Assembly (NCBI GenBank): GCA_018396655.1
Contig: JAGTQF010000005.1
Span: 1 to 62,344 of the forward strand
Source: Candidatus Bathyarchaeota archaeon
GTDB lineage: Archaea > Thermoproteota > Bathyarchaeia > Bathyarchaeales > DTEX01
Reading direction: 5' to 3'
Length of the DNA: 62,344 nt
Part shown: positions 1-62,344 of the stretch, one piece after another
Numbering within the stretch: position 1 is the first letter of the stretch
Layout of the letters: the number at the start of each line of letters is the position of its first letter
Notes under the pieces: model-generated
The model's input: the letters and a program-made list of their open reading frames with translations, nothing else
What the model was told of the DNA's origin: nothing
The model's database searches: none
Program-made: the position numbers and the translations under genes

Positions 1-48
1 TTCCTATATCTTCAGGCATTAAAAATCGGTTTCTCAGAAATCTTAATC

Positions 49-423
49 TTGACATTTGGCTTAACAGTCTGGTGGTTTGTAACAATGCTTCCATTTGTTC
101 TAACAATCACACCGCTATTAATTAGGGTTGTCTCAATGTCAATGCCATCAATAGTGCCAGAGGGCGTTAGAAGCAGAAGCCTAAACGATGAGTTTCCTAA
201 AAAGGGATTCGGTCTTTCCCTGTTGATTCCGGGAGCAATTCTCCTATTACTAGGCCTACTGGCAACATTCACAGATCTGGGTAAAGTTATGATGACAGCC
301 AATAAACTTCCAACAGTAGATCCGCTACAAGCGCTCCTCTATGGCAGTGGGGCAATCCTAACGCCGCTTGGCATGTACTCGCTAATTAGGCATGAAGAGG
401 ATAGATCTCAACGCAGCCCCTAA
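49..423 (+). CDS. hypothetical small membrane protein (uncertain; competes with antisense ORF 12..302)
   Basis: 124-aa ORF with hydrophobic helix-like stretches (WWFVTMLPFVLTITPLLI, GLSLLIPGAILLLLGLLATF, LLYGSGAILTPLGMY). No family recognised. Confidence 0.3.
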   Translation: MTFGLTVWWFVTMLPFVLTITPLLIRVVSMSMPSIVPEGVRSRSLNDEFPKKGFGLSLLIPGAILLLLGLLATFTDLGKVMMTANKLPTVDPLQALLYGSGAILTPLGMYSLIRHEEDRSQRSP

Positions 424-581
424 GCTCGGTTATTATTAGGAAAACATCAATTACTATCTCCATTCATTTTACATTAATCTAAATGCTATGGAACGCTTCC
501 TCCGTTAATTGCGCCAGCATGTTACAGGATCCTATCCTATTTTTGTAAGCAAAATAATTGTTTGTTGCGTGCAATCGTTGG

Positions 582-588
582 AAAAAAA
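582..588 (-). terminator. oligo-T tract (T7 on minus strand) 8 nt downstream of the tRNA-iMet 3' end
   Basis: Minus strand reads ...ACCA-cataaac-TTTTTTT. Archaeal termination typically uses oligo-T runs. Confidence 0.35.
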
Positions 589-595
589 GTTTATG

Positions 596-673
596 TGGTA
601 GCGGGGGGTCGATTTGAACGACCGATCTCTGGGTTATGAGCCCAGCGGGTTAACCTGGCTACCCCACCCCGCT
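596..673 (-). tRNA. initiator tRNA-Met (anticodon CAU), 78 nt with encoded CCA
   Basis: Hand-folded cloverleaf on the minus strand: AGCGGGG-TG-GGGT-AGCCAGGTTA-ACCC-G-CTGGG-CTCATAA-CCCAG-AGATC-GGTCG-TTCAAAT-CGACC-CCCCGCT-ACCA. The A1:U72 pair and three consecutive G:C pairs closing the anticodon stem are archaeal initiator hallmarks. Confidence 0.9.
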
Positions 674-690
674 TCTTGAATGAAATGACA

Positions 691-704
691 TTATTTATTT
701 TTTA
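691..704 (-). promoter_or_regulatory. putative TATA box for tRNA-iMet
   Basis: Minus strand AAAAAATAAATAA is centred about 24-27 nt upstream of tRNA position 1. Confidence 0.3.
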
Positions 705-792
705 GGTTATATAATTTAGAGCCTATTTAAAAACTTATCTCTGGCATCTTTATATTTAACCTTATATCCCTATTCTAACAATATTTGGGATT

Positions 793-2355
793 GTGCTGGG
801 GGTTGGTTTTGTGGCTGAAGGTAACCTTCTTATGGGGACTGATATTGGGACTTTTGGTACAAAGACTGTTTTGGTTGATGCCGAGGGTAGGATAATTGCC
901 GAGGCTTTTCAGGAGACCGACATTATGTCTCCTAGACCTCTCTGGGCTGAGCAGTGGCCTCAGGTGTGGCTTAACGCCGTTTGTAATACTATCCGCGAGG
1001 TTCTGTCTAAGTCTAAGGTTAGTCCGTCTGAGATTGGCGGTTTAACTATTAGTGGGCTATACAGTGGTTCAGGTGTGCCATGTGATGAGAATATGGAGCC
1101 GATAAGGCCTTGTATAATTTGGATGGATAGGAGGGCTGTTGATGAGGTTGAGTGGGTTAGGAGGAATATAGGTGAGGATGAGATATTTAGGATAACTGGG
1201 AATACAATAGATACCTATTTTGGCTTCACAAAGATGCTGTGGATTAAATTCAAGGAGCCTAAAACTTGGGAGAGGACGAGGCAGCTTGTTACAACATACG
1301 GGTATTGTATTTATCGTTTAACTGGCGTCGTATGCATAGATTACTCTTCGGCTGGAAACTATGGAGGAATATTTGACATACATAAGAGGGACTGGTCCGA
1401 GGAGTTAATGGAGGAGATGGGAATACCTCGAAGCTTCTTTCCAGAGAAGATTGTTGAATCAAAGACGGTTGTCGGCGAGATAACTGAGGAGGGAAGCAAA
1501 CTGTGCGGATTGAGGAAGGGAACACCTGTATGCGCTGGGGGTGTAGATGCTCCGGTAGCCGCCTTAAGCCTAGGATGCCTAGAGGATGGAGATCACTCAG
1601 CCATGGTTGGGACATCGACATGCTGGAGCGTCATACAGGATGAGTTGAGGTTAACGCCTAAGCTAATCAACTATCCACATGTAGCCTATGATAGGCAGAA
1701 GATCTACACATTTGGAGGATCGGCAACTTCCGGAGGCATGCTAAGATGGTTTAGAGACCAGTTCGGGCAGATAGAGGTTTCCCTTGGAAAACAAGTTGGA
1801 TTAAGCCCATATAGAATCCTAGACTTAGAGGCTGAGAAGGTTCCGCCGGGCTCGGATGGCTTAATAGTTCTGCCATACTTTATGGGTGAGCGGACTCCCA
1901 TATGGGATCCGTATTCAAAGGGGCTTATAATAGGTTTAACGTTGACCCATACCAGAGCGCATATATTTAGAGCTCTGATGGAAGGCGCAGCATACGCGCT
2001 ACGGCACAATGTTGAGACCGCTAAAGCCAATAATATTCCATTAAAGCCCAGGATGGGGATAGTTGACGGCGGGGCGAAATCCCCCTTATGGAGGAAAATA
2101 TTCGCGGATGTAACAAGGTTTCCATTAATATATATTGCTGAGCATCCTGGAACACCGTTGGGGGATGCGCTTTTAAGTGGTGTTGGGACTGGTGTACTTA
2201 AAGGCTACGAGGTTATAAAGGATTGGGTTAAGGCTGCCGAGGTACAGGAGCCTGATCCCAAAATATCCGAGATCTACGATAAATATTACAGGCTGTATCT
2301 GAGGCTTTATGAGGCAAATAAGTCTCTTTACAGAGAGCTCTACAATCTTATTTGA
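793..2355 (+). CDS. FGGY-family carbohydrate kinase (xylulokinase/ribulokinase/fuculokinase-like)
   Basis: 520 aa. N-terminal GTDIGTFGTKTVLVD actin-fold phosphate-1 motif, GGSATSGGMLRWFRD, C-terminal DGGAKSPLWRKIFADV. The true start may be an internal Met (MGTDIGT). Confidence 0.85.
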   Translation: MLGVGFVAEGNLLMGTDIGTFGTKTVLVDAEGRIIAEAFQETDIMSPRPLWAEQWPQVWLNAVCNTIREVLSKSKVSPSEIGGLTISGLYSGSGVPCDENMEPIRPCIIWMDRRAVDEVEWVRRNIGEDEIFRITGNTIDTYFGFTKMLWIKFKEPKTWERTRQLVTTYGYCIYRLTGVVCIDYSSAGNYGGIFDIHKRDWSEELMEEMGIPRSFFPEKIVESKTVVGEITEEGSKLCGLRKGTPVCAGGVDAPVAALSLGCLEDGDHSAMVGTSTCWSVIQDELRLTPKLINYPHVAYDRQKIYTFGGSATSGGMLRWFRDQFGQIEVSLGKQVGLSPYRILDLEAEKVPPGSDGLIVLPYFMGERTPIWDPYSKGLIIGLTLTHTRAHIFRALMEGAAYALRHNVETAKANNIPLKPRMGIVDGGAKSPLWRKIFADVTRFPLIYIAEHPGTPLGDALLSGVGTGVLKGYEVIKDWVKAAEVQEPDPKISEIYDKYYRLYLRLYEANKSLYRELYNLI

Positions 2356-2388
2356 CGTTAATTCAGTCTCCTTAGGCGGTGAAGGATC

Positions 2389-3057
2389 TTGAGTGAAGAA
2401 TTGAGGATGCGTGAGGCGCTTTGTAGGGTTGGAAGAAGGCTATATGAAAGGCATTTAACGAGTGGGGCTGGCGGAAGCATAAGCGTTAGGACTCCTAGAA
2501 ATGAGGTTTTAATTAAGCCGAGCGGCTTCTCCCTGGCGGATATGCAGCCTGAGCACATCGTTAAGATGAATTTGAGGGGGGATGTTTTGGAGGGTAAGTA
2601 TCCGCCTTCAACAGACGCCCCGTGGCATCTAATGATCTACGCTGCGAGACCAGACGTTAATGCAATAGTTCATGTCCATCCACCGATATGCGGCGGCTTC
2701 GCTTGCGCCGGCGTCTCTTTGGATGTGCCGGTCTTTACTGAAGTTATAATACAGGTCGGTAGGATACCACTAATGGATTATGTGACGCCCACAACAATGG
2801 AATATGCGAGGAAGGTTGCTGAACACCTTAAGGAAGCGAATGCTCTTCTAATGAAGAACCATGGAATAATAACTTTGGGCGCAAACCTTGAGCAAGCCTT
2901 CCAGAGAGCCGAGCTCCTAGAAGATTTCGCAAGGATGCTGTTAATAGCCAAGATTCTAGGGGGCCCTGTGCTGCTGCCGGAAGGGGAGGCTCATAAACTC
3001 AGAGCTCTTGAGAGTGAGAAGTGGAGAATGAAGATTATAGAGGAACTTTATAAGTGA
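2389..3057 (+). CDS. class II aldolase/adducin-domain protein (FucA / AraD / MtnB / 5-deoxyribulose-1-P aldolase family)
   Basis: 222 aa. GAGGSISVR...LIKPSG, Zn-ligand region IVHVHPP, NHGIITLG. Confidence 0.8.
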   Translation: MSEELRMREALCRVGRRLYERHLTSGAGGSISVRTPRNEVLIKPSGFSLADMQPEHIVKMNLRGDVLEGKYPPSTDAPWHLMIYAARPDVNAIVHVHPPICGGFACAGVSLDVPVFTEVIIQVGRIPLMDYVTPTTMEYARKVAEHLKEANALLMKNHGIITLGANLEQAFQRAELLEDFARMLLIAKILGGPVLLPEGEAHKLRALESEKWRMKIIEELYK

Positions 3058-3073
3058 TCTGGCGGCGTATAGA

Positions 3074-3871
3074 TTGGATCTGGGCAAGTTTAAATCCGTA
3101 AAAGATATGTTCACGCTGAGCGGCCAAAAAGCTATAGTCACTGGCGCTGGCGGAGGCATCGGCGGAGCAATAGCATACGGTTTTGCGGAGCTCGGGGTTG
3201 ATGTTGCGCTCTTCGACCTTGATTCTAAGAGGATAGTGGAGCTTAAGGAGATTTTAGAGCGAAGATTTCCAGTTAAGGTTCTTGCAGTGAAGGTGGATGT
3301 GTGCAACCGTGATCAAGTTGAGGAAGCTGTCGCCTTCGTACTGAAAAATTTTGGGCAGATAGATATATTGGTGAATAGTCACGGGATTGGGCAATGGACT
3401 CCATTCGAGAATATGACGGATGAAGATTGGAGTAGGATGATAAATGTTAACCTTACCGGGGTCTTTGTTATGTGCCAGGTTGTTGGCAGGCATATGATAA
3501 GGAGGGGGAGGGGAAAAATAATAAACATAGCGTCTATGTCCGGCAGAATCGTCAATAGGCCTCAGCCGCAAGCCCACTATAACGCTTCAAAGGCTGGAGT
3601 GATCATGTTGACAAAGAGCTTGGCGGCTGAATGGGCCAAGTACGGCGTAAACGTCAACTGCGTCAGCCCCGGTTATACGCTGACACCTTTAGTTGAAAAT
3701 CTATTGAGGAGTCAGCCTGAATACGCTGATCAATGGCGTTCTCTAATACCTCTTGGAAGGTTCGCTGAGCCAGCGGATGTAGTGGGCGCTGTTATCTTCT
3801 TGGCTTCTAGAGCCGCAGACTATATAACTGGGCATGATCTAGTTATAGATGGTGGCTACACGATATGGTAA
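3074..3871 (+). CDS. short-chain dehydrogenase/reductase (SDR)
   Basis: 265 aa. TGAGGGIGGAIA cofactor motif, catalytic YNASK, NCVSPGY. Confidence 0.85.
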   Translation: MDLGKFKSVKDMFTLSGQKAIVTGAGGGIGGAIAYGFAELGVDVALFDLDSKRIVELKEILERRFPVKVLAVKVDVCNRDQVEEAVAFVLKNFGQIDILVNSHGIGQWTPFENMTDEDWSRMINVNLTGVFVMCQVVGRHMIRRGRGKIINIASMSGRIVNRPQPQAHYNASKAGVIMLTKSLAAEWAKYGVNVNCVSPGYTLTPLVENLLRSQPEYADQWRSLIPLGRFAEPADVVGAVIFLASRAADYITGHDLVIDGGYTIW

Positions 3872-3932
3872 TTCCGATCCACCATATTTTTAGTTCACGC
3901 TTTTTAAGACCCCTGATGGGTGATCGCATTTC

Positions 3933-5090
3933 TTGACGTCTAAGTATGCTGAGTCAGGAGTAGACGTTAAGAAGAGGGGCATAGAGTTCTTTAAGAGCCT
4001 AATAGGGAATCTGTTTCCAGAAGCCTTTTGTGTTGTGAGCGAAGACCCAAATCTGCCCGGCTTCGGCATAGTGACCCACGTTGATGGCGCTGGCAGCAAG
4101 CCGATCCAGGCATATCTCCATTGGAAAGAGACTGGGGACATAAGCTGGTTTATGGGCTTAGCTCAAGATGCTCTAGCCATGAATATAGATGATATTGTTT
4201 GTGTGGGAGCCACGCCAATCAACTTCGTGGACTATGTGGCAGTTAACCCCCTCAAGGTTGATAAGATCGGCTTACTCAGGGTTTTGAGCGCTGGTTTCAG
4301 GGAATGCATGGATCTGCTAGAGGATTTAGGCGTTAGAATAATTTTCTCTGGCGGCGAAACAGCCGATCTACCTGATCAGATAAGAACTGTGGATATATCT
4401 GTGACGATGAATGGGCGCGTGAACCTCTCTAAGGTTCTGGCTGGCAATAGGATTGAGCCGGGTGACGTTATAGTAGGGCTTAGGAGCGGGGGTAAAACAA
4501 GGTATGAGAAGAGGGAGAACAGCGGTATAATGTGTAATGGAATAACGCTGGCCCGGCTATGTCTAATGCATAAGAGCTACCAGGAGAAGTATCCTGAGAT
4601 TCTTGAAGGCGGAGATGGTAAGAGGTCTTATTATGGGAGATTTCGATTCGATGATTATGTTGATGAGCTCGGCATGACTGTTGGCGAAGCCATACTATCA
4701 CCAACAAGGTTCTATGCGCCAGTAGTCTTAAAGATCATAGAGGAGCTCAGCCCATACATCTCAGGCCTAATTCATAATACGGGAGGCGGCCAAACAAAGT
4801 GCCTGAGAATTGGAAGAAACATCCATTATATTAAGGATAACATCTTTGATCCAGATCCAATTTTCATCTTAATACAGCGTGAGTCCGGTGAATCCTGGGG
4901 GTCCATGTTTGAGAACTATAATATGGGTGTTGGCTTTGAGGTTATAGCTAGGCCGGAGGCGGCTGATGACGTAATCAGCATTTCTGAGAAGTTTAATCTT
5001 GAGGCGAGGGTTATCGGAAGATGTGAGAGAAGCGATGGCGGAAATAAGCTGACCATCAGGAGTAAATATGGCAACTTCCAGTATAAGTAA
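3933..5090 (+). CDS. purM: PurM-like AIR synthase family protein (phosphoribosylformylglycinamidine cyclo-ligase-like)
   Basis: 385 aa, TTG start. YAESGVDV, THVDGAGSKP, GGETADLP, SPTRFY, HNTGGGQTK and NYNMGVGFE are collinear with E. coli PurM motifs. It is longer than typical PurM and lies away from other pur genes. Confidence 0.65.
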   Translation: MTSKYAESGVDVKKRGIEFFKSLIGNLFPEAFCVVSEDPNLPGFGIVTHVDGAGSKPIQAYLHWKETGDISWFMGLAQDALAMNIDDIVCVGATPINFVDYVAVNPLKVDKIGLLRVLSAGFRECMDLLEDLGVRIIFSGGETADLPDQIRTVDISVTMNGRVNLSKVLAGNRIEPGDVIVGLRSGGKTRYEKRENSGIMCNGITLARLCLMHKSYQEKYPEILEGGDGKRSYYGRFRFDDYVDELGMTVGEAILSPTRFYAPVVLKIIEELSPYISGLIHNTGGGQTKCLRIGRNIHYIKDNIFDPDPIFILIQRESGESWGSMFENYNMGVGFEVIARPEAADDVISISEKFNLEARVIGRCERSDGGNKLTIRSKYGNFQYK

Positions 5091-5165
5091 AAGCGTCTAT
5101 TAGGTTCCGCTAATTTTTTATTTTATGTTGAGCAGTCCAAAAATAATTGCCTGGGTGATGTCTTC

Positions 5166-6515
5166 ATGGATTTTGTAATATTTGGCGGATCTGTTGTCAC
5201 AATGAGTGAAAGAGGTATCATACGTGACGGCGCAGTTGTAGTTGAGGGCGACACTATAATCGATGTTGGAAGAAGCGATGAGATAAGGCGCAAGTATCCG
5301 AGATACGAGAAGATTGATGCGGACGGCAAGGTGATTATGCCTGGCTTAATTAACGCACACCAGCATGCCGCCATGAGCCTGTTAAGGGGATACGCAGACG
5401 ACTACCCACTGAAGGAGTGGCTTGAGGAGTGGGTTTGGCCGTTAGAGAGGCATATGACTGGCTACGACATTTATGTTGGCGCTCTCCTAACCGCAGTAGA
5501 GTCCGTTATTGGCGGGACAACAACGATCAATACAATGTACCATTACATGGAGGATCACAATGAGGCTATGGCCATAGCCGAGGTTGGGCTGCGTGGGGTT
5601 GTTGGGCATGTCTGTTTCTCTTGGCGTAAAGAGCAAGATATTAAAGCCTTAGAGGATTCTGCTAGGAGGTGGCATAGGGGTGCTGATGGAAGGATCCGTG
5701 TAAGCGTTGACCCACATGCGCCATACACCGTTGACCCGGAATATATGAGGGAGCTGAGGGCTGTGACACGTGAGCTTAATGAAAAGTATGCTTCGGCTGA
5801 GGCGCCCGTAATCTGGCATATACACTTAGCTGAAACCTCAGATGAGGCGCAGAAGATTCGGGAATCATTTGGTATTTATGTACCCGATGGCATAGTTGAT
5901 TATATGGATGCGCTGGGCGTCTTAGGCGGGGATGTTGTCGCAGCCCACTGCGTCCACCTAACGCCAAAGGATATAGAAATCTTGAGATTAAGGGGCGTTA
6001 AGGTTGCGCATAACCCTATATCTAACATGAAGTTAGCCTCGGGAGTGAGCCCAGTCCCCAAGCTCTTGAAAGCTGGTGTAACAGTAGCCTTAGGAACTGA
6101 TAGCCCATGCTCAAATAATTCGGCGGACATGTTTGAGGTCATGAAGTTTGCTGCGCTCCTACATAAGGGCGTTAATATGGATCCGACGCTTCTACCAGCT
6201 GGAACAGTCCTCAGGATGGCGACGATCGATGGTGCTAGGGCGATCCTATGGGATAGGGAGATAGGATCTATTGAGGTTGGCAAGAAGGCCGACATAATAA
6301 TAGTAGACTTCCGCAAGCCGCACCTCTGCCCCCTTTACAGCGAAGTAAGCCACCTAGTTTACGCAGCCAAGGCTTCAGATGTTGAGACAGTTATAGTTAA
6401 CGGCCGCATACTAATGGAGAATAGGGAGCTTAAGACCGTTAAGGCTGATGAGGTTATGGAGATGGCTAGGAAGACTCAGGAGAAGCTTCTTGAGCGTTTG
6501 CGTGAGATGAGGTGA
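5166..6515 (+). CDS. amidohydrolase, MTA/SAH/5'-deoxyadenosine deaminase-like (MtaD/DadD subgroup)
   Basis: 449 aa. PGLINAHQHAAMSLLRGYADDYPLKEWL, HLAET, AHCVHL, GTDSPCSNN. Confidence 0.8.
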   Translation: MDFVIFGGSVVTMSERGIIRDGAVVVEGDTIIDVGRSDEIRRKYPRYEKIDADGKVIMPGLINAHQHAAMSLLRGYADDYPLKEWLEEWVWPLERHMTGYDIYVGALLTAVESVIGGTTTINTMYHYMEDHNEAMAIAEVGLRGVVGHVCFSWRKEQDIKALEDSARRWHRGADGRIRVSVDPHAPYTVDPEYMRELRAVTRELNEKYASAEAPVIWHIHLAETSDEAQKIRESFGIYVPDGIVDYMDALGVLGGDVVAAHCVHLTPKDIEILRLRGVKVAHNPISNMKLASGVSPVPKLLKAGVTVALGTDSPCSNNSADMFEVMKFAALLHKGVNMDPTLLPAGTVLRMATIDGARAILWDREIGSIEVGKKADIIIVDFRKPHLCPLYSEVSHLVYAAKASDVETVIVNGRILMENRELKTVKADEVMEMARKTQEKLLERLREMR

Positions 6516-7756
6516 GTTTATTTAAGGGGGCGGTTAGCGTGGAGCCTGTGACATTTGGTTTGGTTGGTGTTGGAGGCTACGCCACTGTTTACCTAAGGAT
6601 TTTAAGGGCCTTGGAGAATGAGGGCTTAGCAAGAATTTCCGCAGTGGTTATAAGGAGCCCTGAAAAGTATCCAAAGGAAGTAGAGTATTTTAGAAGTAGG
6701 GCCACGACCATTTACAGAAGCTACGATGACATGATTGATGCTGAACGCGGCAGAATAGATATAGTGGCCCTCCCCACGGCTATACATCAGCATAAGGAGA
6801 TGACTATAAAAGCCCTTATGAGCGGCTTTAATGTTATAGTTGAGAAGCCTCCAGCCGTAACAATACAGGACTTAGATGAGATGATTGAGGCTGAGAAAAA
6901 ATCGGGAAAGTTCTGCGTTGTAGGCTTTCAGCTGCAATCAAAGACCGTGGTCCAAGGTATTAAAGAGACTATATGTGAAGGGAAAGTGGGCGATGTAAAA
7001 TATGTTTTGGCTAAGGGTAAGTGGAAGAGGCTCGACTCCTATTATGAGAGGAATGCTTGGGCCGGCAAATTTATGCATGAGGGAAAATATGTTTTAGACG
7101 GAACTGTAAGCAATCCATTATCTCATTATTTAATGAGCTCGCTCTTCTTCGCAAGTATGGAGAGGGGGCGGGCAGCCTACCCAATAAGGGTTAGGGCTGA
7201 GCTTTATAGGGGGCATAGGATAGAAGGCGAGGATACTTCATGTCTCGACGCTGAAGTTGATAGTGGGGCACACGTTTTATTCTTCGCTACCCTTTGCAGC
7301 CCCTCCGAGAGCAGACCCTCACAGAGAATTATTGGGACTAAAGGTACTATTGACTGGACATTCGGAAATAACGCCTACATAAAATATGCTGATGGAAGCG
7401 TGGAGGTAATAAAGGAGGATGGAAAGGATGAGCGTATGGAGCTTTTCCGGAACACTATCAGATATCTTAGAGGGTTAGACGAAAACATTAATTGCACACT
7501 TGAATTAACCCGCCCATTTGTACTTACATTGAACGGCGCATATGAGTCGGCTAAGAGAATAAAACAGATTCCAGACAAATTCATAGTTAGGCAGGCGGAA
7601 GGCGGCTCCATGGCTACAATAATATTGGGCATAGATGATATAATTGATAGGGCATTTGAGCAAAAGCTGCTGTTCTCAGATCTTGGTGTGGAGTGGGCTT
7701 ATAAAACAGACTACTTCCCGCTCAAAAATTATAAATGCTTCAGCTTAACACCGTAG
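6512..7756 (+). CDS. Gfo/Idh/MocA-family NAD(P)-dependent oxidoreductase
   Basis: 414 aa. N-terminal Rossmann FGLVGVGGYA and VEKPPA motif. 4-nt overlap with the upstream gene. Confidence 0.7.
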   Translation: MSLFKGAVSVEPVTFGLVGVGGYATVYLRILRALENEGLARISAVVIRSPEKYPKEVEYFRSRATTIYRSYDDMIDAERGRIDIVALPTAIHQHKEMTIKALMSGFNVIVEKPPAVTIQDLDEMIEAEKKSGKFCVVGFQLQSKTVVQGIKETICEGKVGDVKYVLAKGKWKRLDSYYERNAWAGKFMHEGKYVLDGTVSNPLSHYLMSSLFFASMERGRAAYPIRVRAELYRGHRIEGEDTSCLDAEVDSGAHVLFFATLCSPSESRPSQRIIGTKGTIDWTFGNNAYIKYADGSVEVIKEDGKDERMELFRNTIRYLRGLDENINCTLELTRPFVLTLNGAYESAKRIKQIPDKFIVRQAEGGSMATIILGIDDIIDRAFEQKLLFSDLGVEWAYKTDYFPLKNYKCFSLTP

Positions 7757-7772
7757 TTGTGGAGAGGTACCT

Positions 7773-8591
7773 ATGAAAATATGCATAGTTACTGATGAGG
7801 TTAGCTCTGACCCGGAAACCGCTATGGAGCTCATATCCGACTGGGGAGTAAAATATATTGAAATAAGGGCCGTCTGGAGAAAAAGAGTTCCAGACATAGA
7901 ATCTTATGAGATTAGGCGATTGCTGGATTTAATCTCGTCATACAATGTGAGAGTTGCCGCCATATCGCCCGGCGTTTTTAAATGTAGGATTGATGACGAG
8001 GCGACGGTTATGAAGCATCTAAATGAGAGGCTCCCACGCTCCATCGAACTAGCGGAGGCTTTGGGAACAAACACCGTGATAGTTTTCGGCTTCCTCTGCG
8101 ATGATCCGAGCAATAGGAAATATTTCCATTATGCCACCGAAATCTTGAGGAAAGCTTCAGATTATGCCGCTGAGAGGGGAATTATGCTTGCACTTGAGAA
8201 CGAGCCCTTTAGCCTAGCCGATACTGGGGAGAGATCAGCCAATCTCGCCAGATCGATTGGAAGGGAAAATTTAAGATTAAATTGGGATCCCTGTAATGCA
8301 TACGTCTCTGGCGAGCTACCTTCCGAAGGCTATAAACATGTTAGGGATCTAGTGGCGCACGTTCATTTAAAGGATGTCGTTATTGATCAGGGGTCTGGTA
8401 AGAAGATTTATGTACCCTTCGGTGACGGGGAAGTTGACGTCTTTAGTCAAGTGAAATATTTAGTGAACGATGGTTACAGAGGCTTCTTTTCGATCGAGAC
8501 GCATATGAGCAAAAACCGCGTAAAGGGCACGTTTACGTGCTTGAGGAGGCTTCAAAGCCTTATTGAAGAGCTGGGCGAGAAAACTGAATAG
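7773..8591 (+). CDS. xylose-isomerase-like TIM-barrel protein (sugar phosphate isomerase/epimerase)
   Basis: 272 aa. LALENEP, NWDPCNA, HVHLKD, SIETH metal-ligand pattern typical of the AP_endonuc_2 fold. Confidence 0.7.
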   Translation: MKICIVTDEVSSDPETAMELISDWGVKYIEIRAVWRKRVPDIESYEIRRLLDLISSYNVRVAAISPGVFKCRIDDEATVMKHLNERLPRSIELAEALGTNTVIVFGFLCDDPSNRKYFHYATEILRKASDYAAERGIMLALENEPFSLADTGERSANLARSIGRENLRLNWDPCNAYVSGELPSEGYKHVRDLVAHVHLKDVVIDQGSGKKIYVPFGDGEVDVFSQVKYLVNDGYRGFFSIETHMSKNRVKGTFTCLRRLQSLIEELGEKTE

Positions 8592-8711
8592 AACCTTCAT
8601 CAGTTTATACCTGTAACTCGGAAAGAGCTATAGAGTCTAAACTTCTAATCGAATGCAAGGTTAGTATTTTTAATCTTAGGTAGAATATATCTAGTTTATG
8701 GAGGGTGCCTA

Positions 8712-9815
8712 ATGGAGATAGCCTTATCCGGCCTAGAGGGTTTGAGAAAATATTTTCGAGAGGTTTACGGGCCGAGAGCTGAGGTTCTAAGGGTTCTGGA
8801 GCTCACTTCAGGAAGGGAGAAGAGTGGCGAGGAGCTTAAGGGTTTCGGTTACGGTGTACCATATTTAATTGAGGTCACCGTTAACGGCGAGGTTAAGAGA
8901 GTTGTCCTCGAAACAATTAGGCCCAGCGGCTTTGGACACGAACACTTCTCAGATAGAGCCCAGATCCTCTTATGGCAGCACTCAGCCTTTAACAACCTTC
9001 CAAAGCATGTTAAATCAATTGACGTTGGTGCGTTTACAACCAGCGGGGCAATGAAGTCCCTCGGAGACTGCAAGGAATTCTTCATATTAACTGAGTATAT
9101 TGAGGGCAGACCATACTACATAGATTTGGAGGCTATAAAAGCTAGAGGCGAATTAACAAGCCTAGACGTTGAGCGCTGCCTGGCTTTATCCAATTATCTC
9201 GTTGAGGTGCACTCGGTTAAAGGCATTGGGCTGGAATCACTTTATGTAAGGCGTGCTAGGGATCTTGTTGGGCATGGTGAATGCATAATGGGTTTAATAG
9301 ATAGCTATCCGCCTGGGCTGGATTACGCAGATGAGAAGACGTTGATGGAGATTGAGCGGAGATGCATTGAGTGGCGCTGGAGACTTAAGAAGAAGGCTTA
9401 TAGGTGCTCTAGGGTTCATGGAGACTTCCACCCATGGAACATATTATTTCATGAGGGAACGGACTTCACAGTATTGGATAGGAGCAGGGGTGAGTGGGGT
9501 GAGCCGGCGGACGACCTAGCTGCCATGACGATAAACTACCTGTTCTATTCGCTACAAGCATACGGCGAAATAAGAGACCCATTCAAGAGGCTATTCGAGA
9601 TATTCTGGGAAAATTATCTAAACAAAACTGGAGACGAAGAAATATTGACGGTTATACAGCCATTTTACGCATGGAGAGGACTAGTAATAGCATCACCAAT
9701 ATGGTATCCAACATTAACGCTCAATGTAAGAATCAAATTATTCAACTTCATATTGAGGGTTTTGGAAGTGGATAAATTCGATTTAAGAGACATTCCGCTT
9801 CTCTTCTCACACTAA
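8712..9815 (+). CDS. APH/choline-kinase-fold small-molecule phosphotransferase
   Basis: 367 aa. Catalytic loop HGDFHPWNILF followed by VLDRSRGEWGEPADDLA. Confidence 0.7.
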   Translation: MEIALSGLEGLRKYFREVYGPRAEVLRVLELTSGREKSGEELKGFGYGVPYLIEVTVNGEVKRVVLETIRPSGFGHEHFSDRAQILLWQHSAFNNLPKHVKSIDVGAFTTSGAMKSLGDCKEFFILTEYIEGRPYYIDLEAIKARGELTSLDVERCLALSNYLVEVHSVKGIGLESLYVRRARDLVGHGECIMGLIDSYPPGLDYADEKTLMEIERRCIEWRWRLKKKAYRCSRVHGDFHPWNILFHEGTDFTVLDRSRGEWGEPADDLAAMTINYLFYSLQAYGEIRDPFKRLFEIFWENYLNKTGDEEILTVIQPFYAWRGLVIASPIWYPTLTLNVRIKLFNFILRVLEVDKFDLRDIPLLFSH

Positions 9816-9825
9816 ATATATTGGC

Positions 9826-11385
9826 TTATCGATGTTTATGTCTCTTAAGCAATAGCCATATTAATGCAATGGCTGATGCAGTTAGAACTGGCAGTAATAA
9901 TATTATTAGGTCTAAGTTGTCTTCCACCCATATATATAGCGCTTCAAGCAGTGTTAAAGTGAACCTCGCTCTGGCTGTTTTTACCTCAGCTTTCTCCGGG
10001 CTGAGTGATAGATCTTCAACGCAATGCAGAACGTAATTGAGGCAATCTAGATTTAAATGTGCTTCCTTAACTTCCAAATCCACCGTTTTAAAGTTTAGTA
10101 TGGTTGTCCACATTCTTTCAGCAACATTTGTGCTCATCCCAACACAGCTACTTAAGGAATGTATATGCTCGGCTTCGCCAATTCTATCCGATCTTAAAAT
10201 GGTCTTTAACTTTTCTGCTCTCTTAACATTTCCGTTTAAATCCACCTCAACCATCAACGTGCGCCTCAGATTCTCATTTTCATAGGAATAGCCAACTAAT
10301 AGCAGACTGCTGTCATCTAGTGTAAGGACGCTGAGCGCGTTGTCGCTTCCTTGGGTTCCGATGGCCCTCGCCCAGTAGACTTCCCCCTCCAGCGTGAGAC
10401 ATGCCAATAGTATATCATTTCCTCCAGCTCCTAAACTCGACGTGTAGCCTGCGGCAAAGATTCTATCATTAACAACTTCTACCCCCAAGAATGCTTCTGC
10501 CTCTTTTCCACCAACAGCCCTAACCCACTTTAGCTCTCCGTCCTTAGATAATTTGATTAGTAAGCCGTCGCTCAATCCATACCCTGAACTCCACGTGGAG
10601 CCCACGAGGATAATGCTATCTTCACTTAACTTCTTAGCGCGGTAAATCTCGTCATACCTTGGTCCGCCGATAATTTTAGCCCATTTAATCTTTCCATCAT
10701 AAGTAACTTTTATAATAAGTATGTCCGTTAGGGCTGCTCCAAAGCTCCACGTATAGCCGAAAATCATATATCCATCATCTAGCTCGATCACATCTTTAAT
10801 GATATCGTTATAGTATGGTTCGCCTATCGCTATCGCCCAATTTATTTCACCACTAGGCTTAACTTGCATAATAAATCCATCGTATCCGGCTGTACTAAAG
10901 CTGGATGTATGGCCGACTATGAGCAGGTTGCCGGCGGAATCTTGAATGATTTTTGATGCCATATCTAATCTTGCTCCACCTATGCGTTTTGCGCTCTTTA
11001 AATCTCCGCTGGCGTCCACAATAACTAACAAGATTTCATAGTCTCTGTCTTGGCTGAGTGAGTAGCCAACTATAGCTATATCACCGCCGCTGAGAGGATG
11101 CAGGGAGTGGGCGTAAATTGGTTGATCTGAGAAGAGTATCTTTGACTTAATTATGCCCATAGTTCTATTAAACAACGCTATTCCAATTTCCCTTGTAGAA
11201 TACCTTTGTCCCCCAAAAGATAACTCTAAGTTTCCTAACGCTAAGAATCCATCGTTTATTTTCTTGAAGTCGGCTATAATGAAATTTGCATCAGTTAGTT
11301 CAGTTGCAACAATCCCTTTTAAAAGACATATCGGTGAAATGACCAATATCAGCATGAATATTAGAAGGCAATCCCTGAAGCCCAT
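9826..11385 (-). CDS. secreted, C-terminally membrane-anchored beta-propeller-repeat (SBBP-like) protein
   Basis: 519 aa. N-terminal signal-like helix. At least 6 tandem ~50-aa units of the type GYT-S-G...D-(L/I)-(I/L)-K-...-G---W. C-terminal TM LLLPVLTASAIALIWLLL followed by KRHKHR. Confidence 0.6.
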   Translation of the reverse strand: MGFRDCLLIFMLILVISPICLLKGIVATELTDANFIIADFKKINDGFLALGNLELSFGGQRYSTREIGIALFNRTMGIIKSKILFSDQPIYAHSLHPLSGGDIAIVGYSLSQDRDYEILLVIVDASGDLKSAKRIGGARLDMASKIIQDSAGNLLIVGHTSSFSTAGYDGFIMQVKPSGEINWAIAIGEPYYNDIIKDVIELDDGYMIFGYTWSFGAALTDILIIKVTYDGKIKWAKIIGGPRYDEIYRAKKLSEDSIILVGSTWSSGYGLSDGLLIKLSKDGELKWVRAVGGKEAEAFLGVEVVNDRIFAAGYTSSLGAGGNDILLACLTLEGEVYWARAIGTQGSDNALSVLTLDDSSLLLVGYSYENENLRRTLMVEVDLNGNVKRAEKLKTILRSDRIGEAEHIHSLSSCVGMSTNVAERMWTTILNFKTVDLEVKEAHLNLDCLNYVLHCVEDLSLSPEKAEVKTARARFTLTLLEALYIWVEDNLDLIILLLPVLTASAIALIWLLLKRHKHR

Positions 11386-11457
11386 TCAAGATCTAGATTT
11401 TGATTAAAGCAACAATGATAAATATTTTTTGGATTAGGGATGAGTTAACCTAAAAAA

Positions 11458-11466
11458 TTTTATATA
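11458..11466 (+). promoter_or_regulatory. putative TATA box (TTTTATATA) for the ABC transporter operon
   Basis: A-rich BRE-like tract then TTTTATATA about 40 nt upstream of ATG 11502. GGTGGG Shine-Dalgarno-like at 11493-11498. Confidence 0.3.
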
Positions 11467-11501
11467 GTGGTGTTAAAATTCCAATATTGTAAGGTGGGAA
11501 A

Positions 11502-14096
11502 ATGAGGAAAGAATTGTTGTCTCTATTTATTTCGTTAGTGATAATTTTGGGTGCGCTGATGCCCGAAATGATTGTAGTGGCTCAACAGGAAGTTCCCTAC
11601 GGCCCCTGGGTTGATGAAATAATCTTCTTTGAGGAGAGCGATTATGGTAAGGTTGTTGAGATGTTAGAGAAAGGCGAAATGGATATATTCCTATTTACTA
11701 TAACTGACCCAGTCCTCTTCGATAGGGTGAAGAAGTCTCCGAATCTACAGTATAAGGTGGCATACGGATACTATAATGAATTAACCCTCAATCCAGCAGA
11801 GTTCAAAGTAGGCTTTAACCCATTCGTTAACCCGAGAATTAGGGAAGCCATGAACTACATAATAGACAGAGAACATATAGTTAATGAGATATATAAGGGG
11901 CTTGCTAAACCCAAGTGGCTGCCATTCATCTCTGGCTTTCCAGAATACGGTAGAATAGCTGACGTCATAAAGCTTCTCGAAGCTAAATATGCATATAATT
12001 TTGAGAAGGGCAAGGAGATCGTTTATGAAGAGATGGCAAAGATGGGCTGTGAAATGAAGGATGGCAAATGGCATTATAAAGACGAGCCGGTGGTAATAAA
12101 GATAATAATTAGGGTGGAAGACGAGCGCCGATTAATAGGCCACTACTTTGCCGACCAGCTGGAGAAGCTAGGCTTTAAGGTTGATAGGCTTGAAAGAACT
12201 AGGCGTGAGGCTGCCCCAATAATATATGCAGGTGATCCAACCGAGGGCTTATGGCATGTATACACAGGCGGCTGGGTTTCCACAGCAGTTTCAAGAGATG
12301 ATAGCGACGCTTATGGCTACTTCTATACGCCGCTGGGTTATGGATCTTTCATGCAATATGCTAAGCCAGACCCACTGTTCTACGAGGTTGCCAGCAGGCT
12401 CTGGAGGGCTGATTATGAGACTTGGGAGGAGCGCCAGGAGCTAATGGCTAAAGGCGCAGAGATGGCCCTTAAAGACTCACTTAGAGTTTGGATAGTGGAT
12501 CAGATATCACCATTTGTATCGGTTAAAGGCCTTATGGGAGCCGCAGACCTTTCGGGAGGCTACACAACAGCCGTCTGGAGCAGAACTGTCGGATGGGAGG
12601 GTAAAGTTGGAGGAAGTGTTAGAGCTGGGAGCTTAGGTGTTCTTGTTGATCCATGGAATCCTGTTGCCGGCACAAACTGGCTATACGACGCAATAATATT
12701 ATGGACTGTCAACGATTACGCCTTCCTAATTCATCCGTATCTTGGCCTTCCAATGCCAAATAGGGTCGTAGAATATACGGTTGAAGTTAATGAAACCGGC
12801 ATTCCAGTTCCATCAGACGTATGGTTTGACTGGGATGTTAAAGAGAAGAAAGTGATATATGCGCCTCCAGGCACGTATGCTAAGGCTAAAGTTAGAGGTA
12901 ACTATGGCAGCATACTTGGCAAAGTTAAATATCATGATGGTACAGTTATGACCCTGGCGGACTGGGTTGCCCTCTGGGCCTTCACTTTCGAGAGGGCGAA
13001 TAACCCGGAAAGCCCACTCTACGATGAATCAGCTGTGCCAGGCTTTAGAGAGTGGAGACTTAATTACAGAGGCTTCAGAATAGTTAGCGAGGACCCATTC
13101 ATAATAGAGGTTTACACTAATTACACCCATCCAGAAAGGGAATTTATTGCCAATTGGGCGTTAGGATGGCCTAATACGCCATGGCATGTGACGGCCATAG
13201 GCATTTTAGCTGAAGAAAAAGGCTTACTGGCATTCTCTGACTATAAGGCTAAGAAGACTGGGAGAGAGTGGATGAATTATATAGGTGGGCCAAGCCTAAG
13301 CATACTGGCCAGCGTCCTCGATGAAGCAATAAGGACTAAGTATATACCTCTACCTGAGCTCGCCAGCAAATATATAAAGCCCGAGGAGGCGGTAGCGAGA
13401 TACAATGCCTTAAAGAAATGGTATGAGGAGAGAGGACACTTCTGGGTGGCCTCAGGACCATTCTGGCTATATAAGGCAGACTTTACAGCCCACCAGGCAG
13501 TGGTAAAAGCATTCAGAGAATATTCATTTAAGGCCGATAAATTCGCTTGGCTGGCTGAGCCGCCGATACCTGAAGTCACAATAGTGCCGCCGGAGATGGT
13601 TGTTCCAGGAGTAGAAGCAACCTTTGAGATAAAGGTGTCGTATGCTGGAAAACCCTACCCATCAGACAGAATAGAGAGCGTAAAATACCTGATGCTTGAC
13701 GCCCAAGGTAACCTGCTTGGCAAAGGCTCGGCTAGTCTCATTGAAGAGGGCTCATATAAGGTTGTTATTCCGAGCTTAGAGACCGGCAAGATGAGTCCTG
13801 GAACATACACGTTTATGGTTGTTGCCTCAAGCAAAGACGTTGCGGTTCCAGCCATTAAAGAGGCTGGATTCATTGTCATACCGCCGATCACATACTTCCA
13901 GACGCTCCTCCAAACTATGAGAAGCGAGCTTGAAGCCAAGATATCCGCTGTTCAGTCCAGCGTAACTCCACTTGAGAGGACGATAAATGAGTTGCAGAGC
14001 TCTCTGAATACTGTAACTTTGATATCTACTGTTGCAGTTATAATAGCGATTGTAAGCATAGCGTTAAACTTCATCCTCATGAGATTCAGGAAATAA
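11502..14096 (+). CDS. ABC transporter substrate-binding protein, family 5 (Opp/Dpp type), C-terminally TM-anchored
   Basis: 864 aa. Signal peptide, SBP_bac_5-like core, C-terminal coiled segment plus TM VAVIIAIVSIALNFILM. Confidence 0.8.
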   Translation: MRKELLSLFISLVIILGALMPEMIVVAQQEVPYGPWVDEIIFFEESDYGKVVEMLEKGEMDIFLFTITDPVLFDRVKKSPNLQYKVAYGYYNELTLNPAEFKVGFNPFVNPRIREAMNYIIDREHIVNEIYKGLAKPKWLPFISGFPEYGRIADVIKLLEAKYAYNFEKGKEIVYEEMAKMGCEMKDGKWHYKDEPVVIKIIIRVEDERRLIGHYFADQLEKLGFKVDRLERTRREAAPIIYAGDPTEGLWHVYTGGWVSTAVSRDDSDAYGYFYTPLGYGSFMQYAKPDPLFYEVASRLWRADYETWEERQELMAKGAEMALKDSLRVWIVDQISPFVSVKGLMGAADLSGGYTTAVWSRTVGWEGKVGGSVRAGSLGVLVDPWNPVAGTNWLYDAIILWTVNDYAFLIHPYLGLPMPNRVVEYTVEVNETGIPVPSDVWFDWDVKEKKVIYAPPGTYAKAKVRGNYGSILGKVKYHDGTVMTLADWVALWAFTFERANNPESPLYDESAVPGFREWRLNYRGFRIVSEDPFIIEVYTNYTHPEREFIANWALGWPNTPWHVTAIGILAEEKGLLAFSDYKAKKTGREWMNYIGGPSLSILASVLDEAIRTKYIPLPELASKYIKPEEAVARYNALKKWYEERGHFWVASGPFWLYKADFTAHQAVVKAFREYSFKADKFAWLAEPPIPEVTIVPPEMVVPGVEATFEIKVSYAGKPYPSDRIESVKYLMLDAQGNLLGKGSASLIEEGSYKVVIPSLETGKMSPGTYTFMVVASSKDVAVPAIKEAGFIVIPPITYFQTLLQTMRSELEAKISAVQSSVTPLERTINELQSSLNTVTLISTVAVIIAIVSIALNFILMRFRK

Positions 14097-14231
14097 AGCT
14101 GGAAAATATTAAATTCTCTCCCTATATTTTTTAAGATTCAAGGCTGAAAAAGAAACTATACTCTATCTATACATGGATCATCTGGAAATTAGTTTTCTCT
14201 GATAGGAGAAAAAGGAAAACTTTAAAAGATA

Positions 14232-15326
14232 GTGAAGAGAAGGATAAAAAAGTTGATAAAGATGAGCGTTAAGGGCCCCATACTCTTTATAGTTAAGAGG
14301 GCTATTGCGTTATATTTGATAGTAGTTCTCTCTGTCTACATAACGATCGTTATAGCTAACTTAGGAGGATATGTAGACAGAATAACGCAAGCTCAAATTC
14401 TAGAGGATATAACATTTACAATTAAAAGGGATCCTCAGTATAGAGGTCTCCCGCCAGAGGAGGTAGATCGAATAATAAGGGATACTTATGAATTGGAGCT
14501 TAAGAAACTGGGTTTAGATACGCCTTTCATAGTGAGGAGCTTCCGCTACTTAGTAAATGGATTAACATTAGATTTGGGTAGAGCGCTGTACTTAACCAGT
14601 GATACAGGCTCTAGGCAGGTTAAGCTAATAATACTTGAGAGGCTGCCGCAGACAGTGATGCTATTTACTACAGCTAGCGTCCTTAATTTCTTCATCCACC
14701 TCTTCTTAGGCTTATATTTATCGAGGCATTATGGAGGAAAGCTTGATAAATTATTTATCGCGTTATCCCCAACATCTATAGTTCCAGGATGGCTTTACGG
14801 TCTCTTTTTAATAATGATATTTGCTTCTATTTTAAGAGTGCTCCCATATGGCGGGTATGTGGATGTACCACCTCCAGATGATCCCGTAAGCTATGGCCTC
14901 AGCGTCTTAAAGCATATGATTCTACCATTATCTTCATGGATAATCTCCGGCTTCTTTATGGGAGTCTATGGCAGCAGAACATTCTACCTAATATTTTCGA
15001 CAGAAGACTATGTTACAGTAGCTAAAGCGAAGGGGCTTCCGCCAAGAATTATAGAGCGTCGATATATACTTAGACCAGCCCTCCCACCCGTCATAACTAG
15101 CTTCTCTCTCGGTCTTATAGGCTCATGGGGAGGAGCAATAATAACGGAGACGGTCTTTAATTGGCCTGGTCTAGGAAAAGTCATGCGTGATGCCATTAAC
15201 TCAATGGACACCCCAGTGATAGTAGGTGAAGTTATAATTTACGCCTATCTACTTGCGATCACTGTGCTGCTGTTAGATATCCTATACCTATTTATTGATC
15301 CGAGAATAAGGGCGAGGTTTAGGTGA
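14232..15326 (+). CDS. ABC transporter permease (OppB/DppB type)
   Basis: 364 aa, multi-TM. The motif region DYVTVAKAKGLPPRIIERRYILRPALPP is typical of the family. Confidence 0.85.
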   Translation: MKRRIKKLIKMSVKGPILFIVKRAIALYLIVVLSVYITIVIANLGGYVDRITQAQILEDITFTIKRDPQYRGLPPEEVDRIIRDTYELELKKLGLDTPFIVRSFRYLVNGLTLDLGRALYLTSDTGSRQVKLIILERLPQTVMLFTTASVLNFFIHLFLGLYLSRHYGGKLDKLFIALSPTSIVPGWLYGLFLIMIFASILRVLPYGGYVDVPPPDDPVSYGLSVLKHMILPLSSWIISGFFMGVYGSRTFYLIFSTEDYVTVAKAKGLPPRIIERRYILRPALPPVITSFSLGLIGSWGGAIITETVFNWPGLGKVMRDAINSMDTPVIVGEVIIYAYLLAITVLLLDILYLFIDPRIRARFR

Positions 15327-16771
15327 GCAACATGTCCGCTAGTGGCGAATTGAGCATTAAATCTATTGTTCGTGAGGTTCTCACATACAGGTCTGGCCAA
15401 GTAGGGGCTGCAATACTGCTCTTTCTAATAGGTCTATCAATATACGCTGTTATAGCCATACCCTATGATAGGGCTATAGCTTTATGGAGGGGGGAAGAAA
15501 GCTGCTGGATAGAAGTCCCCAGAAATGCCATGCCATACTGGTATAAATATATTATGAGAAAAAATCTCCCTGAAACCATTGTCGTCGACGGTTTAAGGGG
15601 TGATCCAGGAGTAATTAAGGCGGTTACTGAGATACCTGGAACCAACATAAAAAGGATACTGCTGGAGATATCCTTCACATATGACTATGACGATTTCCCA
15701 AGCGAGGTTAATCTATTTTTCTACGCCAATTATAGCGAAAGCCTCCCATTAATTAAAATTTACTGGATTAAGCCGGATGGCTCCAATATACCACTGATTT
15801 CCTATACTATTAGAAGACCCTACACAATCCTCTACTTAACGATAAATGATGATGTCCAAAAGAGTTTGCTGGAGTTCGTGAGGTCTAACGTAGGTGAGCC
15901 GAAAGAGTATATTGAGCCGCAGCTAATAATGTTTGCTGTAAACGATGAAACTATGCTCAGCGCTAAAACCGCTAAGATACTTAAGAGCACTGGCTCCCAG
16001 ATAAGAAAGTATACTCTTAGGATTGAAGGTATGCTCTTTGGGAAGGATAGTGACTTAAATGCTAAATTGGTTGTTTATGGTAAAGTCTACGGTTTCGCTG
16101 GAACAGACCATTTGAGGAGGGATGTTTCAATAGCGCTTTTATGGGGTACCCCAATAGCCCTAGCATTCGGTCTCACATCATCATTAGCAATATCGATAGT
16201 TCAATTGATAATAGCGGTGATAAGCGGATGGTATGGTGGAAAGGTTGACTTTATAATTCAGAGGCTAACAGAAATCTACATGATAATACCGTTTCTACCC
16301 TTCCTAATAATGATATCTTCGCTTTATAGGCTCACTATATGGGTGCTGGTGGCGGTGCTTCTCGTTCTAAGCATCTTTGGAGCCGGGGTGAAGAGTACAA
16401 GAGCTTTAGTTATGCAAGTTAAAGAGGAGCCGTACATAGAGGCTGCACTCGCATACGGTGCTTCATCCAGAAGAATAATCTTCCTCTATATAATACCTAA
16501 AATCCTCCCGCCAATGATACCCGGCCTCATAGGCTCAGTGCCAGGCTTCGTATTTTTAGAAGCATCTCTAGCATTTCTTGGACTGGGAGACCCATTCCTC
16601 CCAACATGGGGAAAGGTTATAAATGATGCGTTCTCCAATGGTGCGTTTTATAAGGGTTATTTGTGGTGGATAGGTCTTCCATCAATAATGCTAATTCTAA
16701 CGGCAATAAGCTTCGCATTAATCGGCTTCGCTCTAGATAAGATAGTTAATCCTAGATTGAGGGAATGGTAA
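15323..16771 (+). CDS. ABC transporter permease (OppC/DppC type)
   Basis: 482 aa. Long extracytoplasmic insert, EPYIEAALAYGASSRRIIFLYIIPKILPP motif, 4-nt overlap with the upstream gene. Confidence 0.85.
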   Translation: MSNMSASGELSIKSIVREVLTYRSGQVGAAILLFLIGLSIYAVIAIPYDRAIALWRGEESCWIEVPRNAMPYWYKYIMRKNLPETIVVDGLRGDPGVIKAVTEIPGTNIKRILLEISFTYDYDDFPSEVNLFFYANYSESLPLIKIYWIKPDGSNIPLISYTIRRPYTILYLTINDDVQKSLLEFVRSNVGEPKEYIEPQLIMFAVNDETMLSAKTAKILKSTGSQIRKYTLRIEGMLFGKDSDLNAKLVVYGKVYGFAGTDHLRRDVSIALLWGTPIALAFGLTSSLAISIVQLIIAVISGWYGGKVDFIIQRLTEIYMIIPFLPFLIMISSLYRLTIWVLVAVLLVLSIFGAGVKSTRALVMQVKEEPYIEAALAYGASSRRIIFLYIIPKILPPMIPGLIGSVPGFVFLEASLAFLGLGDPFLPTWGKVINDAFSNGAFYKGYLWWIGLPSIMLILTAISFALIGFALDKIVNPRLREW

Positions 16772-16772
16772 G

Positions 16773-17738
16773 TTGGCTGAGACCATTCTAGAAGTCAAGA
16801 ATTTATACATGTATTATAAGGTTAGGGACCATGCGGTGAAAGCTGTTGATAATATATCACTGGAGCTTAATAAAGGTGAAACATTGGCTATAGTTGGGGA
16901 GTCTGGCTGCGGGAAATCTTCTCTAGCGATATCGATCTTTAGGCTGCTGCCAAGAAATATATACCTGTTTAAGGGAGACATCTTCGTTGAGGGAGAAAAT
17001 ATAATGCGCCTCGACGAGGAGGAGTTTAGGAAACGCATTAGATGGCGCAAGATATCAATGGTTTTTCAGGGAGCCATGAACTCGCTAAACCCGGTGATAA
17101 AGTGCGGCTTCCAAATAGCTGAACCGCTGATAATTCATGATGGAGTGGATAAGGAAGAAGCCCTTAAAATCGCTAAGGAAACTTTAGCAATGGTTGGCGT
17201 TCACCCATCCTTCGCCGACCGCTATCCCTTTGAATTAAGTGGTGGAATGAGACAGAGGGTTGTCATAGCTATGGCGCTCATAAAAAAGCCGCCGATAGTA
17301 ATATTGGATGAGCCAACATCAGCTTTAGATGTAATAACTCAAGCAAATATAATGAACCTACTGAAGAGGCTGAAAGTAGAGCTAAAATTAAGCTATATCT
17401 TTATAACCCATGATATACCGCTAAGTAGCGAGCTAGCTGACAAGGTAGCTGTAATGTACGCTGGCGAAGTAGTGGAAAGGGCGCCAGCAGAAATATTCTA
17501 CGGATCACCAAGCCACCCATACTCAGCGAAATTGATGGCAAGCGTCCCAACCCTTAAAACTCTGAAGGAGATCGACTTTATACCTGGTGCTCCGCCTAAT
17601 TTGATTTCTCCTCCTCCCGGCTGTAGGTTCCATCCCAGATGCCCATATACAATGGACATATGCCGAATAGAAAGCCCACCAGAAATATACCTACAGAAAG
17701 ACCACATGGTAAGGTGCTGGCTCTACGCGAAAAAATAG
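16773..17738 (+). CDS. ABC transporter ATP-binding protein (OppD/DppD type)
   Basis: 321 aa. Walker A GESGCGKS, signature LSGGMRQR, Walker B ILDEPTSALD, C-terminal oligo_HPY Cys-rich tail. Confidence 0.9.
   Translation: MAETILEVKNLYMYYKVRDHAVKAVDNISLELNKGETLAIVGESGCGKSSLAISIFRLLPRNIYLFKGDIFVEGENIMRLDEEEFRKRIRWRKISMVFQGAMNSLNPVIKCGFQIAEPLIIHDGVDKEEALKIAKETLAMVGVHPSFADRYPFELSGGMRQRVVIAMALIKKPPIVILDEPTSALDVITQANIMNLLKRLKVELKLSYIFITHDIPLSSELADKVAVMYAGEVVERAPAEIFYGSPSHPYSAKLMASVPTLKTLKEIDFIPGAPPNLISPPPGCRFHPRCPYTMDICRIESPPEIYLQKDHMVRCWLYAKK
17592..17738. repeat. copy 1 of a perfect 147-bp direct repeat (3' end of the OppD-like gene)
   Basis: Base-for-base identical to 18578..18724 by manual alignment. 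Confidence 0.95.
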
Positions 17739-17749
17739 GGGTGATTAAT

Positions 17750-18724
17750 ATGCCACTGCTACAATTAGAGCAGTTGAGTAAATGGTTTGAGATTAAAAGG
17801 ACAATATTCAGCAAGCCGCTCTATTTGAGAGCCGTCGATGGTGTAAACCTGAGCCTGGAAGAGGGAGAGGCTATATCTATAGTTGGGGAGTCTGGCTGTG
17901 GGAAGACAACTCTAGGAAAGACCATTTTAAGGCTATATGAGCCTACTGGCGGGAAGATAATATTTGAGGGAAGAGATATAACTTTCGAGAGGGCTGAGGC
18001 CCTTCTATGGTATAAACGCAGAGCCCAGATAGTCCAGCAAGATCCATTTGGCAGCCTTCCGCCATTCTTCACAGTCTACCGTATACTTGAGGAACCTCTA
18101 CTAATTCACCAGATAGGCAATGCTAAACTGAGGAGGGAAATGATTTATAAGGCACTCGAGACTGTAAGATTAACTCCCGTAGAAGAGTTTGCGCCAAAAT
18201 ATCCGCATATGTTAAGTGGCGGGCAGAGGCAGAGGGTTGCTATCGCCAGAGCAATGATATTGAGACCAAAACTCATAGTGGCGGATGAGCCAGTATCTAT
18301 GCTTGACGCCTCCGTAAGGATAGAGATTCTAAAGCTAATGAGGGATCTTCAGAAAAGATTTAGTATGAGCTTCATTTATATAACCCATGACCTAGCCACC
18401 ACAAGATACTTCTCCGAAAGAATATCAATAATGTATGCCGGGCAAATAATTGAAATCGGACCAAGCAACAACATAATAAATGAACCGCTACACCCATATA
18501 CTCAAGCGCTGTTGAAGGCTATTCCGGACCCGGATGCCAACAATAGGAAGATTTTTAGAGAGGTTCCGCCTGGAGAGCCGCCTAATTTGATTTCTCCTCC
18601 TCCCGGCTGTAGGTTCCATCCCAGATGCCCATATACAATGGACATATGCCGAATAGAAAGCCCACCAGAAATATACCTACAGAAAGACCACATGGTAAGG
18701 TGCTGGCTCTACGCGAAAAAATAG
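17750..18724 (+). CDS. ABC transporter ATP-binding protein (OppF/DppF type)
   Basis: Start set at ATG 17750 (MPLLQLEQLSKWF). The ORF-track start 17639 lies inside the upstream gene. Walker A GESGCGKT, LSGGQRQR, ADEPVSMLD. Confidence 0.9.
   Translation: MPLLQLEQLSKWFEIKRTIFSKPLYLRAVDGVNLSLEEGEAISIVGESGCGKTTLGKTILRLYEPTGGKIIFEGRDITFERAEALLWYKRRAQIVQQDPFGSLPPFFTVYRILEEPLLIHQIGNAKLRREMIYKALETVRLTPVEEFAPKYPHMLSGGQRQRVAIARAMILRPKLIVADEPVSMLDASVRIEILKLMRDLQKRFSMSFIYITHDLATTRYFSERISIMYAGQIIEIGPSNNIINEPLHPYTQALLKAIPDPDANNRKIFREVPPGEPPNLISPPPGCRFHPRCPYTMDICRIESPPEIYLQKDHMVRCWLYAKK
18578..18724. repeat. copy 2 of the perfect 147-bp direct repeat (3' end of the OppF-like gene)
   Basis: Identical to 17592..17738, including the stop codon. 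Confidence 0.95.
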
Positions 18725-18875
18725 CATTAAACCGCTTCGGAAAACCGATTTTAGAGGTCTCATATTCATCATTGTTGGCTTAACCCTATTAGTAACATCA
18801 ATCCCGCTAATAGTTTACTTCTCATTCCTCTATTATAGAAGATATTATATAGCAGACACCCTCAACATTTTCCCC

Positions 18876-19352
18876 ATGGGGGAGATGGAAATAGCCTTTG
18901 AGCCTGGGACTCTAAGTCTCTCCTATAATGTTTCAGCTGTACCTAATGGTGCTTTCCAACTAAATTTAAGCATACTGGCTCTAGACCAGCTGGGCAGAGT
19001 CATCTATGAGAAAAGATACGAGTTATCTGATAGAAATCAGACGGCGGCCGGGTTAATAAATGAGGAGATAGCTAAGCTAGTTGTAAGGGCAAACATCGTT
19101 GAGGGCAATGGCGCTACATGTAAGGTTAATTTAGCCTACTTTAAACCTAATCTACTATACTTGGCAATAAACATAATTCTCTCTTTACTATCGATAGCCG
19201 GAGCAATCGCGACACTTTACGGTCTCCTACAACTCATCCTGCTAAAAATATCTCCTAAGCAGGAAGACACCACAACTTCTCAGCTTGAGGGAGGTGTCAG
19301 CTATGAAAACGGGCTGGTGCGTTTGGGTTACGGGTTTGCCTGGCAGCGGTAA
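18876..19352 (+). CDS. hypothetical protein with C-terminal TM helix (possibly decaying)
   Basis: 158 aa. TM LLYLAINIILSLLSIAGAIATLYGLL. 50-nt overlap with the next gene. An in-frame TM helix lies upstream without a start codon. Confidence 0.35.
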   Translation: MGEMEIAFEPGTLSLSYNVSAVPNGAFQLNLSILALDQLGRVIYEKRYELSDRNQTAAGLINEEIAKLVVRANIVEGNGATCKVNLAYFKPNLLYLAINIILSLLSIAGAIATLYGLLQLILLKISPKQEDTTTSQLEGGVSYENGLVRLGYGFAWQR

Positions 19353-19860
19353 GTCTACTGTTGCGCATTTACTGGCCGATAAGCTTAAGGCAATGGGTAT
19401 ACACGCCTATATTCTCTCTTCAGATGCTCTGCGTAAAGTTATGACACCTAACCCCAAGTATACTGAGGAGGAGCGCGACATAGTTTACGGAACCCTCGTC
19501 TACATCGCTAAGATATTAACTGAGAATGGCGTGAACGTGATCATTGACGCTACTGGTAATAGGCGTAAGTACCGCGATAACGCTAGAAGCCAGATACCAC
19601 TATTCATGGAAGCGTACTTAAGGTGTCCGCTAGAGGTTTGCATTGAGAGGGAGGCTAAGCGCGGCTTAGATGTTTATGGGGCGCCCAGAGAAGTTTACGC
19701 TAAAGCCTTCAGGGGTGAGAGTAAAACGGTTCCAGGGTTAGGTGCGCCATATGAGGAGCCGCTGAACCCAGAGATCGTTGTTGACTCAGATAAGCTGAGC
19801 CCCGAGGAGTGCGCCGAGAATATAATGAAAACCATAATTGAGAGGTTTGTTAGACAATAG
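19303..19860 (+). CDS. adenylylsulfate (APS) kinase-like P-loop kinase
   Basis: Start set at ATG 19303, preceded by GAGGGAGGTG. P-loop GLPGSGKST, and APS-kinase-like layout (NRRKYRD, EVCIEREAKRG, PYEEPLNPE). The canonical LDGD is LSSD here. Confidence 0.6.
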   Translation: MKTGWCVWVTGLPGSGKSTVAHLLADKLKAMGIHAYILSSDALRKVMTPNPKYTEEERDIVYGTLVYIAKILTENGVNVIIDATGNRRKYRDNARSQIPLFMEAYLRCPLEVCIEREAKRGLDVYGAPREVYAKAFRGESKTVPGLGAPYEEPLNPEIVVDSDKLSPEECAENIMKTIIERFVRQ

Positions 19861-20017
19861 ATCAAGACCTCAATTTGTAGAGCTTCTGTAACAAGGAAGT
19901 CTTAAAGCGCAATTAACTTCACGGGGCTTATTCTTGGCGAATGAAGAGGAGGACTAGAGGCTATCCCAGAATATATAACAGTTTTGTATTTTTATAGATC
20001 TAAAATTAAAACATTAA

Positions 20018-20323
20018 TTAAAACATTTTCTCGAAGCACGTGTCCCCGCCAGCCGCTATGGGGAAGACCAATATCTTATCCCCATCATTAAGCTTTGCAT
20101 CTAAGGAGCCGACCACTCTACCGTTAACTGCTACTCTAACCTCCCCCCTCATAAATGCGTTCATAAGCGCCTCAACAACCTCATTTTCCAGCCTTAAACC
20201 CAAATACTTTAAGAATACATCTCTTAGCGTCTCACCCTCATTAACCTCTACCCAAAGCCAATTTCTCCCAACCTTTCTGGCAGCATAACCCAGAAATTCA
20301 ACCAAAACTTTCATCTCAACCAC
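20018..20323 (-). CDS. MoaD/ThiS-family ubiquitin-like small protein with post-GG tail
   Basis: 101 aa. ...VNGRVVGSLDAKLNDGDKILVFPIAAGG followed by DTCFEKMF. Lies immediately downstream of AOR. Confidence 0.65.
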   Translation of the reverse strand: MVEMKVLVEFLGYAARKVGRNWLWVEVNEGETLRDVFLKYLGLRLENEVVEALMNAFMRGEVRVAVNGRVVGSLDAKLNDGDKILVFPIAAGGDTCFEKMF

Positions 20324-20367
20324 TAAAAATAGAAAAAGAAGGGTTATTTAAGAAGTTTTTCGCGTGA

Positions 20368-22260
20368 CTAGGAAGATATTTTCCCAAGCTTCTCAAGTTC
20401 ATCGGCAACGTAACTTAAGCCTAGATCTTCCAGCTTCTTTCTAGTTGGCACACCGGTTTTAGCATCCCAGCCTCTCGCAGCATAATAATCATCTAACAGC
20501 CTGTCAAGCTCAAATATCTGACCTCTTGCGGGATCCCTTGGGAACGGCACCTTCTGCAGCCTTTCAGGCAGCCAGTCATCCTTCCTCGTCATCCCCTCCC
20601 TAACGTTGAACGCCCTCTCAACATTATATACTCTCTCACCAACAAGCCAAATATAACCAGGATCCTTGAACTCTTCTATCCCAGTGGCGGCATATAGAAC
20701 CTTTCCCATCCACTCCATAGTCTTCTCAACGTTGCCGTAGCCAGCGGTCTGGACGAGCTCAGCGAATGCACACCAGCCAGCCGCCTCAAAGGCTGCTATT
20801 TGATCCTGAACCCTCTTCGCCAGAACGCCCTTACCCTCAACAGTTAATGGATCAACTTTCTCAGGCATACCGAGTATCTCGTACTTATTCCAGCCTATCA
20901 TATGGCTTCCGCCTATATTTGAGGTTGCGTAGCTCAGCCCATGAGCCTTTGCAGCTCTCGGATCATAGGCCGGTAGCTCAAGGCACTTGCTATGCATGGC
21001 GAACTTCTCGGCGCCTCTACCTATAATCTCAGCCGCCCTAGCGGTGCCTTCAGCCAATATGTTGCCTATGCCCTCCCTAAGGGCAATCTTCCTAACCAGC
21101 TCAACCATAGCGTCTCCGTCACCCCACCTCAACCTTAAGCCGTCAGTCTCCCTATCAGTTAATATGCCCTTCTCATATAGCTCCATAGCGAAGGCAACTA
21201 TGGCGCCAGTAGATATCGTATCAAGCCCATACTTATCGCAGAGCATATTAGCGTATGCTATAGCCTCAAGATTCGTAATCCCGCACGTTGACCCAAGGCT
21301 CCAGTGAGTCTCATACTCCGGGAAGTCCCAGAGTAAACCTGCATATGGACCCTTGGTTAGCTTCCATTTCTTGCCGCATGCTATCATACAGGTAAAGCAA
21401 CCATAATGCTTAATAACATACTTCTCAAGAACCTCAGTTCTCCAGATCTCAGCATTCTCCAGCTCAGTATTCTTAAAGTTGTAGGTTGGATTATGCCCCA
21501 AAGTATAGAACTGATAGACTACCGAGTTTGTGCCAAGGCTGTGGAAGGCGTCGAAGAGCGGGCTCCTCTTATATACGTCAATCTGCTCCTTCACAAGCTC
21601 CCTAAAGAGATCCTCATTAAAGAGCTCTGGCTTTTTGGTGCCAAGCGCAACTATAGCCTTAAGATTCTTAGAGCCCCATATGGCTCCCCCTCCGCCCCTT
21701 CCAGGGGTCCTGTAATCGTCCGTCACAAGGCAAGCTACTCTAACAAGTCTCTCACCAGCCGGACCGATAGCTAGAACCCTAGCATTCTTATCCGTCTCCT
21801 CTCTAAGAATTTCTGTAGCCCCATCAACCGTAGCTCCCCAAACGTGGCCAGCATCCCTAAATTCAATGTCGTCATCATGTATCCAGACATATGTGGGCTT
21901 CTCAGCTCTACCCTCAATTATTATGGCGTCATAGCCAGCGGACTTAACCTCTGCAGCAAAGAACCCTCCACCAGTAGATCTAAAATATCCACACGTTAAG
22001 GGAGACTTAAACATGGCGAAGGTTCTATGGAAGCTTTGAGCAGCCGTCCCCGCAAGGGGGCTAAGCGCTAAAATCATCTTGTTTTCCGGGCATAAAGGGT
22101 CGACTCCCGGCTTAACCTCGTCCCACAGTATCTTAGCCCCAAAACCCCTAGCGCCTATAAAGTCTCTGGCCATATCATATGGCAGTTCAATCTTAACAGC
22201 GGATCTATGGGTCAAATCCAGCCTAAGTATTCTGCCAGCGTAACCATACAATTTTCCCAT
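20368..22260 (-). CDS. aor: aldehyde:ferredoxin oxidoreductase (tungstopterin AOR family)
   Basis: 630 aa. N-terminal GYAGRILRLDL and typical AOR_N/AOR_C layout, with Cys ligand region CFTCMIAC. Confidence 0.9.
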   Translation of the reverse strand: MGKLYGYAGRILRLDLTHRSAVKIELPYDMARDFIGARGFGAKILWDEVKPGVDPLCPENKMILALSPLAGTAAQSFHRTFAMFKSPLTCGYFRSTGGGFFAAEVKSAGYDAIIIEGRAEKPTYVWIHDDDIEFRDAGHVWGATVDGATEILREETDKNARVLAIGPAGERLVRVACLVTDDYRTPGRGGGGAIWGSKNLKAIVALGTKKPELFNEDLFRELVKEQIDVYKRSPLFDAFHSLGTNSVVYQFYTLGHNPTYNFKNTELENAEIWRTEVLEKYVIKHYGCFTCMIACGKKWKLTKGPYAGLLWDFPEYETHWSLGSTCGITNLEAIAYANMLCDKYGLDTISTGAIVAFAMELYEKGILTDRETDGLRLRWGDGDAMVELVRKIALREGIGNILAEGTARAAEIIGRGAEKFAMHSKCLELPAYDPRAAKAHGLSYATSNIGGSHMIGWNKYEILGMPEKVDPLTVEGKGVLAKRVQDQIAAFEAAGWCAFAELVQTAGYGNVEKTMEWMGKVLYAATGIEEFKDPGYIWLVGERVYNVERAFNVREGMTRKDDWLPERLQKVPFPRDPARGQIFELDRLLDDYYAARGWDAKTGVPTRKKLEDLGLSYVADELEKLGKISS

Positions 22261-22431
22261 AATAGAACCTCCCTAATAATACTATACTTAAGTATATAGC
22301 AAATATAATTTACGATGGGCATAAAGCCTCGCAAAGCGGCCTTTATTTTAAAAAACGGCTGCAATTTTCACTCCCTTCTTTCAGCCTCGAAGGAGATGGT
22401 AAAGGCTTAAGGTTAAAAGAGGATCTTGCCG

Positions 22432-23700
22432 TTAGCAGCCGCCCAACCGTATCACTATGACCGTGTCGACTGAATCTAAAGGTTTATCCGGCACATGTAT
22501 AATTAAATCCTCATTGTCCCAACTATAGTTTAGACTCTTCTGTGATGGATCTAGAAGAAAATATGCTTTTTCAGGCTCTATTACACCTTTAACCCCAAAG
22601 ATCCTTAAGCAGCCGTCCCAAGGCCATCCAAACACATGAACATATAGTCTCCCAGGCTTATAAGTGAATTTGTATGGAGCATCTGTTGGAGCGTCGAATG
22701 GAGCCGCCCCAGCTCCATATATGCTCTCACCATTGTTCTTAAGCCACTTCCCAACCTCTAAAAGTATATCTACTGATGGCTTAGGTATCTCTCCCTCCGC
22801 AGTTGGACCAACATTTAGTAGGAGGTTCCCTCCTTTGCTTACAACATCCACAAGGATCTGTATGACTTTGCCAGGAGATTTCCAATTGTGGTCATAGCTC
22901 TTGTAACCCCAAGTATCGTTAAGCGTCATCGGGACCTCCCAATCATCTTCAATCTTCCTATCAGGGATCTGGTTATCTCCCATGGTGATATAATCCCCTA
23001 AACCTTTACACATCGTGCTTGGCATCCTTAGGTATCCGCCTATACGTCCACTTATAATCGTGTTTGGCGATATTTCAAGGACAAAATCCCTAAGCTCACG
23101 AGCAAGCTCAGGAGTAGGCGTAGTTATATCAAACCATAAAACCGCTACCGGACCATACCCTGTAAGGAGCTCTTCAAGCTGAGGCTTAACATACTCCTTA
23201 ATATATCTGGTGAAATTCTGTTTAGAAATATCGTAGTCCCAAAAGTTCCCCATTCCATCCGGATGATGCCAGTCGAGCGTCTGGGAGTAATAGAAGCCTA
23301 ATTTTAACCCCTCCTCCCTACAGGCCTCGGAAAGCTCTTTTAAGGGGTCTCGCTTGAATGGGGTCGCCTTCACAATATTGTAGTCTGTGTATTTTGTGTT
23401 AAACATGCAGAAGCCGTCATGATGCTTAGCCGTTATAACTATGTACTTCATACCAGCCTCCCTAGCTATCCTAACCCATTCCTTCGCATCAAACTTAGTC
23501 GGATTGAATTTCTCTGCGAGCCTCTCATACTCTTTCACTGGTATCTTGGCATTATACATTATCCATTCTCCTATGCCGGGTATGCACCTACCCCTCCAAA
23601 CACCAGCAGGTATAGCGTACAAACCCCAATGAATAAACATACCAAACCTCGCTTCACGCCACCACACCATCTTATCGCCTTGCCCATCCATAAAATACAC
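22432..23700 (-). CDS. alpha-L-fucosidase, GH29
   Basis: 422 aa. WWREARFGMFIHWGLYAIPAG, KHHDGFCMFNT. No obvious signal peptide. Confidence 0.85.
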   Translation of the reverse strand: MYFMDGQGDKMVWWREARFGMFIHWGLYAIPAGVWRGRCIPGIGEWIMYNAKIPVKEYERLAEKFNPTKFDAKEWVRIAREAGMKYIVITAKHHDGFCMFNTKYTDYNIVKATPFKRDPLKELSEACREEGLKLGFYYSQTLDWHHPDGMGNFWDYDISKQNFTRYIKEYVKPQLEELLTGYGPVAVLWFDITTPTPELARELRDFVLEISPNTIISGRIGGYLRMPSTMCKGLGDYITMGDNQIPDRKIEDDWEVPMTLNDTWGYKSYDHNWKSPGKVIQILVDVVSKGGNLLLNVGPTAEGEIPKPSVDILLEVGKWLKNNGESIYGAGAAPFDAPTDAPYKFTYKPGRLYVHVFGWPWDGCLRIFGVKGVIEPEKAYFLLDPSQKSLNYSWDNEDLIIHVPDKPLDSVDTVIVIRLGGC

Positions 23701-23790
23701 CCGAAAAGGAATAATTACCAGACTGCTTAAATTAATTTACGCCCGGAATCTTAATATAATCCCTTAACACTTCTTATTTTGGTGGTTTAA

Positions 23791-24018
23791 TTGAAGGCTT
23801 TTGTTGAAATTAATGTTGCTGCTGGTAGTTTGGATGTTGTGCTTGAGGCTGTTAGGAAAGTTGAGGGTGTTAAGGAAGCTTATCCAGTTGCGGGGCACTG
23901 CGACATTATTGCGATTGTTGAAGCTGCTGATATTAAAGCGTTAGGCAACATAGTGACGAAATGCATACATATAATTAAGGGCGTAGAGTCCACTGAAACG
24001 TTAATATGCGTAGAATAA
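23791..24018 (+). CDS. stand-alone Lrp/AsnC ligand-binding (RAM) domain protein
   Basis: 75 aa. The pattern MKAFVEINV...VEGVKEAYPVAGHCDIIAIVEA...IKGVESTETLI matches the AsnC_trans_reg fold pattern. Confidence 0.65.
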   Translation: MKAFVEINVAAGSLDVVLEAVRKVEGVKEAYPVAGHCDIIAIVEAADIKALGNIVTKCIHIIKGVESTETLICVE

Positions 24019-24062
24019 CGCACTTAACCCTTCACACCCTCATATCCAAGGCCGCAAAGCTT

Positions 24063-24275
24063 TCAAAAGGCAGTTGAAATATAGATGCCGCAAACGCTCA
24101 CCCACATTTTTTTCCTCGCACCTATTACATCTCCACTACACCAGCAATAGCTGCAAAAGGAACTATACAAAACAAAAGCAGTTACTGAACCCTCATATAA
24201 TGTTAGGCTTAAACCGTCCACAGCCTTTACTTTCCCATAACTCTTCATAAGATTCTCAGCTACAACTAATGGCAT
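24063..24275 (-). pseudogene. N-terminal remnant of an ABC-transporter ATPase
   Basis: The first ~34 aa (MPLVVAENLMKSYGKVKAVDGLSLTLYEGSVTAF) are a typical ABC ATPase N-terminus stopping just before the expected Walker A. The remainder is unrelated Cys-rich sequence. No Walker A appears in any frame downstream. Confidence 0.6.
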
Positions 24276-24480
24276 AACTTAATCCCAAGTTATTGCTAAT
24301 ATCATTTTCCATCCTCTTTATAACATTGACAAGAACAAGAAGGTTAGATTTAATTAATTTAGAGACTTAAACTACCAGGGCTTATTTAATGGCTATTGCA
24401 AACACTACATTTAACACATGCTCAATCAATTACTAAGCCTTTTTTATTTCTAGAAGTCTGGTTCATTTAAAGCGTATGAA

Positions 24481-24559
24481 TGGTGGGGCCGGTGGGATTT
24501 GAACCCACGACCACGCACGCCCCAGGCGCGTATCTTAGACCAAGCTCGACCACGGCCCC
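24481..24559 (-). tRNA. tRNA-Pro (anticodon GGG), 79 nt with encoded CCA
   Basis: Hand-folded on the minus strand: GGGGCCG-TG-GTCG-AGCTTGGTCTA-AGAT-A-CGCGC-CTGGGGC-GTGCG-TGGTC-GTGGG-TTCAAAT-CCCAC-CGGCCCC-ACCA. Confidence 0.9.
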
Positions 24560-24602
24560 TTTTTCCATCAAGTCCACTAAGATTTTACGTTTCCTGAAGA
24601 GT

Positions 24603-24803
24603 TTAATATTGTTTACGTTGCATATGTGCTCGAACCTTTGTCTCTATGAGCTTCTCAGCATCTTCAACTGTTTCAGCCGCCCTACATACTCTTAATCCAT
24701 TTGGCAGGAACATGAGCTTTGTGTAGATGATTATTGTCTCAATCTTGCTGCAGTCCATCTTGTCCTTAACGTATAGGATGCCTCTCATCTGGGCGTAGAG
24801 CAT
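24603..24803 (-). CDS. small hypothetical protein (weak)
   Basis: 66-aa ORF upstream of and co-directional with tRNA-Pro. No family recognised. Confidence 0.25.
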   Translation of the reverse strand: MLYAQMRGILYVKDKMDCSKIETIIIYTKLMFLPNGLRVCRAAETVEDAEKLIETKVRAHMQRKQY

Positions 24804-24962
24804 TGTTCCGAAGTAGCGTTGCAGATTTATGGCCGTATCCTCTTGAGCTTCTTCCAGGGGTACTAAACGTGGCGAGCTGTGGGCGCGTGGGGATGACTAG
24901 ATTAGCAATTATAAGAAACTCTTAATTACCTATATGCATGTACTCTAAGATTTAGAAGCATT

Positions 24963-26231
24963 TTGGTGGTCCTCATGGAGGAGTTAGCGATAAATGGTGG
25001 GCCGAAAACTAGAACCAGACCGCTTCCAAGCAGGAGGGATATAGGGGCAGAAGAGCTTAAAGAAATAATAGATGTTATATGGTCTGGTCAGCTGAATAGG
25101 GTTGGTGGAACAAAAGTTATTGCCTTTGAGAGGGAGTTTGCAAACCTTTATGGGGTCAAGCATGCTATAGCATCTACTTCCGGGACGGCGGCAATACATG
25201 TGGCTTTTGGGGCAATAAACCCGGAGCCATGCTCAGAAATTATAACTGGCCCAATAAGCGACATAGGCTCAGTAATTCCAATACTTTATCAAAACTGTAT
25301 TCCCATATTTGCTGATATAGAATTGGGGACTTACGGTTTAGACCCTGATGATGTTGAGAGAAAGATAACGGATAGGACTGTAGCCGTGCTCGCAATACAT
25401 CTTTTTGGTCTGTGTGGCGATATGGATAGGCTGTCTAAGATCTGTAAAGAGCATGGCATTTATCTCATTGAAGATTGCTCCCAAGCTCATCTGGCAGAGT
25501 ATAAGGGTAGGCTTGCTGGAACAATAGGCGACTTTGGATGCTTCAGCCTACAGCAGTCAAAGCAGATAACCTGCGGTGACGGAGGAGTAACAATAACCAA
25601 TAATGATGAGCTCGCTGATAGAGCTCGCTTATTTGCTGATAAGGCTTGGCCCAGAGGAGGCGCTGATGATAGAGGCTACTTGTTTCTAGCCATGAATTAT
25701 AGAATGACCGAACTCCAAGGCGCTGTAGCTTTAGCACAAGTGCGTAAGGCGAAGGATATTGTTGCCAGAAGGAGAAGGGCTGGCGATATGCTAACCAAGC
25801 TCCTGAAGGAGATTGAAGGGGTGAAGCCGCCTGAAGTCCCGCCAGGGTCGGCCCATTCTTATTGGCTCTATCCATTCACTATCGATAGAGAGGTTTTGAA
25901 GGTTCGCCCAGAGGAGTTTGCGAGGGCTCTATCAGCTGAGGGGATACCTGCTAGTGTTGGATACATTAAAAAGCCGCTCTACCTATTTAAGGTGCTTAAA
26001 GAGCAGGTTACATACGGATCTTCGCATTGCCCATTTGACTGCCCACGCTATGGCAGAAAGATAGAGTATAGAGAAGGCGACTGTCCGAACGCCGAAAGAA
26101 TCCTTAAAGAAATAATTACAATACCAATAAATGAATTTTACACGGAGGAGGATATTAACGATATTTTCAGGGCCATAAGTAAAGTGGCGAATTATTATAG
26201 GAATAGGAACCTGCAGCCTTGCAGTAGCTAA
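24963..26231 (+). CDS. DegT/DnrJ/EryC1/StrS-family PLP-dependent aminotransferase
   Basis: 422 aa. SGTAAIHVA, DCSQAH, and the PLP-Lys region FSLQQSKQITCGDGG. Confidence 0.85.
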   Translation: MVVLMEELAINGGPKTRTRPLPSRRDIGAEELKEIIDVIWSGQLNRVGGTKVIAFEREFANLYGVKHAIASTSGTAAIHVAFGAINPEPCSEIITGPISDIGSVIPILYQNCIPIFADIELGTYGLDPDDVERKITDRTVAVLAIHLFGLCGDMDRLSKICKEHGIYLIEDCSQAHLAEYKGRLAGTIGDFGCFSLQQSKQITCGDGGVTITNNDELADRARLFADKAWPRGGADDRGYLFLAMNYRMTELQGAVALAQVRKAKDIVARRRRAGDMLTKLLKEIEGVKPPEVPPGSAHSYWLYPFTIDREVLKVRPEEFARALSAEGIPASVGYIKKPLYLFKVLKEQVTYGSSHCPFDCPRYGRKIEYREGDCPNAERILKEIITIPINEFYTEEDINDIFRAISKVANYYRNRNLQPCSS

Positions 26232-26342
26232 CCATTTTGAGAAATGTTCTTGAAATGCTTTTTAGCCTCCACCCCTTACTTATAGCCAAATCGCCATAAA
26301 AAGAAATCAAAACAAGATTCCATTAGAGTTAACCATCTTATT

Positions 26343-27257
26343 TTATGCCGAAAAAACATTAGTTACAAACTTTTTGGCAGCTTCGATTAGTTCTTGCATC
26401 TTTGCTTTTGTGGGAGTCTTAAGATTTCTTGCAGGGTACTCAATGCCTAACGCCCTGTATTTTACTTCTCCAAGCCTATGGAAGGGTAAGAGCTCAAGAA
26501 ACATCAGGTTCTTAAATGACTGTATAAATTTAGCTATTGCCGCGATCGCTTCAGGCGAATCATTAACGGTTGGTACTATTGGGATGCGAATTATCAGGGG
26601 CTTATCGGTTTCAGCGAGCTTCTTTGCGTTTTCAAGTATGATATCGTTTCTTACCCCCGTCGCCTTATAGTGAACCTCCGAGTCAATATGCTTTATATCC
26701 ATCATTATAAGGTCTGTTACGGAAAGAAGTTTCTCAAGAACCTCCCATCTGCAGTAGGCTGCTGTTTCAATGGCAGTGTGAAGCCCCTCAGATTTACATC
26801 TTTCAAGGAAGGCGTATGAAAACTCATATTGCATTACCGGATCTCCACCAGATAAAGTCACGCCGCCATTTGAAGCATTGTAAAACGGTTTATCCATTAA
26901 AACTACTTTAATTAAATCATCGACATTCATCCATTTGCCCACAAACTGAAGGGCGCCGGAATAACAGCTCTCTGCGCATCTACCGCAATTCTCACATTTA
27001 TCCCTGAAGTAAACATGAATATTGTTTCTTATCTCATGTGCGCCTCTAGGGCACGTAGCCATGCAAGCACCACAACTGATACATCTCTCCGGATAAAACA
27101 TTATTTCCTGCTTCAGCTTTAATCCTTCAGGGTTCTGACACCAGAAACAGCGGAGGGGGCACCCCTTTAAAAATACAGTAGTGCGTATACCCGGACCATC
27201 ATGAACCTCAAAACGCTTTATGTCGAAGATCAAGCCTTTAACCACAAAAACCACCAT
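26343..27257 (-). CDS. glycyl-radical enzyme activating protein (radical SAM, with two auxiliary ferredoxin-like clusters)
   Basis: 304 aa. CPLRCFWCQNPE (CX3CX2C) plus CISCGACMATCP and CENCGRCAESC. Confidence 0.9.
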   Translation of the reverse strand: MVVFVVKGLIFDIKRFEVHDGPGIRTTVFLKGCPLRCFWCQNPEGLKLKQEIMFYPERCISCGACMATCPRGAHEIRNNIHVYFRDKCENCGRCAESCYSGALQFVGKWMNVDDLIKVVLMDKPFYNASNGGVTLSGGDPVMQYEFSYAFLERCKSEGLHTAIETAAYCRWEVLEKLLSVTDLIMMDIKHIDSEVHYKATGVRNDIILENAKKLAETDKPLIIRIPIVPTVNDSPEAIAAIAKFIQSFKNLMFLELLPFHRLGEVKYRALGIEYPARNLKTPTKAKMQELIEAAKKFVTNVFSA

Positions 27258-27266
27258 TCATTATCG

Positions 27267-29534
27267 CTAGGACTCCTCTGCGAGGATTCTATCCACCACG
27301 AACTGCCTTAGATCTTTAGATAGGCTAGCGAAGTAAGCGCTGAAGCCCGTTACACGCACTATCAGATCAGGATACTTTGATGGGTCCTTATGGGCTTCAA
27401 GTATCTTCTCTTTATCAATAACATTCATGTTAATCATTGTTCCACCCAGCTTGAAATGTCCAAGTATTAAGGCTTTAACGATCTCTTTGCCATTTTTTCC
27501 TCTGAAAACTGTTGGATCAATGTCTAATTGTAATGGCGCCGTGTTTCCATAACCACATTGTATTGCCGCGACAGCTATGGCTAGTGATGTTGGGGTGCCA
27601 CCAAACCCCGGCTCGGGATTAGCCCCCTGCGATATCGGTGCGCCTGCGCGCCGCCCGTTCGGTGTCGCACCAACCCTTTGGCCCATGGAGAGCATGCTTG
27701 CCCAGGAAAAGAGCCCTGGAATAATGTTGTATCCTTTAGGCGTCGGCTTCTCTTTAACCAGTCGAACAAATGTTTTAGCGATTTTAACCGCCCATTCATC
27801 GGCGTGAGTCCCGCCTTGTCCATAGTGCGGTATGTTACGCAGCATTAACCGGATATATTCATTCCTAAAGTTGTTTTTAAGCTCCTCGGCGAGCTCCCTC
27901 CACGAAATCCTTTTCTCTTTTTCTACCCTTAATTCTATGGCAGCGAAAGAGTCGGCTACGGTGCCTATGCCGGCCCCATCTAGACATAAATTATAGTATT
28001 CGACTCCTCCGTGAGATGCATCTAGACCTTTCTCTATCGGGCCGTAGCAGAGAAGATCTAATACTAGCTCGGGGAAAACCTTATGCATATTTTCCATGTG
28101 AAAATCTAAACCTTCTCGAACAATATCTATCGCTTTTCTTAAATGTGTCTCGAATCGGCTCCATAGCTCCTCAACGCTCGGATTAACGTTCGGATCACTC
28201 ATCATTTCCCAAAATGCAACCTCGAAGACTTTAGCAAAATTAATTTTGACGCAGTCTTGTAAGGCGTATTCTTTTCCCGGAATAGCAAACCAGTGACAAC
28301 CAGAGTAGGCTCTTTCACGTGCAAGCTCAACTGAATAACCGTTCCTCATAAAGCCCTCTATTAATGCGTCGCCGCCCAGGAATTTCGGGAAACCCATCTT
28401 ATCTTCAAGCATTATTTCTATGCCTCTGTCCAAGAGCCTTGGATCTAAACCCTCCCAAACAAATATCCCTATATTAGCTGGCGCTTTAAGTCTGTGAACA
28501 GCCTCTAAGACAAGATATGAGAGCTTATTTGTGACATCTTTACCGCTAGCATCCGGTCCGCCAAGCTGATAGTATTGTGTATCATTTAAAAACAGGCATG
28601 CGAGGTGGAAAATGGCTTCTTCATCAGTTAATATGCCGGCGGCCACATCACGCTCATAGAATGGTTTAAGCCACACGTCGATTCTCCCCATAGAGCCGCT
28701 TCCATTATACATTCGGGCAATCATTTGATACCAAGCTGTCCACTGGCAAGCTTCCCAGAATGTTCTAGGCGGCTCATTAATTAACCGCTCATTTATATCG
28801 GCCAGATCTTTTAAGTTCCTGCGTAAAGTTGGGTTTCTCTCTTTCTCAGCGAGCTCCCTAGCCGCCTTAACATGTCTAGCTATCCATTCCTGAACCCCGA
28901 TAACTACGCTCTCCAATCCGTCGTAGAATTCTGCTGCCTGAGGATTAATCTCCCGATAATAGCGTATTTTCCTCAGTAATCCTCCCCAACCAAGGCTGAA
29001 GCCTATCTGCATATCTTGGCAGAAATGCTGAACTGCGCCTACGCCTGGGTAAATATCGTATTTGCTCCAAGCCTCCACTAAATGCTGTGGTGGGGAAAGA
29101 TCCGGATTCCAATGCGGGTCTCGGTAGCTCATAAAATAGGCCATATAGCCGCCAAGAATAGAGCTAAAAGGATTGATGTAAACCGGATGCGAGGAAAGAA
29201 ACAATCTGAAGTTTTCTCCGCAAATCTTCGGCCCAAAAAACCCTCCACTCGGGTGATTGCTTATAGGCTTAAAGTTATTTAATTTCACATCTCTAACCGG
29301 TTCACCTGAAGGCCCCATGTACTCGACTATTTCTCTGAGCTCGGGTGGTGGAAGAAGTCTCCCGTGATCATCCTGGTCCATAATGCCAATAACTTTCTGT
29401 TTCTCATGAGTATGCTTCATCTTTATCTCTCGTAGAATCTCCAATCGTTCACTGAAAGTTAGCTCCTCATTTAGTTTATTCAGCCTTTCTAAAAATGTAC
29501 TGGGGTCCTCATAAATAATGAGGTTACTTTCCAT
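27267..29534 (-). CDS. glycyl radical enzyme (PFL-like, substrate unknown)
   Basis: 755 aa. C-terminal TPNGRRAGAPISQGANP ... LIVRVTGFSAYF glycine-radical motif. Cys loop candidate YSGC(413)HWFAIPG lies ~317 aa upstream of the radical Gly. Confidence 0.9.
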   Translation of the reverse strand: MESNLIIYEDPSTFLERLNKLNEELTFSERLEILREIKMKHTHEKQKVIGIMDQDDHGRLLPPPELREIVEYMGPSGEPVRDVKLNNFKPISNHPSGGFFGPKICGENFRLFLSSHPVYINPFSSILGGYMAYFMSYRDPHWNPDLSPPQHLVEAWSKYDIYPGVGAVQHFCQDMQIGFSLGWGGLLRKIRYYREINPQAAEFYDGLESVVIGVQEWIARHVKAARELAEKERNPTLRRNLKDLADINERLINEPPRTFWEACQWTAWYQMIARMYNGSGSMGRIDVWLKPFYERDVAAGILTDEEAIFHLACLFLNDTQYYQLGGPDASGKDVTNKLSYLVLEAVHRLKAPANIGIFVWEGLDPRLLDRGIEIMLEDKMGFPKFLGGDALIEGFMRNGYSVELARERAYSGCHWFAIPGKEYALQDCVKINFAKVFEVAFWEMMSDPNVNPSVEELWSRFETHLRKAIDIVREGLDFHMENMHKVFPELVLDLLCYGPIEKGLDASHGGVEYYNLCLDGAGIGTVADSFAAIELRVEKEKRISWRELAEELKNNFRNEYIRLMLRNIPHYGQGGTHADEWAVKIAKTFVRLVKEKPTPKGYNIIPGLFSWASMLSMGQRVGATPNGRRAGAPISQGANPEPGFGGTPTSLAIAVAAIQCGYGNTAPLQLDIDPTVFRGKNGKEIVKALILGHFKLGGTMINMNVIDKEKILEAHKDPSKYPDLIVRVTGFSAYFASLSKDLRQFVVDRILAEES

Positions 29535-29575
29535 TCGACTTAGCCATCTCCTATATATTATATATTTGTTTCCAT

Positions 29576-30451
29576 TTAGAGCTTCAGAAGTCTTTCAGCA
29601 TTCTTATAAAGAATTCTTTCGTATGCTTTCTCGCTTAAATTCATCCTTTCCAAAATATTGTGAATCTCAATTTTCTGTGACTTTAGGAGGAGATCGGTTC
29701 CAAAGAGAAGCTTTAAGCTGTTTCTCTCTAAGAATTCTCTTGCGTACTCAGGGTCACGGCTGAGGGCGTTTTCTCCGGAATTAGCGGATAAGTCGGCATA
29801 AACATTATTGTATGTCTGTAGCAAATATTCCACTTTCCCACCGGGTTTTATTGGTCCGCTTGGATAACCACTTTTATCGCTTGGCTTCACATCGGCTGAT
29901 ATTTCAGCCCACCAATGGGGGCCATGTGCAACAAAAATAGTTTTGCTGTAAATTTTAATAATTTTCTCAAATTTTGGCAAGCCGATGTCATCGATACAAC
30001 GGTATGCGTCAAAGTGCATGACTATAGGTATGTTGAGTTCGCCAGCAGCCCTATAAATCTTCTGCATCCTATAATCATCTACTTCGAGGCCAGCCAATAG
30101 CTCTCCAAATCCTCTGCACCCCTTAGACACGTAATCCTCGATTATTGGATATGGATCGAATTTGTCCGGGTCACCCCTCCGCGGATCCACGTTACAGAAA
30201 GGTATGAGCCTATCCTTATACCTTTTAATGGCCCTTAAAACGCTGCTGGTGGTTGAGTAGAAGTCTGTTTCCTCAGGATTTTCGAGTGGAAGGACGCATG
30301 CTATGCTTATTCCCAGCTCATCCATCCTCTTTAGGAGATCTTTTGCGGTAAATTTGGGATACGTTCTCCATAGCTTTCCTATGTGGGTGTGAAAATCTAT
30401 AACTTTATACCTTGAGATGAGACTACCGCCCGATGTTTTTGACATAGACAT
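29576..30451 (-). CDS. amidohydrolase_2-type metal-dependent TIM-barrel hydrolase/decarboxylase
   Basis: 291 aa. VIDFHTHIG N-terminal metal motif, VAHGPHWW, LFGTD near the C-terminus. Confidence 0.7.
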   Translation of the reverse strand: MSMSKTSGGSLISRYKVIDFHTHIGKLWRTYPKFTAKDLLKRMDELGISIACVLPLENPEETDFYSTTSSVLRAIKRYKDRLIPFCNVDPRRGDPDKFDPYPIIEDYVSKGCRGFGELLAGLEVDDYRMQKIYRAAGELNIPIVMHFDAYRCIDDIGLPKFEKIIKIYSKTIFVAHGPHWWAEISADVKPSDKSGYPSGPIKPGGKVEYLLQTYNNVYADLSANSGENALSRDPEYAREFLERNSLKLLFGTDLLLKSQKIEIHNILERMNLSEKAYERILYKNAERLLKL

Positions 30452-30577
30452 GCGCGACCCTGAACTTTATTAGTATTGAAATATTGGAAAAGGCTTATAA
30501 TATTTTAACAATTTGTTTCCTAGAATATTTCAATCCACCTTAAAATTTAAGTATAATTTGCAGGATATCTTTTTCAT

Positions 30578-32107
30578 ATGTATTTTAAGTCTCCATTTTA
30601 CTCTATGAGCGGTGTTGTGTCATCTGAGCATCCTTTAGCTTCTATGGTTGGCGCCAGCGTTTTAAAAGAGGGTAATGCTGTAGATGCTACTGTATCCATA
30701 GGCTTTTCTTTAAGCGTTGTTCTGCCACATCTATCTGGGCTTGGCGGAGACTTTTTCGCTTTAGTAATGGATCCGAATGGCCGCGTACACTTTCTTAACG
30801 GTAGTGGCTATGCTCCTGGGAAACTTACGCTGGATTTTATGCGGAGACTGGGCTTCTCCTCCATGCCATCTCACGGCGTATATTCTATATCCATCCCTGG
30901 GATGGTTGACGGCCTATATAAGTTGTGGAGGCGGTTCGGAAGCCTAGATTGGAGTAAGCTCGTACTTCCAGCAATTAAAATCGCTTATGGTTTCCCAGCA
31001 ACTAAAAGTTTGTGTGAAGCCATAAGCAATCTCAAAGATGAACTTATGAAAGATAGAGGTTCAAGGGAAACATACCTCTCAGGCAACAAAGTTCCAAGTG
31101 AAGGCGACATAATTTCATTTAAGGGTCTTGCTAAGGCTCTAGAAATGGTGAGCTCGGATCCAAGAAGCTTTTATGAGGGTGAGATCGCTGAAAGCATTGT
31201 GGACTATGTTAATTCTCTCGGTGGCGTATTAGAGTTAGAGGACTTTAAAAGATATAGCAGTGAGTTTGGGGATCCGCTATCGATTGAGTATCGGGGTAAA
31301 AGAGTCTATGAGATGCCCCCTAACGCTCAGGGAATAACAACGCTACATATTTTAAGGCTTTTAGAAGACTTAGATCTGAAGGAGATTCCGCCTAACTCTA
31401 TGCGTCGAATCAAAATTATGGTAGATAATGCGAAGGTTGCATACGGCGTTAGAGATATGTATGTTACAGATCCGAGATATATGAATTTAAGGGGACATGA
31501 TCTTCTGAGCGATGATTTTATAGGGCGCATGAGGAACAGCATGTTAAGGGTTAATGAGAAAAGTATTAACGGCGCTGACACCACCTTCTTTGCTGTGGCT
31601 GACGATGGCTGGCTTGTAGCAGCTATTCAGAGCATCTTCCATAATTTTGGCTCCTATATTACTGAGCCAAAATTCAATATCACTTTAAACTCCCGTGCTT
31701 CTTCCTTCTCTCTGGATGAAGAGCACATTAACAGGCTTGAACCCTACAAGAAAACGTTACACACTCTTTCCGCAGTGATACTTGAGTGTAGTGAAAGGCT
31801 TATGGCTATAGGTATATCGGGCGGGCATTATAGGCCACTATTCCACAGCCAACTAATAACTAATATCATTGACTACGGATTTCACCCTCAAGAAGCTATA
31901 GAGTATCCTAGGTTTAGGTGGAATCCCGGCACTAATCTAGTGGAATGCGAGGAGGGATATGACAATCATCCTATAGCAGGGTATGAAGTGAGGAAATTAC
32001 CTTATCCAGCTAGGATGGGTGTGGCAGCTATAGTTGAAATTAAAGAGAGGCTTAGGGCCGGATACGCAGATACTCGCGGAGACGGATTACCAATAGGAAT
32101 AATTTAA
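30578..32107 (+). CDS. gamma-glutamyltransferase-family Ntn hydrolase
   Basis: 509 aa. GGNAVDA-like EGNAVDATV, GLGGDFFAL, autoprocessing site GADTTFFAVAD. Confidence 0.85.
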   Translation: MYFKSPFYSMSGVVSSEHPLASMVGASVLKEGNAVDATVSIGFSLSVVLPHLSGLGGDFFALVMDPNGRVHFLNGSGYAPGKLTLDFMRRLGFSSMPSHGVYSISIPGMVDGLYKLWRRFGSLDWSKLVLPAIKIAYGFPATKSLCEAISNLKDELMKDRGSRETYLSGNKVPSEGDIISFKGLAKALEMVSSDPRSFYEGEIAESIVDYVNSLGGVLELEDFKRYSSEFGDPLSIEYRGKRVYEMPPNAQGITTLHILRLLEDLDLKEIPPNSMRRIKIMVDNAKVAYGVRDMYVTDPRYMNLRGHDLLSDDFIGRMRNSMLRVNEKSINGADTTFFAVADDGWLVAAIQSIFHNFGSYITEPKFNITLNSRASSFSLDEEHINRLEPYKKTLHTLSAVILECSERLMAIGISGGHYRPLFHSQLITNIIDYGFHPQEAIEYPRFRWNPGTNLVECEEGYDNHPIAGYEVRKLPYPARMGVAAIVEIKERLRAGYADTRGDGLPIGII

Positions 32108-32113
32108 AGAAGC

Positions 32114-33250
32114 CTAAATCTCTGCATTTGGAGGCACAAATCTTCTGAGTTTCTGAAGCATGCTTAAGCGTTCTTTGTCACCTAGTCTAGCCTTTTCAAC
32201 AGCTTCCTTCAGTATCCTTATTGACTCATCCATAGCTCTCCTATTGACTGGATATGGGACGCCATCTTTTCCGCCGTAAGCGAAGGAGTATTTAACTGGA
32301 TCCTTCCAGCTCGGCTTATCGCCATATATTATCTCGGCTACGAGTGCCAAACCCCTAACCGTTGACGGTCCTATACCCTTGATGTTAAGGAGCTCTTCAT
32401 AATTCCTTGGCTGTATCTCGTAAGCCCTCTTTAAAGCCTTCCAATTTATTGTTAGCGGCATTTTGAGGAAATCTGCGATGTAATCTTTATTCTCTTTGGC
32501 TGGTATGTCTGCCATCCATTCCTGAAGTGATCTTTGGCATGCTGGACGTATCATTTCAATCATCCTAGCAACCTTCTCAGGCCTCTCTTTAGCTATATCA
32601 ACCGACGTTTTCCGGCAGCTCTCGCTCTCCTTAGCAGTCATATCTAAGACCAGCGGACGTTTAACATCTCCAACTATGGCGTTATGCGGCTCAACAACGA
32701 AACTCTCTACGTTGTCTGAGAGCCAGTGATATCTCCGCGCAGTCCTGTCATTTACATTCATGCCCTGCTGTATTACAGCCCATTTACCATCCTCAGATAG
32801 GAAAAACGCGTGATGGTAGAGAGGATAACCTGCCTGTATCGCTGTGTTATCAATCTTTGCACTCATCCTGCTTGCATACTGCAGGCTCTCTATCTTTTTA
32901 GATGATAGGTTGAATGTTTCCCCGACCTTAACTATCTCCGAGAGCGTCTCTCTTGATGCTTTACCTTTACCACCGCAGACAGCTATGCCTAAATCCCCAT
33001 CCTTTAGCGCTGTTTTAAGCACTCCTGTAACGACCGTTGTTACGCCCGAAGAATGCCAATCGTAGCCTAAGACGCAGCCGAAAGCCTGAAACCAGTATGG
33101 ATCTGAAACTCTCTGGAGAAAAGTATTCTGCCCATATTCATAAACAATTATTGCAACTATTTCTTTTGCCAGCTTTATCATTCGCTCAACTAGCCACTGG
33201 GGAGCCTTACCATCATGAAGTGGCAGCTCGCTAAAACCTGTTCTCTTCAA
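32114..33250 (-). CDS. DUF763-family protein with helix-hairpin-helix motif
   Basis: 378 aa. N-terminal ELPLHDGKAPQWLVERM as I recall for DUF763. HhH LLNIKGIGPSTVRGLALVAEII. Confidence 0.55.
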   Translation of the reverse strand: MKRTGFSELPLHDGKAPQWLVERMIKLAKEIVAIIVYEYGQNTFLQRVSDPYWFQAFGCVLGYDWHSSGVTTVVTGVLKTALKDGDLGIAVCGGKGKASRETLSEIVKVGETFNLSSKKIESLQYASRMSAKIDNTAIQAGYPLYHHAFFLSEDGKWAVIQQGMNVNDRTARRYHWLSDNVESFVVEPHNAIVGDVKRPLVLDMTAKESESCRKTSVDIAKERPEKVARMIEMIRPACQRSLQEWMADIPAKENKDYIADFLKMPLTINWKALKRAYEIQPRNYEELLNIKGIGPSTVRGLALVAEIIYGDKPSWKDPVKYSFAYGGKDGVPYPVNRRAMDESIRILKEAVEKARLGDKERLSMLQKLRRFVPPNAEI

Positions 33251-33315
33251 TTACATCACTATACGTGGGCTTTTCACCCTACTGAAAGTGTATTTGTCAG
33301 AGCAGGCTTAAATAG

Positions 33316-33786
33316 TTATTTTCTTAGAAGTTTTCCCTCCCGATCTATTTCGCCACGCCTGATCCTCGTCGTTGATATCGGAATGTTATCCTCGGCGGGA
33401 ACCATATCTATAACTATTATTTCTAGCGGTTTAAGACCGTTCTTCATCCTCACCGCGTTTATCTCTCTGGCCCTGGCCTCGGTCTCCCTACTAACAACAA
33501 TAGCCTCCATCTCAGGGCTCGTCGCAGCTGGCCCATAGGGGTCAGATAGCGGGATTATTTTCGCCCGCTCATAGACGCCCAGCTCCTTAAGAAACTTCTT
33601 GATCTCATCGGCTCTACTCTCATATGGTGCAATCTCATGGTTCTTACGCAGCTTTTTAGCAAAATCATCTGTGCAGAGCCCTATCCAGACATTTTCACCA
33701 TACTTAAATGCTGTGGTGAGCAGGACCTTATGCCCCCTATGGAGCTCATCAAATGTTCCGCCTACAGCAACAACTTTAAACATCAT
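33316..33786 (-). CDS. coaD: archaeal-type phosphopantetheine adenylyltransferase (cytidylyltransferase fold)
   Basis: 156 aa. VAVGGTFDELHRGHKVLL nucleotidyltransferase motif and ISTTRIR near the C-terminus. Confidence 0.75.
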   Translation of the reverse strand: MMFKVVAVGGTFDELHRGHKVLLTTAFKYGENVWIGLCTDDFAKKLRKNHEIAPYESRADEIKKFLKELGVYERAKIIPLSDPYGPAATSPEMEAIVVSRETEARAREINAVRMKNGLKPLEIIVIDMVPAEDNIPISTTRIRRGEIDREGKLLRK

Positions 33787-33790
33787 TTTC

Positions 33791-34555
33791 TCATCGCTCC
33801 TGTTGCTCAGTAACTGCGGCTAGAGGCTTTATGGGGTTTAGCGATGGGAATGCTTTGAAGCAAACCCTCAGTATTGGCGGCCCAAGTATTATGAGGAAGG
33901 GTATTTCAGTTGCAAATGTCCATACTAGCCATATTAACGCTCCATACAGTGGTATCTGGAAGCCTCCTCCAACCGCCGGCGGCAGAATAAATATTTGGCT
34001 ATAAGCCCAGACAACGAAGCCTATTATCGTGCTCCCAACGCCTAAACCAGTTATTGACGCTATGCCATAGCTCCTCCACCGAGGCCACAGCTGGCCTATA
34101 ACCACCATTAAAATGTAGCTTGCTATTAGGAGCCCTATAAATAGTATCGCAGCTTCAAGCGAAACGTGCGTTAGGAGAATATACTCTAACACGGGGAGCG
34201 TGGATAAAAGTACTATGCTAGTTATGGCCAAGGTTTTAGCCCAATCCAAACTTCTCCTAGAAATATACCCTACTAGATAAAAGCCGATGAAGTTTGATGT
34301 GACTCCGGCTGAAAGGCTAAGCAATGGATCTCCATGTATCGCCATATCGCTCAAGAATATTCCTATGGCCGCACCCAAACCCCCGACAAGCGGCCCAAAA
34401 AGAACCGCGAAAACGGCTGGTATGACGACAGATGGCCAAAATCTAACCACTCCAACGCCCGGCGTGGTTATTGGTGCCAAGGAATAAATCATGTAGCCGA
34501 CGGCCCCATAAAGAACGCCACATACAGCACTTGCGATAACTTTAATCGCCTTCAT
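33791..34555 (-). CDS. polytopic membrane protein, ECF S-component-like (putative vitamin/precursor transporter)
   Basis: 254 aa, ~6-7 TM. RFWPSVVIPAVFAVLFGPLVGGLGAAIGIFLSDM resembles the S-component signature region. 4-nt gap to coaD. Confidence 0.45.
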   Translation of the reverse strand: MKAIKVIASAVCGVLYGAVGYMIYSLAPITTPGVGVVRFWPSVVIPAVFAVLFGPLVGGLGAAIGIFLSDMAIHGDPLLSLSAGVTSNFIGFYLVGYISRRSLDWAKTLAITSIVLLSTLPVLEYILLTHVSLEAAILFIGLLIASYILMVVIGQLWPRWRSYGIASITGLGVGSTIIGFVVWAYSQIFILPPAVGGGFQIPLYGALIWLVWTFATEIPFLIILGPPILRVCFKAFPSLNPIKPLAAVTEQQER

Positions 34556-34772
34556 AGTGATCCGGGCCTCTAGCCTTTTTTGTAGTGATGATACGCCATT
34601 TATAGAGATAAGATTTTTGTATAAAGTGTTTAAACATATTCTAACTTAACACAATCCGCACAAATCTGCTGAGATGGAGGTCAACGTACCGTGAAGATAA
34701 AGCCTTAAAGCCTAAAAGTTTTTATTTTAGGAATTTAAGCAGGCAGATAGTTTTCGTTCCGGGGCTAGATCT

Positions 34773-35630
34773 ATGATATTAGGCTTAGATGTGGGCGCCA
34801 GCTTCGCCAAAGCGATTCTCGTAGACGAGAATCTTAAGATCATTGAGAAGCAAATTCTGCCAGTGGAAGACCTGAAGACTGCGGCTCTAAGAACCCTAAA
34901 CTCCTTCATTAGGAAAATTGATGAGGAACTTAGAGGTCGAATAGGGGTTGTTGCGGCGTCGGGCGGGGGCTCAAGGTTTATTGGTGAAGAAGCCTTCGGT
35001 TTACCAGTTAAGCGAATAGATGAGATAACTGCTATAGGTCTAGGGGGCCTACTGCTGGCTAATAGGGATGAGGGTTTGGTTGTCAGCGCCGGGACCGGGA
35101 CCGCTATCGTTGCCGTATATAATGGTGGAAGAACTATTAAGCACGTGGGTGGAACCGGTGTCGGCGGAGGCACAGTTCTCGGCCTTTCACGGAGACTTTT
35201 AGGCTTATCCATCTTTGAAGACCTAGAGAATATGGCTTTAAAGGGGGATGCTGGGAGAGTTGATTTAACCGTCGGAGATATAGTTGGCGGGCCGATAGGT
35301 ATTATTCCAGCGGACGCAACAGCCTCAAACCTTGGGAAATTAACATGCAAGTCTAAAGCCGAAGATGTTGCCGCAGGGATCTTTAATATGGTTTCGCAGA
35401 CGATAGGGGTTTTAGCGGCCATGGCTGCCAAAGCATATGATCTGGAGAACAGCATAATTCTCGTCGGGATGCTTCCCAAAAGTAAAATAGTGTCCAAGAT
35501 AATATGTGAAACTATTAAGATGTTCGGCGCAGAAGTAGTCGTGCCCGGCGACTGCGAATATGCCAGTGCGCTTGGCGCCGCCGCATCAATCTATCGGCAA
35601 TTTGATAGCCTTCATGCCCAAACTCGCTGA
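34773..35630 (+). CDS. coaW: type II pantothenate kinase-like (actin-fold ASKHA kinase)
   Basis: 285 aa. Collinear by eye with S. aureus type II PanK: GLDVGASFAKA, ASGGGS, EITAIGLGG, VSAGTGTAIV...VGGTGVGGGTVLGLSRRLL, GDAGRVDLTVGDI, ASALGAA. Confidence 0.75.
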   Translation: MILGLDVGASFAKAILVDENLKIIEKQILPVEDLKTAALRTLNSFIRKIDEELRGRIGVVAASGGGSRFIGEEAFGLPVKRIDEITAIGLGGLLLANRDEGLVVSAGTGTAIVAVYNGGRTIKHVGGTGVGGGTVLGLSRRLLGLSIFEDLENMALKGDAGRVDLTVGDIVGGPIGIIPADATASNLGKLTCKSKAEDVAAGIFNMVSQTIGVLAAMAAKAYDLENSIILVGMLPKSKIVSKIICETIKMFGAEVVVPGDCEYASALGAAASIYRQFDSLHAQTR

Positions 35631-35706
35631 GGAAAGCATAGGCGTAAAGTTTAAAAGTTTAGTCATATTGAATTCTTCGATGTTTAATTAGAGGTGAATT
35701 CGGCTT

Positions 35707-36249
35707 TTGACCCTTAACACGCTGCTTGAAAGGAAAACCCAAGTACTTATTGAGCTAAGAAACTATAAAGTTCTAGGAAGGGAGGAAGTTAAGGATGGCA
35801 TACTGACCGAGGTTGAGGATGTCGAGGGGAAGAAGATACTTATCTGGACAACCTCGATAACCGATGCTATAGGCGTTAAACATGTTAATCAAATGGCGAA
35901 ATATATGAGCTCAAAAAATATTGAGAACGGCATAATAGTCAGCGAAAAATACACGCAGTCAGCCAAATCCCTAGCTCGAAAAAACAATATTGAGCTAATT
36001 CCACAAGATTTTCCATCATTTAACATATTTAAGCACTATCTAGTTCCAAAGCATGAAGTCCTCTCACCTGAGGAGAGAAAGGTCGTTTTAGAGAAGTATC
36101 GTATTGAACCATACAAGCTGCCGCGCATAAAAACCTCTGATCCAATTATACGGGTTATTGGGGCGAAGCCCGGCGACATAGTGAAGATAACTAGGCGCAG
36201 TCCAACGGCCGGAGAGAGCGTCTACTACCGTTATGTTGTCGAAGGTTGA
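35707..36249 (+). CDS. rpoH: RNA polymerase subunit H/Rpb5 homologue with ~100-aa N-terminal extension
   Basis: 180 aa, TTG start. The C-terminal [69 protein letters not shown] is classic RpoH. Confidence 0.85.
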
Positions 36250-36250
36250 A

Positions 36251-36487
36251 TTAAATAAGCTTACCCTTAGCCTTCCCCCTCAGCTCATATAATATGACTA
36301 GAGCTTCTCCTAGAGGAATACCTAGCCTCGCAGCAAGCTCTCTAGGCGATATTTCAGGCTTCTCTCGAAGTATCTTCTCCTCAACATAGGTCTTATGGTA
36401 CCTGTACATTATCATTGAATGGACTGTTTCGACAAGTATAGGCCATAATGGGTCATTCACATACTTACTCAGATCATCCTCCTCCAT
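36251..36487 (-). CDS. small hypothetical protein with C-terminal HTH-like segment
   Basis: 78 aa. ISPRELAARLGIPLGEALVILYEL. Confidence 0.35.
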   Translation of the reverse strand: MEEDDLSKYVNDPLWPILVETVHSMIMYRYHKTYVEEKILREKPEISPRELAARLGIPLGEALVILYELRGKAKGKLI

Positions 36488-36563
36488 TAGTGCACCTCAC
36501 ACGCAGCGAGAATAAATGGACAAAATAAATTGAGGGGTGAATAGATATAGATAATGGATGTTT

Positions 36564-36962
36564 TTAGGGAGGTTTAAAGAAGTATCTGGGCCACTGGGGC
36601 CATGTTTGCGGTATATCCACTTTGAAGTCGATTTCAAGGGTCATGCCTATCTTTAAGTCTTCAGGCTTTACTCCCTGAATTATGCCGGGAAGGCGGACAC
36701 CTTCGTCGAGCTCAACTATGCCAAAAATATATGGAACCAGATGCTGGAACTTCTCTGGAGCAACATGTATCACCGTATATGTCAAGAGCTTACCCCTTCC
36801 CTTAAGCTGAATCCACTTCAAACTGGTTGATAGACAATTTGGGCATAGCGGCCTCGGTGGAATAAGGATCTTCCCGCAATTCTCACACTTCACAGCCATA
36901 ATCTTCTTCTCAGCTATAAACCTGTAGAATTGCTCTATGGTGAATTGTGCGGCTTCACTCAA
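36564..36962 (-). CDS. DUF35 Zn-ribbon/OB-fold protein (thiolase/HMGCS scaffold family)
   Basis: 132 aa. CENCGKILIPPRPLCPNCLS zinc ribbon followed by an OB-like region. 4-nt gap from thiolase. Confidence 0.8.
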   Translation of the reverse strand: MSEAAQFTIEQFYRFIAEKKIMAVKCENCGKILIPPRPLCPNCLSTSLKWIQLKGRGKLLTYTVIHVAPEKFQHLVPYIFGIVELDEGVRLPGIIQGVKPEDLKIGMTLEIDFKVDIPQTWPQWPRYFFKPP

Positions 36963-36966
36963 CCTC

Positions 36967-38139
36967 TCACCCCCTACGGTATATGTGAACTATACATGTC
37001 GCTCCACTTCCACCTAAATTATGCGTTAAACCAATCTCACAGTCATCCACTTGTCTCTTGTCTGCTTGGCCAGTTAGCTGGAGGAAAATTTCATATAGTT
37101 GAGCTACGCCGGTTGCGCCGACAGGATGACCCTTAGCCTTAAGCCCACCGCTGGTATTAACTGGTAGTGAGCCATCTAGTGTTGGGGCTCCACTCTCAAT
37201 AAACTTCCCACCCTCGCCAGGATTACAGAAGCCCAGATCCTCATAGGCGATTATCTCAGCTATCGTGAAACAGTCATGTACCTCAGCGACATCGATGTCC
37301 TTTGGGCTTAGGCCAGCCATGTCATAAGCTTCCTTAGCAGCTATTCTAGTGGCTTTTAGGCTTGTGAGATCATCCCGTTCATATAACCCTATAGCATCAG
37401 TTCCGTGGCCGGAGCCAATTATATAGACTGGCGTATCAGTGTACTTTCTAGCGATATCCGGTCTGGTCAGAATTGCGCAGCTAGCTCCATCTGAAATTAG
37501 GGAGCAGTCGAAAAGCTTTAATGGTTTAGCGATAATTCTTGAGCTTAAAACCTGCTCAACGGTAACTTCTCTTTGCATATGGGCCTTGGGGTTTAGCGTG
37601 CCGTTATGGTGATTTTTAACTGCGACAAGGGCCATCTGCTCTTCAGTTGTCCCATACTTATGCATGTGGGCTGTCGCCATAAGGGCGAAGAGTGCTGGAA
37701 AGGTTGCACCATTCCACTGCTCAAGCGGGAAGTCTGAAGCCATAGCTAAATACTCGGTAGCCTCAAGAGTGGTTCTATTCGTCATCTTTTCGAAGCCGCC
37801 AACCATCACAACATCACATAGCCCCGAGATTATCGCAAATAATCCATATCTTATCGCCGCACCCGACGATGCGCAGGCAACCTCAACCCTCACGGATGGC
37901 GCAGGCAATATGCCAGCCCAATCAGACATTATTGGGGCAGAGTGGCATTGATGCTCAAAGGCCTCACTCATGTTGCCCACTATAAGGGCCTTAATATCCT
38001 TTTTTGGATCTAGGTTTGGGCACGTATCAAAAGCCTCTTTAACAGCCTCTGCAAACAACTCCCTGCTAGAGAAGCCATCCCTCTTACCGAATTTAGATAA
38101 ACCCGCTGAGACTATCGCGGCTAGAGGTCTGCCCTTCAA
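36967..38139 (-). CDS. archaeal thiolase (acetyl-CoA C-acetyltransferase)
   Basis: 390 aa. Active-site VEVACASSGAA, NTSGGLKAKGHPVGATG, GGSGATC. Confidence 0.9.
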   Translation of the reverse strand: MKGRPLAAIVSAGLSKFGKRDGFSSRELFAEAVKEAFDTCPNLDPKKDIKALIVGNMSEAFEHQCHSAPIMSDWAGILPAPSVRVEVACASSGAAIRYGLFAIISGLCDVVMVGGFEKMTNRTTLEATEYLAMASDFPLEQWNGATFPALFALMATAHMHKYGTTEEQMALVAVKNHHNGTLNPKAHMQREVTVEQVLSSRIIAKPLKLFDCSLISDGASCAILTRPDIARKYTDTPVYIIGSGHGTDAIGLYERDDLTSLKATRIAAKEAYDMAGLSPKDIDVAEVHDCFTIAEIIAYEDLGFCNPGEGGKFIESGAPTLDGSLPVNTSGGLKAKGHPVGATGVAQLYEIFLQLTGQADKRQVDDCEIGLTHNLGGSGATCIVHIYRRG

Positions 38140-38232
38140 TGGCCATACCCCAGTTAATAGTGCCTAGCAAAGGTTTAGTACTTAGAGGTATATATCGCTA
38201 GCTGATTTCTGCGTTAACAATGTTTAAGCAGT

Positions 38233-38751
38233 TTAACGCCGCCTAGTGACGCTCGCTTGCCCCTCTTTAATCGCGCTTATGGTATCCTCCGTCCTCCTAA
38301 TGCCTAACTGAGTTATTCGGTACTCTCCCTCAGAAACCTTCTCTACTAATCCATCCTCAATTAAATCCGGTATATCATTGCTTATTGTTTTCCTTGCCTT
38401 TCCAGTCAATTTTGAGAGCTCGCTTACGGACAGCGTGTCCTTCGGAAGTTTCCCAATTCTATTGCCGATATAAGCGCCTAAGAGGGCTAGGCATATTGCG
38501 TTTTTGGCTGATAAGTTAATTTCACGCCTTATGAAAGGGCCATCCTCAGTTATCTCTATAATTCCGGCTATGTTGTTTATGATGCTTGCTATATCAGGTG
38601 TGTAAGTTATTTTCTGGACTATTTCGATAGCCGGACATATTTTAGCCAAAAACCTCAGTATAGATTCGAGGACTTGGTTGACGCCTCCTTCAAAGTCCAC
38701 CTTAACTTCGCCAAACTCTAAATGAACCTTTACGCTATTCTTCTCACTCAA
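38233..38751 (-). CDS. uncharacterised winged-helix protein, paralogue A
   Basis: Start set at TTG 38751 (gives MSEKNSVKVHLEF..., parallel to paralogue B's MSEENT...), preceded by GGAGG and overlapping the stop of B by 8 nt. C-terminal wHTH LSVSELSKLTG...LIEDGLVEKVSEGEYRITQLG. Confidence 0.6.
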   Translation of the reverse strand: MSEKNSVKVHLEFGEVKVDFEGGVNQVLESILRFLAKICPAIEIVQKITYTPDIASIINNIAGIIEITEDGPFIRREINLSAKNAICLALLGAYIGNRIGKLPKDTLSVSELSKLTGKARKTISNDIPDLIEDGLVEKVSEGEYRITQLGIRRTEDTISAIKEGQASVTRRR

Positions 38752-39316
38752 CTCTACCCTTTTCCTCCAGCTTAATCTTTGGTAGCACCTCATCTAAAAA
38801 GTATTTTATGCCTAACGTTGTCACTCTATACTCTCCACGCCCAACCCTCTCAACTAAACCCATATCAGTCAGCTCGCTTAAGCGGGCTGCAACCGTCCCG
38901 CTCTTACCGCCAGTTAAGGCCATTATCTCCGAAGTTGATAGAGAGTCTCTCTCCAATCGACCGGTCTTGTAGCCAATATAGGCTCTTATGAGGTTAAGCA
39001 TAATAACATTTCTATCCCCGCCAAGCCTCTCCCGTGGAACAACTATGACAGGTCCCTCCGGTGTGAACGCTATGAGATCTTTCACGCTTACTAAAAGATT
39101 TTCCAGGTCTATTGTGAGGGTTAGCTGAGACGCTAAATCGTAAGTTGGCAGAACTCTACCCATAAAGCCGAAGAAAGCCCTTAATACCTCATCAGGCTTG
39201 CCGGAGAACCTAGCTTCAACATCCTTATATTTTACGGTTAACTCCAAGTTCGCCTCTCCACAGCCCATAGCCAACAGACCCTTAAAAATACATATAGTAG
39301 TATTCTCCTCACTCAT
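38744..39316 (-). CDS. uncharacterised winged-helix protein, paralogue B
   Basis: 190 aa. Same architecture as A and D. LSTSEIMALTG...LTDMGLVERVGRGEYRVTTLG, EVLPKIK tail. Confidence 0.6.
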   Translation of the reverse strand: MSEENTTICIFKGLLAMGCGEANLELTVKYKDVEARFSGKPDEVLRAFFGFMGRVLPTYDLASQLTLTIDLENLLVSVKDLIAFTPEGPVIVVPRERLGGDRNVIMLNLIRAYIGYKTGRLERDSLSTSEIMALTGGKSGTVAARLSELTDMGLVERVGRGEYRVTTLGIKYFLDEVLPKIKLEEKGRVE

Positions 39317-39383
39317 TAAAAGATTTTGGCAGAGAATAGATTAAAGAATCACTTAATATCCTCTGGCGGCTATAAGAATTTAG

Positions 39384-40127
39384 GTGAAGAGAATGTCTAA
39401 AATTCTTCCTAGGCGCTTAAGCTTCTCTAAGATATGCGATATCTTAGTTGCCTACTTAAATGCTGGTGCAGATAAAGAGTATGTCGGCGTAAGCGAAGTT
39501 GCGGAGAAATCAACTGTTACACTACATAATATCAGCCGCAATAACGGTTTTCTTAAGAGCTGGGGTTTCATAGAAGAGAGCGGTAAGGAGCAGGGAAAAT
39601 ATAAGCTGACTCGTGAGGCTGCTGAGTTCGCTTACGCATATAAAATAGACCCTGAAGGTGACACTACTAGGCGATTGCTGAGAAATATCCTGTGTAAGGA
39701 GGAAGCGCTTCTAAGATTCGTTGAGCGGATGGAGAAGGAGAGTATGGACAGAGACTCCGCGTTAGTGGAGCTGCCGAGGGTTATCGGCGACTTAAGGGCA
39801 GATAAAGTTGGACTTAATGCTTTCCTAGATCTAATCGCATACGCCTTTCAATTAGACTGGTTATACGCCTCCACTAAACCTTCCCCACCCAAAAAGATTA
39901 CTATGCCTGGAGAGGGCAGGGTTGCTAGGAAAACTGTTAGAAGGGCAGAGAGCAAATCTTTAATGCCGCCTAGAGCAATAGTCGAACCGAGAGCAACGAT
40001 CTCAATAAATTTAGCTATAAGCCCTGAAGTAACGCCAAACATGTTAAAGGAGTATATTAAGGCCATGCTTAAAGCATACGACGAGTATTTTCAGGAGAGA
40101 GTTGAGGGGGCTAAAGCTAACGATTAG
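39384..40127 (+). CDS. uncharacterised protein with N-terminal winged helix, basic linker and C-terminal beta-alpha module
   Basis: 247 aa. VGVSEVAEKSTVTLHNISRNNGFLKSWGFIEE...GKYKLT wHTH-like. PPKKITMPGEGRVARKTVRRAESK basic stretch. Divergent from B with 67-bp spacing. Confidence 0.55.
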   Translation: MKRMSKILPRRLSFSKICDILVAYLNAGADKEYVGVSEVAEKSTVTLHNISRNNGFLKSWGFIEESGKEQGKYKLTREAAEFAYAYKIDPEGDTTRRLLRNILCKEEALLRFVERMEKESMDRDSALVELPRVIGDLRADKVGLNAFLDLIAYAFQLDWLYASTKPSPPKKITMPGEGRVARKTVRRAESKSLMPPRAIVEPRATISINLAISPEVTPNMLKEYIKAMLKAYDEYFQERVEGAKAND

Positions 40128-40608
40128 CAGCCTCCTTAAGCTTAGGCAACACCTCCTCCTCTACCCAGCGCTCACCCTTTGGGCTTAAGGCCCACTCAGC
40201 CCTTCCCGGAATCGGCTTAAAAACTAAGCCACGCTTAGCCATTTCATTCAGCCTAGAAGAGACCTGCAATTTTATTCCTGAGTATTCTAGGAGCCGCCTT
40301 ATGGTTGACGGCTTGCTGCATCTGTTTTTAGAGAAGTATAAGGTTAGGGCAATAGCTTCATATTGGGTGATTCCACTAGCATCCTTAAGAACTAGAATTG
40401 GCCCCTCTTCCGTAACCTTAACTATGCCCTCATACTCCTTATTCGTGCTCTGCGAAAGCATCCTTAAAACAATTCTTTCAAGCTCTACAATAAGGTTTTC
40501 GGGGAAGGAGTTTATTGCCGTAACTACCTCATTTATAGTTGAACCTTCAACCACTATTTTACCGAATGATGTCTTTATTTCCGCCTGAATTTTAATCAAA
40601 CAAGACAA
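40117..40608 (-). CDS. uncharacterised winged-helix protein, paralogue D
   Basis: 163 aa. VTEEGPILV motif, LNEMAKRGLVFKPIPGRAEWALSPKG wing, EVLPKLK tail. 11-nt convergent overlap with 39384..40127. Confidence 0.6.
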   Translation of the reverse strand: MSCLIKIQAEIKTSFGKIVVEGSTINEVVTAINSFPENLIVELERIVLRMLSQSTNKEYEGIVKVTEEGPILVLKDASGITQYEAIALTLYFSKNRCSKPSTIRRLLEYSGIKLQVSSRLNEMAKRGLVFKPIPGRAEWALSPKGERWVEEEVLPKLKEAANR

Positions 40609-40709
40609 CCATTCCTCTTTTAGGATCTAGAGCCTTATAACATTTTTCAATTCTCTAAGGATGTGTTTTGGAATGCTTTCTGACATGGATGCAGTTTTTT
40701 CAGCATTAT

Positions 40710-42638
40710 TTAAGCCTTTTTAAGTTCCTCTAAGAGCTTCTCCCTCAAGATCTTGTTAACGGTCTCCGGCTTAACCCTGCCTCTCAGATCTCTCATTATT
40801 ATGCCCATCAACGCTCCGAGCGACCCAATTCCTCTCTCTACAACCAGACTCCTATTTTTCTCTATATACCCATCTATCAGCGTCTTTAAGTCATCATCCG
40901 ATATCATAGTTAATCCGAGCTCTTTTATAGCGTCGCTTGGAGTAGCCTCTTCATGCTCTGTAAGCCACTTAATTATTTCAGGTATCGCCTCCTTAGATGT
41001 CTTCTCTAAGCCAACAAGCCTGAACGCCTCAATTATCTTCTCATCGGGTATAGCGTCAAGGTTCACTCCCTCCCTCCTTAAAGCCTTAAATGTCTCCGTG
41101 AGCGTCGCAGCCACAAACGTCGGCGCAACTCCAGTCTCCTTAACTATTACCTCAAAGAGGTCGAGATACTCGGAATCAGAGAGCTGTCTTGCAAGCTTCT
41201 CGTTTATACCATATTTTTCCATTAATCTTCTCACGGTGACATCTGGCGGCTCCGGCAATTTCTCTTTTAATCGCTCCAGGTAATCGCGGGTTATTTTTAC
41301 TGGCGGTACATCTGTTTCAGGGTACATTCTAGCGGCTCCAGGCCTCGGCCTCATATACCTTGTTGTGCCATCGGGATTGGCTGCACGCGTCTCCTCCGGA
41401 ACCCCTTTTAATGCTTCACGAGCTCTTTCTATGACAGCCTTTAGGGCGTCCTTGGCGTTCTCAATTTTATCAGCGACCAGAACGATAGCATCCTCCTCAG
41501 AGGCGTTCATCCTTCTCTTTAATTCAGATATCTCCTCCTCTGAAACGCCGTAGGCTCTAAGCTCATCCGTATGGAGTATCCCTCCAACCCTACCCCAGAA
41601 CTTCGCCCTATCTGATAGTTCGCCGCCGAACCTTAAGCCTGGTATAAGTTCGAGGCCTAGCAGACCGGAGAATTTTGGTAGCTTAACGGCTAGCACTCTT
41701 CCATCTCTACTTATAGCTCTTTTAAGTACCTGACATTTGGTCCCCGTAAAAATCTCTGTAACGTCGAAAATCTCTTCTTTTAGGTCTTTCTCTTTCACTC
41801 CTCTCCTTATTAGCTCGTCACGGATCTTTAGAAGGTTTATTTGGCGCTGGACCTCATACTCAACAACCTTAGAGATCAGTTCAAGCTCCTGGACGCCTTT
41901 TATCTCAACTAGGGCGCCGCCTCTAATAGATATATTCAGGTCTTGTCTTATCGTTCCAATGCCACGCTTAACTCTTCTTGTAGCCCTCAGTATTCTGCCG
42001 ATTGCAAGAGCAACCTTCTCAGCTTCCTCCGGCGTATTTATCACTGGACCTGTTGTGACCTCAACAAGGGGTATGCCAAGCCTATCAATTCTATATCGCA
42101 CTAGGAGACCATCCTCACCCATCTTTCTCGCAGCATCTTCCTCAAGACTTATATGCTGTATAGGTATAGTCTTACCATCAACTTTTATCGAACCATTCAA
42201 TGCGACGACGCAAGTTCTTTGAAAGCCAGTTGTGTTTGACCCGTCTATAACTATTTTACGCATAACATAGATCTCATCCACTGGCTTGGCATTCATCATA
42301 AGCGCTATGATTAGAGCTATTTCCAGAGCCTCGCGGTTAATCTCGTGGGGCGGCTCCTCATCCATCTCCACAAGGCAGGACGTCTCGCTGTTTGCTTCAT
42401 AAAGAATCTTCACACCCTTCTGGAACTCAAAGTAGGCTGCTGGATCTATTTGACCGAGTTCACTCTGCGTCGGCCTTAGTCTCCGGAGAAACGTTATTTC
42501 CGGGTCGCCCTTAAAAAGCTGAGGCTTACATTTACAGAAGAGCTTCTCCCGCGTTGCAAGCTGCTGGTGGCATTCTAAACCAACTTTAAGATCAAGCGCG
42601 CCATAATCAATCTTCATTAAATCTACCCCCGAATCCAT
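40710..42638 (-). CDS. gatE: Glu-tRNA(Gln) amidotransferase subunit E
   Basis: 642 aa. LKVGLECHQQL and GatB/E core plus C-terminal YqeY-like tail. The true start may be Met-8 (MKIDYG). Confidence 0.9.
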   Translation of the reverse strand: MDSGVDLMKIDYGALDLKVGLECHQQLATREKLFCKCKPQLFKGDPEITFLRRLRPTQSELGQIDPAAYFEFQKGVKILYEANSETSCLVEMDEEPPHEINREALEIALIIALMMNAKPVDEIYVMRKIVIDGSNTTGFQRTCVVALNGSIKVDGKTIPIQHISLEEDAARKMGEDGLLVRYRIDRLGIPLVEVTTGPVINTPEEAEKVALAIGRILRATRRVKRGIGTIRQDLNISIRGGALVEIKGVQELELISKVVEYEVQRQINLLKIRDELIRRGVKEKDLKEEIFDVTEIFTGTKCQVLKRAISRDGRVLAVKLPKFSGLLGLELIPGLRFGGELSDRAKFWGRVGGILHTDELRAYGVSEEEISELKRRMNASEEDAIVLVADKIENAKDALKAVIERAREALKGVPEETRAANPDGTTRYMRPRPGAARMYPETDVPPVKITRDYLERLKEKLPEPPDVTVRRLMEKYGINEKLARQLSDSEYLDLFEVIVKETGVAPTFVAATLTETFKALRREGVNLDAIPDEKIIEAFRLVGLEKTSKEAIPEIIKWLTEHEEATPSDAIKELGLTMISDDDLKTLIDGYIEKNRSLVVERGIGSLGALMGIIMRDLRGRVKPETVNKILREKLLEELKKA

Positions 42639-42644
42639 TAGGCC

Positions 42645-43985
42645 TTAAATCTTGGGAGCTTCTATGGGCTCTATCGTTCTCTCAGAGATCTCGTTTGCAA
42701 TATTTGTTAACATAAGTCTTTTAGCTTCGTCTAAATTTTTGGCTTGCGCAAGACACCACATCATCTTAACGAGCGCGGTTTCGGCAAGCATATCCTCTAA
42801 TGGAAGCACGCCCATGGCCAGCAGATCCCTGCCATTAGAGTAAACGTTCATGTTCACGCGCCCCCAAATGCACTGTGATGTCATGGCTACAATTACGCCC
42901 TTATCGATAGCCCTTTTAATGGCTGGGAAACATTCTCGGCGAACGTGGCCCAATCCAGTTCCCTCAAGGACTATCCCCCTGTAACCTTCAGAAACATACC
43001 AGTCGATTACCCTAGGGTCCATTCCCGGATAAAACTTTATTAATGCAACTCTATCATCAAAGTTCGGCTTTAAAATAAGCTTACGTTCCGGGTCTCTGGG
43101 TCGGTAATTATTCTCGATCATATAGATGCTCCTATCTACGACTCTAGCCAGCGGCTTAGCATTCACGGTCTTAAATGCATCCCTGCGGCTTGTATGACAC
43201 TTTCTAACTTTAGTTCCCCTATGCAAAATTACCGACTCATCTGAAGGGGTTTCATGCATCGCCACCGCTACTTCAGCAAACGGCGCCCTAGATGCTGCTA
43301 AAACGGCTCCTATTAAGTTAATAGCGGCGTCAGAGCTTGGCCTATCCTCAGACCTCTGAGCGCCCACAAATATTACTGGAACTGGGAGATTCTGCAGGGC
43401 GAAGCTTAATGCTGCTGCCGAATATCCCATTGTGTCGGTTCCATGGGCTATGACAACGCCGCAAACGCCCCTAGAAATATGTTGGGCAACGGCCTCAGCC
43501 ATAGCTGTCCAGTGTTTTGGGGTTAAGTCTTCGCTGAAGACGCTGAATAATATTTCAGCATCTATGAGGGCTATGTCTGCCAGCTCGGGGACAATACTGT
43601 ATAGGTCGCCTGCCGAAATAACTGGTCTAACCGCTCCAGTCCTATAGTCAACTCTGCTAGCTATCGTGCCGCCAGTGCTTAAAATTATAACTCTTGGCAG
43701 ATCCGCCTTCTGTTCAGGGGGAAGGGGTGGAATAAATGCTGGCTTAGCTTCCATGCCAACCCTTTCTATTCTTGTTGCTGGCGTGATTTCAACGCCAATA
43801 TTGTAGCCCGACTTAATCTTTATAACTATATGTTTGTCGTCGCCATACTCTGATCTAGGAATCAGAATTCCTTCGAAGCACTCCTCACCTCTAATTATTC
43901 GTATTAAATCCCCAACCTCAGCTCCCGCTTCAAGAAGGACTTTTAAGGCCAGCCCCCTATATCCCGGAAGCTTTCCGCTCATCAC
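42645..43985 (-). CDS. gatD: Glu-tRNA(Gln) amidotransferase subunit D (asparaginase-like)
   Basis: 446 aa. ILSTGGTIAS, HGTDTM asparaginase motifs. Immediately upstream of gatE. Confidence 0.9.
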   Translation of the reverse strand: MMSGKLPGYRGLALKVLLEAGAEVGDLIRIIRGEECFEGILIPRSEYGDDKHIVIKIKSGYNIGVEITPATRIERVGMEAKPAFIPPLPPEQKADLPRVIILSTGGTIASRVDYRTGAVRPVISAGDLYSIVPELADIALIDAEILFSVFSEDLTPKHWTAMAEAVAQHISRGVCGVVIAHGTDTMGYSAAALSFALQNLPVPVIFVGAQRSEDRPSSDAAINLIGAVLAASRAPFAEVAVAMHETPSDESVILHRGTKVRKCHTSRRDAFKTVNAKPLARVVDRSIYMIENNYRPRDPERKLILKPNFDDRVALIKFYPGMDPRVIDWYVSEGYRGIVLEGTGLGHVRRECFPAIKRAIDKGVIVAMTSQCIWGRVNMNVYSNGRDLLAMGVLPLEDMLAETALVKMMWCLAQAKNLDEAKRLMLTNIANEISERTIEPIEAPKI

Positions 43986-44074
43986 GCCTACCCTTACTAT
44001 AATATCTGACCAATGTTATAAAAAGATGATTAAAATGTGATTATGGCAATTTATGTGCTGAAAACATCAGAATC

Positions 44075-44359
44075 TTATGAGAGTATTTTATAGACTTTAT
44101 CGCCCTCCCTAACTCTCTGGTTAACCTTAAGCCCTACACTCTGCCCGCTATACGCGACATTAACATTTTTATGCTCTATTTGCATAGACTCAACTACTTG
44201 CTCAAAATTTGTTGTTGACCCCCTTATTAGGATTCTATCGCCTACTGAGAGAGTGTCGGTTAAATTGACTACAGCAACACCTATCCTAGTGAAGTAATGG
44301 GTTACTCTGCCAACTTCCTTTAACTCTGGCTCAGACATGGATTCTTTCACCATAAACAA
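44075..44359 (-). CDS. small beta-barrel protein, EF-Tu domain-2-like
   Basis: 94 aa. GRVTHYFTRIGVAVVNL...VGDRILIRG...GQSVGLKV pattern. Confidence 0.5.
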   Translation of the reverse strand: MFMVKESMSEPELKEVGRVTHYFTRIGVAVVNLTDTLSVGDRILIRGSTTNFEQVVESMQIEHKNVNVAYSGQSVGLKVNQRVREGDKVYKILS

Positions 44360-44445
44360 AAATATTAAATATGCTCTTAAATGATTTACGATATATGATT
44401 TGTCAGGGAATTTAAGAGAAAAAGGCGCTATCCCAATTTTACATA

Positions 44446-44916
44446 CTATGATAGGCTCTCAAGATCTTTCAGACTTATTCCGAGTTCCTTCGCCTTCTTA
44501 ACTAATTCTTCAAGTTCCGCCTTAAGCTTCCTTTTCTCCTCCTCCTTTGATAAGAATATTGTAAAGGTTTCTAGTGGCCTTACTTCCATTATCTCTATTG
44601 TTGCTGAGAGCGGTTTAAATTCTCCCTTAGGTCCGGTCTCATAGTTTATTGTAAGCCTTGCTGGCTTCTCGGCGGCATTTCGCTTATTTATCTCCTCGAC
44701 TAGCCTACCAGCCAAATCAACCCAAATCTTCTTATTTTCCTCTTTAACTTCAGCCGGGGCTCCAGTATAGAATGTTGAGTAAAACCACCTTTTAGCTCTG
44801 AAGAGTGCGCTCTTGCATGTGGGAGTTATTCTAAATCTCTGAACAGGCATAGGTGCCCCCAAAATAACGATTATAAAACAATGTATATAAATATATCGAG
44901 ATATTGATTGCGACAC
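44446..44916 (-). CDS. hypothetical protein with C-terminal coiled-coil
   Basis: 156-aa ORF. The likely start is Met-23 (coordinate 44850, MPVQRFRITP...). C-terminal KEEEKRKLKAELEELVKKAKELG. Confidence 0.4.
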   Translation of the reverse strand: MSQSISRYIYIHCFIIVILGAPMPVQRFRITPTCKSALFRAKRWFYSTFYTGAPAEVKEENKKIWVDLAGRLVEEINKRNAAEKPARLTINYETGPKGEFKPLSATIEIMEVRPLETFTIFLSKEEEKRKLKAELEELVKKAKELGISLKDLESLS

Positions 44917-45023
44917 CGCTTAAACAATACGTGGCCATCATTAGTCTTCTTCCATGGAATATATTATGTGCGCAAATATGTCTATGATACTAAAGTTTAA
45001 TTTGCTTTTCAAAGTCTCTTAAG

Positions 45024-45281
45024 ATGACTGAAGCAGAGAGGGAGAAAAATATTAAGGGAGGCATGGTGGTGGGTCAGAGACTCAAAATGATGATTGCAAC
45101 ATTAATAATTGGGTTTATAGGCTTTATTTTGGGAGCGGTGGCTAATCTACTCTATGCTCGCATCCTTCCACTACTGCTGGAGATGTTTCCACAGATTTTC
45201 TCAATTGGATGGGTGATATGGGGTTTAATTGGGGCGTTCCTCGCAATTATCTGTTGTCTCATCTATGCATACTTACCTTAG
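45024..45281 (+). CDS. small two-TM membrane protein
   Basis: 85 aa. IATLIIGFIGFILGAVANLLYA and GWVIWGLIGAFLAIICCLIYA. Confidence 0.4.
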   Translation: MTEAEREKNIKGGMVVGQRLKMMIATLIIGFIGFILGAVANLLYARILPLLLEMFPQIFSIGWVIWGLIGAFLAIICCLIYAYLP

Positions 45282-45302
45282 AGCCTTAGTGGTGACATAG
45301 AG

Positions 45303-45977
45303 TTGAGAGATCCACTGCCACAGTACAAATCCTCGGGATGGGTTGATTCCTCCGGAAAACCGGTTTCATACTCTCTAGTTTACGATAAAGTGTTTATAGA
45401 AGTTATTATGGAAAATCCTCTGAGAATGCAGTCAGTAACAGGTCTGGTTAAAGTGGCGATATTTAAAAGTAATAAGTTTCTTCCAGACACAATAGTGAAA
45501 CACTCTAAACATATTGTGACCCTACCACCTCTGTCAACTGAAAGAATAGTTGTGCCCTTTAAACCACCATTTGAAGCCGAATATTACTATAAGGTTTACA
45601 TAGAGAACGAAGAAGTATACGTGCAGCCGAAACGCTCCCCTCCTAGGTTACGCGCCTTCAGGAGGGAAAGTCGTATAATTATCGATGGGGTATCAGGCTT
45701 TTCTCAAAATCCCGGCTTCACTATTACTGGTAAACTTATTGATGTTATTACAGGTAATGGAATAGAGAAGGCTAAAGTAGAAATATATGACGTTAGAACT
45801 TTTAGGGGAGATAAAATGCTTGCTTGTGGGATTACAGATAAAAATGGTTTCTTTTCCGTGGAAGGGCTGAGGCCCCTCAAGATTAGAAATCAAGTTAGCG
45901 TTTACGTGAAGTTTAAGGGCGACGATGTTTATAAGCCATCTGTGAGCGATTGCTTTAAGCTGACAATGCCCTATTAA
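45303..45977 (+). CDS. hypothetical protein with C-terminal carboxypeptidase-regulatory-like (transthyretin-fold) segment
   Basis: 224 aa, TTG start. ITGKLIDVITGNGIEKAKVEIYD...GITDKNGFFSVEG. Confidence 0.4.
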   Translation: MRDPLPQYKSSGWVDSSGKPVSYSLVYDKVFIEVIMENPLRMQSVTGLVKVAIFKSNKFLPDTIVKHSKHIVTLPPLSTERIVVPFKPPFEAEYYYKVYIENEEVYVQPKRSPPRLRAFRRESRIIIDGVSGFSQNPGFTITGKLIDVITGNGIEKAKVEIYDVRTFRGDKMLACGITDKNGFFSVEGLRPLKIRNQVSVYVKFKGDDVYKPSVSDCFKLTMPY

Positions 45978-46065
45978 GGTTGTTGGAGCGATATAGATAA
46001 GAATAAAAGTCGGCTCTTTAAGCTCTTATCATAACAAATTGAACTAATGCTCTGGTGGAAAGTTT

Positions 46066-47127
46066 ATGCAAAGGAAGTTGACGATTATCTTAACTGCCGT
46101 GGCTCTGGCTGTTGTCCTATGGTACTATCTGCTTGGTGGGTCAAAGGCCCTATCTACCCTAATAACCGAGATTTATGCAGCAAGGTTCATCTCCGCGCTT
46201 GTTTTGTTTATGGGGTTAACAATAGGCTACATGTTCACATCGCTACTAATAAGATCAGCAATGTTAAGGGCTGGCGCAAAGGAAGGAGAGGTAATAATGA
46301 TTAATAATGTAATTAAAGCTTTTCTAATTTTAGTTGGGATAATATTTATTTTAAGTGACTGGTTTTCACTCGGAGCCCTCGGCTCGGTTTTCGCGGCCTT
46401 TGGAGGAATGTTTCTAGGATGGTCATTGCAGGCGCCTATAACTGGAATCGCCGGGTGGCTTCTAATATCAATCATTAGACCTTTCAGCGTTGGCGATAGA
46501 GTTCAATTGCCATCCTATGGTTTAGTTGGCGATGTTGTCGCGGTTACCCCACTGTATACAATACTGAATCAGGTTGGGGGGTCTGTTGGAAGCGAAGAGC
46601 CCGTAAATAGGACTATTCTCATACCAAACGCTATGCTCTTCGGCACATTAGTAATTAATTACACGCCGAAAGAGCAAGAGAAGCTCATTGAAATGTTTCG
46701 GAAAAAGTTTAGTAGAAGTGAGGGCGAAACAGGTCCGGCTTATATACTCGACGAGTTTGTTTTAAGGATAACATTCGACTCCGACTGGGATGAGGCTGAG
46801 AGAATTTTATTGAACGCTGCCCGAGAAGTTACGGCGGACATTATAAAGGCGACTGGGCAGGAGCCATATATCCGTGCCGATGTCTCTGACTGGTATGGTG
46901 TATTCATGAGACTCAGGTTTATGACGATAGCAACTGAGAGGCCGAGGATAATGTATGAGCTGACTAAGAGGATAATTAAGGAGATACAGAAGAATGACAA
47001 GGTCGATATAGCGATACCATACGTGTATTCCATGAAGAGACCATTCCCAATTCAGGCGATAGAAGGCTCCGCAGGATTTAAAGATATAAAGGCTCTACTG
47101 GAAGAGAAATATCGAAAAGAAAAATGA
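46066..47127 (+). CDS. mechanosensitive ion channel (MscS family)
   Basis: 353 aa. N-terminal TMs, then IIRPFSVGDRVQL...GDVVAVTPLYTIL...PNAMLF. Confidence 0.85.
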   Translation: MQRKLTIILTAVALAVVLWYYLLGGSKALSTLITEIYAARFISALVLFMGLTIGYMFTSLLIRSAMLRAGAKEGEVIMINNVIKAFLILVGIIFILSDWFSLGALGSVFAAFGGMFLGWSLQAPITGIAGWLLISIIRPFSVGDRVQLPSYGLVGDVVAVTPLYTILNQVGGSVGSEEPVNRTILIPNAMLFGTLVINYTPKEQEKLIEMFRKKFSRSEGETGPAYILDEFVLRITFDSDWDEAERILLNAAREVTADIIKATGQEPYIRADVSDWYGVFMRLRFMTIATERPRIMYELTKRIIKEIQKNDKVDIAIPYVYSMKRPFPIQAIEGSAGFKDIKALLEEKYRKEK

Positions 47128-47264
47128 TTTTGGGCAAGACATAACGGAGAAATCCTAAGGGAAGAGTGGATTACCAAAAATTGTTGAATAACTCCAGGTG
47201 GTCAAAGATATAAGGCTTAAATTGCTCTTTCTCTCTCCTTAAGAGAGAGTGTGAGTGATGTGCC

Positions 47265-48056
47265 TTGAGAGATCAGGTTTTTATGGTTGGGCATGCTCAC
47301 ATAGACCTTTCATGGTTGTGGACTAGGTCTGAAACAATAGCGGACATCATTCCTAGAACCTTCTGGAATGTTATAAAGTTGATGGAGGAGCATGGGATAA
47401 GGTTCAGTCAAAGTAGCGCCCAACTATATAAGTGGGTTGAAGAGTATTATCCTGACCTATTCAAGAAAATCAGAAGTTTAGTGAATAGCGGATTTTGGGA
47501 GGTTGTTGGCGGGTCATGGGTGGAATTTAGTCCACTATTAATCTCTGGCGGGTCGCTTATCAGGCAATACCTGTATGGAAAGAGGTATTTTGTGGAGAAG
47601 TTTGGTGTTGATGTGAGAGTAGCCTGGCTACCCGACAGTTTAGGCTTCCCTTGGACTTTACCACAAATCCTAAGGAAGTCTGGCATCTACTACTTTATGA
47701 CCCATAAACTTAAATGGCAGATATACCGGAATAATCCGCCAATACCTTTCCCATACCACATTTTCTGGTGGCAATCGCCCGATGGTAGCAGAGTATTGTC
47801 CTATCATACTGTTGGAAGCTATAATGAGGATGTTAGGGAAGAGATTATACTTGATCACTTGAGGGTGCTGAAAGACAAACATGGTCTTGGTATTCTTATG
47901 CACGTATATGGGAAGGGGGATCATGGTGGAGGGCCATCGGAAGACATGGTGGAATGGGATAAATATGTGGAGCCTATCAGATACCCTGTGAGGGATAATG
48001 CTGTAGAAATTCAGCTCAAACCATTTGAGATAAAAACATTGAGAGTTAGGGCTTAG
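47265..48056 (+). pseudogene. alpha-mannosidase (GH38) remnant with the central ~600 aa missing
   Basis: 263 aa. GHAHIDLSWLW, WLPDSLGFPWTLPQIL and GKGDHGGGPSEDM (GH38 N-domain) run directly into a GH38 C-terminal-end-like VEIQLKPFEIKTLRV. Full-length GH38 enzymes are ~900-1050 aa. Confidence 0.65.
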
Positions 48057-48062
48057 GTATAA

Positions 48063-48293
48063 GTGACTCTGCACACCCGTAAACCCTTTATTAAGGGGGC
48101 TCCATTATATCTTTACATGGATCCATCAATCGGTAGAATAGCCTTTAATATAGGGGTTCTTCTTATCTTCCTAACCTTAATCCCACTACCATTCTTGGAC
48201 CCAAACTCAGCGGAGTTCATTGTTGATATCATAGCTTTATTGTTTCTATTGCTTTCTTACTCTTCATCTCCTATGAGGTTAGAAGGCAAGTGA
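48063..48293 (+). CDS. small hydrophobic hypothetical protein (weak)
   Basis: 76-aa ORF with two hydrophobic stretches. Confidence 0.2.
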   Translation: MTLHTRKPFIKGAPLYLYMDPSIGRIAFNIGVLLIFLTLIPLPFLDPNSAEFIVDIIALLFLLLSYSSSPMRLEGK

Positions 48294-48367
48294 AAGTTTC
48301 GAAGGAAGTAGAGGAGAGGGAGGAGGGCGAATAATTTCCATAAACTCATTAATTTATAATTTACCGC

Positions 48368-48844
48368 TTAGATTTTTCTTATCATCCTCATCCATTTCCC
48401 AAAGGATATTGTTTCAATAAAACCCCTCTTCTTATAAAACTCCCTAGCTAAAGTATTTCTTACTCCAACCCATAATCCCATAATCTCTCTTTCCCTTTCT
48501 TTCGCATAATTAATGGCCCTCTTGATTAGCATGCTCCCTATTCCCTGTCCCCTATAGTTTGGATGAACGAATATCTCATGGATCTCGCCCACAAATTTCA
48601 TCTCGAAGGGGCTAAACCAGTTTGCGTCACATGCCATGAATGCTACTGGCTCGTTTAATTCGACAATGAGAAAACCATCTGGGTCACGCTTAAGCAGCCA
48701 CTTGAAATAATCCCTTATATCCCTCTTAGTAGTGTACGCATATTCTTCAAGACCTTTATAGGATTGTATGTAAAGGTTTATGAAGGTATCAACGTCGTTA
48801 GGCTTAACAGCCCTTACATTCACAATAACCTTTTTATCACTCAC
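48368..48844 (-). CDS. GNAT-family N-acetyltransferase
   Basis: 158 aa. Acetyl-CoA motif VHPNYRGQGIGSMLIKRAINYA. Confidence 0.85.
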   Translation of the reverse strand: MSDKKVIVNVRAVKPNDVDTFINLYIQSYKGLEEYAYTTKRDIRDYFKWLLKRDPDGFLIVELNEPVAFMACDANWFSPFEMKFVGEIHEIFVHPNYRGQGIGSMLIKRAINYAKEREREIMGLWVGVRNTLAREFYKKRGFIETISFGKWMRMIRKI

Positions 48845-48860
48845 ACTTAAAAATCTCTCG

Positions 48861-49850
48861 ATGGACGCAGTATCCCTCCTCGAAGCGTTAACTAGAATAG
48901 AATCATGTTCTGGTAAGGAGGAGAGGATAGCATCATTTATCCTAAACCATCTGAGAAATATGGGCTACTACGCATTCATCGAGGATTCAAACGTTCTCCT
49001 ACAGCCTGAAAAGGATCTTATCGTGGCAACTCACATTGATACATTCAAAGTATTATCTCCATACTCATTTGATGGTAAATATGCTTATGGAACTGGCGTC
49101 TGCGACGCCAAAGCAAGCATAACATCAATTCTTCTAGCCCTAGAAAAGATCGGCCCTAATAGGCTTAGATTTGGCGTCGCATTTTTTCACGATGAAGAAG
49201 GCGAGGGTAAGGGGTCGATGGACTTTTGCAGAACTTATAAGCCTAAAATGGCGATAGTAATGGAGCCAACAGATATGGCGATAGCAAACGTGCAGTATGG
49301 TGGGCTTGAGGTCATAATTAAGGCTCGGGGTATAGCGGCTCATGGAGCAACGCCCCATATGGGAAAGAACGCCATAGAGAAGTGCATTGAGGCGATATCT
49401 GTTCTCATGAGGATCAGTGAGGCAACCGCTTCAGTACAATATATAAGCGGCGGTAACATTGAAGACTTTGCAATTCCGAGCGAATGTGAAGCGAGAATTG
49501 AGTTCTTCTTTAGGCCAGATATTAAGGCCGAGCACATTCTGGCGAAGATTAAGGAGTCCCTGTGCCCCAAAAATTTTGAGATTACTATAAAAGAAGCTTA
49601 CGATGGTTTTGTTAGCGTTAAGGCATCTAAGATTCTAGAGAATGCAATAAAAGTTGCTGGCTACAGCGTTAGGTTCTCTGAGATGCCTTCATGGACTGAC
49701 GCCGTAAATCTGTACAAGTGTGTTAGATGTGACTCAGTCATATTTGGGCCGGGAGAGCTGCATCTATGCCACACAAAGAATGAGCGTGTGAGGGTTAAGG
49801 ACGTAATTACGGCTGCAGACATATTGGTGGCATTAAACAGTATGCTGTAG
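48861..49850 (+). CDS. M20-family metallopeptidase/deacylase (ArgE/DapE/LysK-like)
   Basis: Start set at ATG 48861 (MDAVSLLEALTRIESCSGKEE). HIDT, GTGVCDAKA, DEEGEG, ME PT..., HGATPHMGKNAIE. Confidence 0.8.
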   Translation: MDAVSLLEALTRIESCSGKEERIASFILNHLRNMGYYAFIEDSNVLLQPEKDLIVATHIDTFKVLSPYSFDGKYAYGTGVCDAKASITSILLALEKIGPNRLRFGVAFFHDEEGEGKGSMDFCRTYKPKMAIVMEPTDMAIANVQYGGLEVIIKARGIAAHGATPHMGKNAIEKCIEAISVLMRISEATASVQYISGGNIEDFAIPSECEARIEFFFRPDIKAEHILAKIKESLCPKNFEITIKEAYDGFVSVKASKILENAIKVAGYSVRFSEMPSWTDAVNLYKCVRCDSVIFGPGELHLCHTKNERVRVKDVITAADILVALNSML

Positions 49851-50071
49851 ACTGAGATGAAGTCTAAGTTGTTGTGGCTTATTAAAACTTTTATGCTGCG
49901 CCTTCCGTAGTTAACCCTGATACGTAGAAATGAAGGTGACAAGAATATCTTTTAACCAAGACTTATCACAGGCATGAATTTATGTTAAAAATGCTGGTGC
50001 GCTGAATGTGGCGCATTAGATTTAAGGATGAATGAGTATAATTGAGTCGGGTTTGCTACTTGAGATGGTGA

Positions 50072-50512
50072 GTGATGGAGTCTATCAATAAGAGCCGCAG
50101 TTTGAGATTAAGGGTTATCGGGAGTCATGACTTTAAGACCAATGTTCGTAAAGCTCTTAAACTCATTAAGGCTGCTGGCTACTATGATTACTTAAGGAGG
50201 TATATTCACTGCATAAAGGAAATTGAGGGCTTAACGCAGTTAAGAGTTTCTGAGGCAACAATATGGGCAAATAAATACGCTGTCGAGGATCCTGTCGATG
50301 CGGCTGGGCGCTTTATTCAAGAGGCATGCTACATGCAGATGCAGCTTGAGAACCAGCAATCGGGCTCTCATGAGGGTATAATGGAATTGCGATCATTCGA
50401 GAAGCGTATAGAGTTTCTAAAAAAGCTGAAGGAGAAATCTCGAAGGCGTGAAATTAAGGATGCATGCGATAAGCTAATAAAGATGTGGCATGAAAACCTG
50501 TTGATATATTAA
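50072..50512 (+). CDS. hypothetical protein
   Basis: 146 aa, GTG start. No family recognised. Confidence 0.35.
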   Translation: MMESINKSRSLRLRVIGSHDFKTNVRKALKLIKAAGYYDYLRRYIHCIKEIEGLTQLRVSEATIWANKYAVEDPVDAAGRFIQEACYMQMQLENQQSGSHEGIMELRSFEKRIEFLKKLKEKSRRREIKDACDKLIKMWHENLLIY

Positions 50513-50623
50513 GGTTTTACTTAAACTTAATCCATGTAGGAAAGATTCTTGAGCAGAGTTTCTCTTCTCTAATTGGGTTTGTTAAATTATTGGTTGAAAA
50601 TTTGGGAATAGAGGTTTTCATTT

Positions 50624-52060
50624 TCAGATTGTCTCTTTAAATCTCCACCTTGTCTCCTTCGGCGTGTCCTCTATGATGAAACCCATTCTCTGGAGTCTAT
50701 CTCTTATCTCATCAGATATTTTCCACTCCTTTCTCCTTCTCATTTCCTGCCTTACCTCTAGAATAAGATCCATCAACCCCTTCACTATCGCAACTTGTCT
50801 TTCAGCGCTCTCTCCCACCTTAAACCTAATCTTTATTCCGAGAACATCCTCCACTAGAGTTTTGATAGTCTCATACACTTCTCTTTTTGTAGATCTTTCG
50901 ATGGCGTTGTTCTGGCTTACGTACGTGTTAATCGCTTTGATTATTTCGAATACGGCAGCTATAGCCAAGGGAGTATTAAAGTCATCATCCATAGCTTCAT
51001 TGAACTTTTTCTTCGCCTCCCGCACTTGGGAAAGGAGGGTCTCCTCCTCCAAGCCCCTTTCATCTTTTTCCGCCATGGAAAGTAGCCGCTCAACGGCGCT
51101 TAAAATCTTCTCAACGTTTGCTTTAGCAGCCTCTATACTCTCACTATTGAAGTCTAGCGGGCTTCTATAGTGCGCAGATATCAGAAAGAACCTCAAGACC
51201 TGAGGGCCATACATTTTTAATGCATCCCTAACAGTAATAAAATTTCCCAGAGATTTGGACATTTTTTGGCCGTTGACTGTTAGCCACTCATTATGTAGCC
51301 AATATCTAACAAACGGCTTATCGGTGAGAGCTTCGGCCTGAGCTATCTCATTCTCGTGATGCGGGAAAATTAAGTCCTTGCCTCCCATATGAATATCAAG
51401 TGTTTCACCCAAATACTTCATGGCCATAGTGGAGCACTCAATGTGCCAGCCAGGCCTACCCCAGCCCCAGGGGCTATGCCATCCCGGCTCACCATCTTTC
51501 CTAGCCTTCCAGAGCGCAAAGTCTGCAGGGTTCCTTTTCTTTGGGTTAACTTCTATCCTAGCACCTGCCTCTAAGGCCTCCATTTTGTTTCCGGACAATT
51601 TACCATAGTCTTTAAACTTTGACACGTCGAAGTAAACGTCTCCATCAACCTCATATGCATACCCTTTTTCAATGAGCCTTTGGATCGCAATAATCATGTC
51701 TGATATGTGCTGGGTTGCGCGTGGATTAATGTCCGGCTTCTTTACATTTAATGCGGCGATATCCTCAAAGTAGGCGTCGCTATACATTTCGCTGATCTGC
51801 TGTATGCTGAGGTTGGTTTCCTGAGCCTTCCTTATTATCTTATCATCAACATCGGTTATGTTGCAAACTAAGGTGACTTTAAACCCTCTATACTCCAGAT
51901 ATCGGCGAACTACATCAGCCACGACAAAAGCTCTAGCATTACCAATATGGATGAAGTCGTAGACTGTTGGGCCGCAGACATATATTCTGACTTCACCCTC
52001 ACGTAGCGGCACAAACTCCTCTTTGCGCATGCCGAGGGTATTAAAGACTCTCAACGTCAT
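50624..52060 (-). CDS. cysS: cysteinyl-tRNA synthetase
   Basis: 478 aa. CGPTVYDFIHIGNARA (HIGH), KMSKSLGN, HIECS. Confidence 0.95.
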   Translation of the reverse strand: MTLRVFNTLGMRKEEFVPLREGEVRIYVCGPTVYDFIHIGNARAFVVADVVRRYLEYRGFKVTLVCNITDVDDKIIRKAQETNLSIQQISEMYSDAYFEDIAALNVKKPDINPRATQHISDMIIAIQRLIEKGYAYEVDGDVYFDVSKFKDYGKLSGNKMEALEAGARIEVNPKKRNPADFALWKARKDGEPGWHSPWGWGRPGWHIECSTMAMKYLGETLDIHMGGKDLIFPHHENEIAQAEALTDKPFVRYWLHNEWLTVNGQKMSKSLGNFITVRDALKMYGPQVLRFFLISAHYRSPLDFNSESIEAAKANVEKILSAVERLLSMAEKDERGLEEETLLSQVREAKKKFNEAMDDDFNTPLAIAAVFEIIKAINTYVSQNNAIERSTKREVYETIKTLVEDVLGIKIRFKVGESAERQVAIVKGLMDLILEVRQEMRRRKEWKISDEIRDRLQRMGFIIEDTPKETRWRFKETI

Positions 52061-52105
52061 AGATATTCGACCATTAATTGCTAATTGCGCCCACTATATA
52101 AAATG

Positions 52106-52795
52106 TTAGCTGCCCCTCTGACGTAAAACAATCCTAAAACTTTTATCCAGAGCTTGTAAGATCTTTTTTCTGCTTCTTCCCCACGATATAAGTGCGCATA
52201 AAGCTACTGAAGCGACTAAGATTATGGTTGAGATTAGGGCTTCTTCAACCATAGACTTTAACTCCATGAATATGATGCTGCCGAAGATAGCTCCAAAAGA
52301 GTAAAGCGTGGTCTTTCCAATTACCTGGACAATAATCATCTTCCATAATGGGAAGCGGAGTGCTCCGGCTAGAAGTATTATTGGTGTGTCTGGTAGCGGT
52401 GAGGCGGCAAACAATAGCACCGCAATAATACCGTACTTCTCAATCCACCTGGGTACCACGTCTTCCCCTTCTCTCTCATTAGCTGTTGATGCTAGGCTCT
52501 CCCTTATGCTAAGACCCCAATAGTACGCTATTATTTCTCCAAGACCTCCGCCTAGGCCAGCGGATAAACCTAGGAGTAGTGGGTGATATTTTTCAGTCAA
52601 TGATAAGAAGAGTGGCGCAAAGAAGCCTCTAGCAATAATTGTCAGGTGGCTGAAGAAAGCTGTTATGAGAACGTTAAGGATTTCCTGTTCCCTAGGCAGT
52701 ACAATGTCCGATAATCTATAGAGGGTTAGTAGGGAGAGAGTCATGGTTAAAGCTATTCCAAGAATCCTTATCAGCACCTTAACCCTTAATCTCAT
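52106..52795 (-). CDS. DedA/VTT-domain-like membrane protein
   Basis: 229 aa, polytopic. GGGLGEIIAYYWG and SPLPDTPIILLAGALRFPLWK resemble SNARE_assoc/VTT motifs. Confidence 0.45.
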   Translation of the reverse strand: MRLRVKVLIRILGIALTMTLSLLTLYRLSDIVLPREQEILNVLITAFFSHLTIIARGFFAPLFLSLTEKYHPLLLGLSAGLGGGLGEIIAYYWGLSIRESLASTANEREGEDVVPRWIEKYGIIAVLLFAASPLPDTPIILLAGALRFPLWKMIIVQVIGKTTLYSFGAIFGSIIFMELKSMVEEALISTIILVASVALCALISWGRSRKKILQALDKSFRIVLRQRGS

Positions 52796-52952
52796 AATTT
52801 ATCCCAGCTTATCCAAATCCTTATCCTTACCCGGTCATATGCGCTGGGAGCTCTGCAGAGTTCGTGTCGTTGAATAAATATTTTTGAAAACGCATATATT
52901 TATAGGCTCACCTAACAATGTTTTAGCAGCCTAAACATTCGGGAAGATCTTT

Positions 52953-53780
52953 ATGAGCTGGGATATGGTTAATAGTCTCCTGGATCTCATGAGACTAGTC
53001 ATATGCTTAATTTTTCTCTCCATAGCGTCAATTTACGATATTAAGTTCAGGGAAGTGCCAAATCTACTTTGGATAATATTTGCGCCGCTAGGCCTGGCGC
53101 TATCATTAACATCTCTTATCCTAAATATATATGATCGACTACTCGTATTCACATGGATTGTCATCCTCATAATTATGTCAAGCTTATCATTAGCGCTGTT
53201 TTATTTTGGCTTGATGGGTGGAGCAGATTCAAAAGCCCTAATTTGCCTAGCTCTCTCAGCCCCAGCACGCTTAGATGTTAGCGTTATTAGACCTGTGCTC
53301 CGCAGTCGATTGCAGCAATTTTTCCCTATATTAGTATCAATATCAACATTTAATAACGCTGTTCTAATCGCATCACTTCTAACAATAATAATCGCCTTAA
53401 GGAACCTTATCGACCTAATAAGGAGTAGTGATGGCTTATTCAAGGGACTAGAAGGCGAGAGTTTTTTAAAGAAAGCCTTAGCCTTTATGATTGGATATAG
53501 GGTGGACGCCAGAAAACTACGCTCAAGAAGACATTATTACATTAGCATGGAGGAGTTTAGCTTAGAGAGAAATGGCTCAATTAAAAGGCATCTAAAAATA
53601 TTTCGCCCGATGAACGCCAGCGGGGAGGTTAAGGTGTGGGTGCCGGAAGATTTTGAAGGGAAAATCTGGGTCACGCCCGGCTTGCCTTTCCTACTATTTA
53701 TAGAGGCTGGCTTTATAATGACTATGCTTTTGGGCGACATAATAATGTGGCTAGTAGCCAACCTGCTGGGAGCATTGTAA
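52953..53780 (+). CDS. A24-family prepilin/prearchaellin signal peptidase (PibD/FlaK-like)
   Basis: 275 aa. First catalytic Asp context YDIKFREVPN, second in GLMGGADSKAL. Confidence 0.75.
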   Translation: MSWDMVNSLLDLMRLVICLIFLSIASIYDIKFREVPNLLWIIFAPLGLALSLTSLILNIYDRLLVFTWIVILIIMSSLSLALFYFGLMGGADSKALICLALSAPARLDVSVIRPVLRSRLQQFFPILVSISTFNNAVLIASLLTIIIALRNLIDLIRSSDGLFKGLEGESFLKKALAFMIGYRVDARKLRSRRHYYISMEEFSLERNGSIKRHLKIFRPMNASGEVKVWVPEDFEGKIWVTPGLPFLLFIEAGFIMTMLLGDIIMWLVANLLGAL

Positions 53781-53802
53781 ATGTAAAGCGCATAGCGCGG
53801 CT

Positions 53803-54441
53803 CTATTCTTCATTAATATTCTTCCTCAGCAACATATTGTCGATTATCATTCGAATAGTCTCAAAGACTTCATCTTGGTTCAGGTTGTTCACATCTATTA
53901 TTACGTGAAATGGCTCGAAATCCTCACCTATCTTAAATCCATAAAGAGTTTTGTAAATCTCTTTGGTTTTCTTTTCCCTCTCCCTCATGCGTTTAAGCGC
54001 CTCTTCAATGCTTATCCCATCACGCTTAGATATCCTCTCAGCCCTCACATCATCTGAAGCATCAATCCATATCTTGAAGCCGATGCCCTTAAGAAGCCAA
54101 GGCATAGTCCAGCTATCGAGCACAACATTTCCCTCCTCAGCCCACTCAAGCATTTTCTTATCCACGAGCCTGTCTAACTCTAGGTTTCTTGAACGCTCCT
54201 CAAGGAATCTCAACCCTTCCTCAGTTTCCCACCAGCCCCGATTTGAGACGCGATAACCCATCTCAGATGCAATAGCCCTTAAAGCGTCTCCTCCAGAGTA
54301 ATATTTAAGCCCGTAATGTTCAGCTATCTTCCTAGCGACCGTACTTTTACCTGACCCAGCCAGACCTGAAATACATATAACTATCTTCTTTCTTTCCGAA
54401 GATCTCTCTTTTGGAGGTGAGGATGACATTGGATCACGCAT
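53803..54441 (-). CDS. cmk: archaeal-type cytidylate (CMP) kinase
   Basis: 212 aa. ICISGLAGSGKSTVARKIAEHYGLKY, KIWIDASDDVRAERISKRDGIS. Conserved position downstream of secY. Confidence 0.8.
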   Translation of the reverse strand: MRDPMSSSPPKERSSERKKIVICISGLAGSGKSTVARKIAEHYGLKYYSGGDALRAIASEMGYRVSNRGWWETEEGLRFLEERSRNLELDRLVDKKMLEWAEEGNVVLDSWTMPWLLKGIGFKIWIDASDDVRAERISKRDGISIEEALKRMREREKKTKEIYKTLYGFKIGEDFEPFHVIIDVNNLNQDEVFETIRMIIDNMLLRKNINEE

Positions 54442-54449
54442 TCCCCAAT

Positions 54450-54932
54450 TTATCTTCTCATACCTAAACCCATCTGAACATTAAATATCTTTGAGAGCGT
54501 GAAGTTGAAGAAGAATTGACATATGAGATACCAAAAGAAGAATGGAATTGCCACCTTTTCTCCAAATAGTGGTATATAGGCGACGGGATGATTACCATAG
54601 AAGAGTATTAGCAGCCACCATAATAATAGGAATGGGAAAAATGTTACTAAGAAAGCTTTTGTCTGCTGCATAGAAATCTTAGCCTTAATCTGCATAATCC
54701 GAACTTCCTGCTTCTTAACCTTGGCCATAAGCTTCTTATCGCCCGTTTTTTTAGCAAGCTCCCTCTCAGCATCCCACATAGCTACCTCTCTTTGCAGTTC
54801 AAGTATTCTCTTATCAATAAACTTACGGTTAATTAGCGTAGTTGCTGTGGAGGAGACAAAAGCTAAAAACATTATGAAGAAGGTTGAGTACGGAGGGTTT
54901 AACAAATCTATCAGCATAGGCTCATCTCCCAA
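54450..54932 (-). CDS. DUF106 membrane protein (archaeal YidC/Oxa1/EMC3-like insertase)
   Basis: 160 aa. TM - coiled KRILELQREVAMWDAERELAKKTGDKKLMAKVKKQEVRIMQ - two TMs. Conserved secY-cmk neighbourhood. Confidence 0.7.
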   Translation of the reverse strand: MGDEPMLIDLLNPPYSTFFIMFLAFVSSTATTLINRKFIDKRILELQREVAMWDAERELAKKTGDKKLMAKVKKQEVRIMQIKAKISMQQTKAFLVTFFPFLLLWWLLILFYGNHPVAYIPLFGEKVAIPFFFWYLICQFFFNFTLSKIFNVQMGLGMRR

Positions 54933-56352
54933 GGAACTTCCTTATTCCAGGGTAGATCTCTTCGATGCGCTCACTTATTATCTGCTGATAATATTGATAG
55001 ATTATACCCACAGATAAGAGTATTCCTGTTCCAGTACCAAAAGCTCCGAATAAGTCCGCTATAGCCGCCAATAGACCGACAATCAATCCTCCAAGCAGGG
55101 TTACTGTCGGAATGTATCGCTTTAAGATAGCCTCTATAGGTTTCTCCGATCTCCTGAATCCTGGAACCTGCATACCCGCATCAACAAGTTGCTTGGCAAC
55201 AGTTCTTGGATCAAGCCCGCCAACCTGGAGCCAAACCCATGAAAAGAGGACACAAAAGGCGATTAGGAGTATAGCATAAATAGTATACCTTGTGGGGTCG
55301 CTTAAGAAGTCAGAGAATCCTCTTGGAGAAGTAACATAATATGCTAATCCGCCTATAGGACGATAATTACCACCAGTAACATCGAAGTCGCCAATCAATT
55401 TTATCCATGGGCTCAGACTTGGATTATTATGGTAATTGTTCCATAGAATCTGCCCCATGATATATATGTTTCCAAATAATGCTGAGGCGAATATGACTGG
55501 AAGGTTAGAGACATAGAGGAGGCTTATCGGGTATCTTCCCCTAAACCCTCTAAATTGCGAATGGGCGATGGGTATCTCAACTCTGACACCTTGAGCGTAA
55601 ATGCAGAATAAGAAAATAGCTATAGTCAAGATTAAGCCCATGATATCCGGGTCGCTGGCTGAGCCGGTCGATCTTACAAAGAGAATATTAAGAGACTCTC
55701 CCTGAGCTAGCGTCTGTATGATTGCCGGAATTACCCCTCTAAACCTCCTGGTTCCCTCAGTTAGGGAGGGTAGCGTCGAGAAGCAGTCCAGCATAATGTT
55801 TTGGGCAACGCCAGCCAATATAAAGAGGCTTATTCCGCTTCCTATTCCCCAACCCTTCTGAATCATTTCATCTAGTAGCATAATTATTAACCCAGCGATC
55901 ATCAGTTGTATAAAGATGATGACTGCTTGTAAAGCCTCTATCCTCCCGAATAAGCCGCCTAGCAGGTAGGCTGATGCCTGAACCATAGTCATAATTACCG
56001 CTAGAACCTTGTTAGCTCCAGAGAAAAGTGCCCTATCTTCTGGGTCAGAGAAGTCTACGCCTATGAAGCCCGAGGCTGCAAGCAACTGCAATATTAAGCC
56101 AGCTGTAACTATTGGTCCTATGCCGAGCTCCATTAAGGTGCCCCTTGTTGAGGCAAATATCACCCTATAGAATGATATGTCTTCTCCTCGGCTGAGACCG
56201 TATAGCGGGATTTCACTCATAATAAAGTAAATGAGTAGTGCGAGAGCTGTCCAAACAAGCTTCTCAGTGAAGCTAACCCTCCGCTCAGGAGCTTTAATCT
56301 CTGGAATAAAGCGTATCAGCGGCTGAAAAGCCTTTAAAAATCTGCCTGCCAC
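54922..56352 (-). CDS. secY: preprotein translocase subunit SecY
   Basis: 476 aa, 10-TM pattern. GIGPIVTAGLILQLL, SLLYVSNLPVIFA. Confidence 0.95.
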   Translation of the reverse strand: MAGRFLKAFQPLIRFIPEIKAPERRVSFTEKLVWTALALLIYFIMSEIPLYGLSRGEDISFYRVIFASTRGTLMELGIGPIVTAGLILQLLAASGFIGVDFSDPEDRALFSGANKVLAVIMTMVQASAYLLGGLFGRIEALQAVIIFIQLMIAGLIIMLLDEMIQKGWGIGSGISLFILAGVAQNIMLDCFSTLPSLTEGTRRFRGVIPAIIQTLAQGESLNILFVRSTGSASDPDIMGLILTIAIFLFCIYAQGVRVEIPIAHSQFRGFRGRYPISLLYVSNLPVIFASALFGNIYIMGQILWNNYHNNPSLSPWIKLIGDFDVTGGNYRPIGGLAYYVTSPRGFSDFLSDPTRYTIYAILLIAFCVLFSWVWLQVGGLDPRTVAKQLVDAGMQVPGFRRSEKPIEAILKRYIPTVTLLGGLIVGLLAAIADLFGAFGTGTGILLSVGIIYQYYQQIISERIEEIYPGIRKFLGR

Positions 56353-56414
56353 GCTTTACCCCTCAAATATTTCAGTAGAAAAATTTGTTTATGGAGACTT
56401 ATATTGGTTTGGGC

Positions 56415-56873
56415 TTAGCTAGCAGCCTCTGCCCTCTCGACGTCTCTAGTAATAATTACTTCCCCGCCAGCTTCTCTGATTTTTTTCAGAGCCTCTTTTG
56501 TGCAGGCTGGAACCTTAACTGTGACTGGCAAGGTTATCCTTCCTCCGCCAAGAAGCTTACTGTACCCCATCTCCGCAAGATCTACAAATATTTTTTCACC
56601 TTCCTTGACAGTAGAAGCTATCTTCTGTGCTATTTCATCAAGGGCCATTAGGTTTATGCATCTAATATTCTTTACTCTTTTTTGTTTTGGCGAGACGAAG
56701 CCCTTATAGCCGAAGTAATCCGGCTCATATCTGAGAACCCATGACCATAGATGCTTATGTCTACCAGCCCTCCGCTCTCCCTTAGATCCGCTCTTTCTAT
56801 GCTGCCCAACTCTACCATACCCGCATGTTCTAGACCCACGCTTCTTACGGATCTTCCTGAGACTGTGCGGCAT
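56415..56873 (-). CDS. rpl15: 50S ribosomal protein uL15
   Basis: 152 aa. RKKRGSRTCGYGRVGQHRKSG. Confidence 0.9.
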   Translation of the reverse strand: MPHSLRKIRKKRGSRTCGYGRVGQHRKSGSKGERRAGRHKHLWSWVLRYEPDYFGYKGFVSPKQKRVKNIRCINLMALDEIAQKIASTVKEGEKIFVDLAEMGYSKLLGGGRITLPVTVKVPACTKEALKKIREAGGEVIITRDVERAEAAS

Positions 56874-56889
56874 AGACCATTACCCCTCC

Positions 56890-57369
56890 TCATATCATTC
56901 TCTTCAATAAATCGTTTATTGCCTCACCCCTATATCCAGTTACACCTCCACTCGCCCAGCTCTTTTTTATACTTCCCTTATAACCCCCGCTCGGCGGCTT
57001 GAGGCGGAAGACAGGCTTTACGCCGGGGAGATTCTTAAACTCAACTTTTAGGCTATATATAGCGTCAGCTAGGTCGTCAAGTGACTGGAAACCGAGCTTC
57101 TGGGCGTACTCATCACTCATCCTCCTATTTCCAATTAGCCTACCCCTCTTCTTAAGGAGCATTGCGATAACATCCTTTGAAACTTCTCCCCAAGTAACCT
57201 GGTTCTGCACCTTCTGAAGCATGCCTAGATATGAGGGGCGATTATCTATTAGGGTTGCGTGGCAGTTACGGGTTAAATTAAGCATTCTTAAAGTATCCTC
57301 AATATCTTTCCTTACGTTAACTGTACCTCTAACCCTTACAACTGCCAGGCACTTATCTCCCTTCTCCAT
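56890..57369 (-). CDS. rpl30: 50S ribosomal protein uL30
   Basis: 159 aa. LAVVRVRGTVNVRKDIEDTLRMLNL. Confidence 0.9.
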   Translation of the reverse strand: MEKGDKCLAVVRVRGTVNVRKDIEDTLRMLNLTRNCHATLIDNRPSYLGMLQKVQNQVTWGEVSKDVIAMLLKKRGRLIGNRRMSDEYAQKLGFQSLDDLADAIYSLKVEFKNLPGVKPVFRLKPPSGGYKGSIKKSWASGGVTGYRGEAINDLLKRMI

Positions 57370-57372
57370 ATC

Positions 57373-58029
57373 TTACCTCACCCAATCGGACGGCGTAATG
57401 ATTTCATACGTCTTCTTTAGAGCCTCAAAGACGGCATATGCAAATGACGGTATAGTTCCAGTTTGACCATAACTTCTCATCCAACAATCCTTGATGCCAG
57501 CTAACCTGAGAATAACTTTAGCCACCTCACCAGCAACTAAGCCTAAACCCCTAGGTCCGGGTAAAATCTTAACTCTTACCGCGCCACATTTCCCGCTGAC
57601 TTCAAATGGCAATGAGTGGGGCTGCCCGCATCCGCATTCCCAACTTCCGCATCCCCTACGTATAATTGTAATGTTTAAGCGGGCTTCTCTGGCAGCCTTC
57701 TCTATGGCTGTGCGCACTTGAGCCGCTTTTCCAGAACCTATACCTAGACATCCATCCCTATTCCCAACGGCTACAATAGCCTTAAACCTAGACTTTTCAC
57801 CAGCATCGGTCTGCTTTTGAACCAGGCTTATGTTTATAACCTCCTCCTCAAGATTTGGGACAAGTATATTCACTATTTCCGGCTCACTTATCTTAAAGCC
57901 GCTAGCAAATACTTCTTCTAAGGACGATATTTCACCCTGAAGTACTAGCCTGCCGAGCCTGGTGCGTGGAATCCACTCAGACTCCTTTGCTTCACCCGCT
58001 CTTTCGCCCAAATACATCACACCTAGCAA
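57373..58029 (-). CDS. rps5: 30S ribosomal protein uS5
   Basis: 218 aa. WIPRTRLGRLV, KAIVAVGNRDGCLGIGSGKA. Confidence 0.9.
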   Translation of the reverse strand: MLGVMYLGERAGEAKESEWIPRTRLGRLVLQGEISSLEEVFASGFKISEPEIVNILVPNLEEEVINISLVQKQTDAGEKSRFKAIVAVGNRDGCLGIGSGKAAQVRTAIEKAAREARLNITIIRRGCGSWECGCGQPHSLPFEVSGKCGAVRVKILPGPRGLGLVAGEVAKVILRLAGIKDCWMRSYGQTGTIPSFAYAVFEALKKTYEIITPSDWVR

Positions 58030-58184
58030 CCTATTCTATTGAGTTCTGACTTAAACTTTTAAAGAAACATTTAATAGATTTAAACTTATCTGCTTAAACT
58101 GCAGAAAACTATTGCTGTGATGTCAATAAACTTTTATCTTTATCCTTCTTCATACATATGGCGTTGGAGTGATGGGTAAAAGAA

Positions 58185-59813
58185 ATGGGTAACATGGCGG
58201 CAGGGTCAGATAGCAAGATAATAGGCCATGGAACGTGGTATGATAAGATGGCCCTTAAAATTGTAGAGAGGGAGCATAGACTCGGCAGAAGTCTAGATGT
58301 TATTAGAGTTGAGAGCGGTGTCGCAGCATCAGGTATACCGCATATAGGAAGCCTCTCTGAAGTTACTAGAAACTATGCTGTCTCTTTAGCGATCAAAGAG
58401 CTCGGCTATAAATCTGAGTTTATAGTGTTCTCTGACAATAGAGATGGTTTGAGGAGTGTTCCCGCTGGATTACCAAAGTCTCTTGAGGAGCATCTAGGTA
58501 AGCCTGTGACTGATATTCCAGATCCATTTGAATGCCATAGCAGCTACGGGGATCACATGGTCTACTTACTGCTCGACGCCCTAGATAAGATTGGAATAGA
58601 GTATAGGTTTATGTCTGCGGCGGAAGCCTATAAACGTGGTTTACTTAACGATGAGATTCGAGACATCTTACTAAACTCCACTCGGGTTGGCAAAATAATA
58701 TATGAGGAGACTGGGCAGGAGAAGTATCTTGAGACCCTACCATATTTTCCGGTATGCGCATCCTGTGGAAGAATCTACACCACTAAAGCCTATAAGTTTA
58801 TGCCAGATGAGAACAAGGTGCTTTACGTCTGTGAGGGGATGGAGGTTAAGGGTAAGTGGCTTGAGGGATGCGGATACGAGGGTGAAGCGGATTACACTAA
58901 GGGTGAGGGGAAGCTTAGCTGGAAGGCTGGGGAGTTTGCGGCTAGGTGGCGTGCTCTAGGAATAAGGTTCGAAGCCTATGGGAAGGATATAGCGGACTCT
59001 GTCAGGGTTAATGATAGAATATCGCGTGAGGTATTAAGGTATGAGCCACCACTCCATGCACGCTATGAGATGTTCCTAGATAAGAGCGGAAGGAAGATCT
59101 CTAAATCAACTGGCAATGTTCTTACGCCGCAGACATGGCTTAGATATGGCTCCCCCCAATCCCTACTCCTATTAACTTTGAAGCGGTTTGTTGGGACAAG
59201 AAACATATCTATTTCTGATGTGCCACGCTACATGAACGAATTCGACTATCTTGAGGATATATACTTTGGAAAGGTTAAGATAAACGATAAGAGAGAAGAG
59301 GCGAAGCTTAAAGGACTTTACGAGTACTGCTGGCTCCTAAAGGTTCCGGAGAAGGCGAGCATACATGTGCCATACAACCTGCTTACTTACCTGGCGAAGG
59401 TTGCGCCTAAGGGCTCTGAAATCGATTTTGTTGCTGAGAAGCTGCGGGACTATGGGTATATTAAGGACAGAAGCGAGGTGGATGAGGGGCTGAAGCGCCG
59501 GATTGAGTATGCCCTAAACTGGATTACCGACTTTGAGGAGATAACTGAGACAACTGTTGAATTGAGCCATAATGAGAGGGAGGCGATAAGGCAGTTAATT
59601 CAGAGGCTTCGCATAGAGAGGGAGGCTGAAAAAATTCAGAGCGCAATATTTGAAGTCGCTAGAGGGAATAATATAGAGCCAAGAAACTTCTTTAGAATTC
59701 TCTACATGATACTCTTAGGCTCTCCTTCAGGGCCTAGATTAGGGCCATATATTGTTACGATGGGAATAGAGAACGTTATAAAGGCTCTTGAAAGGAGCCT
59801 ACAGAATACTTAA
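58185..59813 (+). CDS. lysS: lysyl-tRNA synthetase, class I
   Basis: 542 aa. SGIPHIGSLSEV (HIGH-type) and RKISKSTGN (KMSKS-type), archaeal class I architecture. Confidence 0.9.
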   Translation: MGNMAAGSDSKIIGHGTWYDKMALKIVEREHRLGRSLDVIRVESGVAASGIPHIGSLSEVTRNYAVSLAIKELGYKSEFIVFSDNRDGLRSVPAGLPKSLEEHLGKPVTDIPDPFECHSSYGDHMVYLLLDALDKIGIEYRFMSAAEAYKRGLLNDEIRDILLNSTRVGKIIYEETGQEKYLETLPYFPVCASCGRIYTTKAYKFMPDENKVLYVCEGMEVKGKWLEGCGYEGEADYTKGEGKLSWKAGEFAARWRALGIRFEAYGKDIADSVRVNDRISREVLRYEPPLHARYEMFLDKSGRKISKSTGNVLTPQTWLRYGSPQSLLLLTLKRFVGTRNISISDVPRYMNEFDYLEDIYFGKVKINDKREEAKLKGLYEYCWLLKVPEKASIHVPYNLLTYLAKVAPKGSEIDFVAEKLRDYGYIKDRSEVDEGLKRRIEYALNWITDFEEITETTVELSHNEREAIRQLIQRLRIEREAEKIQSAIFEVARGNNIEPRNFFRILYMILLGSPSGPRLGPYIVTMGIENVIKALERSLQNT

Positions 59814-59838
59814 AGCGGGCTGGAGTTTACGTCTACCG

Positions 59839-61152
59839 TTAAGATCCAATCTTATTTGGCAAATCCTCTATTTTAATGGCCTCTTGTATCCCGCGTTCCA
59901 TATTTTTTAGAACAACCTTTCCCTCACTAATCTCCTTTGACCCAACTATAATAACGTGTGTTATGTTCCTTCTACTTGCATCCGAGAGGGCTCGTGATAA
60001 ACCCCTCCTCATAACTTCTACCTCGGCTGGAATATTATACCTCCTAAGCATAACCGATATTTTGAAGGCATTAGATATATTTTCCTCGTTAACTGGAATA
60101 ATTAACGCCTTTATCCTCTGCTCCTTAGGAGCGTCAACTCCCTGCCTTTTCATTGCAAGCATTAACCTATCAACTCCTAGGGCGACGCCGACAGCGGGTA
60201 CATCACCGCCGCCGAAAATCCCTATAAGATTATCGTATCTTCCGCCCCCTCCAACGGCTATGTCTAGCTCGGGAACATAGACTTCAAAGATTATGCCAGT
60301 ATAATACTCTAGGCCCCTCGCGAAGCTAGCCTCGAAATAGAATTTTGCGTCGACGCCGCCATCCCTAACAAGATCTATGATCTCATCCAGGTTCCTCAGA
60401 GCCTCCTTTGCTTCAGGATAATCTTTAAGGGTCTCGCCGATTCTCCTAGTAACCTCCTCCCTATCATTACCTCTTATACTAAAAAGGTCTTTAAGGGTTT
60501 CTAAACCCCCCTTCGACACTCCATGCTCCTCCGCAATAATCATGGCTCCACTTAAATCTTTCTTGTCGAGACGCTGCATAAGCGCATTCTGTCCATCCTC
60601 AGATACACCCTCTCTCTCCAAGATGCCGCGTAGAATGCCTATATGATTAATCTTTAGTGTGTGATTTCTTACTCCGACGCAATTTAGAAAGTCGACTGTT
60701 AAGCTTATTACCTCAGCGTCAGCCTCTGGCTTATTTGAGCCAATAAGCTCATAGTTCGCCTGCCAGAACTCGCGGTACCTGCCGAGCTGAGGCTCATCAT
60801 ATCTATATAGGCTTCCAATGGAGAATAGCCTTATGGGTTTAGGTGAGCTGGCCATCTTTGTAGCCACAAGCCTAGCTATCGACGCCGTAAACTCAGGCCT
60901 TAGAGCGACTTTCCTCCCTCCGAGATCCTCGAAAACATACATGCGTTTCCTATTCTCTTCCCCAATCTTGGCGGCTAGGAGCTCATAATGCTCGATAACC
61001 GGCGTAATAACCTCCTCATAACCATATAGTTCAGCTATGTGTCTAGCTTTTTTCTCAATGAATCTAAGTACTCGGGCTTCATCAGGCAATAAATCCCTCA
61101 TGCCGCGCACGGTTTGTAGGAAGTCCAAATTTAAATGTTTCCCCCAGTCCAC
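59839..61152 (-). CDS. hisS: histidyl-tRNA synthetase
   Basis: 437 aa. VRGMRDLLP, YRYDEPQLGRYREFWQ (motif 2), GGGRYDNL (motif 3). Confidence 0.9.
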   Translation of the reverse strand: MDWGKHLNLDFLQTVRGMRDLLPDEARVLRFIEKKARHIAELYGYEEVITPVIEHYELLAAKIGEENRKRMYVFEDLGGRKVALRPEFTASIARLVATKMASSPKPIRLFSIGSLYRYDEPQLGRYREFWQANYELIGSNKPEADAEVISLTVDFLNCVGVRNHTLKINHIGILRGILEREGVSEDGQNALMQRLDKKDLSGAMIIAEEHGVSKGGLETLKDLFSIRGNDREEVTRRIGETLKDYPEAKEALRNLDEIIDLVRDGGVDAKFYFEASFARGLEYYTGIIFEVYVPELDIAVGGGGRYDNLIGIFGGGDVPAVGVALGVDRLMLAMKRQGVDAPKEQRIKALIIPVNEENISNAFKISVMLRRYNIPAEVEVMRRGLSRALSDASRRNITHVIIVGSKEISEGKVVLKNMERGIQEAIKIEDLPNKIGS

Positions 61153-61301
61153 AGTATTAACCAGTCTAAGGCTAGTATGCTACACAACATTAGATGATTA
61201 AGTAAATTTAAAGGTTTTTGAAGGAGATTATGCAATCCTATTTTCCAGCTTTTCTCAAACCGTTTTGAAACCAATAAGTAATTGATGACGAGTAGTTTAG
61301 T

Positions 61302-62105
61302 TTGGGGGTGGTGAGGGTGAAAATATATATTTTGACGGATATGGAGGGCATTAGCGGTATTTGGCGTCCGGAGCAGGTGCAGAAGGGCACATCTGAGTAT
61401 GAGAGAGGGCGTAGGCTTCTATGCGAAGATGTTAACGCTGCCATCGCCGGCGCTTTTGACGGCGGGGCCACCGAAGTTGTCGTCTTAGATGGACATGGCG
61501 ATGGAAACAACTTCATATTAGAGGTAATGGATGATAGGGCGATATACGAGACCGTAAAAAGCTCACTGGAAGTTATGCCGAGCCTAGATGAAACATTTAG
61601 CGGATTAATTCAGGTCGGCTGTCACGCCATGGCTGGAACACTCAACGCCTTTCTAGACCATACACAATCCTCAACAACATGGTTTAATCTCTACATTAAC
61701 GGTAGGAGGTTCGGTGAGATAGGGCAGGCGGGCGCCTACGCGGGCGCCTTCGGCGTTCCAGTAATCATGGTTACTGGGGATAAAGCGGCATGCGACGAAG
61801 CGCAATCATTCTTCGGCGATATTGAGGTTGTTGCAGTTAAAGTTGGGCTCGGAAGGAATAAGGCTAAGTGCATAGCGCCGAAGATGGCGCAGAAGATGAT
61901 CTATGATGCTGCCGTTAGGGCTGTTCAACGTGCAAAGTCTGGTGAGTTTAAGCCCTTAATTCTTGAAAATCCAATCGAGATGAGGCTAGAGCTCTGTCGA
62001 AGCGATTACGCTGACGAGTATGCTGCTAGACCTGGAGTGGAACGTGTAGATGCGCGCACTGTGCGAAAAATAATTAAAAGCGCTAAGGAAATCTATTACT
62101 GGTAA
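61302..62105 (+). CDS. dppA: D-aminopeptidase DppA (peptidase M55)
   Basis: 267 aa. KIYILTDMEGISGI, VVLDGHG and VIMVTGDKAACDEA are collinear with B. subtilis DppA. The probable true start is GTG 61317 (MKIYIL...). Confidence 0.8.
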   Translation: MGVVRVKIYILTDMEGISGIWRPEQVQKGTSEYERGRRLLCEDVNAAIAGAFDGGATEVVVLDGHGDGNNFILEVMDDRAIYETVKSSLEVMPSLDETFSGLIQVGCHAMAGTLNAFLDHTQSSTTWFNLYINGRRFGEIGQAGAYAGAFGVPVIMVTGDKAACDEAQSFFGDIEVVAVKVGLGRNKAKCIAPKMAQKMIYDAAVRAVQRAKSGEFKPLILENPIEMRLELCRSDYADEYAARPGVERVDARTVRKIIKSAKEIYYW

Positions 62106-62344
62106 CTATAAAATCCTCCAGTTCAGAAATATGATTTTCTCTAACATCCTAGTCCGGTCGGGCCCACCATATTATTTTTTGTGTTTTTGTGGTGCTTATT
62201 TTAGAATTTAAATTTAAAATTATTTTTTATGCTGCCTCCATTATTATCGTTATTTTTGCCTATTATACGGGCTTACCCTCTCCCCTCCCCGCCTTCCAAA
62301 CAGAAACCTTGTAGCCCGTCAAAAGCACTAGGATTTTCTTGCCA

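Follow-up and report, generated by a model that had tools for sequence, protein, structure and literature searches.

B12-independent glycyl radical enzyme (GRE) 1,2-eliminases, i.e. glycerol dehydratase (1R8W/1R9D) and 1,2-propanediol dehydratase (5I2A/5I2G), are the nearest described relatives of the enzyme considered here. GRE activases reductively cleave S-adenosylmethionine and abstract the C-alpha hydrogen of a glycine, and in all characterised eliminases and isomerases a Glu serves for the deprotonation to a ketyl radical. Among archaeal PFL-like GREs, Archaeoglobus fulgidus PFL2 (2F3O) alone has been characterised structurally, and its function is debated; a fumarate-adding role is among those under debate for the Archaeoglobus GRE. 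According to a June 2026 review, all eliminases and isomerases retain a C-x-E motif, the Glu of which contacts the hydroxyl of the substrate, and archaeal PFL-like GREs are without any assigned function (PMC13450708). The Glu is reported to be essential in eliminases where it has been mutated (PMC13450708; PMC7077986). PflD and YbiW keep C-x-E, with the Glu hydrogen-bonded to a substrate hydroxyl, and the characterised GRE PAD/PhdB has Cys482 and Gln484, so that Glu is absent at Cys+2 (PMC13450708); GRE catalysis thus does not strictly require C-x-E.

The window, i.e. the complete 62,344-nt stretch of DNA that was analysed, stems from a hot-spring archaeon of the Bathyarchaeia. It contains three co-directional minus-strand genes, with open reading frames read from the sequence, which encode an Amidohydrolase_2 protein, a GRE, and an activase (Table 1). 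The first two are separated by 41 bp, and the activase gene begins 9 bp past the GRE stop codon. The tight packing of the three genes and the archaeal host had both been described in the earlier note, with exact coordinates and correct sequence details. The 41-bp gap contains a TATA-like element, the centre of which is about 25 nt ahead of the GRE start codon ATG. This element could be a promoter for the GRE gene alone, which would yield a transcript that is leaderless or has a very short leader.

Table 1. Features of the GRE locus and its flank; positions are counted from the first nucleotide of the window
Feature	Position	Strand	Basis
DegT/DnrJ/EryC1-family PLP aminotransferase, convergent with the activase gene	24963-26231	+	PF01041, 295.7 bits
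GRE activating enzyme, radical SAM, 304 aa	26343-27257	-	TIGR02494, Pfam Radical_SAM, Fer4 (twice)
GRE, 755 aa, C-x-W clade, G-C-H-W subfamily	27267-29534	-	Pfam PFL-like, Gly_radical
Codons of the glycyl radical motif R727-V-T-G730-F-S-A-Y-F735	27330-27356	-	Gly_radical domain
Codons of the thiyl loop G412-C413-H414-W415	28290-28301	-	Alignment to glycerol dehydratase
A/T-rich TATA-like element AAATATATAATATATA	29552-29567	-	Direct sequence reading
Amidohydrolase_2 TIM-barrel metal hydrolase, 291 aa	29576-30451	-	PF04909

The GRE consists of a PFL-like barrel (PF02901, 341.7 bits) and a C-terminal RVxG glycine-radical domain (PF01228, 52.7 bits, residues 636-735), as is characteristic of the GRE superfamily. 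Cys413, in YSGCHWFAIPG, and Gly730, in RVTGFSAYF, are 317 residues apart. In a phmmer alignment, G-C413-H-W is placed on G432-C433-V434-E435 of glycerol dehydratase 1R8W. Cys413 is therefore in register with the known thiyl Cys of GREs and is assigned this role, and the canonical Glu435 is replaced by Trp415. The loop C413-H414-W415 deviates from the C-x-E of the 1,2-eliminases and isomerases GD, PD, CutC, HypD, IslA, HpsG, PflD, YbiW, and HplG, and it also lacks the adjacent Cys-Cys pair of PFL, with Gly412 before and His414 after Cys413. An AlphaFold2 model (pTM 0.84), which is unreliable at the Cys loop (pLDDT <50 for residues 411-427), confirmed the predicted GRE fold, with Foldseek TM values of 0.74-0.79 against the structures of propanediol, glycerol, and hydroxyproline dehydratases and CutC.

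For comparison, the GRE was scored with the NCBIfam models of characterised subfamilies. All values were below the respective cut-offs, i.e. 281.8 bits versus 678 for TIGR01774, 248 versus 1000 for HpsG, 245 versus 1100 for HypD, 225 versus 1109 for PRK09983, and 184 versus 1050 for CutC. The activase surpasses its family cut-off (TIGR02494, 365.6 bits versus 174). It has the cluster motif C33-x3-C37-x2-C40 and two CX2CX2CX3C motifs (C59-C69 and C88-C98), and an activase gene is located within 7 kb of the GRE gene in 48 of 80 related loci. Several claims of the earlier note are borne out by these values. The Pfam and TIGR02494 scores, with Gly730 in place, agree with a genuine 755-aa GRE containing RVTGFSAYF and its activase, and the motifs together with the two Fer4 matches agree with an activase that has CX3CX2C plus two ferredoxin-like clusters. 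The alignment to glycerol dehydratase supports Cys413 as the thiyl residue about 317 aa upstream of the radical Gly; the loop G-C-H-W is, as had been claimed, neither of the C-C type (PFL) nor of the C-x-E type (eliminases and isomerases). The position outside any characterised GRE subfamily is likewise retained, with every NCBIfam equivalog model far under its cut-off.

The GRE belongs to a deep, single, uncharacterised clade of PFL-like GREs with a C-x-W loop. In a rough tree, built from 98 representatives by neighbour joining and short of a full phylogeny with characterised references, the C-x-W proteins (26 clusters at 50% identity) form a single clade with zero C-x-E members. The mean identity is 32% inside the group, compared to 25% to the C-x-E enzymes, and Trp415 is present in 100% of the 26 C-x-W cluster representatives and in 0% of the 63 C-x-E representatives. 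No C-x-W member scored above any NCBIfam cut-off, and a comparison with the PDB revealed no solved structure of a member. Among the 120 nearest protein clusters, G-C-H-W is kept in 117, while the remaining three have Asn or Gln instead of His and retain the Trp; RVTGFSAYF is present in 115. C413, H414, W415, and G730 are invariant in an alignment of 21 sequences. Relatives of the GRE were found in about 298 species genomes, i.e. in Bathyarchaeia and, mostly, in bacterial MAGs, so that the majority of members are bacterial and the family is not specifically archaeal.

Several residues of glycerol dehydratase have equivalents in the GRE family, i.e. H170 (His164, in H-x-x-x-D), S279 (Ser282), Y322-Q323 (Tyr339-Gln340), and D427 (Asp447). 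Two are substituted by aromatic residues, Glu435 by Trp415 and Tyr640 by Phe609, and W611 is nearby; a hydrophobic or an aromatic substrate would be equally compatible with such aromatic side chains at the active site. E489, R274, W183, and E422 are invariant residues specific for the C-x-W clade.

In a census of the neighbours at GRE loci, URO-D was the most frequent family (21 of the 122 flanking genes), followed by Gfo/Idh/MocA, MR_MLE, SBP_bac_1, AP_endonuc_2, and GH20. The loci of Bacteroidota and Ignavibacteriota combine a URO-D-like protein with a sugar ABC transporter and a PfkB kinase, and those of Chloroflexota contain an enolase-superfamily dehydratase, Gfo/Idh/MocA, and glycosidases. 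The neighbours are uninformative at most loci of Bathyarchaeia and at many of Anaerolineae. The sister C-N-W subfamily is found together with alpha-mannosidases (GH92, GH47), an AraC regulator, and sugar transporters. In the window, the GRE gene is situated inside a sugar island of about 30 kb, which encodes an FGGY kinase, a class II aldolase, Gfo/Idh/MocA, a xylose-isomerase-like TIM barrel, an ABC transporter, an aldehyde:ferredoxin oxidoreductase (AOR), and an alpha-L-fucosidase. By guilt by association, we infer from these neighbourhoods a link of the GRE family to carbohydrates.

With moderate confidence, we predict that this member of a distinct and uncharacterised clade is an active GRE, with a sugar-derived substrate and a chemistry that does without the canonical Glu. 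Its dedicated radical-SAM activase would reductively cleave S-adenosylmethionine and take the C-alpha hydrogen of Gly730. Because C-x-E is replaced by C-x-W, a ketyl radical cannot arise here through deprotonation by Glu as it does in the eliminases and isomerases. Judging from the gene neighbourhoods, the substrate would be hydroxyl-rich and carbohydrate-derived, and it would be held in part by aromatic stacking. The radical reaction would cleave a C-O (or possibly a C-C) bond, with the acid/base residues arranged otherwise.

The amidohydrolase is a member of PF04909 (47.7 bits versus a cut-off of 26.4), a family that includes sugar lactonases and non-oxidative decarboxylases, with which it has H-x-H, His, His, and Asp residues in common. 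H21, H23, H146, H176, and D253 are invariant in its own family, and searches of NCBIfam and of PDB sequences yielded zero matches. The earlier note had regarded this protein as the partner of the GRE in a dedicated pathway, in which one substrate undergoes hydrolysis or decarboxylation and then a radical step. Such a pathway would be compatible with the co-directional arrangement and the 41-bp gap, which recur in every genome with an identical amidohydrolase, with the presence of DegT, the usual partner of the amidohydrolase, also next to the GRE pair, and with a Caldilineae contig (L114) in which the amidohydrolase shares a stretch of 6 kb with a 59%-identical activase and a GHL6-like protein. 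However, the amidohydrolase is present at 0 of 80 related GRE loci and the GRE at 0 of 80 amidohydrolase loci, and the triad with the activase occurs only in contigs with the identical amidohydrolase protein. The gene upstream of 94%-identical GREs encodes a DUF6785 membrane protein instead, and one MAG encodes an 82%-identical GRE and the amidohydrolase homologue on a single contig, but at a distance of more than 25 kb from each other (L001, L095). Furthermore, the TATA-like element separates the two genes, and members of the amidohydrolase family also occur in Gimesia and Natronolimnohabitans, which we take to be aerobic lineages. The two-step pathway is therefore unlikely. The earlier note had made the partnership depend on a conserved linkage, and neither the partnership nor the pathway is upheld.

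The role of the flanking DegT had been left open in the earlier note; DegT turned out to be the more consistent neighbour of the GRE lineage as well as of the amidohydrolase. It is found at 17 of 80 amidohydrolase loci, adjoins the amidohydrolase in L090, L093, L095, and L096, and adjoins the GRE in L002 and L014. The layout GRE-activase-DegT, with DegT on the opposite strand, is kept in the loci of 94%-identical GREs (L081-L084), and in the window the GRE-activase pair is located between DegT and the amidohydrolase. The amidohydrolase belongs to a separate DegT-amidohydrolase module; it may be co-transcribed with the GRE in this lineage, and the two genes are adjacent, but the amidohydrolase does not in general accompany the GRE.

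A hydrophobic or aromatic substrate, as for an arylacetate-type decarboxylase or a fumarate-adding enzyme similar to X-succinate synthases, appears rather improbable. It could account for the aromatic replacements W415, F609, and W611 predicted at the active site and for the uninformative neighbours at many archaeal loci, and phenylacetate decarboxylase is described as having Gln rather than Glu at Cys+2 (PMC13450708). In contrast, decarboxylases and X-succinate synthases are the weakest full-length matches, i.e. 156 bits versus a cut-off of 1100 for IAD (NF033718), 141 versus 1150 for HPAD (NF033715), and, in the PDB, E = 8e-26 for MasD and E = 5e-21 for TutD. The gaps of 41 bp and 9 bp leave no room for small-subunit genes beside the GRE, so that it has neither these adjacent genes nor the closeness to BssA/MasD that are typical of X-succinate synthases, and genes for sugar transporters, sugar kinases, and glycosidases recur in its neighbourhoods.

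It is very doubtful that the GRE is an ordinary B12-independent diol dehydratase for 1,2-propanediol or glycerol in fucose catabolism. The window does contain genes for the respective route, in which fucosidase, FGGY kinase, and class II aldolase would lead to lactaldehyde, propanediol, and propionaldehyde, the last being oxidised by AOR. Of the solved structures, those of glycerol and propanediol dehydratases come closest to the GRE, and the equivalents of His164, Ser282, and Asp447 are retained. Nevertheless, the catalytic Glu, reported as conserved in all known eliminases and as essential where mutated (PMC13450708; PMC7077986), is Trp in every family member, Tyr640 is Phe, the TIGR01774 score is less than half of the cut-off, and structural alignments revealed an identity of only about 22-25% to the diol dehydratases. 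A pyruvate formate-lyase (formate C-acetyltransferase) forming acetyl-CoA and formate, as implied by the source annotations ‘formate C-acetyltransferase’ or ‘pyruvate formate lyase family’, can practically be dismissed, in view of the loop G-C-H-W without an adjacent Cys pair, a TIGR01255 score of 95.5 bits versus 994, PFL structures with a match confined to the C-terminal 185 residues (E = 9e-25), and an activase that is not of the PflA type (TIGR02493, 218 bits versus 232) but of the long type, which has two extra clusters.

The GRE and PflB have the superfamily and the database name in common, and the C418-C419 pair of PflB is missing in the GRE. PAD/PhdB, compared by its published description only, acts on an arylacetate, whereas the context of the present GRE is carbohydrate. 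Archaeoglobus fulgidus PFL2 (E = 1.3e-50, TM 0.76) is no closer to the GRE than the bacterial eliminases are. PflD and YbiW, which open the ring of 1,5-anhydrohexitol-6-phosphate (8ID0, 8ID7, 8YJO), are the characterised GREs for sugar derivatives and are encoded in sugar-utilisation contexts, and their overall similarity to the GRE is comparable (192 and 162 bits). The best PDB relative is glycerol dehydratase (218 bits). With the glycerol and propanediol dehydratases, the GRE shares the ten-stranded barrel, the RVxG Gly loop and the Cys loop in register, and an activase with two auxiliary clusters; it differs from them by Trp415 instead of the catalytic Glu, by Phe609 instead of Tyr640, and by its membership in a separate clade.

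The three minus-strand ORFs described in the earlier note were recovered with exactly the same boundaries. They are co-directional, with gaps of 41 bp between the amidohydrolase and the glycyl radical enzyme (GRE) and 9 bp between the GRE and the activase, and base composition shows no anomaly across this gene block of the window. The activase scores above the cut-off of TIGR02494, a curated model of GRE-activating proteins (365.6 bits versus 174), and its translation contains C33-x3-C37-x2-C40 plus two CX2CX2CX3C motifs. In the GRE, Cys413 lies within YSGCHWFAIPG and Gly730 within RVTGFSAYF, with a spacing of 317 residues. In the phmmer alignment with glycerol dehydratase (1R8W), G-C433-V-E435 is matched by G-C413-H-W, so that Cys413 is assigned as the thiyl Cys, as had been proposed, and Trp415 stands in place of the canonical catalytic Glu; the thiyl loop thus lacks this Glu. 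The GRE-activase pair is intact and conserved. An activase is encoded at most 7 kb from the GRE in 48 of 80 homologous loci, upstream in 44 cases and downstream in four, the latter being the arrangement of the window.

Coordinates of features in the window and of the URO-D-like gene in homologous loci (L numbers)
Feature	Position	Strand	Remarks
Sugar island	793-19860, plus 20368-23700 (fucosidase/AOR)		left of the GRE block
FGGY carbohydrate kinase	793-2355		
Class II aldolase	2389-3057		
Short-chain dehydrogenase (SDR), AIR-synthase-like protein, Amidohydro_1, Gfo/Idh/MocA oxidoreductase	within 793-19860		
Xylose-isomerase-like TIM barrel	7773-8591		
APH-type kinase, APS-kinase-like protein	within 793-19860		
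Five-gene SBP_bac_5 ABC transporter	11502-18724		
Aldehyde:ferredoxin oxidoreductase (AOR)	20368-22260	-	tungsten-type; after fucosidase, same strand
Alpha-L-fucosidase	22432-23700	-	
tRNA-Pro (GGG)	24481-24559	-	between fucosidase/AsnC block and DegT-activase-GRE-amidohydrolase block
DegT aminotransferase	24963-26231	+	
Activase	26343-27257	-	304 aa; Radical_SAM + two Fer4 (Pfam)
GRE	27267-29534	-	755 aa; PFL-like 341.7 bits, Gly_radical 52.7 bits (Pfam)
Amidohydrolase	29576-30451	-	291 aa; Amidohydro_2 47.7 bits (Pfam)
URO-D-like protein	L035:9462-10559; L064:9313-10413; ~20 other loci		

An exhaustive HMMER search over 1.84 billion representatives yielded 1146 matches at E ≤ 1e-30. The Cys-loop survey and the tree were based on the 98 full-length proteins within the top 150 matches, 63 of which have a C-x-E loop and 26 a C-x-W loop (eight CNW, six CHW, six CFW, three CQW, and one each of CPW, CGW, and CYW). 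In the neighbour-joining tree, the smallest clade with all C-x-W sequences includes no others, and the mean identity is 32% among the C-x-W proteins versus 25% between them and the C-x-E enzymes. No NCBIfam cut-off was passed by any of ten diverse C-x-W representatives, the PDB held no close solved structure for two C-x-W queries (the window's GRE and a C-F-W representative), and literature searches retrieved no characterized C-x-W GRE. The window's GRE belongs to a distinct C-x-W clade that has no characterized or solved member. According to a review of June 2026, all eliminases and isomerases keep C-x-E (PMC13450708; see also PMC7077986), phenylacetate decarboxylase has a Gln two residues past the Cys, and a function is still lacking for whole GRE clades and for every archaeal PFL-like GRE (PMC13450708).

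The GRE is far under all curated cut-offs, and its closest solved relatives in the PDB search are glycerol dehydratase (218 bits), propanediol dehydratase, HpsG, HypD, and PflD. A canonical diol dehydratase was rejected, as Trp415 replaces the catalytic Glu and the TIGR01774 score is 282 versus a cut-off of 678; the respective values are 248 versus 1000 for HpsG, 245 versus 1100 for HypD, 225 versus 1109 for PRK09983, and 184 versus 1050 for CutC. A decarboxylase was rejected on the basis of the IAD (156 versus 1100) and HPAD (141 versus 1150) models, and PFL because the loop is G-C-H-W, with no Cys-Cys pair, and the score is 95.5 versus 994. The succinate synthases, together with PFL the weakest PDB matches, were also rejected, only the 41-bp and 9-bp gaps being present beside the GRE.

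Alignments were used to compare the active site with that of glycerol dehydratase. In a MAFFT alignment, His164 (H-V-S-V-D) corresponds to His170 of the GRE (H-F-C-Q-D) and is conserved in C-x-W and C-x-E proteins alike. In the phmmer alignment, Ser282 corresponds to Ser279, Tyr339-Gln340 to Tyr322-Gln323, Asp447 to Asp427 (100% in C-x-W), Glu435 to Trp415, and Tyr640 to Phe609, which adjoins the invariant Ser610-Trp611. Residues conserved across C-x-W and rare in C-x-E proteins are W183, R274, E422, Y423, E489, N639, P667, and T729, with Glu489 occurring in 100% of the former versus 2% of the latter. C-x-W, the invariant Glu489, and the Tyr-to-Phe change form a clear signature of the clade. 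The AlphaFold2 model of the GRE (pTM 0.84) has a confident fold, but a pLDDT below 50 in the Cys loop (411-427). With Foldseek, the model matches GRE structures at TM values of 0.74-0.79, which confirms the generic GRE fold only.

The best 120 database clusters share 60-94% identity with the GRE, and the named ones are from Bathyarchaeia, Chloroflexota/Anaerolineae, and Firmicutes MAGs. G-C-H-W is found in 117 of these 120 clusters, while Asn or Gln takes the place of His in the remaining three; Trp is present in all, and RVTGFSAYF in 115. In a 21-sequence alignment, C413, H414, W415, and G730 are invariant. Relatives were encoded in 298 stretches when GTDB was scanned with one genome for each species, which puts the C-H-W subfamily at about 298 species genomes. 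The best 80 of these are MAGs without exception and represent Bathyarchaeia, Anaerolineae, Bacteroidota, Ignavibacteriota, Planctomycetota, KSB1, Poribacteria, Armatimonadota, Aerophobetes, and Clostridia. The archaeal-bacterial identities of 60-70% suggest transfer between the domains. The window is archaeal: the nearest relative of its GRE (94% identity) carries a Bathyarchaeia label, the proteins encoded in the window include GatD/GatE and a class I lysyl-tRNA synthetase, and an RNA polymerase Rpb5-type subunit is annotated on contigs with the same locus. DNA matching the locus is also present in hot-spring metagenomes. In some Anaerolineales and Bacteroidota contigs (L029, L049, L055), two paralogous G-C-H-W GRE genes flank one activase gene.

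Carbohydrate neighbourhoods recur around the GRE. About 20 bacterial loci have an operon of activase, GRE, URO-D-like protein, SBP_bac_1, and two permeases, and a gene for a PfkB (RfaE-domain-I-like) kinase often comes next. In Chloroflexota, an enolase-superfamily (galactonate-dehydratase-like) gene precedes the GRE, and an MFS transporter, DUF362, a fructosamine-kinase-like protein, a DHDPS-family enzyme, GH20-like, and GH116 are encoded nearby. Further neighbours are Gfo/Idh/MocA, aldo-keto reductase, GH38, GH28, and sulfatases. Directly 3′ of bacterial G-C-H-W GREs, the most frequent gene encodes the URO-D-fold protein (about 365 aa). This protein has only distant similarity to known proteins (39-55 bits with MtaA-family models, a single PDB match with E = 4e-4), from which no useful clue to its function emerged, and carries a His-x-Cys motif (YHNCG), which we take to be the zinc site of the MtaA-type methyltransferase family.

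The C-N-W sister subfamily was found in more than 570 genome stretches and is carried by Bacteroides thetaiotaomicron, Flammeovirga, Labilibaculum filiforme, and Chakrabartyella piscis, among others. The gene order is AraC regulator, activase, GRE, and a 138-aa protein that matches no Pfam family; sugar transporters (Sugar_tr, RhaT-like) come next, and the loci continue with GH92 and GH47 alpha-mannosidases, Gfo/Idh/MocA, and a PMI-like cupin. The 138-aa protein is encoded directly 3′ of the GRE in 16 of 80 C-N-W loci (e.g. L219, L201, L215, L217) and could be a small accessory subunit.

The earlier note had also proposed a two-step pathway of the amidohydrolase, the GRE, and its activase. This turned out to be largely wrong, as the amidohydrolase-GRE link is not conserved: tBLASTn detected no amidohydrolase homologue in any of the best 80 of the 298 GRE loci, and no GRE was found in the best 80 of the more than 587 genome stretches with the amidohydrolase family (950 clusters). 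Amidohydro_2 is also absent from the 25 commonest families counted among 122 direct neighbours of the GRE gene. The triad is confined to contigs with an identical amidohydrolase and the synteny of the window. The hosts of the amidohydrolase family include Gimesia and Natronolimnohabitans, which are presumably aerobic lineages. On one Caldilineae contig (L114), the amidohydrolase and a 59%-identical activase are 5 kb apart, which hints, if weakly, that these two modules occasionally meet. A sequence search of the PDB with the amidohydrolase gave no meaningful match. The 41-bp gap ahead of the GRE contains a TATA-like A/T run. Metatranscriptome run X13 has contigs (89-99% identical) over the GRE, DegT, the fucosidase, and the 3′ amidohydrolase, but none across the amidohydrolase-GRE junction or the activase, and these contigs may include DNA carry-over.

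DegT aminotransferases occur in 17 of 80 amidohydrolase loci, mostly those of the closest relatives. The arrangements include M55-amidohydrolase-DegT (L095), DegT-amidohydrolase (L096), DegT-AP_endonuc_2-DegT-amidohydrolase-DegT-amidohydrolase-DUF6785 (L090), and GHL6-amidohydrolase-DegT, in which stop and start codons overlap (L093). In the window, the GRE-activase pair accordingly sits between the DegT half and the amidohydrolase half of such a module. Four genomes with a 94%-identical GRE have a DUF6785/DUF6784 membrane protein upstream and keep GRE-activase-DegT (opposite strand), followed by an SBP_bac_5 ABC transporter; as the neighbourhood is different, the GRE-activase-DegT block has moved, and no integrase was seen.

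A module of an Amidohydro_2 protein and one to three DegT aminotransferases is recurrent (L090, L093, L095, L096, L103, L104, L116), is found in Bathyarchaeia, Ratteibacteria, Omnitrophota, Aerophobetes, and others, and often includes a GHL6/GH42M-like 680-aa protein, a xylose-isomerase-like TIM barrel, Peptidase_M55, and a DUF6785 membrane protein. One metatranscriptome contig of a related population skips 96 nt at 24877-24974, immediately before the annotated TTG start of DegT and a little way into it. The gap is probably a strain-level deletion, and it suggests that the true start of DegT is the ATG four codons past the annotated TTG (MEELAING...).

The finding is an uncharacterized GRE clade with a diagnostic active-site change. 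The substrate would be a sugar or sugar derivative, and the Cys413 thiyl radical would start the reaction by abstracting a hydrogen. The acid/base set may be rearranged, with His170 retained and His414, Glu422, and Glu489 as candidates, while the aromatic residues Trp415, Phe609, and Trp611 may stack on the substrate. It is possible, albeit with considerable doubt, that the C-x-W GREs of the window, B. thetaiotaomicron, Flammeovirga, and many sediment MAGs represent a reaction class new to GREs; a sugar or sugar derivative might, for instance, be deoxygenated, ring-opened, or cleaved at a C-C bond by radical chemistry that does not depend on the Glu. If true, this would be an unrecognized anaerobic carbohydrate route and the first function assigned to an archaeal PFL-like GRE. 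In MAG reconstructions, C-x-W genes are annotated as pyruvate formate-lyase or formate C-acetyltransferase, and conversion of pyruvate to formate by their products is very unlikely.

GREs perform chemistry otherwise closed to anaerobes, and new metabolic routes came with each newly assigned class, for example choline lyase, hydroxyproline dehydratase, the sulfonate lyases, and the anhydro-sugar isomerases. One function-less GRE clade is now defined by a sequence signature, widespread, and tied to sugar-utilization loci, and it is directly testable, as genetics is possible in cultured C-N-W hosts. An aldehyde formed from a deoxy-sugar or by a GRE could logically be taken up by the AOR of the window. 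An AOR homologue is encoded 2 kb from the GRE in one bacterial locus (L017). The pair of FGGY kinase and class II aldolase in the sugar island resembles the fuculose/rhamnulose route.

Follow-up and report, generated by a model that had tools for sequence, protein, structure and literature searches.

We describe here a two-domain Rpo5/RpoH of hot-spring Bathyarchaeia that is probably the lower-jaw subunit of their RNA polymerase (RNAP), equipped with an Rpb5-like jaw module. The gene was found in a window of 62,344 nucleotides, which is the whole stretch of DNA that was analysed, from a Candidatus Bathyarchaeota archaeon. Until now, reviews and structural papers have presented the N-terminal jaw module of Rpb5 as eukaryote-only and absent from archaeal Rpo5 (PMC1802627, PMC2675907, PMC3906176, PMC3424549). 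No prior description of a long archaeal RpoH was found in the openly available full-text literature that was searched. The first-pass annotation of this DNA had proposed that the 180 aa ORF is a genuine two-domain RpoH, and this was confirmed by domain matches and by its recurrence in 80 of 80 genomes; what had been presented as a single odd ORF is instead the standard form of a whole archaeal class. The features of the locus, all on the forward strand, are the following:

35650..35656, +: TTTAAAA, candidate archaeal TATA box, as read from the sequence
35690..35697, +: Shine-Dalgarno-like (SD) motif AGAGGTGA, 9 nt ahead of the TTG start
35690..36300, +: metatranscriptome contig from run X14 (611 nt, 98% identical), spanning the entire long ORF and little else
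35707..36249, +: long rpoH/rpo5 gene of 180 aa, from a TTG start to a TGA stop
35707..36015, +: N-terminal domain, residues 1-103, a nuclease-dead PD-(D/E)XK fold of Mrr type and putative equivalent of the Rpb5 jaw
35905..35907, +: internal ATG (Met67), start of the automatic gene call P0027 (114 aa)
36016..36246, +: C-terminal assembly domain of RpoH/Rpb5 type, residues 104-180 (PF01191, NF007129)

The gap between the upstream gene and the long rpoH is 76 nt and holds the candidate TATA box, 34-40 nt before the first nucleotide of the RNA contig. The reading frame opens just 9 nt before the TTG, following a TGA at 35695-35697, and a GAGGT/GGTG motif is found 6-10 nt ahead of the long-ORF TTG in more than 20 orthologous Bathyarchaeia loci. 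The X14 contig differs from the window at 13 positions, being 9 of the 12 differences in sense codons at third positions, and has a TAA stop codon where the window has TGA. The raw-read metatranscriptomes X22-X24 yielded just 2 reads for the rpoH locus and were uninformative. We count the gene, its TTG start and its transcription as established. The gene call P0027 is a truncation of this long gene: its Met67 has no SD motif upstream and is not conserved among homologues. An internal start that yields a canonical RpoH of ~80-115 aa, with the upstream part untranslated or made as a separate product, would agree with the 81-86 or 114-118 aa products that gene callers and NCBI give for Bathyarchaeia RpoH. 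However, those annotated starts are ATT, ATC or a non-conserved Met without SD motif, whereas a conserved TTG with its SD heads the long frame, and across 80 species the N-terminal region shows conservation at the protein level, with differences biased to third positions. We find an internal start scarcely credible and rejected it on this conservation and start-site evidence.

Both domains are intact in a single frame in all 80 Bathyarchaeia species-representative genomes, and across 187 homologue clusters the first ~100 aa are conserved, R18, Y20, G56 and E96 without exception. Because of this conservation and of the shared frame with the C-domain, the N-terminal 100 aa are clearly coding. 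Mean pairwise identity among homologues was 45% for the N-domain versus 67% for the C-domain. When the homologue search was run with the C-domain alone, many 'short' Bathyarchaeia RpoH entries were recovered from NCBI. The eight that we checked, seven with 82-86 aa and the remaining one with 115 aa, all proved to be the long gene truncated; they begin at ATT, at ATC, at a TTG or another codon within the gene, or at an internal Met. The long RpoH is the norm for the class Bathyarchaeia, and its two-domain layout is masked by truncated database annotations. This constitutes a systematic annotation error, in which starts have been pushed to ATT, ATC or an internal Met to fit the length of the short family, and it affects comparative work relying on RpoH as marker.

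The first reading of residues ~105-180 as an RpoH domain was borne out. Pfam RNA_pol_Rpb5_C (PF01191) recognizes residues 105-177 (E=3e-33, 113.8 bits for a cut-off of 23.5), and the NCBIfam equivalog for RpoH, NF007129, covers residues 104-179 with 116.5 bits, its cut-off being 83; identity to Thermococcales Rpo5 reaches 58-60%. In 33 homologues, residues H110, P114, D145, R163 and R175 never vary; they correspond to yeast H147, P151, D182, R200 and R212 (an offset of 37, confirmed against 1dzf), which are genetically defined Rpb1 contacts; all five are kept here. Judged by these matches, the stretch 104-180 is a true RpoH/Rpo5 domain. These C-terminal 77 residues are the universal assembly domain, the part of the protein that clamps onto Rpo1/RpoA, the largest subunit, and the long RpoH is probably incorporated into RNAP.

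The genomic neighbourhood bears on this incorporation. No rpoB was found within 10 kb of the long rpoH in the window, in locus L001 or in the 80 Bathyarchaeia loci, whereas in the control loci L089 and L090 (Hadarchaeales, Nitrosotalea) a canonical rpoH lies directly upstream of rpoB-rpoA. The long rpoH is detached from the rpoB-rpoA operon. This separation in all loci would suit a long protein that is a non-subunit paralogue, with a short RpoH of the canonical type, encoded ahead of rpoB, serving the polymerase. Tandem long paralogues, known in another lineage, point the same way. So does a 2026 paper (PMC13257274) in which the accession of a 'Bathyarchaeota' Rpo5 is two numbers from that of Rpo1, suggestive of a copy linked to the operon in one MAG or more. 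Against it, the C-domain scores above the RpoH equivalog cut-off, keeps every Rpb1-contact residue and retains the mentioned identity to Thermococcales Rpo5. Moreover, no separate short rpoH was seen in Bathyarchaeia, as the eight short entries checked were all the long gene, and each of three complete Bathyarchaeia chromosomes has one RpoH cluster among the matches listed. The rpoH gene lies outside the rpoA cluster in Asgard genomes too. We consider a non-subunit paralogue very improbable.

With respect to the N-terminal domain, Pfam Mrr_cat (PF04471) matched the full protein with 29.5 bits (cut-off 21) and was matched by 24 of 24 family members (best E=1e-12); NA-iREase1 (PF22722), an 'inactive REase' family, was matched by this domain as well. 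An active nuclease tethered to RNA polymerase would be compatible with an Mrr_cat match above the cut-off. However, the columns of the Mrr catalytic Q and K are occupied by W47 (28/33) and I/V/L/T49 (K in 0/33), the other columns of the D...D...(Q/E)xK motif hold variable, hydrophobic residues in RpoH N-domains (e.g. I/T/V, L/F), and the match to an inactive family also argues against activity. We give this possibility practically no credence and discarded it on the catalytic columns. On these residues, the N-domain is an Mrr-type PD-(D/E)XK domain that is catalytically dead.

A search with Pfam RNA_pol_Rpb5_N (PF03871, gathering threshold 27 bits), the check that had been proposed beforehand, gave no match at E<=10, neither for the window protein nor for the N-domains of 24 family members, and Mrr_cat was matched instead; sub-threshold matches appeared solely in divergent relatives (P0189, 17.8 bits; P0216, 24.5 bits). 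The miss is explained in part because the 89-position model stops near helix 2 and omits the best-conserved stretch. A profile built from the N-domain only, searched against 177,635 PDB sequences, retrieved only Rpb5 at E<=4e-3 (the top 7 matches, best E=1.2e-5), with profile positions 25-90 pairing collinearly with Rpb5 52-117. In agreement, the three collinear alignments to Rpb5 that had been drawn by eye were reproduced by phmmer against solved eukaryotic Rpb5 chains, from query residue 53/54 through the C-terminus, and by hhalign, which paired yeast Rpb5 78-125 with window residues 43-91. In hhalign comparisons, the Bathyarchaeia N-domain matched eukaryotic Rpb5_N, represented by 5 sequences only, with 95.1% probability (E=3e-8), versus 99.4% (E=2e-21) for Mrr, and the same five Rpb5_N sequences matched classical Mrr domains about equally well (E=2e-8). 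The four sets compared (eukaryotic Rpb5_N, Bathyarchaeia N, other archaeal N and Mrr) are all homologous and weakly discriminated. By these profile scores, Mrr nucleases are closer to the Bathyarchaeia N-domain than Rpb5_N is.

Structure models were obtained with AF2. The full-length model had pLDDT 90 and pTM 0.76; the N-domain, modelled by itself, was confidently folded (pLDDT 94) with topology a-b-b-b-a-b-a-b. In Foldseek, the best 34 matches of the full-length model were whole Rpb5 chains (TM 0.65-0.78, most 0.73-0.78), while short archaeal RpoH chains reached a TM of 0.38 at most. The N-domain is predicted to sit N-terminal to the assembly domain and to pack against it as in Rpb5, an inter-domain geometry that AF2 may have learned from its training data. 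The isolated N-domain model retrieved NucS/EndoMS first (E=2e-6) and Rpb5 second (2e-4 to 1e-3), so structure alone cannot prove orthology to Rpb5. In this sense, the superposition that had been suggested succeeded for the full-length model on whole Rpb5, but the nearest neighbour of the isolated domain was another one. The earlier identification of the domain as the Rpb5 jaw held as regards fold superfamily, place in the protein and matches in the PDB profile search, but a greater closeness to Rpb5_N than to Mrr was not supported. Its position, its fold and the sequence similarity that can be detected make the N-domain most likely the counterpart of the eukaryotic Rpb5 'jaw'.

Two-domain forms are not restricted to Bathyarchaeia. 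They make up about 30 of the best 150 clusters at 50% identity, and one such cluster is named Heimdallarchaeota/Kariarchaeaceae, of the Heimdall group of Asgard archaea; we count the occurrence of the two-domain RpoH in Kariarchaeaceae as established. The Kariarchaeaceae forms are divergent, as are two-domain RpoH present in other uncultured lineages. Tandem long RpoH paralogues were observed in another lineage. Other N-terminal additions to RpoH were seen as well, including tandem repeats of Mrr and, in P0441, a SAP-like motif.

This distribution bears on the origin of the architecture. Archaea may have separately joined an Mrr-like domain to RpoH, so that the likeness to Rpb5 would reflect a common PD-(D/E)XK pool, and the N-domain may then serve otherwise, e.g. 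as a polymerase-bound sensor of foreign or modified DNA. The much greater closeness of the N-domain to Mrr_cat than to Rpb5_N and the first rank of NucS in the N-only structure search favor such independent fusions; the RpoH N-terminus is moreover a fusion hot spot, since it has also acquired the other modules mentioned above. On the other hand, domain order, junction and predicted inter-domain packing agree with Rpb5, the archaeal and Rpb5 N-domains are both catalytically dead, and Rpb5 is the sole match in PDB sequence space. Furthermore, Kariarchaeaceae-like N-domains align with Rpb5_N over 94 columns with E=6e-10 and outscore Mrr (2e-8), and the architecture is found in an Asgard lineage. 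Taking both sides together, we regard separate fusions as rather unlikely. The scenario of a single fusion is put forward tentatively, at slightly under an even chance: before eukaryogenesis an archaeal RpoH would have gained a dead Mrr-type domain, which would have been kept in all Bathyarchaeia, Kariarchaeaceae and others, and inherited and elaborated by eukaryotes. Equivalence to Rpb5 at the level of architecture is established, and we infer orthology of the fusion with the eukaryotic one; a common origin of both fusions is plausible, and the eukaryotic Rpb5 architecture may descend from such an archaeal fusion. The graded similarity from Mrr through the Bathyarchaeia and Kariarchaeaceae-like N-domains to Rpb5_N would trace the origin of the lower jaw of Pol I/II/III.

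As a possible mechanism, the N-terminal 103 residues, an Mrr-type restriction-endonuclease-fold domain without the catalytic residues, would most likely pack next to the assembly domain, along the lower rim of the downstream-DNA channel, a locus that in Sulfolobales is an open groove occupied by Rpo13. There, the domain may offer a non-catalytic surface for downstream DNA and/or docking factors. The long Rpo5 predicts an altered surface for downstream DNA and factor docking in the polymerases of Bathyarchaeia and of the Heimdall-group lineage. A two-domain Rpo5 in a whole abundant archaeal class and in a Heimdall-group lineage leaves one fewer eukaryote-specific feature of RNAP, and an inactivated Mrr nuclease domain provides a concrete precursor for the jaw.

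Of the systems described so far, the same two domains occur in the same order in eukaryotic Rpb5 (RPABC1) and in the Rpb5 homologue of nucleocytoplasmic viruses such as ASFV. Eukaryotic Rpb5 and the long RpoH share identical Rpb1-contact residues in the C-terminal assembly domain, an N-domain that is a dead PD-(D/E)XK fold in both, the collinear stretch (L/I)W...VG(V/I)K...GI(I/F)V...(I/Y)T(P/Q)SAK and a whole-chain TM of 0.73-0.78. However, the term 'full-length' Rpb5, used at first, does not fit: the N-domain has ~100 aa (103) versus ~140 in eukaryotic Rpb5, i.e. ~40 residues fewer. Missing from it are the first helix of the eukaryotic N-terminus and an insert, around yeast residues 45-75, that shows up as a gap in the alignments. 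The N-domain also differs from the eukaryotic jaw in failing PF03871 and in being nearer Mrr nucleases in sequence. Canonical archaeal RpoH/Rpo5 (Sulfolobus, Thermococcus, Methanocaldococcus) has an orthologous C-domain (NF007129 equivalog, 53-60% identity) but is 75-90 aa long, has no N-domain and is encoded directly upstream of rpoB-rpoA, whereas the Bathyarchaeia gene is long and detached. Mrr_cat of type IV restriction endonucleases and NA-iREase1 are the best sequence-family matches of the N-domain, with the same topology and the RGY, VGV and (F/Y)T..A motifs; unlike Mrr_cat, the N-domain lacks the catalytic D/D/QxK and is fused to a polymerase subunit and not to DNA-recognition or NTPase modules. 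Finally, Sulfolobales Rpo13 fills the groove beside Rpo5 that the eukaryotic Rpb5 jaw partly fills (PMC2675907). Although Rpo13, a helix-turn-helix protein, is unrelated and forms a subunit of its own, it is a likely functional analogue of the N-domain for downstream-DNA contact.

An upstream TGA at 35695-35697 closes the long rpoH frame and only three codons remain open before its TTG start. TTG likewise heads the long frame in over 20 orthologous loci, with GAGGT or GGTG at -6 to -10. The relevant features are:

35707-36249, + strand: long rpoH ORF, 180 aa, TTG start
35690-35697, + strand: Shine-Dalgarno (SD)-like AGAGGTGA, 9 nt before the TTG
35690-36300: metatranscriptome contig of RNA run X14, 611 nt, 98% identical, starting at the SD motif and ending 51 nt beyond the stop

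The internal Met67, where the automatic 114-aa call P0027 starts, has no SD motif and is not conserved among homologues. In the X14 contig the upstream gene is essentially uncovered, third-position changes make up 9 of the 12 sense-codon differences from the window (counted from the listed positions), two first-position changes yield V28I and I32V, and the stop codon is TAA where the window has TGA. These features fit a monocistronic mRNA of the long ORF under purifying selection, the contig ends not being mapped transcript ends and DNA carry-over being possible. The raw-read RNA runs had too little coverage to inform on expression; the window sequence itself occurs in numerous metagenome runs from hot springs.

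The first 100 residues are a genuine part of the protein. Among 5.8 billion clustered proteins, 187 clusters matched significantly, and in the best 120 nearly all members are 175-200 aa long, those with names being Bathyarchaeia/Bathyarchaeota. When one genome per GTDB species was scanned, the best matches were 80 loci, all of them aligned from query position 9 or lower to 178 or higher and with N- and C-domain in one unbroken frame; the nearest, L002 from a hot-spring MAG, is 92% identical. Their labels are Bathyarchaeia/Bathyarchaeota except for two that bear bacterial names. Loci L061 (DATKLC010000100.1) and L064 (DASPTR010000162.1) carry typical Bathyarchaeia long rpoH genes filed as bacterial MAGs (Krumholzibacteriaceae and Acidoferrum, respectively), and these contigs are probably mis-binned. 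In an alignment of 33 sequences (45-91% identity), R18, Y20, G56 and E96 of the N-region are invariant and K10, L14, K65, Y82, T83, A90, L97 and P99 nearly so, with a mean pairwise identity of 45% in the N-domain versus 67% in the C-domain.

A C-domain-only search returned many NCBI entries for Bathyarchaeia RpoH with lengths of 81-86 or 114-118 aa. We examined eight (P0321/L006, P0322/L010, P0324/L012, P0361/L045, P0326/L084+L085, P0342/L083, P0334/L091 and P0345/L092), and each is a C-terminal piece of a longer frame bearing the N-domain; the four extended frames that were scored against the N profile (L083, L084, L091, L092) gave E about 1e-38. The four annotated starts that were read are ATT (twice), ATC and an internal TTG, and P0361 begins at an internal Met. 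NCBI rpoH starts at ATT, ATC or internal Met lie at:

L083, 6001
L084, 5964
L085, 880
L092, 4001

In each of five re-fetched loci, ~540 bp upstream were left falsely "intergenic". The same gap precedes OGD57471.1 (81 aa), other members of whose cluster have 182 aa. No distinct short Bathyarchaeia rpoH surfaced in this search and among the eight entries, and three complete Bathyarchaeia chromosomes showed one RpoH cluster each among the 120 matches listed. As controls, the rpoH genes of Hadarchaeales (79 aa) and Nitrosotalea (83 aa) start with ATG, have just 5-18 open codons upstream and are directly followed by rpoB-rpoA, whereas Bathyarchaeia rpoH is long and away from rpoB.

The first-pass annotation had recognized an RpoH domain in the 180-aa ORF, and this is borne out by Pfam RNA_pol_Rpb5_C (residues 105-177, E=3e-33) and by the NCBIfam RpoH equivalog NF007129 (residues 104-179, 116.5 bits, cut-off 83). 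Among solved chains, Rpo5 of Thermococcales and Sulfolobales comes nearest, with 53-60% identity. Yeast genetics indicated that H147, P151, D182, R200 and R212 hold Rpb5 on Rpb1 (PMC1802627); their counterparts here, H110, P114, D145, R163 and R175, are invariant in the 33-sequence alignment, the offset of 37 residues being confirmed by alignment to 1dzf. The long RpoH is thus read from sequence as a polymerase subunit with residual doubt, because rpoB was never found adjoining it, in the window or in the orthologous loci examined, and because a "Bathyarchaeota" Rpo5 accession lies two numbers away from that of Rpo1 (PMC13257274). Next to it in the window lie a Fumble-type pantothenate-kinase-like gene and, encoded on the opposite strand, a ChsH2-OB/thiolase pair with a small wHTH gene; locus L001 has similar CoA and mevalonate neighbours. 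A 256-aa, low-complexity P/S/A-rich ORF (34727-35497, - strand), antisense to the kinase gene (34773-35630, + strand), is most likely a shadow ORF. Three other window genes represent an ordinary anaerobic-archaeon set, consistent with Bathyarchaeia:

20368-22260, - strand: aldehyde:ferredoxin oxidoreductase
27267-29534, - strand: glycyl-radical (PFL-like) enzyme
40710-42638, - strand: GatE-type amidotransferase subunit

Pfam Mrr_cat matches the N-domain (29.5 bits, cut-off 21), NA-iREase1 does so below threshold, and Mrr_cat was matched by 24 of 24 family N-domains scanned alone (best E=1e-12). The AF2 model has the fold a-b-b-b-a-b-a-b, with pLDDT 90 at full length and 94 for the N-domain alone. 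Classical Mrr domains from the same search carry GADGGVD...VQCK, catalytic residues that the long-RpoH N-domain lacks: the Q and K columns hold W47 (28/33) and I/V/L/T49, never K, and the acidic columns variable hydrophobic residues. Judged by these positions the N-domain is a nuclease that has lost its activity, and the same holds for the Rpb5 jaw (PMC3424549).

The Pfam family of that jaw, RNA_pol_Rpb5_N (PF03871), did not match residues 1-100 of the window protein, nor any of the 24 family N-domains, at E<=10. PF03871 has 89 positions and spans residues 10-81 of the eukaryote-like P0216, ending near helix 2, and therefore lacks the best-conserved stretch GI(I/F)V...(Y/I)T.SAK; this truncated reach explains part, not all, of the failed match. 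P0216 itself (191 aa, from a 2-kb Logan contig) is a compact Rpb5 of eukaryotic or viral type; its 24.5 bits on PF03871 fall under the gathering threshold, and it matches the archaeal N-profile at E=4.5e-6.

The alignments to yeast Rpb5 first made by eye were reproduced by phmmer, collinear with solved eukaryotic Rpb5 chains from query residue 53/54 to the C-terminus, and by hhalign, which pairs residues 43-91 with yeast 78-125 (the yeast sequence employed is 100% identical to 1dzf). Against 177,635 distinct PDB sequences, the top seven matches of the N-domain-only profile were eukaryotic Rpb5 (E 1.2e-5 to 4e-3, profile 25-90 on Rpb5 52-117), with nothing but Rpb5 under E 0.03. Superposition of the AF2 model also agreed with the first-pass annotation, the best 34 Foldseek matches being whole Rpb5 chains of eukaryotes and ASFV (E 2e-15 to 2e-11; query-normalised TM 0.65-0.78, most 0.73-0.78, ~200 columns). 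Because short archaeal Rpo5 chains reached TM 0.38 at most, both domains and their mutual packing appear, in the model, to superpose on Rpb5. Other results weigh against a specific tie to Rpb5. The N-domain model alone retrieved NucS/EndoMS first (E=2e-6), then Rpb5 (2e-4 to 1e-3), MspJI and LlaBIII. In hhalign, Rpb5_N gave 95.1% with Bathyarchaeia N (E=3e-8, 48 columns) and 95.3% with classical Mrr (E=2e-8), and Bathyarchaeia N gave 99.4% with Mrr (E=2e-21). Therefore, profile, structure and hhalign results establish homology to the Rpb5 jaw at superfamily level and an identical architecture. They do not establish a uniquely close relationship to Rpb5_N, and orthology with the jaw is a point that we infer.

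The N profile, run as an exhaustive HMM search against 1.84 billion representative proteins, gave 517 matches at E<=1e-3, and among the best 150 about 30 clusters (50% identity) join the N-domain to the RpoH C-domain, several further ones being N-terminal fragments. One divergent two-domain cluster, P0170 (188 aa), carries the name Heimdallarchaeota, and P0435, 90% identical to it, the name Kariarchaeaceae, which NCBI taxonomy places within kingdom Promethearchaeati, the Asgard group. The P0170 gene is also away from rpoB, in agreement with the report that Asgard str-cluster cores begin at rpoA1 (PMC10833476). In hhalign with a small alignment, this Kariarchaeaceae-like N group matches eukaryotic Rpb5_N at E=6e-10 across 94 columns (yeast 10-126), better than Bathyarchaeia N or Mrr do, and is less Mrr-like (E=2e-15). 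A gradient from Mrr through Bathyarchaeia and the Kariarchaeaceae-like group to Rpb5_N is suggested by these thin alignments, few members of the Kariarchaeaceae-like group bearing taxon names.

Other arrangements occur as well. P0166 (481 aa) and P0176 (436 aa), from the search of representative proteins, have two or three tandem dead Mrr-like domains before the RpoH C-domain, which amounts to a "multi-jaw" expansion of the architecture. In a family of proteins of ~190-250 aa (P0158, P0163, P0173, P0185, P0195, P0202, P0208, P0240 and P0245) the same dead N-domain precedes a Cys-rich domain, CG.IP...C.G...C.IR..SDNA.FH, that replaces RpoH_C and for which a Pfam match was not found. P0441 (142 aa) joins the RpoH C-domain to a different N-terminal module of SAP-like look (…LKYRELLKICKEEDIPRKGRKVEIIRRLAG…), which suggests that the RpoH N-terminus repeatedly gains DNA-proximal modules. 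Tandem long rpoH paralogues, both with Mrr-like N-domain and Rpb5_C, occur in another lineage, on contigs of up to 591 kb:

L086/L087, 7001-7564 and 7639-8193: 187 and 184 aa

The Rpb5 jaw of Pol II borders the downstream-DNA channel at its lower edge, and in Sulfolobus, devoid of a jaw, a positively charged groove beside Rpo5 is exposed and Rpo13 docks there (PMC2675907). The most economical reading, as we infer it, is that the N-domain would fill this locus in the Bathyarchaeia polymerase and would serve there, with no catalytic role, as a module close to DNA or as a docking site for factors. With a pI of 7.9 the N-domain is near neutral, the C-domain being basic (pI 9.7); it is therefore not obvious that the N-domain by itself would bind DNA strongly by electrostatics.

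The jaw module has been called eukaryote-only, or archaeal RpoH described as lacking an N-terminal extension (PMC1802627, PMC2675907, PMC3906176, PMC3424549). Full-text searches of the freely readable literature, in which 2026 papers on the evolution of archaeal RNAP subunits and on archaeal domain classification were covered, turned up no long archaeal Rpo5. The long Rpo5 conflicts with this textbook statement, is relevant to how the eukaryotic polymerase descends from archaea and puts right a widespread rpoH annotation. The "full-length" Rpb5 layout first proposed holds for the presence of both domains in the same architecture, not for length: the eukaryotic Rpb5_N is ~40 residues longer, and the archaeal N-domain lacks both its first helix and the insert that separates the first strand region from the LW(V/I) strand. 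The ITPSAMK turn of Rpb5 has its counterpart in the conserved (Y/F)T.(S/A)AK turn.

What the first reader, a model, noticed from the sequence alone, without database searches (positions are those of the whole stretch)
38233..40608. Compact four-gene cluster of mutually related, uncharacterised winged-helix proteins inserted between housekeeping genes
Seen: three minus-strand proteins (A 172 aa, B 190 aa, D 163 aa) share one collinear architecture that I cannot assign to a named family.
- An N-terminal beta-hairpin plus helix: VKVHLEFGEVKVDFEGGVNQVLESI / LELTVKYKDVEARFSGKPDEVLRAF / IKTSFGKIVVEGSTINEVVTAI.
- A conserved turn: ITEDGPFI / FTPEGPVI / VTEEGPIL.
- A helix: AICLALLGAYIG / VIMLNLIRAYIG / AIALTLYFS.
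- A C-terminal winged helix: LSVSELSKLTG..LIEDGLVEKVSEGEYRITQLG / LSTSEIMALTG..LTDMGLVERVGRGEYRVTTLG / ..MAKRGLVFKPIPGRAEWALSPKG.
- B and D end in EVLPK(I/L)K.
B and A are translationally coupled: the TTG start of A lies inside ...GTTGAGTGA, an 8-nt overlap, and is preceded by GGAGG.
The fourth gene, C, is divergent from B by 67 bp and convergent with D with an 11-nt overlap. It inverts the order: an N-terminal winged helix, a basic linker, and a C-terminal ATISINLAISPEVTPNMLKEYIKAML that resembles the N-terminal beta-alpha module of A, B and D.
No enzymatic domain is visible. The cluster sits between thiolase and gatDE, which are core genes.
Inference: this may be a hetero-oligomeric DNA-binding assembly (regulatory, chromatin/segregation-like, or a mobile-element or defence-associated module) that has expanded by local duplication. 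It is the most system-like unannotatable block in the window.
Basis: partly seen in the sequence, partly recalled or inferred. Interest (0 to 1): 0.7.

Follow-up and report, generated by a model that had tools for sequence, protein, structure and literature searches.

The report
Conserved archaeal winged-helix cluster near NurA-HerA
The four small genes are real and are a vertically inherited core cluster of Bathyarchaeia: uncharacterised winged-helix proteins whose relatives sit between gatDE and the DNA-end-resection genes nurA-herA in two archaeal classes, so they are probably a multi-subunit DNA-binding factor and not a mobile or defence insert.

Summary
All four genes exist at the stated coordinates.

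**Relatedness.** A and B are clear paralogues (33% identity, E 7e-31). D is a distant full-length member of the same family. C shares only a winged helix (wHTH) with them. Its C-terminal resemblance to the A/B/D N-terminal module is not statistically supported.

**Not an island.** Composition is normal. The order A<B<C>D<gatE<gatD recurs in about 45 Bathyarchaeia species. Conservation approaches that of GatDE (B 71%, C 64.5%, GatE 74.5% mean identity).

**No family assignment.** Pfam, NCBIfam, PDB sequence search and Foldseek give only generic wHTH matches. The N-terminal domain matches nothing.

**Best reading (inferred, about 0.4).** This is a hetero-oligomeric wHTH DNA-binding assembly: a B/A core pair, D as an accessory paralogue, and C as a divergently transcribed partner or regulator. 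It is ancestrally coupled to HerA-NurA. Ordinary local transcription factors remain a serious rival. A defence or mobile origin is unlikely for this locus.

The parts
38233..38751 (-). Gene A (172 aa from the TTG start; an alternative ATG lies at 38793). It has an N-terminal beta-hairpin plus helix domain and a C-terminal wHTH. It is a paralogue of B.
   Evidence: ORF. BLASTP to B, E 7e-31. Weak wHTH hits at residues 99-152. Orthologues lie next to B in every locus that has B. A start overlapping the B stop is conserved.
38744..39268 (-). Gene B (174 aa from the conserved ATG at 39268; the ORF extends to 39316). It is the best-conserved member, with the layout bb-a ... a-bb, then wHTH, then a C-terminal helix carrying the F-x-D-E-V-L-P-K-I-K motif.
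   Evidence: 182 homologues, the named ones all Bathyarchaeia or Thermoproteota MAG proteins, those listed 60-99% identical. Alignment A1. AF2 model with pLDDT 83. Conserved CAT start column. Mean identity 71% against GatE 74.5%.
39269..39392 (.). Divergent B/C intergenic region with back-to-back AT-rich TATA-like elements. One is a conserved TTAAA(A)GATTTT block at about 39313-39326. A G-rich SD-like element precedes the C start.
   Evidence: Sequence. Alignment of 39 orthologous intergenic regions. Promoter function is inferred, not shown.
39393..40127 (+). Gene C (244 aa; the ORF begins at GTG 39384). It has an N-terminal wHTH with an invariant H-N-I-S-R-N-N-x-F recognition helix, a four-helix domain with invariant G-D-L-R-A-D-K-V-G, a disordered basic linker (162-200), and a C-terminal strand plus long helix.
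   Evidence: 180 homologues, those listed 56-100% identical, with no Pfam domain. Alignment A2. AF2 model with pLDDT 82. Always adjacent to gatE or D in 45 species.
40117..40608 (-). Gene D (163 aa, TTG start). It is a divergent full-length member of the A/B family. It is co-directional with gatDE, absent in some Bathyarchaeia lineages and duplicated in others.
   Evidence: ORF. BLASTP to B, E 1e-7. hhalign 99.8% to A1. Weak similarity to Nitrososphaeria X (60%, E 8.8e-5). Presence and absence pattern.
40710..43985 (-). gatE (40710-42638) and gatD (42645-43985). These are the invariant neighbours of the cluster in Bathyarchaeia and of X-Y in several Nitrososphaeria.
   Evidence: Pfam GatB_N/GAD/GatB_Yqey and GatD_N/Asparaginase. 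Synteny.

Best explanation
A, B, D and C are a vertically inherited core chromosomal module of Bathyarchaeia that encodes a multi-subunit winged-helix DNA-binding assembly.
- **Core pair.** B and A are translationally coupled paralogues and form the core pair, probably a heterodimer.
- **How it binds.** Each has a previously undescribed N-terminal beta-hairpin/helix domain, which is the likely assembly interface, and a Csa3/MarR-like wHTH plus a C-terminal helix, which is the likely DNA-binding part.
- **Other members.** D is an accessory paralogue of the same build. C is an unrelated wHTH-plus-helical-domain protein, transcribed divergently from the B-A promoter region. It acts as a partner or regulator.
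- **Functional link.** The module is the local form of an ancestral neighbourhood, gatDE - X/D/C - Y/(B,A) - Z - nurA-herA, shared by Bathyarchaeia and Nitrososphaeria. Its most likely role is therefore tied to the HerA-NurA DNA-end-resection machine. It could control expression of those genes, or it could act as a DNA-targeting or accessory factor.

**Shown:** gene reality, paralogy, conservation, synteny, lack of any family assignment, and the wHTH fold.

**Inferred:** DNA binding, hetero-oligomerisation, and the functional link to HerA-NurA.
For: - **Paralogy:**
- **Structure:** AF2 models show a wHTH plus extra domains. Foldseek finds only wHTH DNA-binders such as MarR, AspA and TFE-alpha. 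PADLOC places the wHTH of A and B closest to Csa3-type wHTH, E 2e-8 to 3e-8.
- **Core status:** the named homologues are Bathyarchaeia or Thermoproteota MAG proteins, and 45 species share the order. Mean identities are B 71, C 64.5, A 59 and D 56, against GatE 74.5 and GatD 76. Composition is normal.
- **Coupling:** A and B always co-occur, with starts overlapping or abutting the B stop. Fusion P0241 carries a kinase followed by B-like and A-like parts.
- **Link to nurA-herA:**
- **Shared N-terminal module:** it is detectable between the A/B/D family and X/Z (hhalign 72%, E 3.4e-5). X and Z are paralogues (97.8%).
Against: - No experiment or multimer model supports complex formation or DNA binding.
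- wHTH domains can also mediate protein-protein contacts.
- In the window's own lineage nurA-herA and Z are not within the 62 kb. The link is therefore historical and comparative, not local.
- Some lineages keep C next to gatDE without A/B nearby (L035, L036, L043, L044). D is dispensable in many lineages.
- A gene divergent from its neighbour (Z versus nurA, C versus B-A) is also the classic layout of a plain local regulator.
- Conserved gene order between sister classes may partly reflect inheritance rather than function.
Confidence: 0.4

Rival explanations
1. They are ordinary, independently acting wHTH transcription factors of MarR/PadR/ArsR style. Each forms a homodimer, autoregulates, and regulates neighbouring operons. 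For example, C would regulate B-A, and Z would regulate nurA-herA. The cluster would be a historical accretion of duplicated regulators.
For: - Only generic wHTH similarity is found.
- Source annotations read 'ArsR/MarR family regulator'.
- The layouts are divergent regulator-target arrangements with short AT-rich intergenic regions.
- C stands alone beside gatDE in some lineages.
Against: - There is no ligand-sensing or classical dimerisation domain.
- Conservation is unusually high for specific regulators, with B close to GatE.
- A-B co-occurrence and coupling are obligatory.
- Three or four paralogues with a shared N-terminal module are kept together across two classes.
Confidence: 0.3
2. 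The module works with GatDE in Gln-tRNA formation and translation. It would be a scaffold, a tRNA- or RNA-binding accessory, or a dedicated regulator of gatDE, rather than acting in DNA repair.
For: - gatDE adjacency is invariant in the 45 Bathyarchaeia loci and also occurs in Conexivisphaerales, Nitrosocaldus-like genomes and L064.
- D and X are co-directional with gatE. In L059 the X start overlaps the gatE stop.
Against: - The link is lost in L063, L053 and L065, where Z-nurA-herA is retained.
- No RNA-binding domain is detected.
- GatDE is known to function without such partners (established knowledge).
Confidence: 0.1
3. It is a defence, toxin-antitoxin-like or mobile-element module domesticated in the chromosome.
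For: - Distant family members are fused to a DUF488 domain (P0318, E 2e-26) and to a putative PD-(D/E)xK-like region (P0292, P0305). They also lie beside a PbeA/XPB-like helicase (L055).
- Bacterial C-like proteins sit next to a protein with an R-x4-H, HEPN-like motif (L052). Another lies in an unannotated stretch of an actinobacterial contig (L051) that I did not analyse further.
Against: - For this locus there are no PADLOC system hits and no viral relatives.
- Composition is normal.
- The genes are single-copy and syntenic across a class, under strong purifying selection.
- No toxin or effector gene is present.
Confidence: 0.05

Closest known systems
MarR/PadR/ArsR-type winged-helix transcription regulators
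   Same: Both have a wHTH of about 65 residues followed by a C-terminal helix. These are the best Foldseek hits, for example MftR 8ylg and BpsR 6pco, with E of about 4e-3 to 3e-2. Pfam gives weak hits to HTH_5, MarR_2 and HTH_20.
   Different: - No match reaches a Pfam gathering score, except a borderline DIP2311-like_C hit for B (27.4 against 27).
- The MarR dimerisation helices are absent.
- An extra N-terminal domain of about 75 aa has no Pfam or PDB match.
- The proteins occur as 3-4 clustered paralogues.
Csa3 / CARF-wHTH regulators (CRISPR-associated)
   Same: These are the closest sequence match for the wHTH of A and B (PADLOC Csa3 and CARF3 models, E 2e-8 to 7e-4; TIGR01884 E 7e-4).
   Different: - The match covers only the wHTH.
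- The N-terminal domain is too small (about 75 aa) and is not matched by the CARF portion of the models.
- No cas genes are nearby.
AspA, the pNOB8 centromere-binding protein (PDB 4rs8, 5k5q)
   Same: It is a small archaeal wHTH plus C-terminal helix that works in a multi-protein DNA-handling machine. Foldseek TM (target-normalised) is 0.71 for B, with 29% identity over 90 columns, and 0.66 for C. The PDB profile hit has E 0.066.
   Different: - E-values are not significant.
- No ParA or ParB partners are present.
- AspA lacks the N-terminal domain of A/B/D and the helical domain of C.
HerA-NurA operon partners (Mre11-Rad50 in thermophilic archaea)
   Same: Like mre11-rad50, the genes are kept next to nurA-herA across lineages. 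Background on HerA-NurA comes from PMC3326311 and PMC5715905, as listed.
   Different: - There is no sequence or fold relationship to Mre11 or Rad50.
- Nitrosocaldus is reported to encode Mre11-Rad50 as well (PMC5797428), so this is not a simple replacement.
Hetero-oligomeric winged-helix assemblies (ESCRT-II Vps22/25/36; kleisin-associated ScpB/KITE proteins)
   Same: The concept is the same: several paralogous WH proteins encoded together form one complex.
   Different: The analogy comes from memory only. No such structure appears among the top 50 Foldseek hits, and no ESCRT-III/Vps4 or SMC genes are adjacent.

Membership tests
MarR family (PF01047/PF12802) | The sequence reaches the Pfam gathering score for MarR or MarR_2. 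| tested here: not met
   A scores 16.9 bits and B 14.1 bits against a cutoff of 27. C and D give no hit.
MarR family (PF01047/PF12802) | N- and C-terminal helices form the homodimer interface around a central wHTH. | tested here: not met
   The AF2 model of B has a beta-hairpin/helix N-terminal domain instead. Foldseek alignments to MarR proteins have rmsd of about 15 A outside the wHTH.
Csa3 / CARF-wHTH | An N-terminal CARF (Rossmann-like) domain precedes the wHTH. | tested here: not met
   PADLOC and TIGR01884 matches cover only profile positions from about 145 to 215, which is the wHTH. The N-terminal domain profile A3 matches no Pfam family.
PadR-like / AspA centromere-binding proteins | Significant sequence or structure similarity, and association with a ParA/ParB-type partition cassette. 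| tested here: not met
   Foldseek E is 0.014-0.022. The hmmsearch E is 0.066. No ParA or ParB is called in any of the loci examined.
Known anti-phage defence systems (PADLOC-DB) | Component proteins match system models beyond a generic DNA-binding domain. | tested here: not met
   A and B give only wHTH-level hits. C has one weak hit and D has none.
New 'bba-wHTH' family (A/B/D of Bathyarchaeia, Y of Nitrososphaeria), defined here | Full-length collinear similarity: N-terminal bb-a ... a-bb domain, the E-G-P turn, wHTH, then a C-terminal helix. | tested here: met
   Profile A1 finds 503 representative clusters with E up to 1e-3. Most of the listed best 150 are 160-175 aa and matched end to end. 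A, B and D score 9e-60 to 4e-87 against the profile. Y proteins hit A and B at 1e-12 to 1e-18.
New 'bba-wHTH' family, wider superfamily with X and Z | A shared N-terminal beta-hairpin plus helix module. | tested here: inconclusive
   hhalign of the A/B/D module against the X/Z N-termini gives probability 72%, E 3.4e-5 over 28 columns. D against X gives 60%. The HMM search alone does not find X or Z. The C-terminal tail of C is not significant (E 0.39).
HerA-NurA associated gene set | Conserved adjacency to nurA-herA in independent lineages. | tested here: met
   Adjacency is seen in 8 Bathyarchaeia loci, 4 Nitrososphaeria lineages and L053. It is not met in the window itself.

The most novel reading that the evidence does not exclude
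The A/B(Y), D(X), Z and C proteins are subunits of a previously unrecognised winged-helix complex specific to Bathyarchaeia and Nitrososphaeria. It would physically cooperate with the HerA-NurA helicase-nuclease, for example as a DNA-end or lesion recognition and loading factor. It would be built from a new beta-hairpin/helix hetero-oligomerisation domain that is also reused in nuclease-, DUF488- and kinase-fused conflict or signalling proteins.
Probability: 0.15. Interest if true: 0.8.

Novelty: new variant of a known kind. Interest (0 to 1): 0.55.

Why it matters
HerA-NurA end resection has been studied almost only in Sulfolobales, Thermococcales and Deinococcus, where the partners are Mre11-Rad50. 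Little is known about how it is targeted or regulated in the globally abundant Nitrososphaeria (ammonia oxidisers) and Bathyarchaeia.

A set of 3-4 strongly conserved small winged-helix proteins, kept next to nurA-herA and gatDE across both classes, gives concrete candidates for that missing layer. It also defines a new N-terminal domain family. The proteins are small and soluble-looking, so they can be tested by co-expression, EMSA and structure determination even though the organisms are uncultured.

If they turn out to be plain local regulators, the result still annotates several hundred 'hypothetical' protein clusters.

Tried and rejected
- **Named family.** Pfam, NCBIfam, PADLOC, PDB sequence profiles and Foldseek-PDB on AF2 models of B and C all gave only generic wHTH matches.
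- **N-terminal domain alone.** Profile A3 against PDB sequences and Pfam found nothing significant. A ubiquitin-like beta-grasp or an AbrB-like swapped-hairpin reading of the bb-a...a-bb pattern stays speculative. I could not test it because model coordinates cannot be cropped.
- **CARF.** Rejected. Only the wHTH part of the Csa3 models matches.
- **ESCRT-II or KITE analogy.** No structural or contextual support. The ESCRT survey paper PMC10936438 does not mention these proteins.
- **C-terminus of C as the beta-alpha module.** Not supported, although the bacterial C-like protein in L052 ends in a hairpin-plus-helix of similar appearance.
- **Island, mobile or viral origin.** Rejected for this locus.
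- **NurA, HerA, X or Z within the 62-kb window.** None found.
- **Literature.** Searches for any description of these proteins or of wHTH genes beside nurA-herA found nothing relevant.
Full report
**1. What is in the sequence**

- A is on the minus strand. It is 172 aa from a TTG at 38751, and an alternative ATG lies at 38793.
- B is on the minus strand, 38744-39316.
- C is on the plus strand, 39384-40127.
- D is on the minus strand, 40117-40608.

Reading the DNA confirms two junctions. The B stop and the A TTG start overlap by 8 nt in GTTGAGTGA, with GGAGG upstream. C and D converge with an 11-nt overlap.

Pfam confirms the flanks:
- a thiolase (36967-38139);
- a ChsH2/DUF35 OB-fold protein (36564-36962);
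- GatE (40710-42638);
- GatD (42645-43985).

Orthologue alignments and a conserved start-codon column in 39 aligned intergenic regions move two starts. B begins at M17 (39268, 174 aa) and C at M4 (39393, 244 aa). The divergent intergenic region is therefore about 124 bp. It contains AT-rich TATA-like blocks, including a conserved TTAAA(A)GATTTT element.

**2. Are the four proteins related?**

A and B are unambiguous paralogues, with 33% identity over 155 residues and E 7e-31. D is a distant but full-length relative. It scores E 1e-7 to B and 4e-4 to A, and profile-profile comparison gives 99.8%.

C is not detectably related. BLASTP gives E 0.92. hhalign aligns only the two wHTH domains, at probability 7.6%. 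The suggested similarity between the C-terminal strand-helix of C and the N-terminal module of A/B/D is not significant (E 0.39).

**3. No named family fits**

Pfam and NCBIfam give only sub-threshold wHTH hits for the C-terminal halves of A and B, and nothing useful for C and D. PADLOC shows that the wHTH of A and B is closest to the Csa3 type (E about 2e-8), but only over the wHTH. PDB sequence profiles give nothing significant.

The AF2 models are reasonably confident.
- B has pLDDT 83. Its layout is a beta-hairpin 8-23, helix 25-39, a disordered loop, helix 55-61, hairpin 66-75, wHTH 85-149 and helix 151-170.
- C has pLDDT 82. Its layout is wHTH 11-72, four helices 74-152, a disordered stretch 162-200 and helix 215-242.

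Foldseek against the PDB returns only wHTH regulators with E of 4e-3 or worse. These include MarR-type proteins, AspA, TFE-alpha and the dimerisation domains of O-methyltransferases. A profile of the N-terminal 80 residues matches nothing in the PDB or Pfam.

**4. It is a core, vertically inherited module and not an island**

B and C each have about 180 homologues. The named ones are Bathyarchaeia or Thermoproteota MAG proteins annotated as hypothetical or generic wHTH proteins, at 56-100% identity among those listed.

A scan of one genome per species found C in 45 Bathyarchaeia species, always next to gatE or D. ORF classification shows the order A<B<C>(D<)gatE<gatD throughout.

Mean identity to the window proteins over 27 complete loci is as follows.

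| Protein | Mean identity (%) |
|---|---|
| A | 59 |
| B | 71 |
| C | 64.5 |
| D | 56 |
| GatE | 74.5 |
| GatD | 76 |

This is near-housekeeping constraint.

GC (0.439 against 0.442) and tetranucleotide composition are unremarkable. No relatives occur in viral contigs.

D is dispensable in many lineages, where C abuts gatE. It is duplicated in B26-type genomes. A few lineages keep C beside gatDE without A/B nearby. A and B always co-occur. A start codon for A overlaps the B stop by 4-14 nt, or follows it within 21 nt, in most loci.

**5. The wider family and the key context**

A profile of the A/B/D family finds 503 representative clusters in 1.84 billion proteins, 181 of them with E below 1e-10. 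Members are named from Nitrososphaerales, Conexivisphaerales, Nitrosocaldus and Geothermarchaeota.

X and Z are small proteins with the same N-terminal beta-hairpin/helix, followed by a different wHTH.
- X and Z are paralogues (hhalign 97.8%).
- Their N-termini align to the A/B/D module (72%, E 3.4e-5).
- D resembles X weakly (60%).

The window's four genes are therefore one local form of an ancestral neighbourhood: gatDE - X/D/C - Y/(B,A) - Z - nurA-herA. In the window's own lineage Z, nurA and herA are not nearby, and none is found in the 62 kb.

**6. Other contexts of the family**

- Distant members are fused to DUF488 (P0318, E 2e-26), to a putative PD-(D/E)xK-like N-terminal region (P0292 and P0305, no Pfam hit), or to a protein kinase followed by B-like and A-like parts (P0241).
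- One such fusion lies beside a PbeA/XPB-like helicase and several other small wHTH proteins, in what looks like a conflict island (L055).
- Two bacterial proteins are distant C homologues. One lies next to a protein with an R-x4-H, HEPN-like motif. The other lies in an unannotated stretch of an actinobacterial contig that I did not analyse further.

The domains are thus reused in conflict systems. That does not describe the Bathyarchaeia locus.

**7. Interpretation**

*Shown:* the genes are real. A, B and D are paralogues. The fold is a winged helix plus a novel N-terminal domain. There is strong purifying selection, class-wide synteny, and repeated adjacency to nurA-herA and gatDE in two classes.

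*Inferred:*
- The proteins bind DNA. This follows from the fold, and from the invariant recognition helix H-N-I-S-R-N-N-x-F in C.
- They assemble into a hetero-oligomer. This follows from the tight coupling and obligatory co-occurrence of A and B, from several paralogues sharing one N-terminal module, and from a B-A fusion.
- They act with or on the HerA-NurA end-resection system, either as regulators of its genes or as accessory DNA-targeting subunits.

I put this at about 0.4. The main rival, at 0.3, is that they are ordinary local transcription factors. The divergent Z/nurA and C/B-A layouts fit that reading too. A GatDE-related role gets 0.1 and a defence or mobile role 0.05. Both are less likely.

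**8. Novelty**

No paper found in the held library describes these proteins or wHTH genes beside nurA-herA in these lineages. The wHTH itself is ordinary. The N-terminal domain, the multi-paralogue organisation and the cross-class neighbourhood appear to be undescribed. I therefore rate this a new variant of a known kind, of moderate interest.

Noticed in passing
window 35707-36249 (+): RNA polymerase subunit H (Rpb5_C, E 3e-33) carries an N-terminal domain of about 100 aa that matches the restriction-endonuclease fold (Mrr_cat E 8.5e-7; NA-iREase1). This gives a two-domain Rpb5-like protein. The same architecture appears in L004.
   Followed up: partly
window 36251-36487 (-): A 78-aa ORF abuts rpoH and has a weak HTH_24 match (E 2.6e-4). 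It may be another small DNA-binding protein.
   Followed up: no
L052 4968-6692 (Anaerolineaceae MAG): This is a bacterial distant homologue of C, 249 aa, with the same N-I-S-R-N-N-G-F-L helix, a disordered linker and a C-terminal hairpin plus helix. It is followed by a 321-aa protein with an N-terminal wHTH-like region, an R-N-A-A-D-H (HEPN-like) motif and a weak DUF4145 hit. It lies beside mutS.
   Followed up: partly
L055 1094-7119: This is a conflict-island-like locus of unknown taxon. A 376-aa fusion of a PD-(D/E)xK-like N-terminus with the A/B-type module lies next to a PbeA/ERCC3-like helicase. A 258-aa protein ends in a D-like wHTH with the ...V-I-P-K-L-R motif. Several other small wHTH proteins are present.
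   Followed up: partly
P0241, P0318 (representative proteins): These are natural fusions. P0241 is a Ser/Thr kinase followed by B-like and A-like segments that lack their beta-hairpin modules. P0318 is an A/B-type protein with a C-terminal DUF488. P0241 could be an assembly or gene-calling artefact.
   Followed up: partly
L063 10471-11214; L057 9491-10219: A conserved protein of about 245 aa with an HTH_3 (XRE) domain directly follows herA in two Nitrososphaeria lineages. It may belong to the same neighbourhood.
   Followed up: no
window 39313-39326 and orthologous loci: A conserved TTAAA(A)GATTTT block lies in the B/C intergenic region across Bathyarchaeia. An AT-rich block lies 20-30 nt upstream of the B ATG. 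These are likely back-to-back TATA boxes.
   Followed up: partly
window about 14001-15000 and 44001-45000: These are the lowest-GC kilobases of the window (0.374 and 0.378, against a mean of 0.44). They are also among the most deviant tetranucleotide windows. I did not examine them.
   Followed up: no
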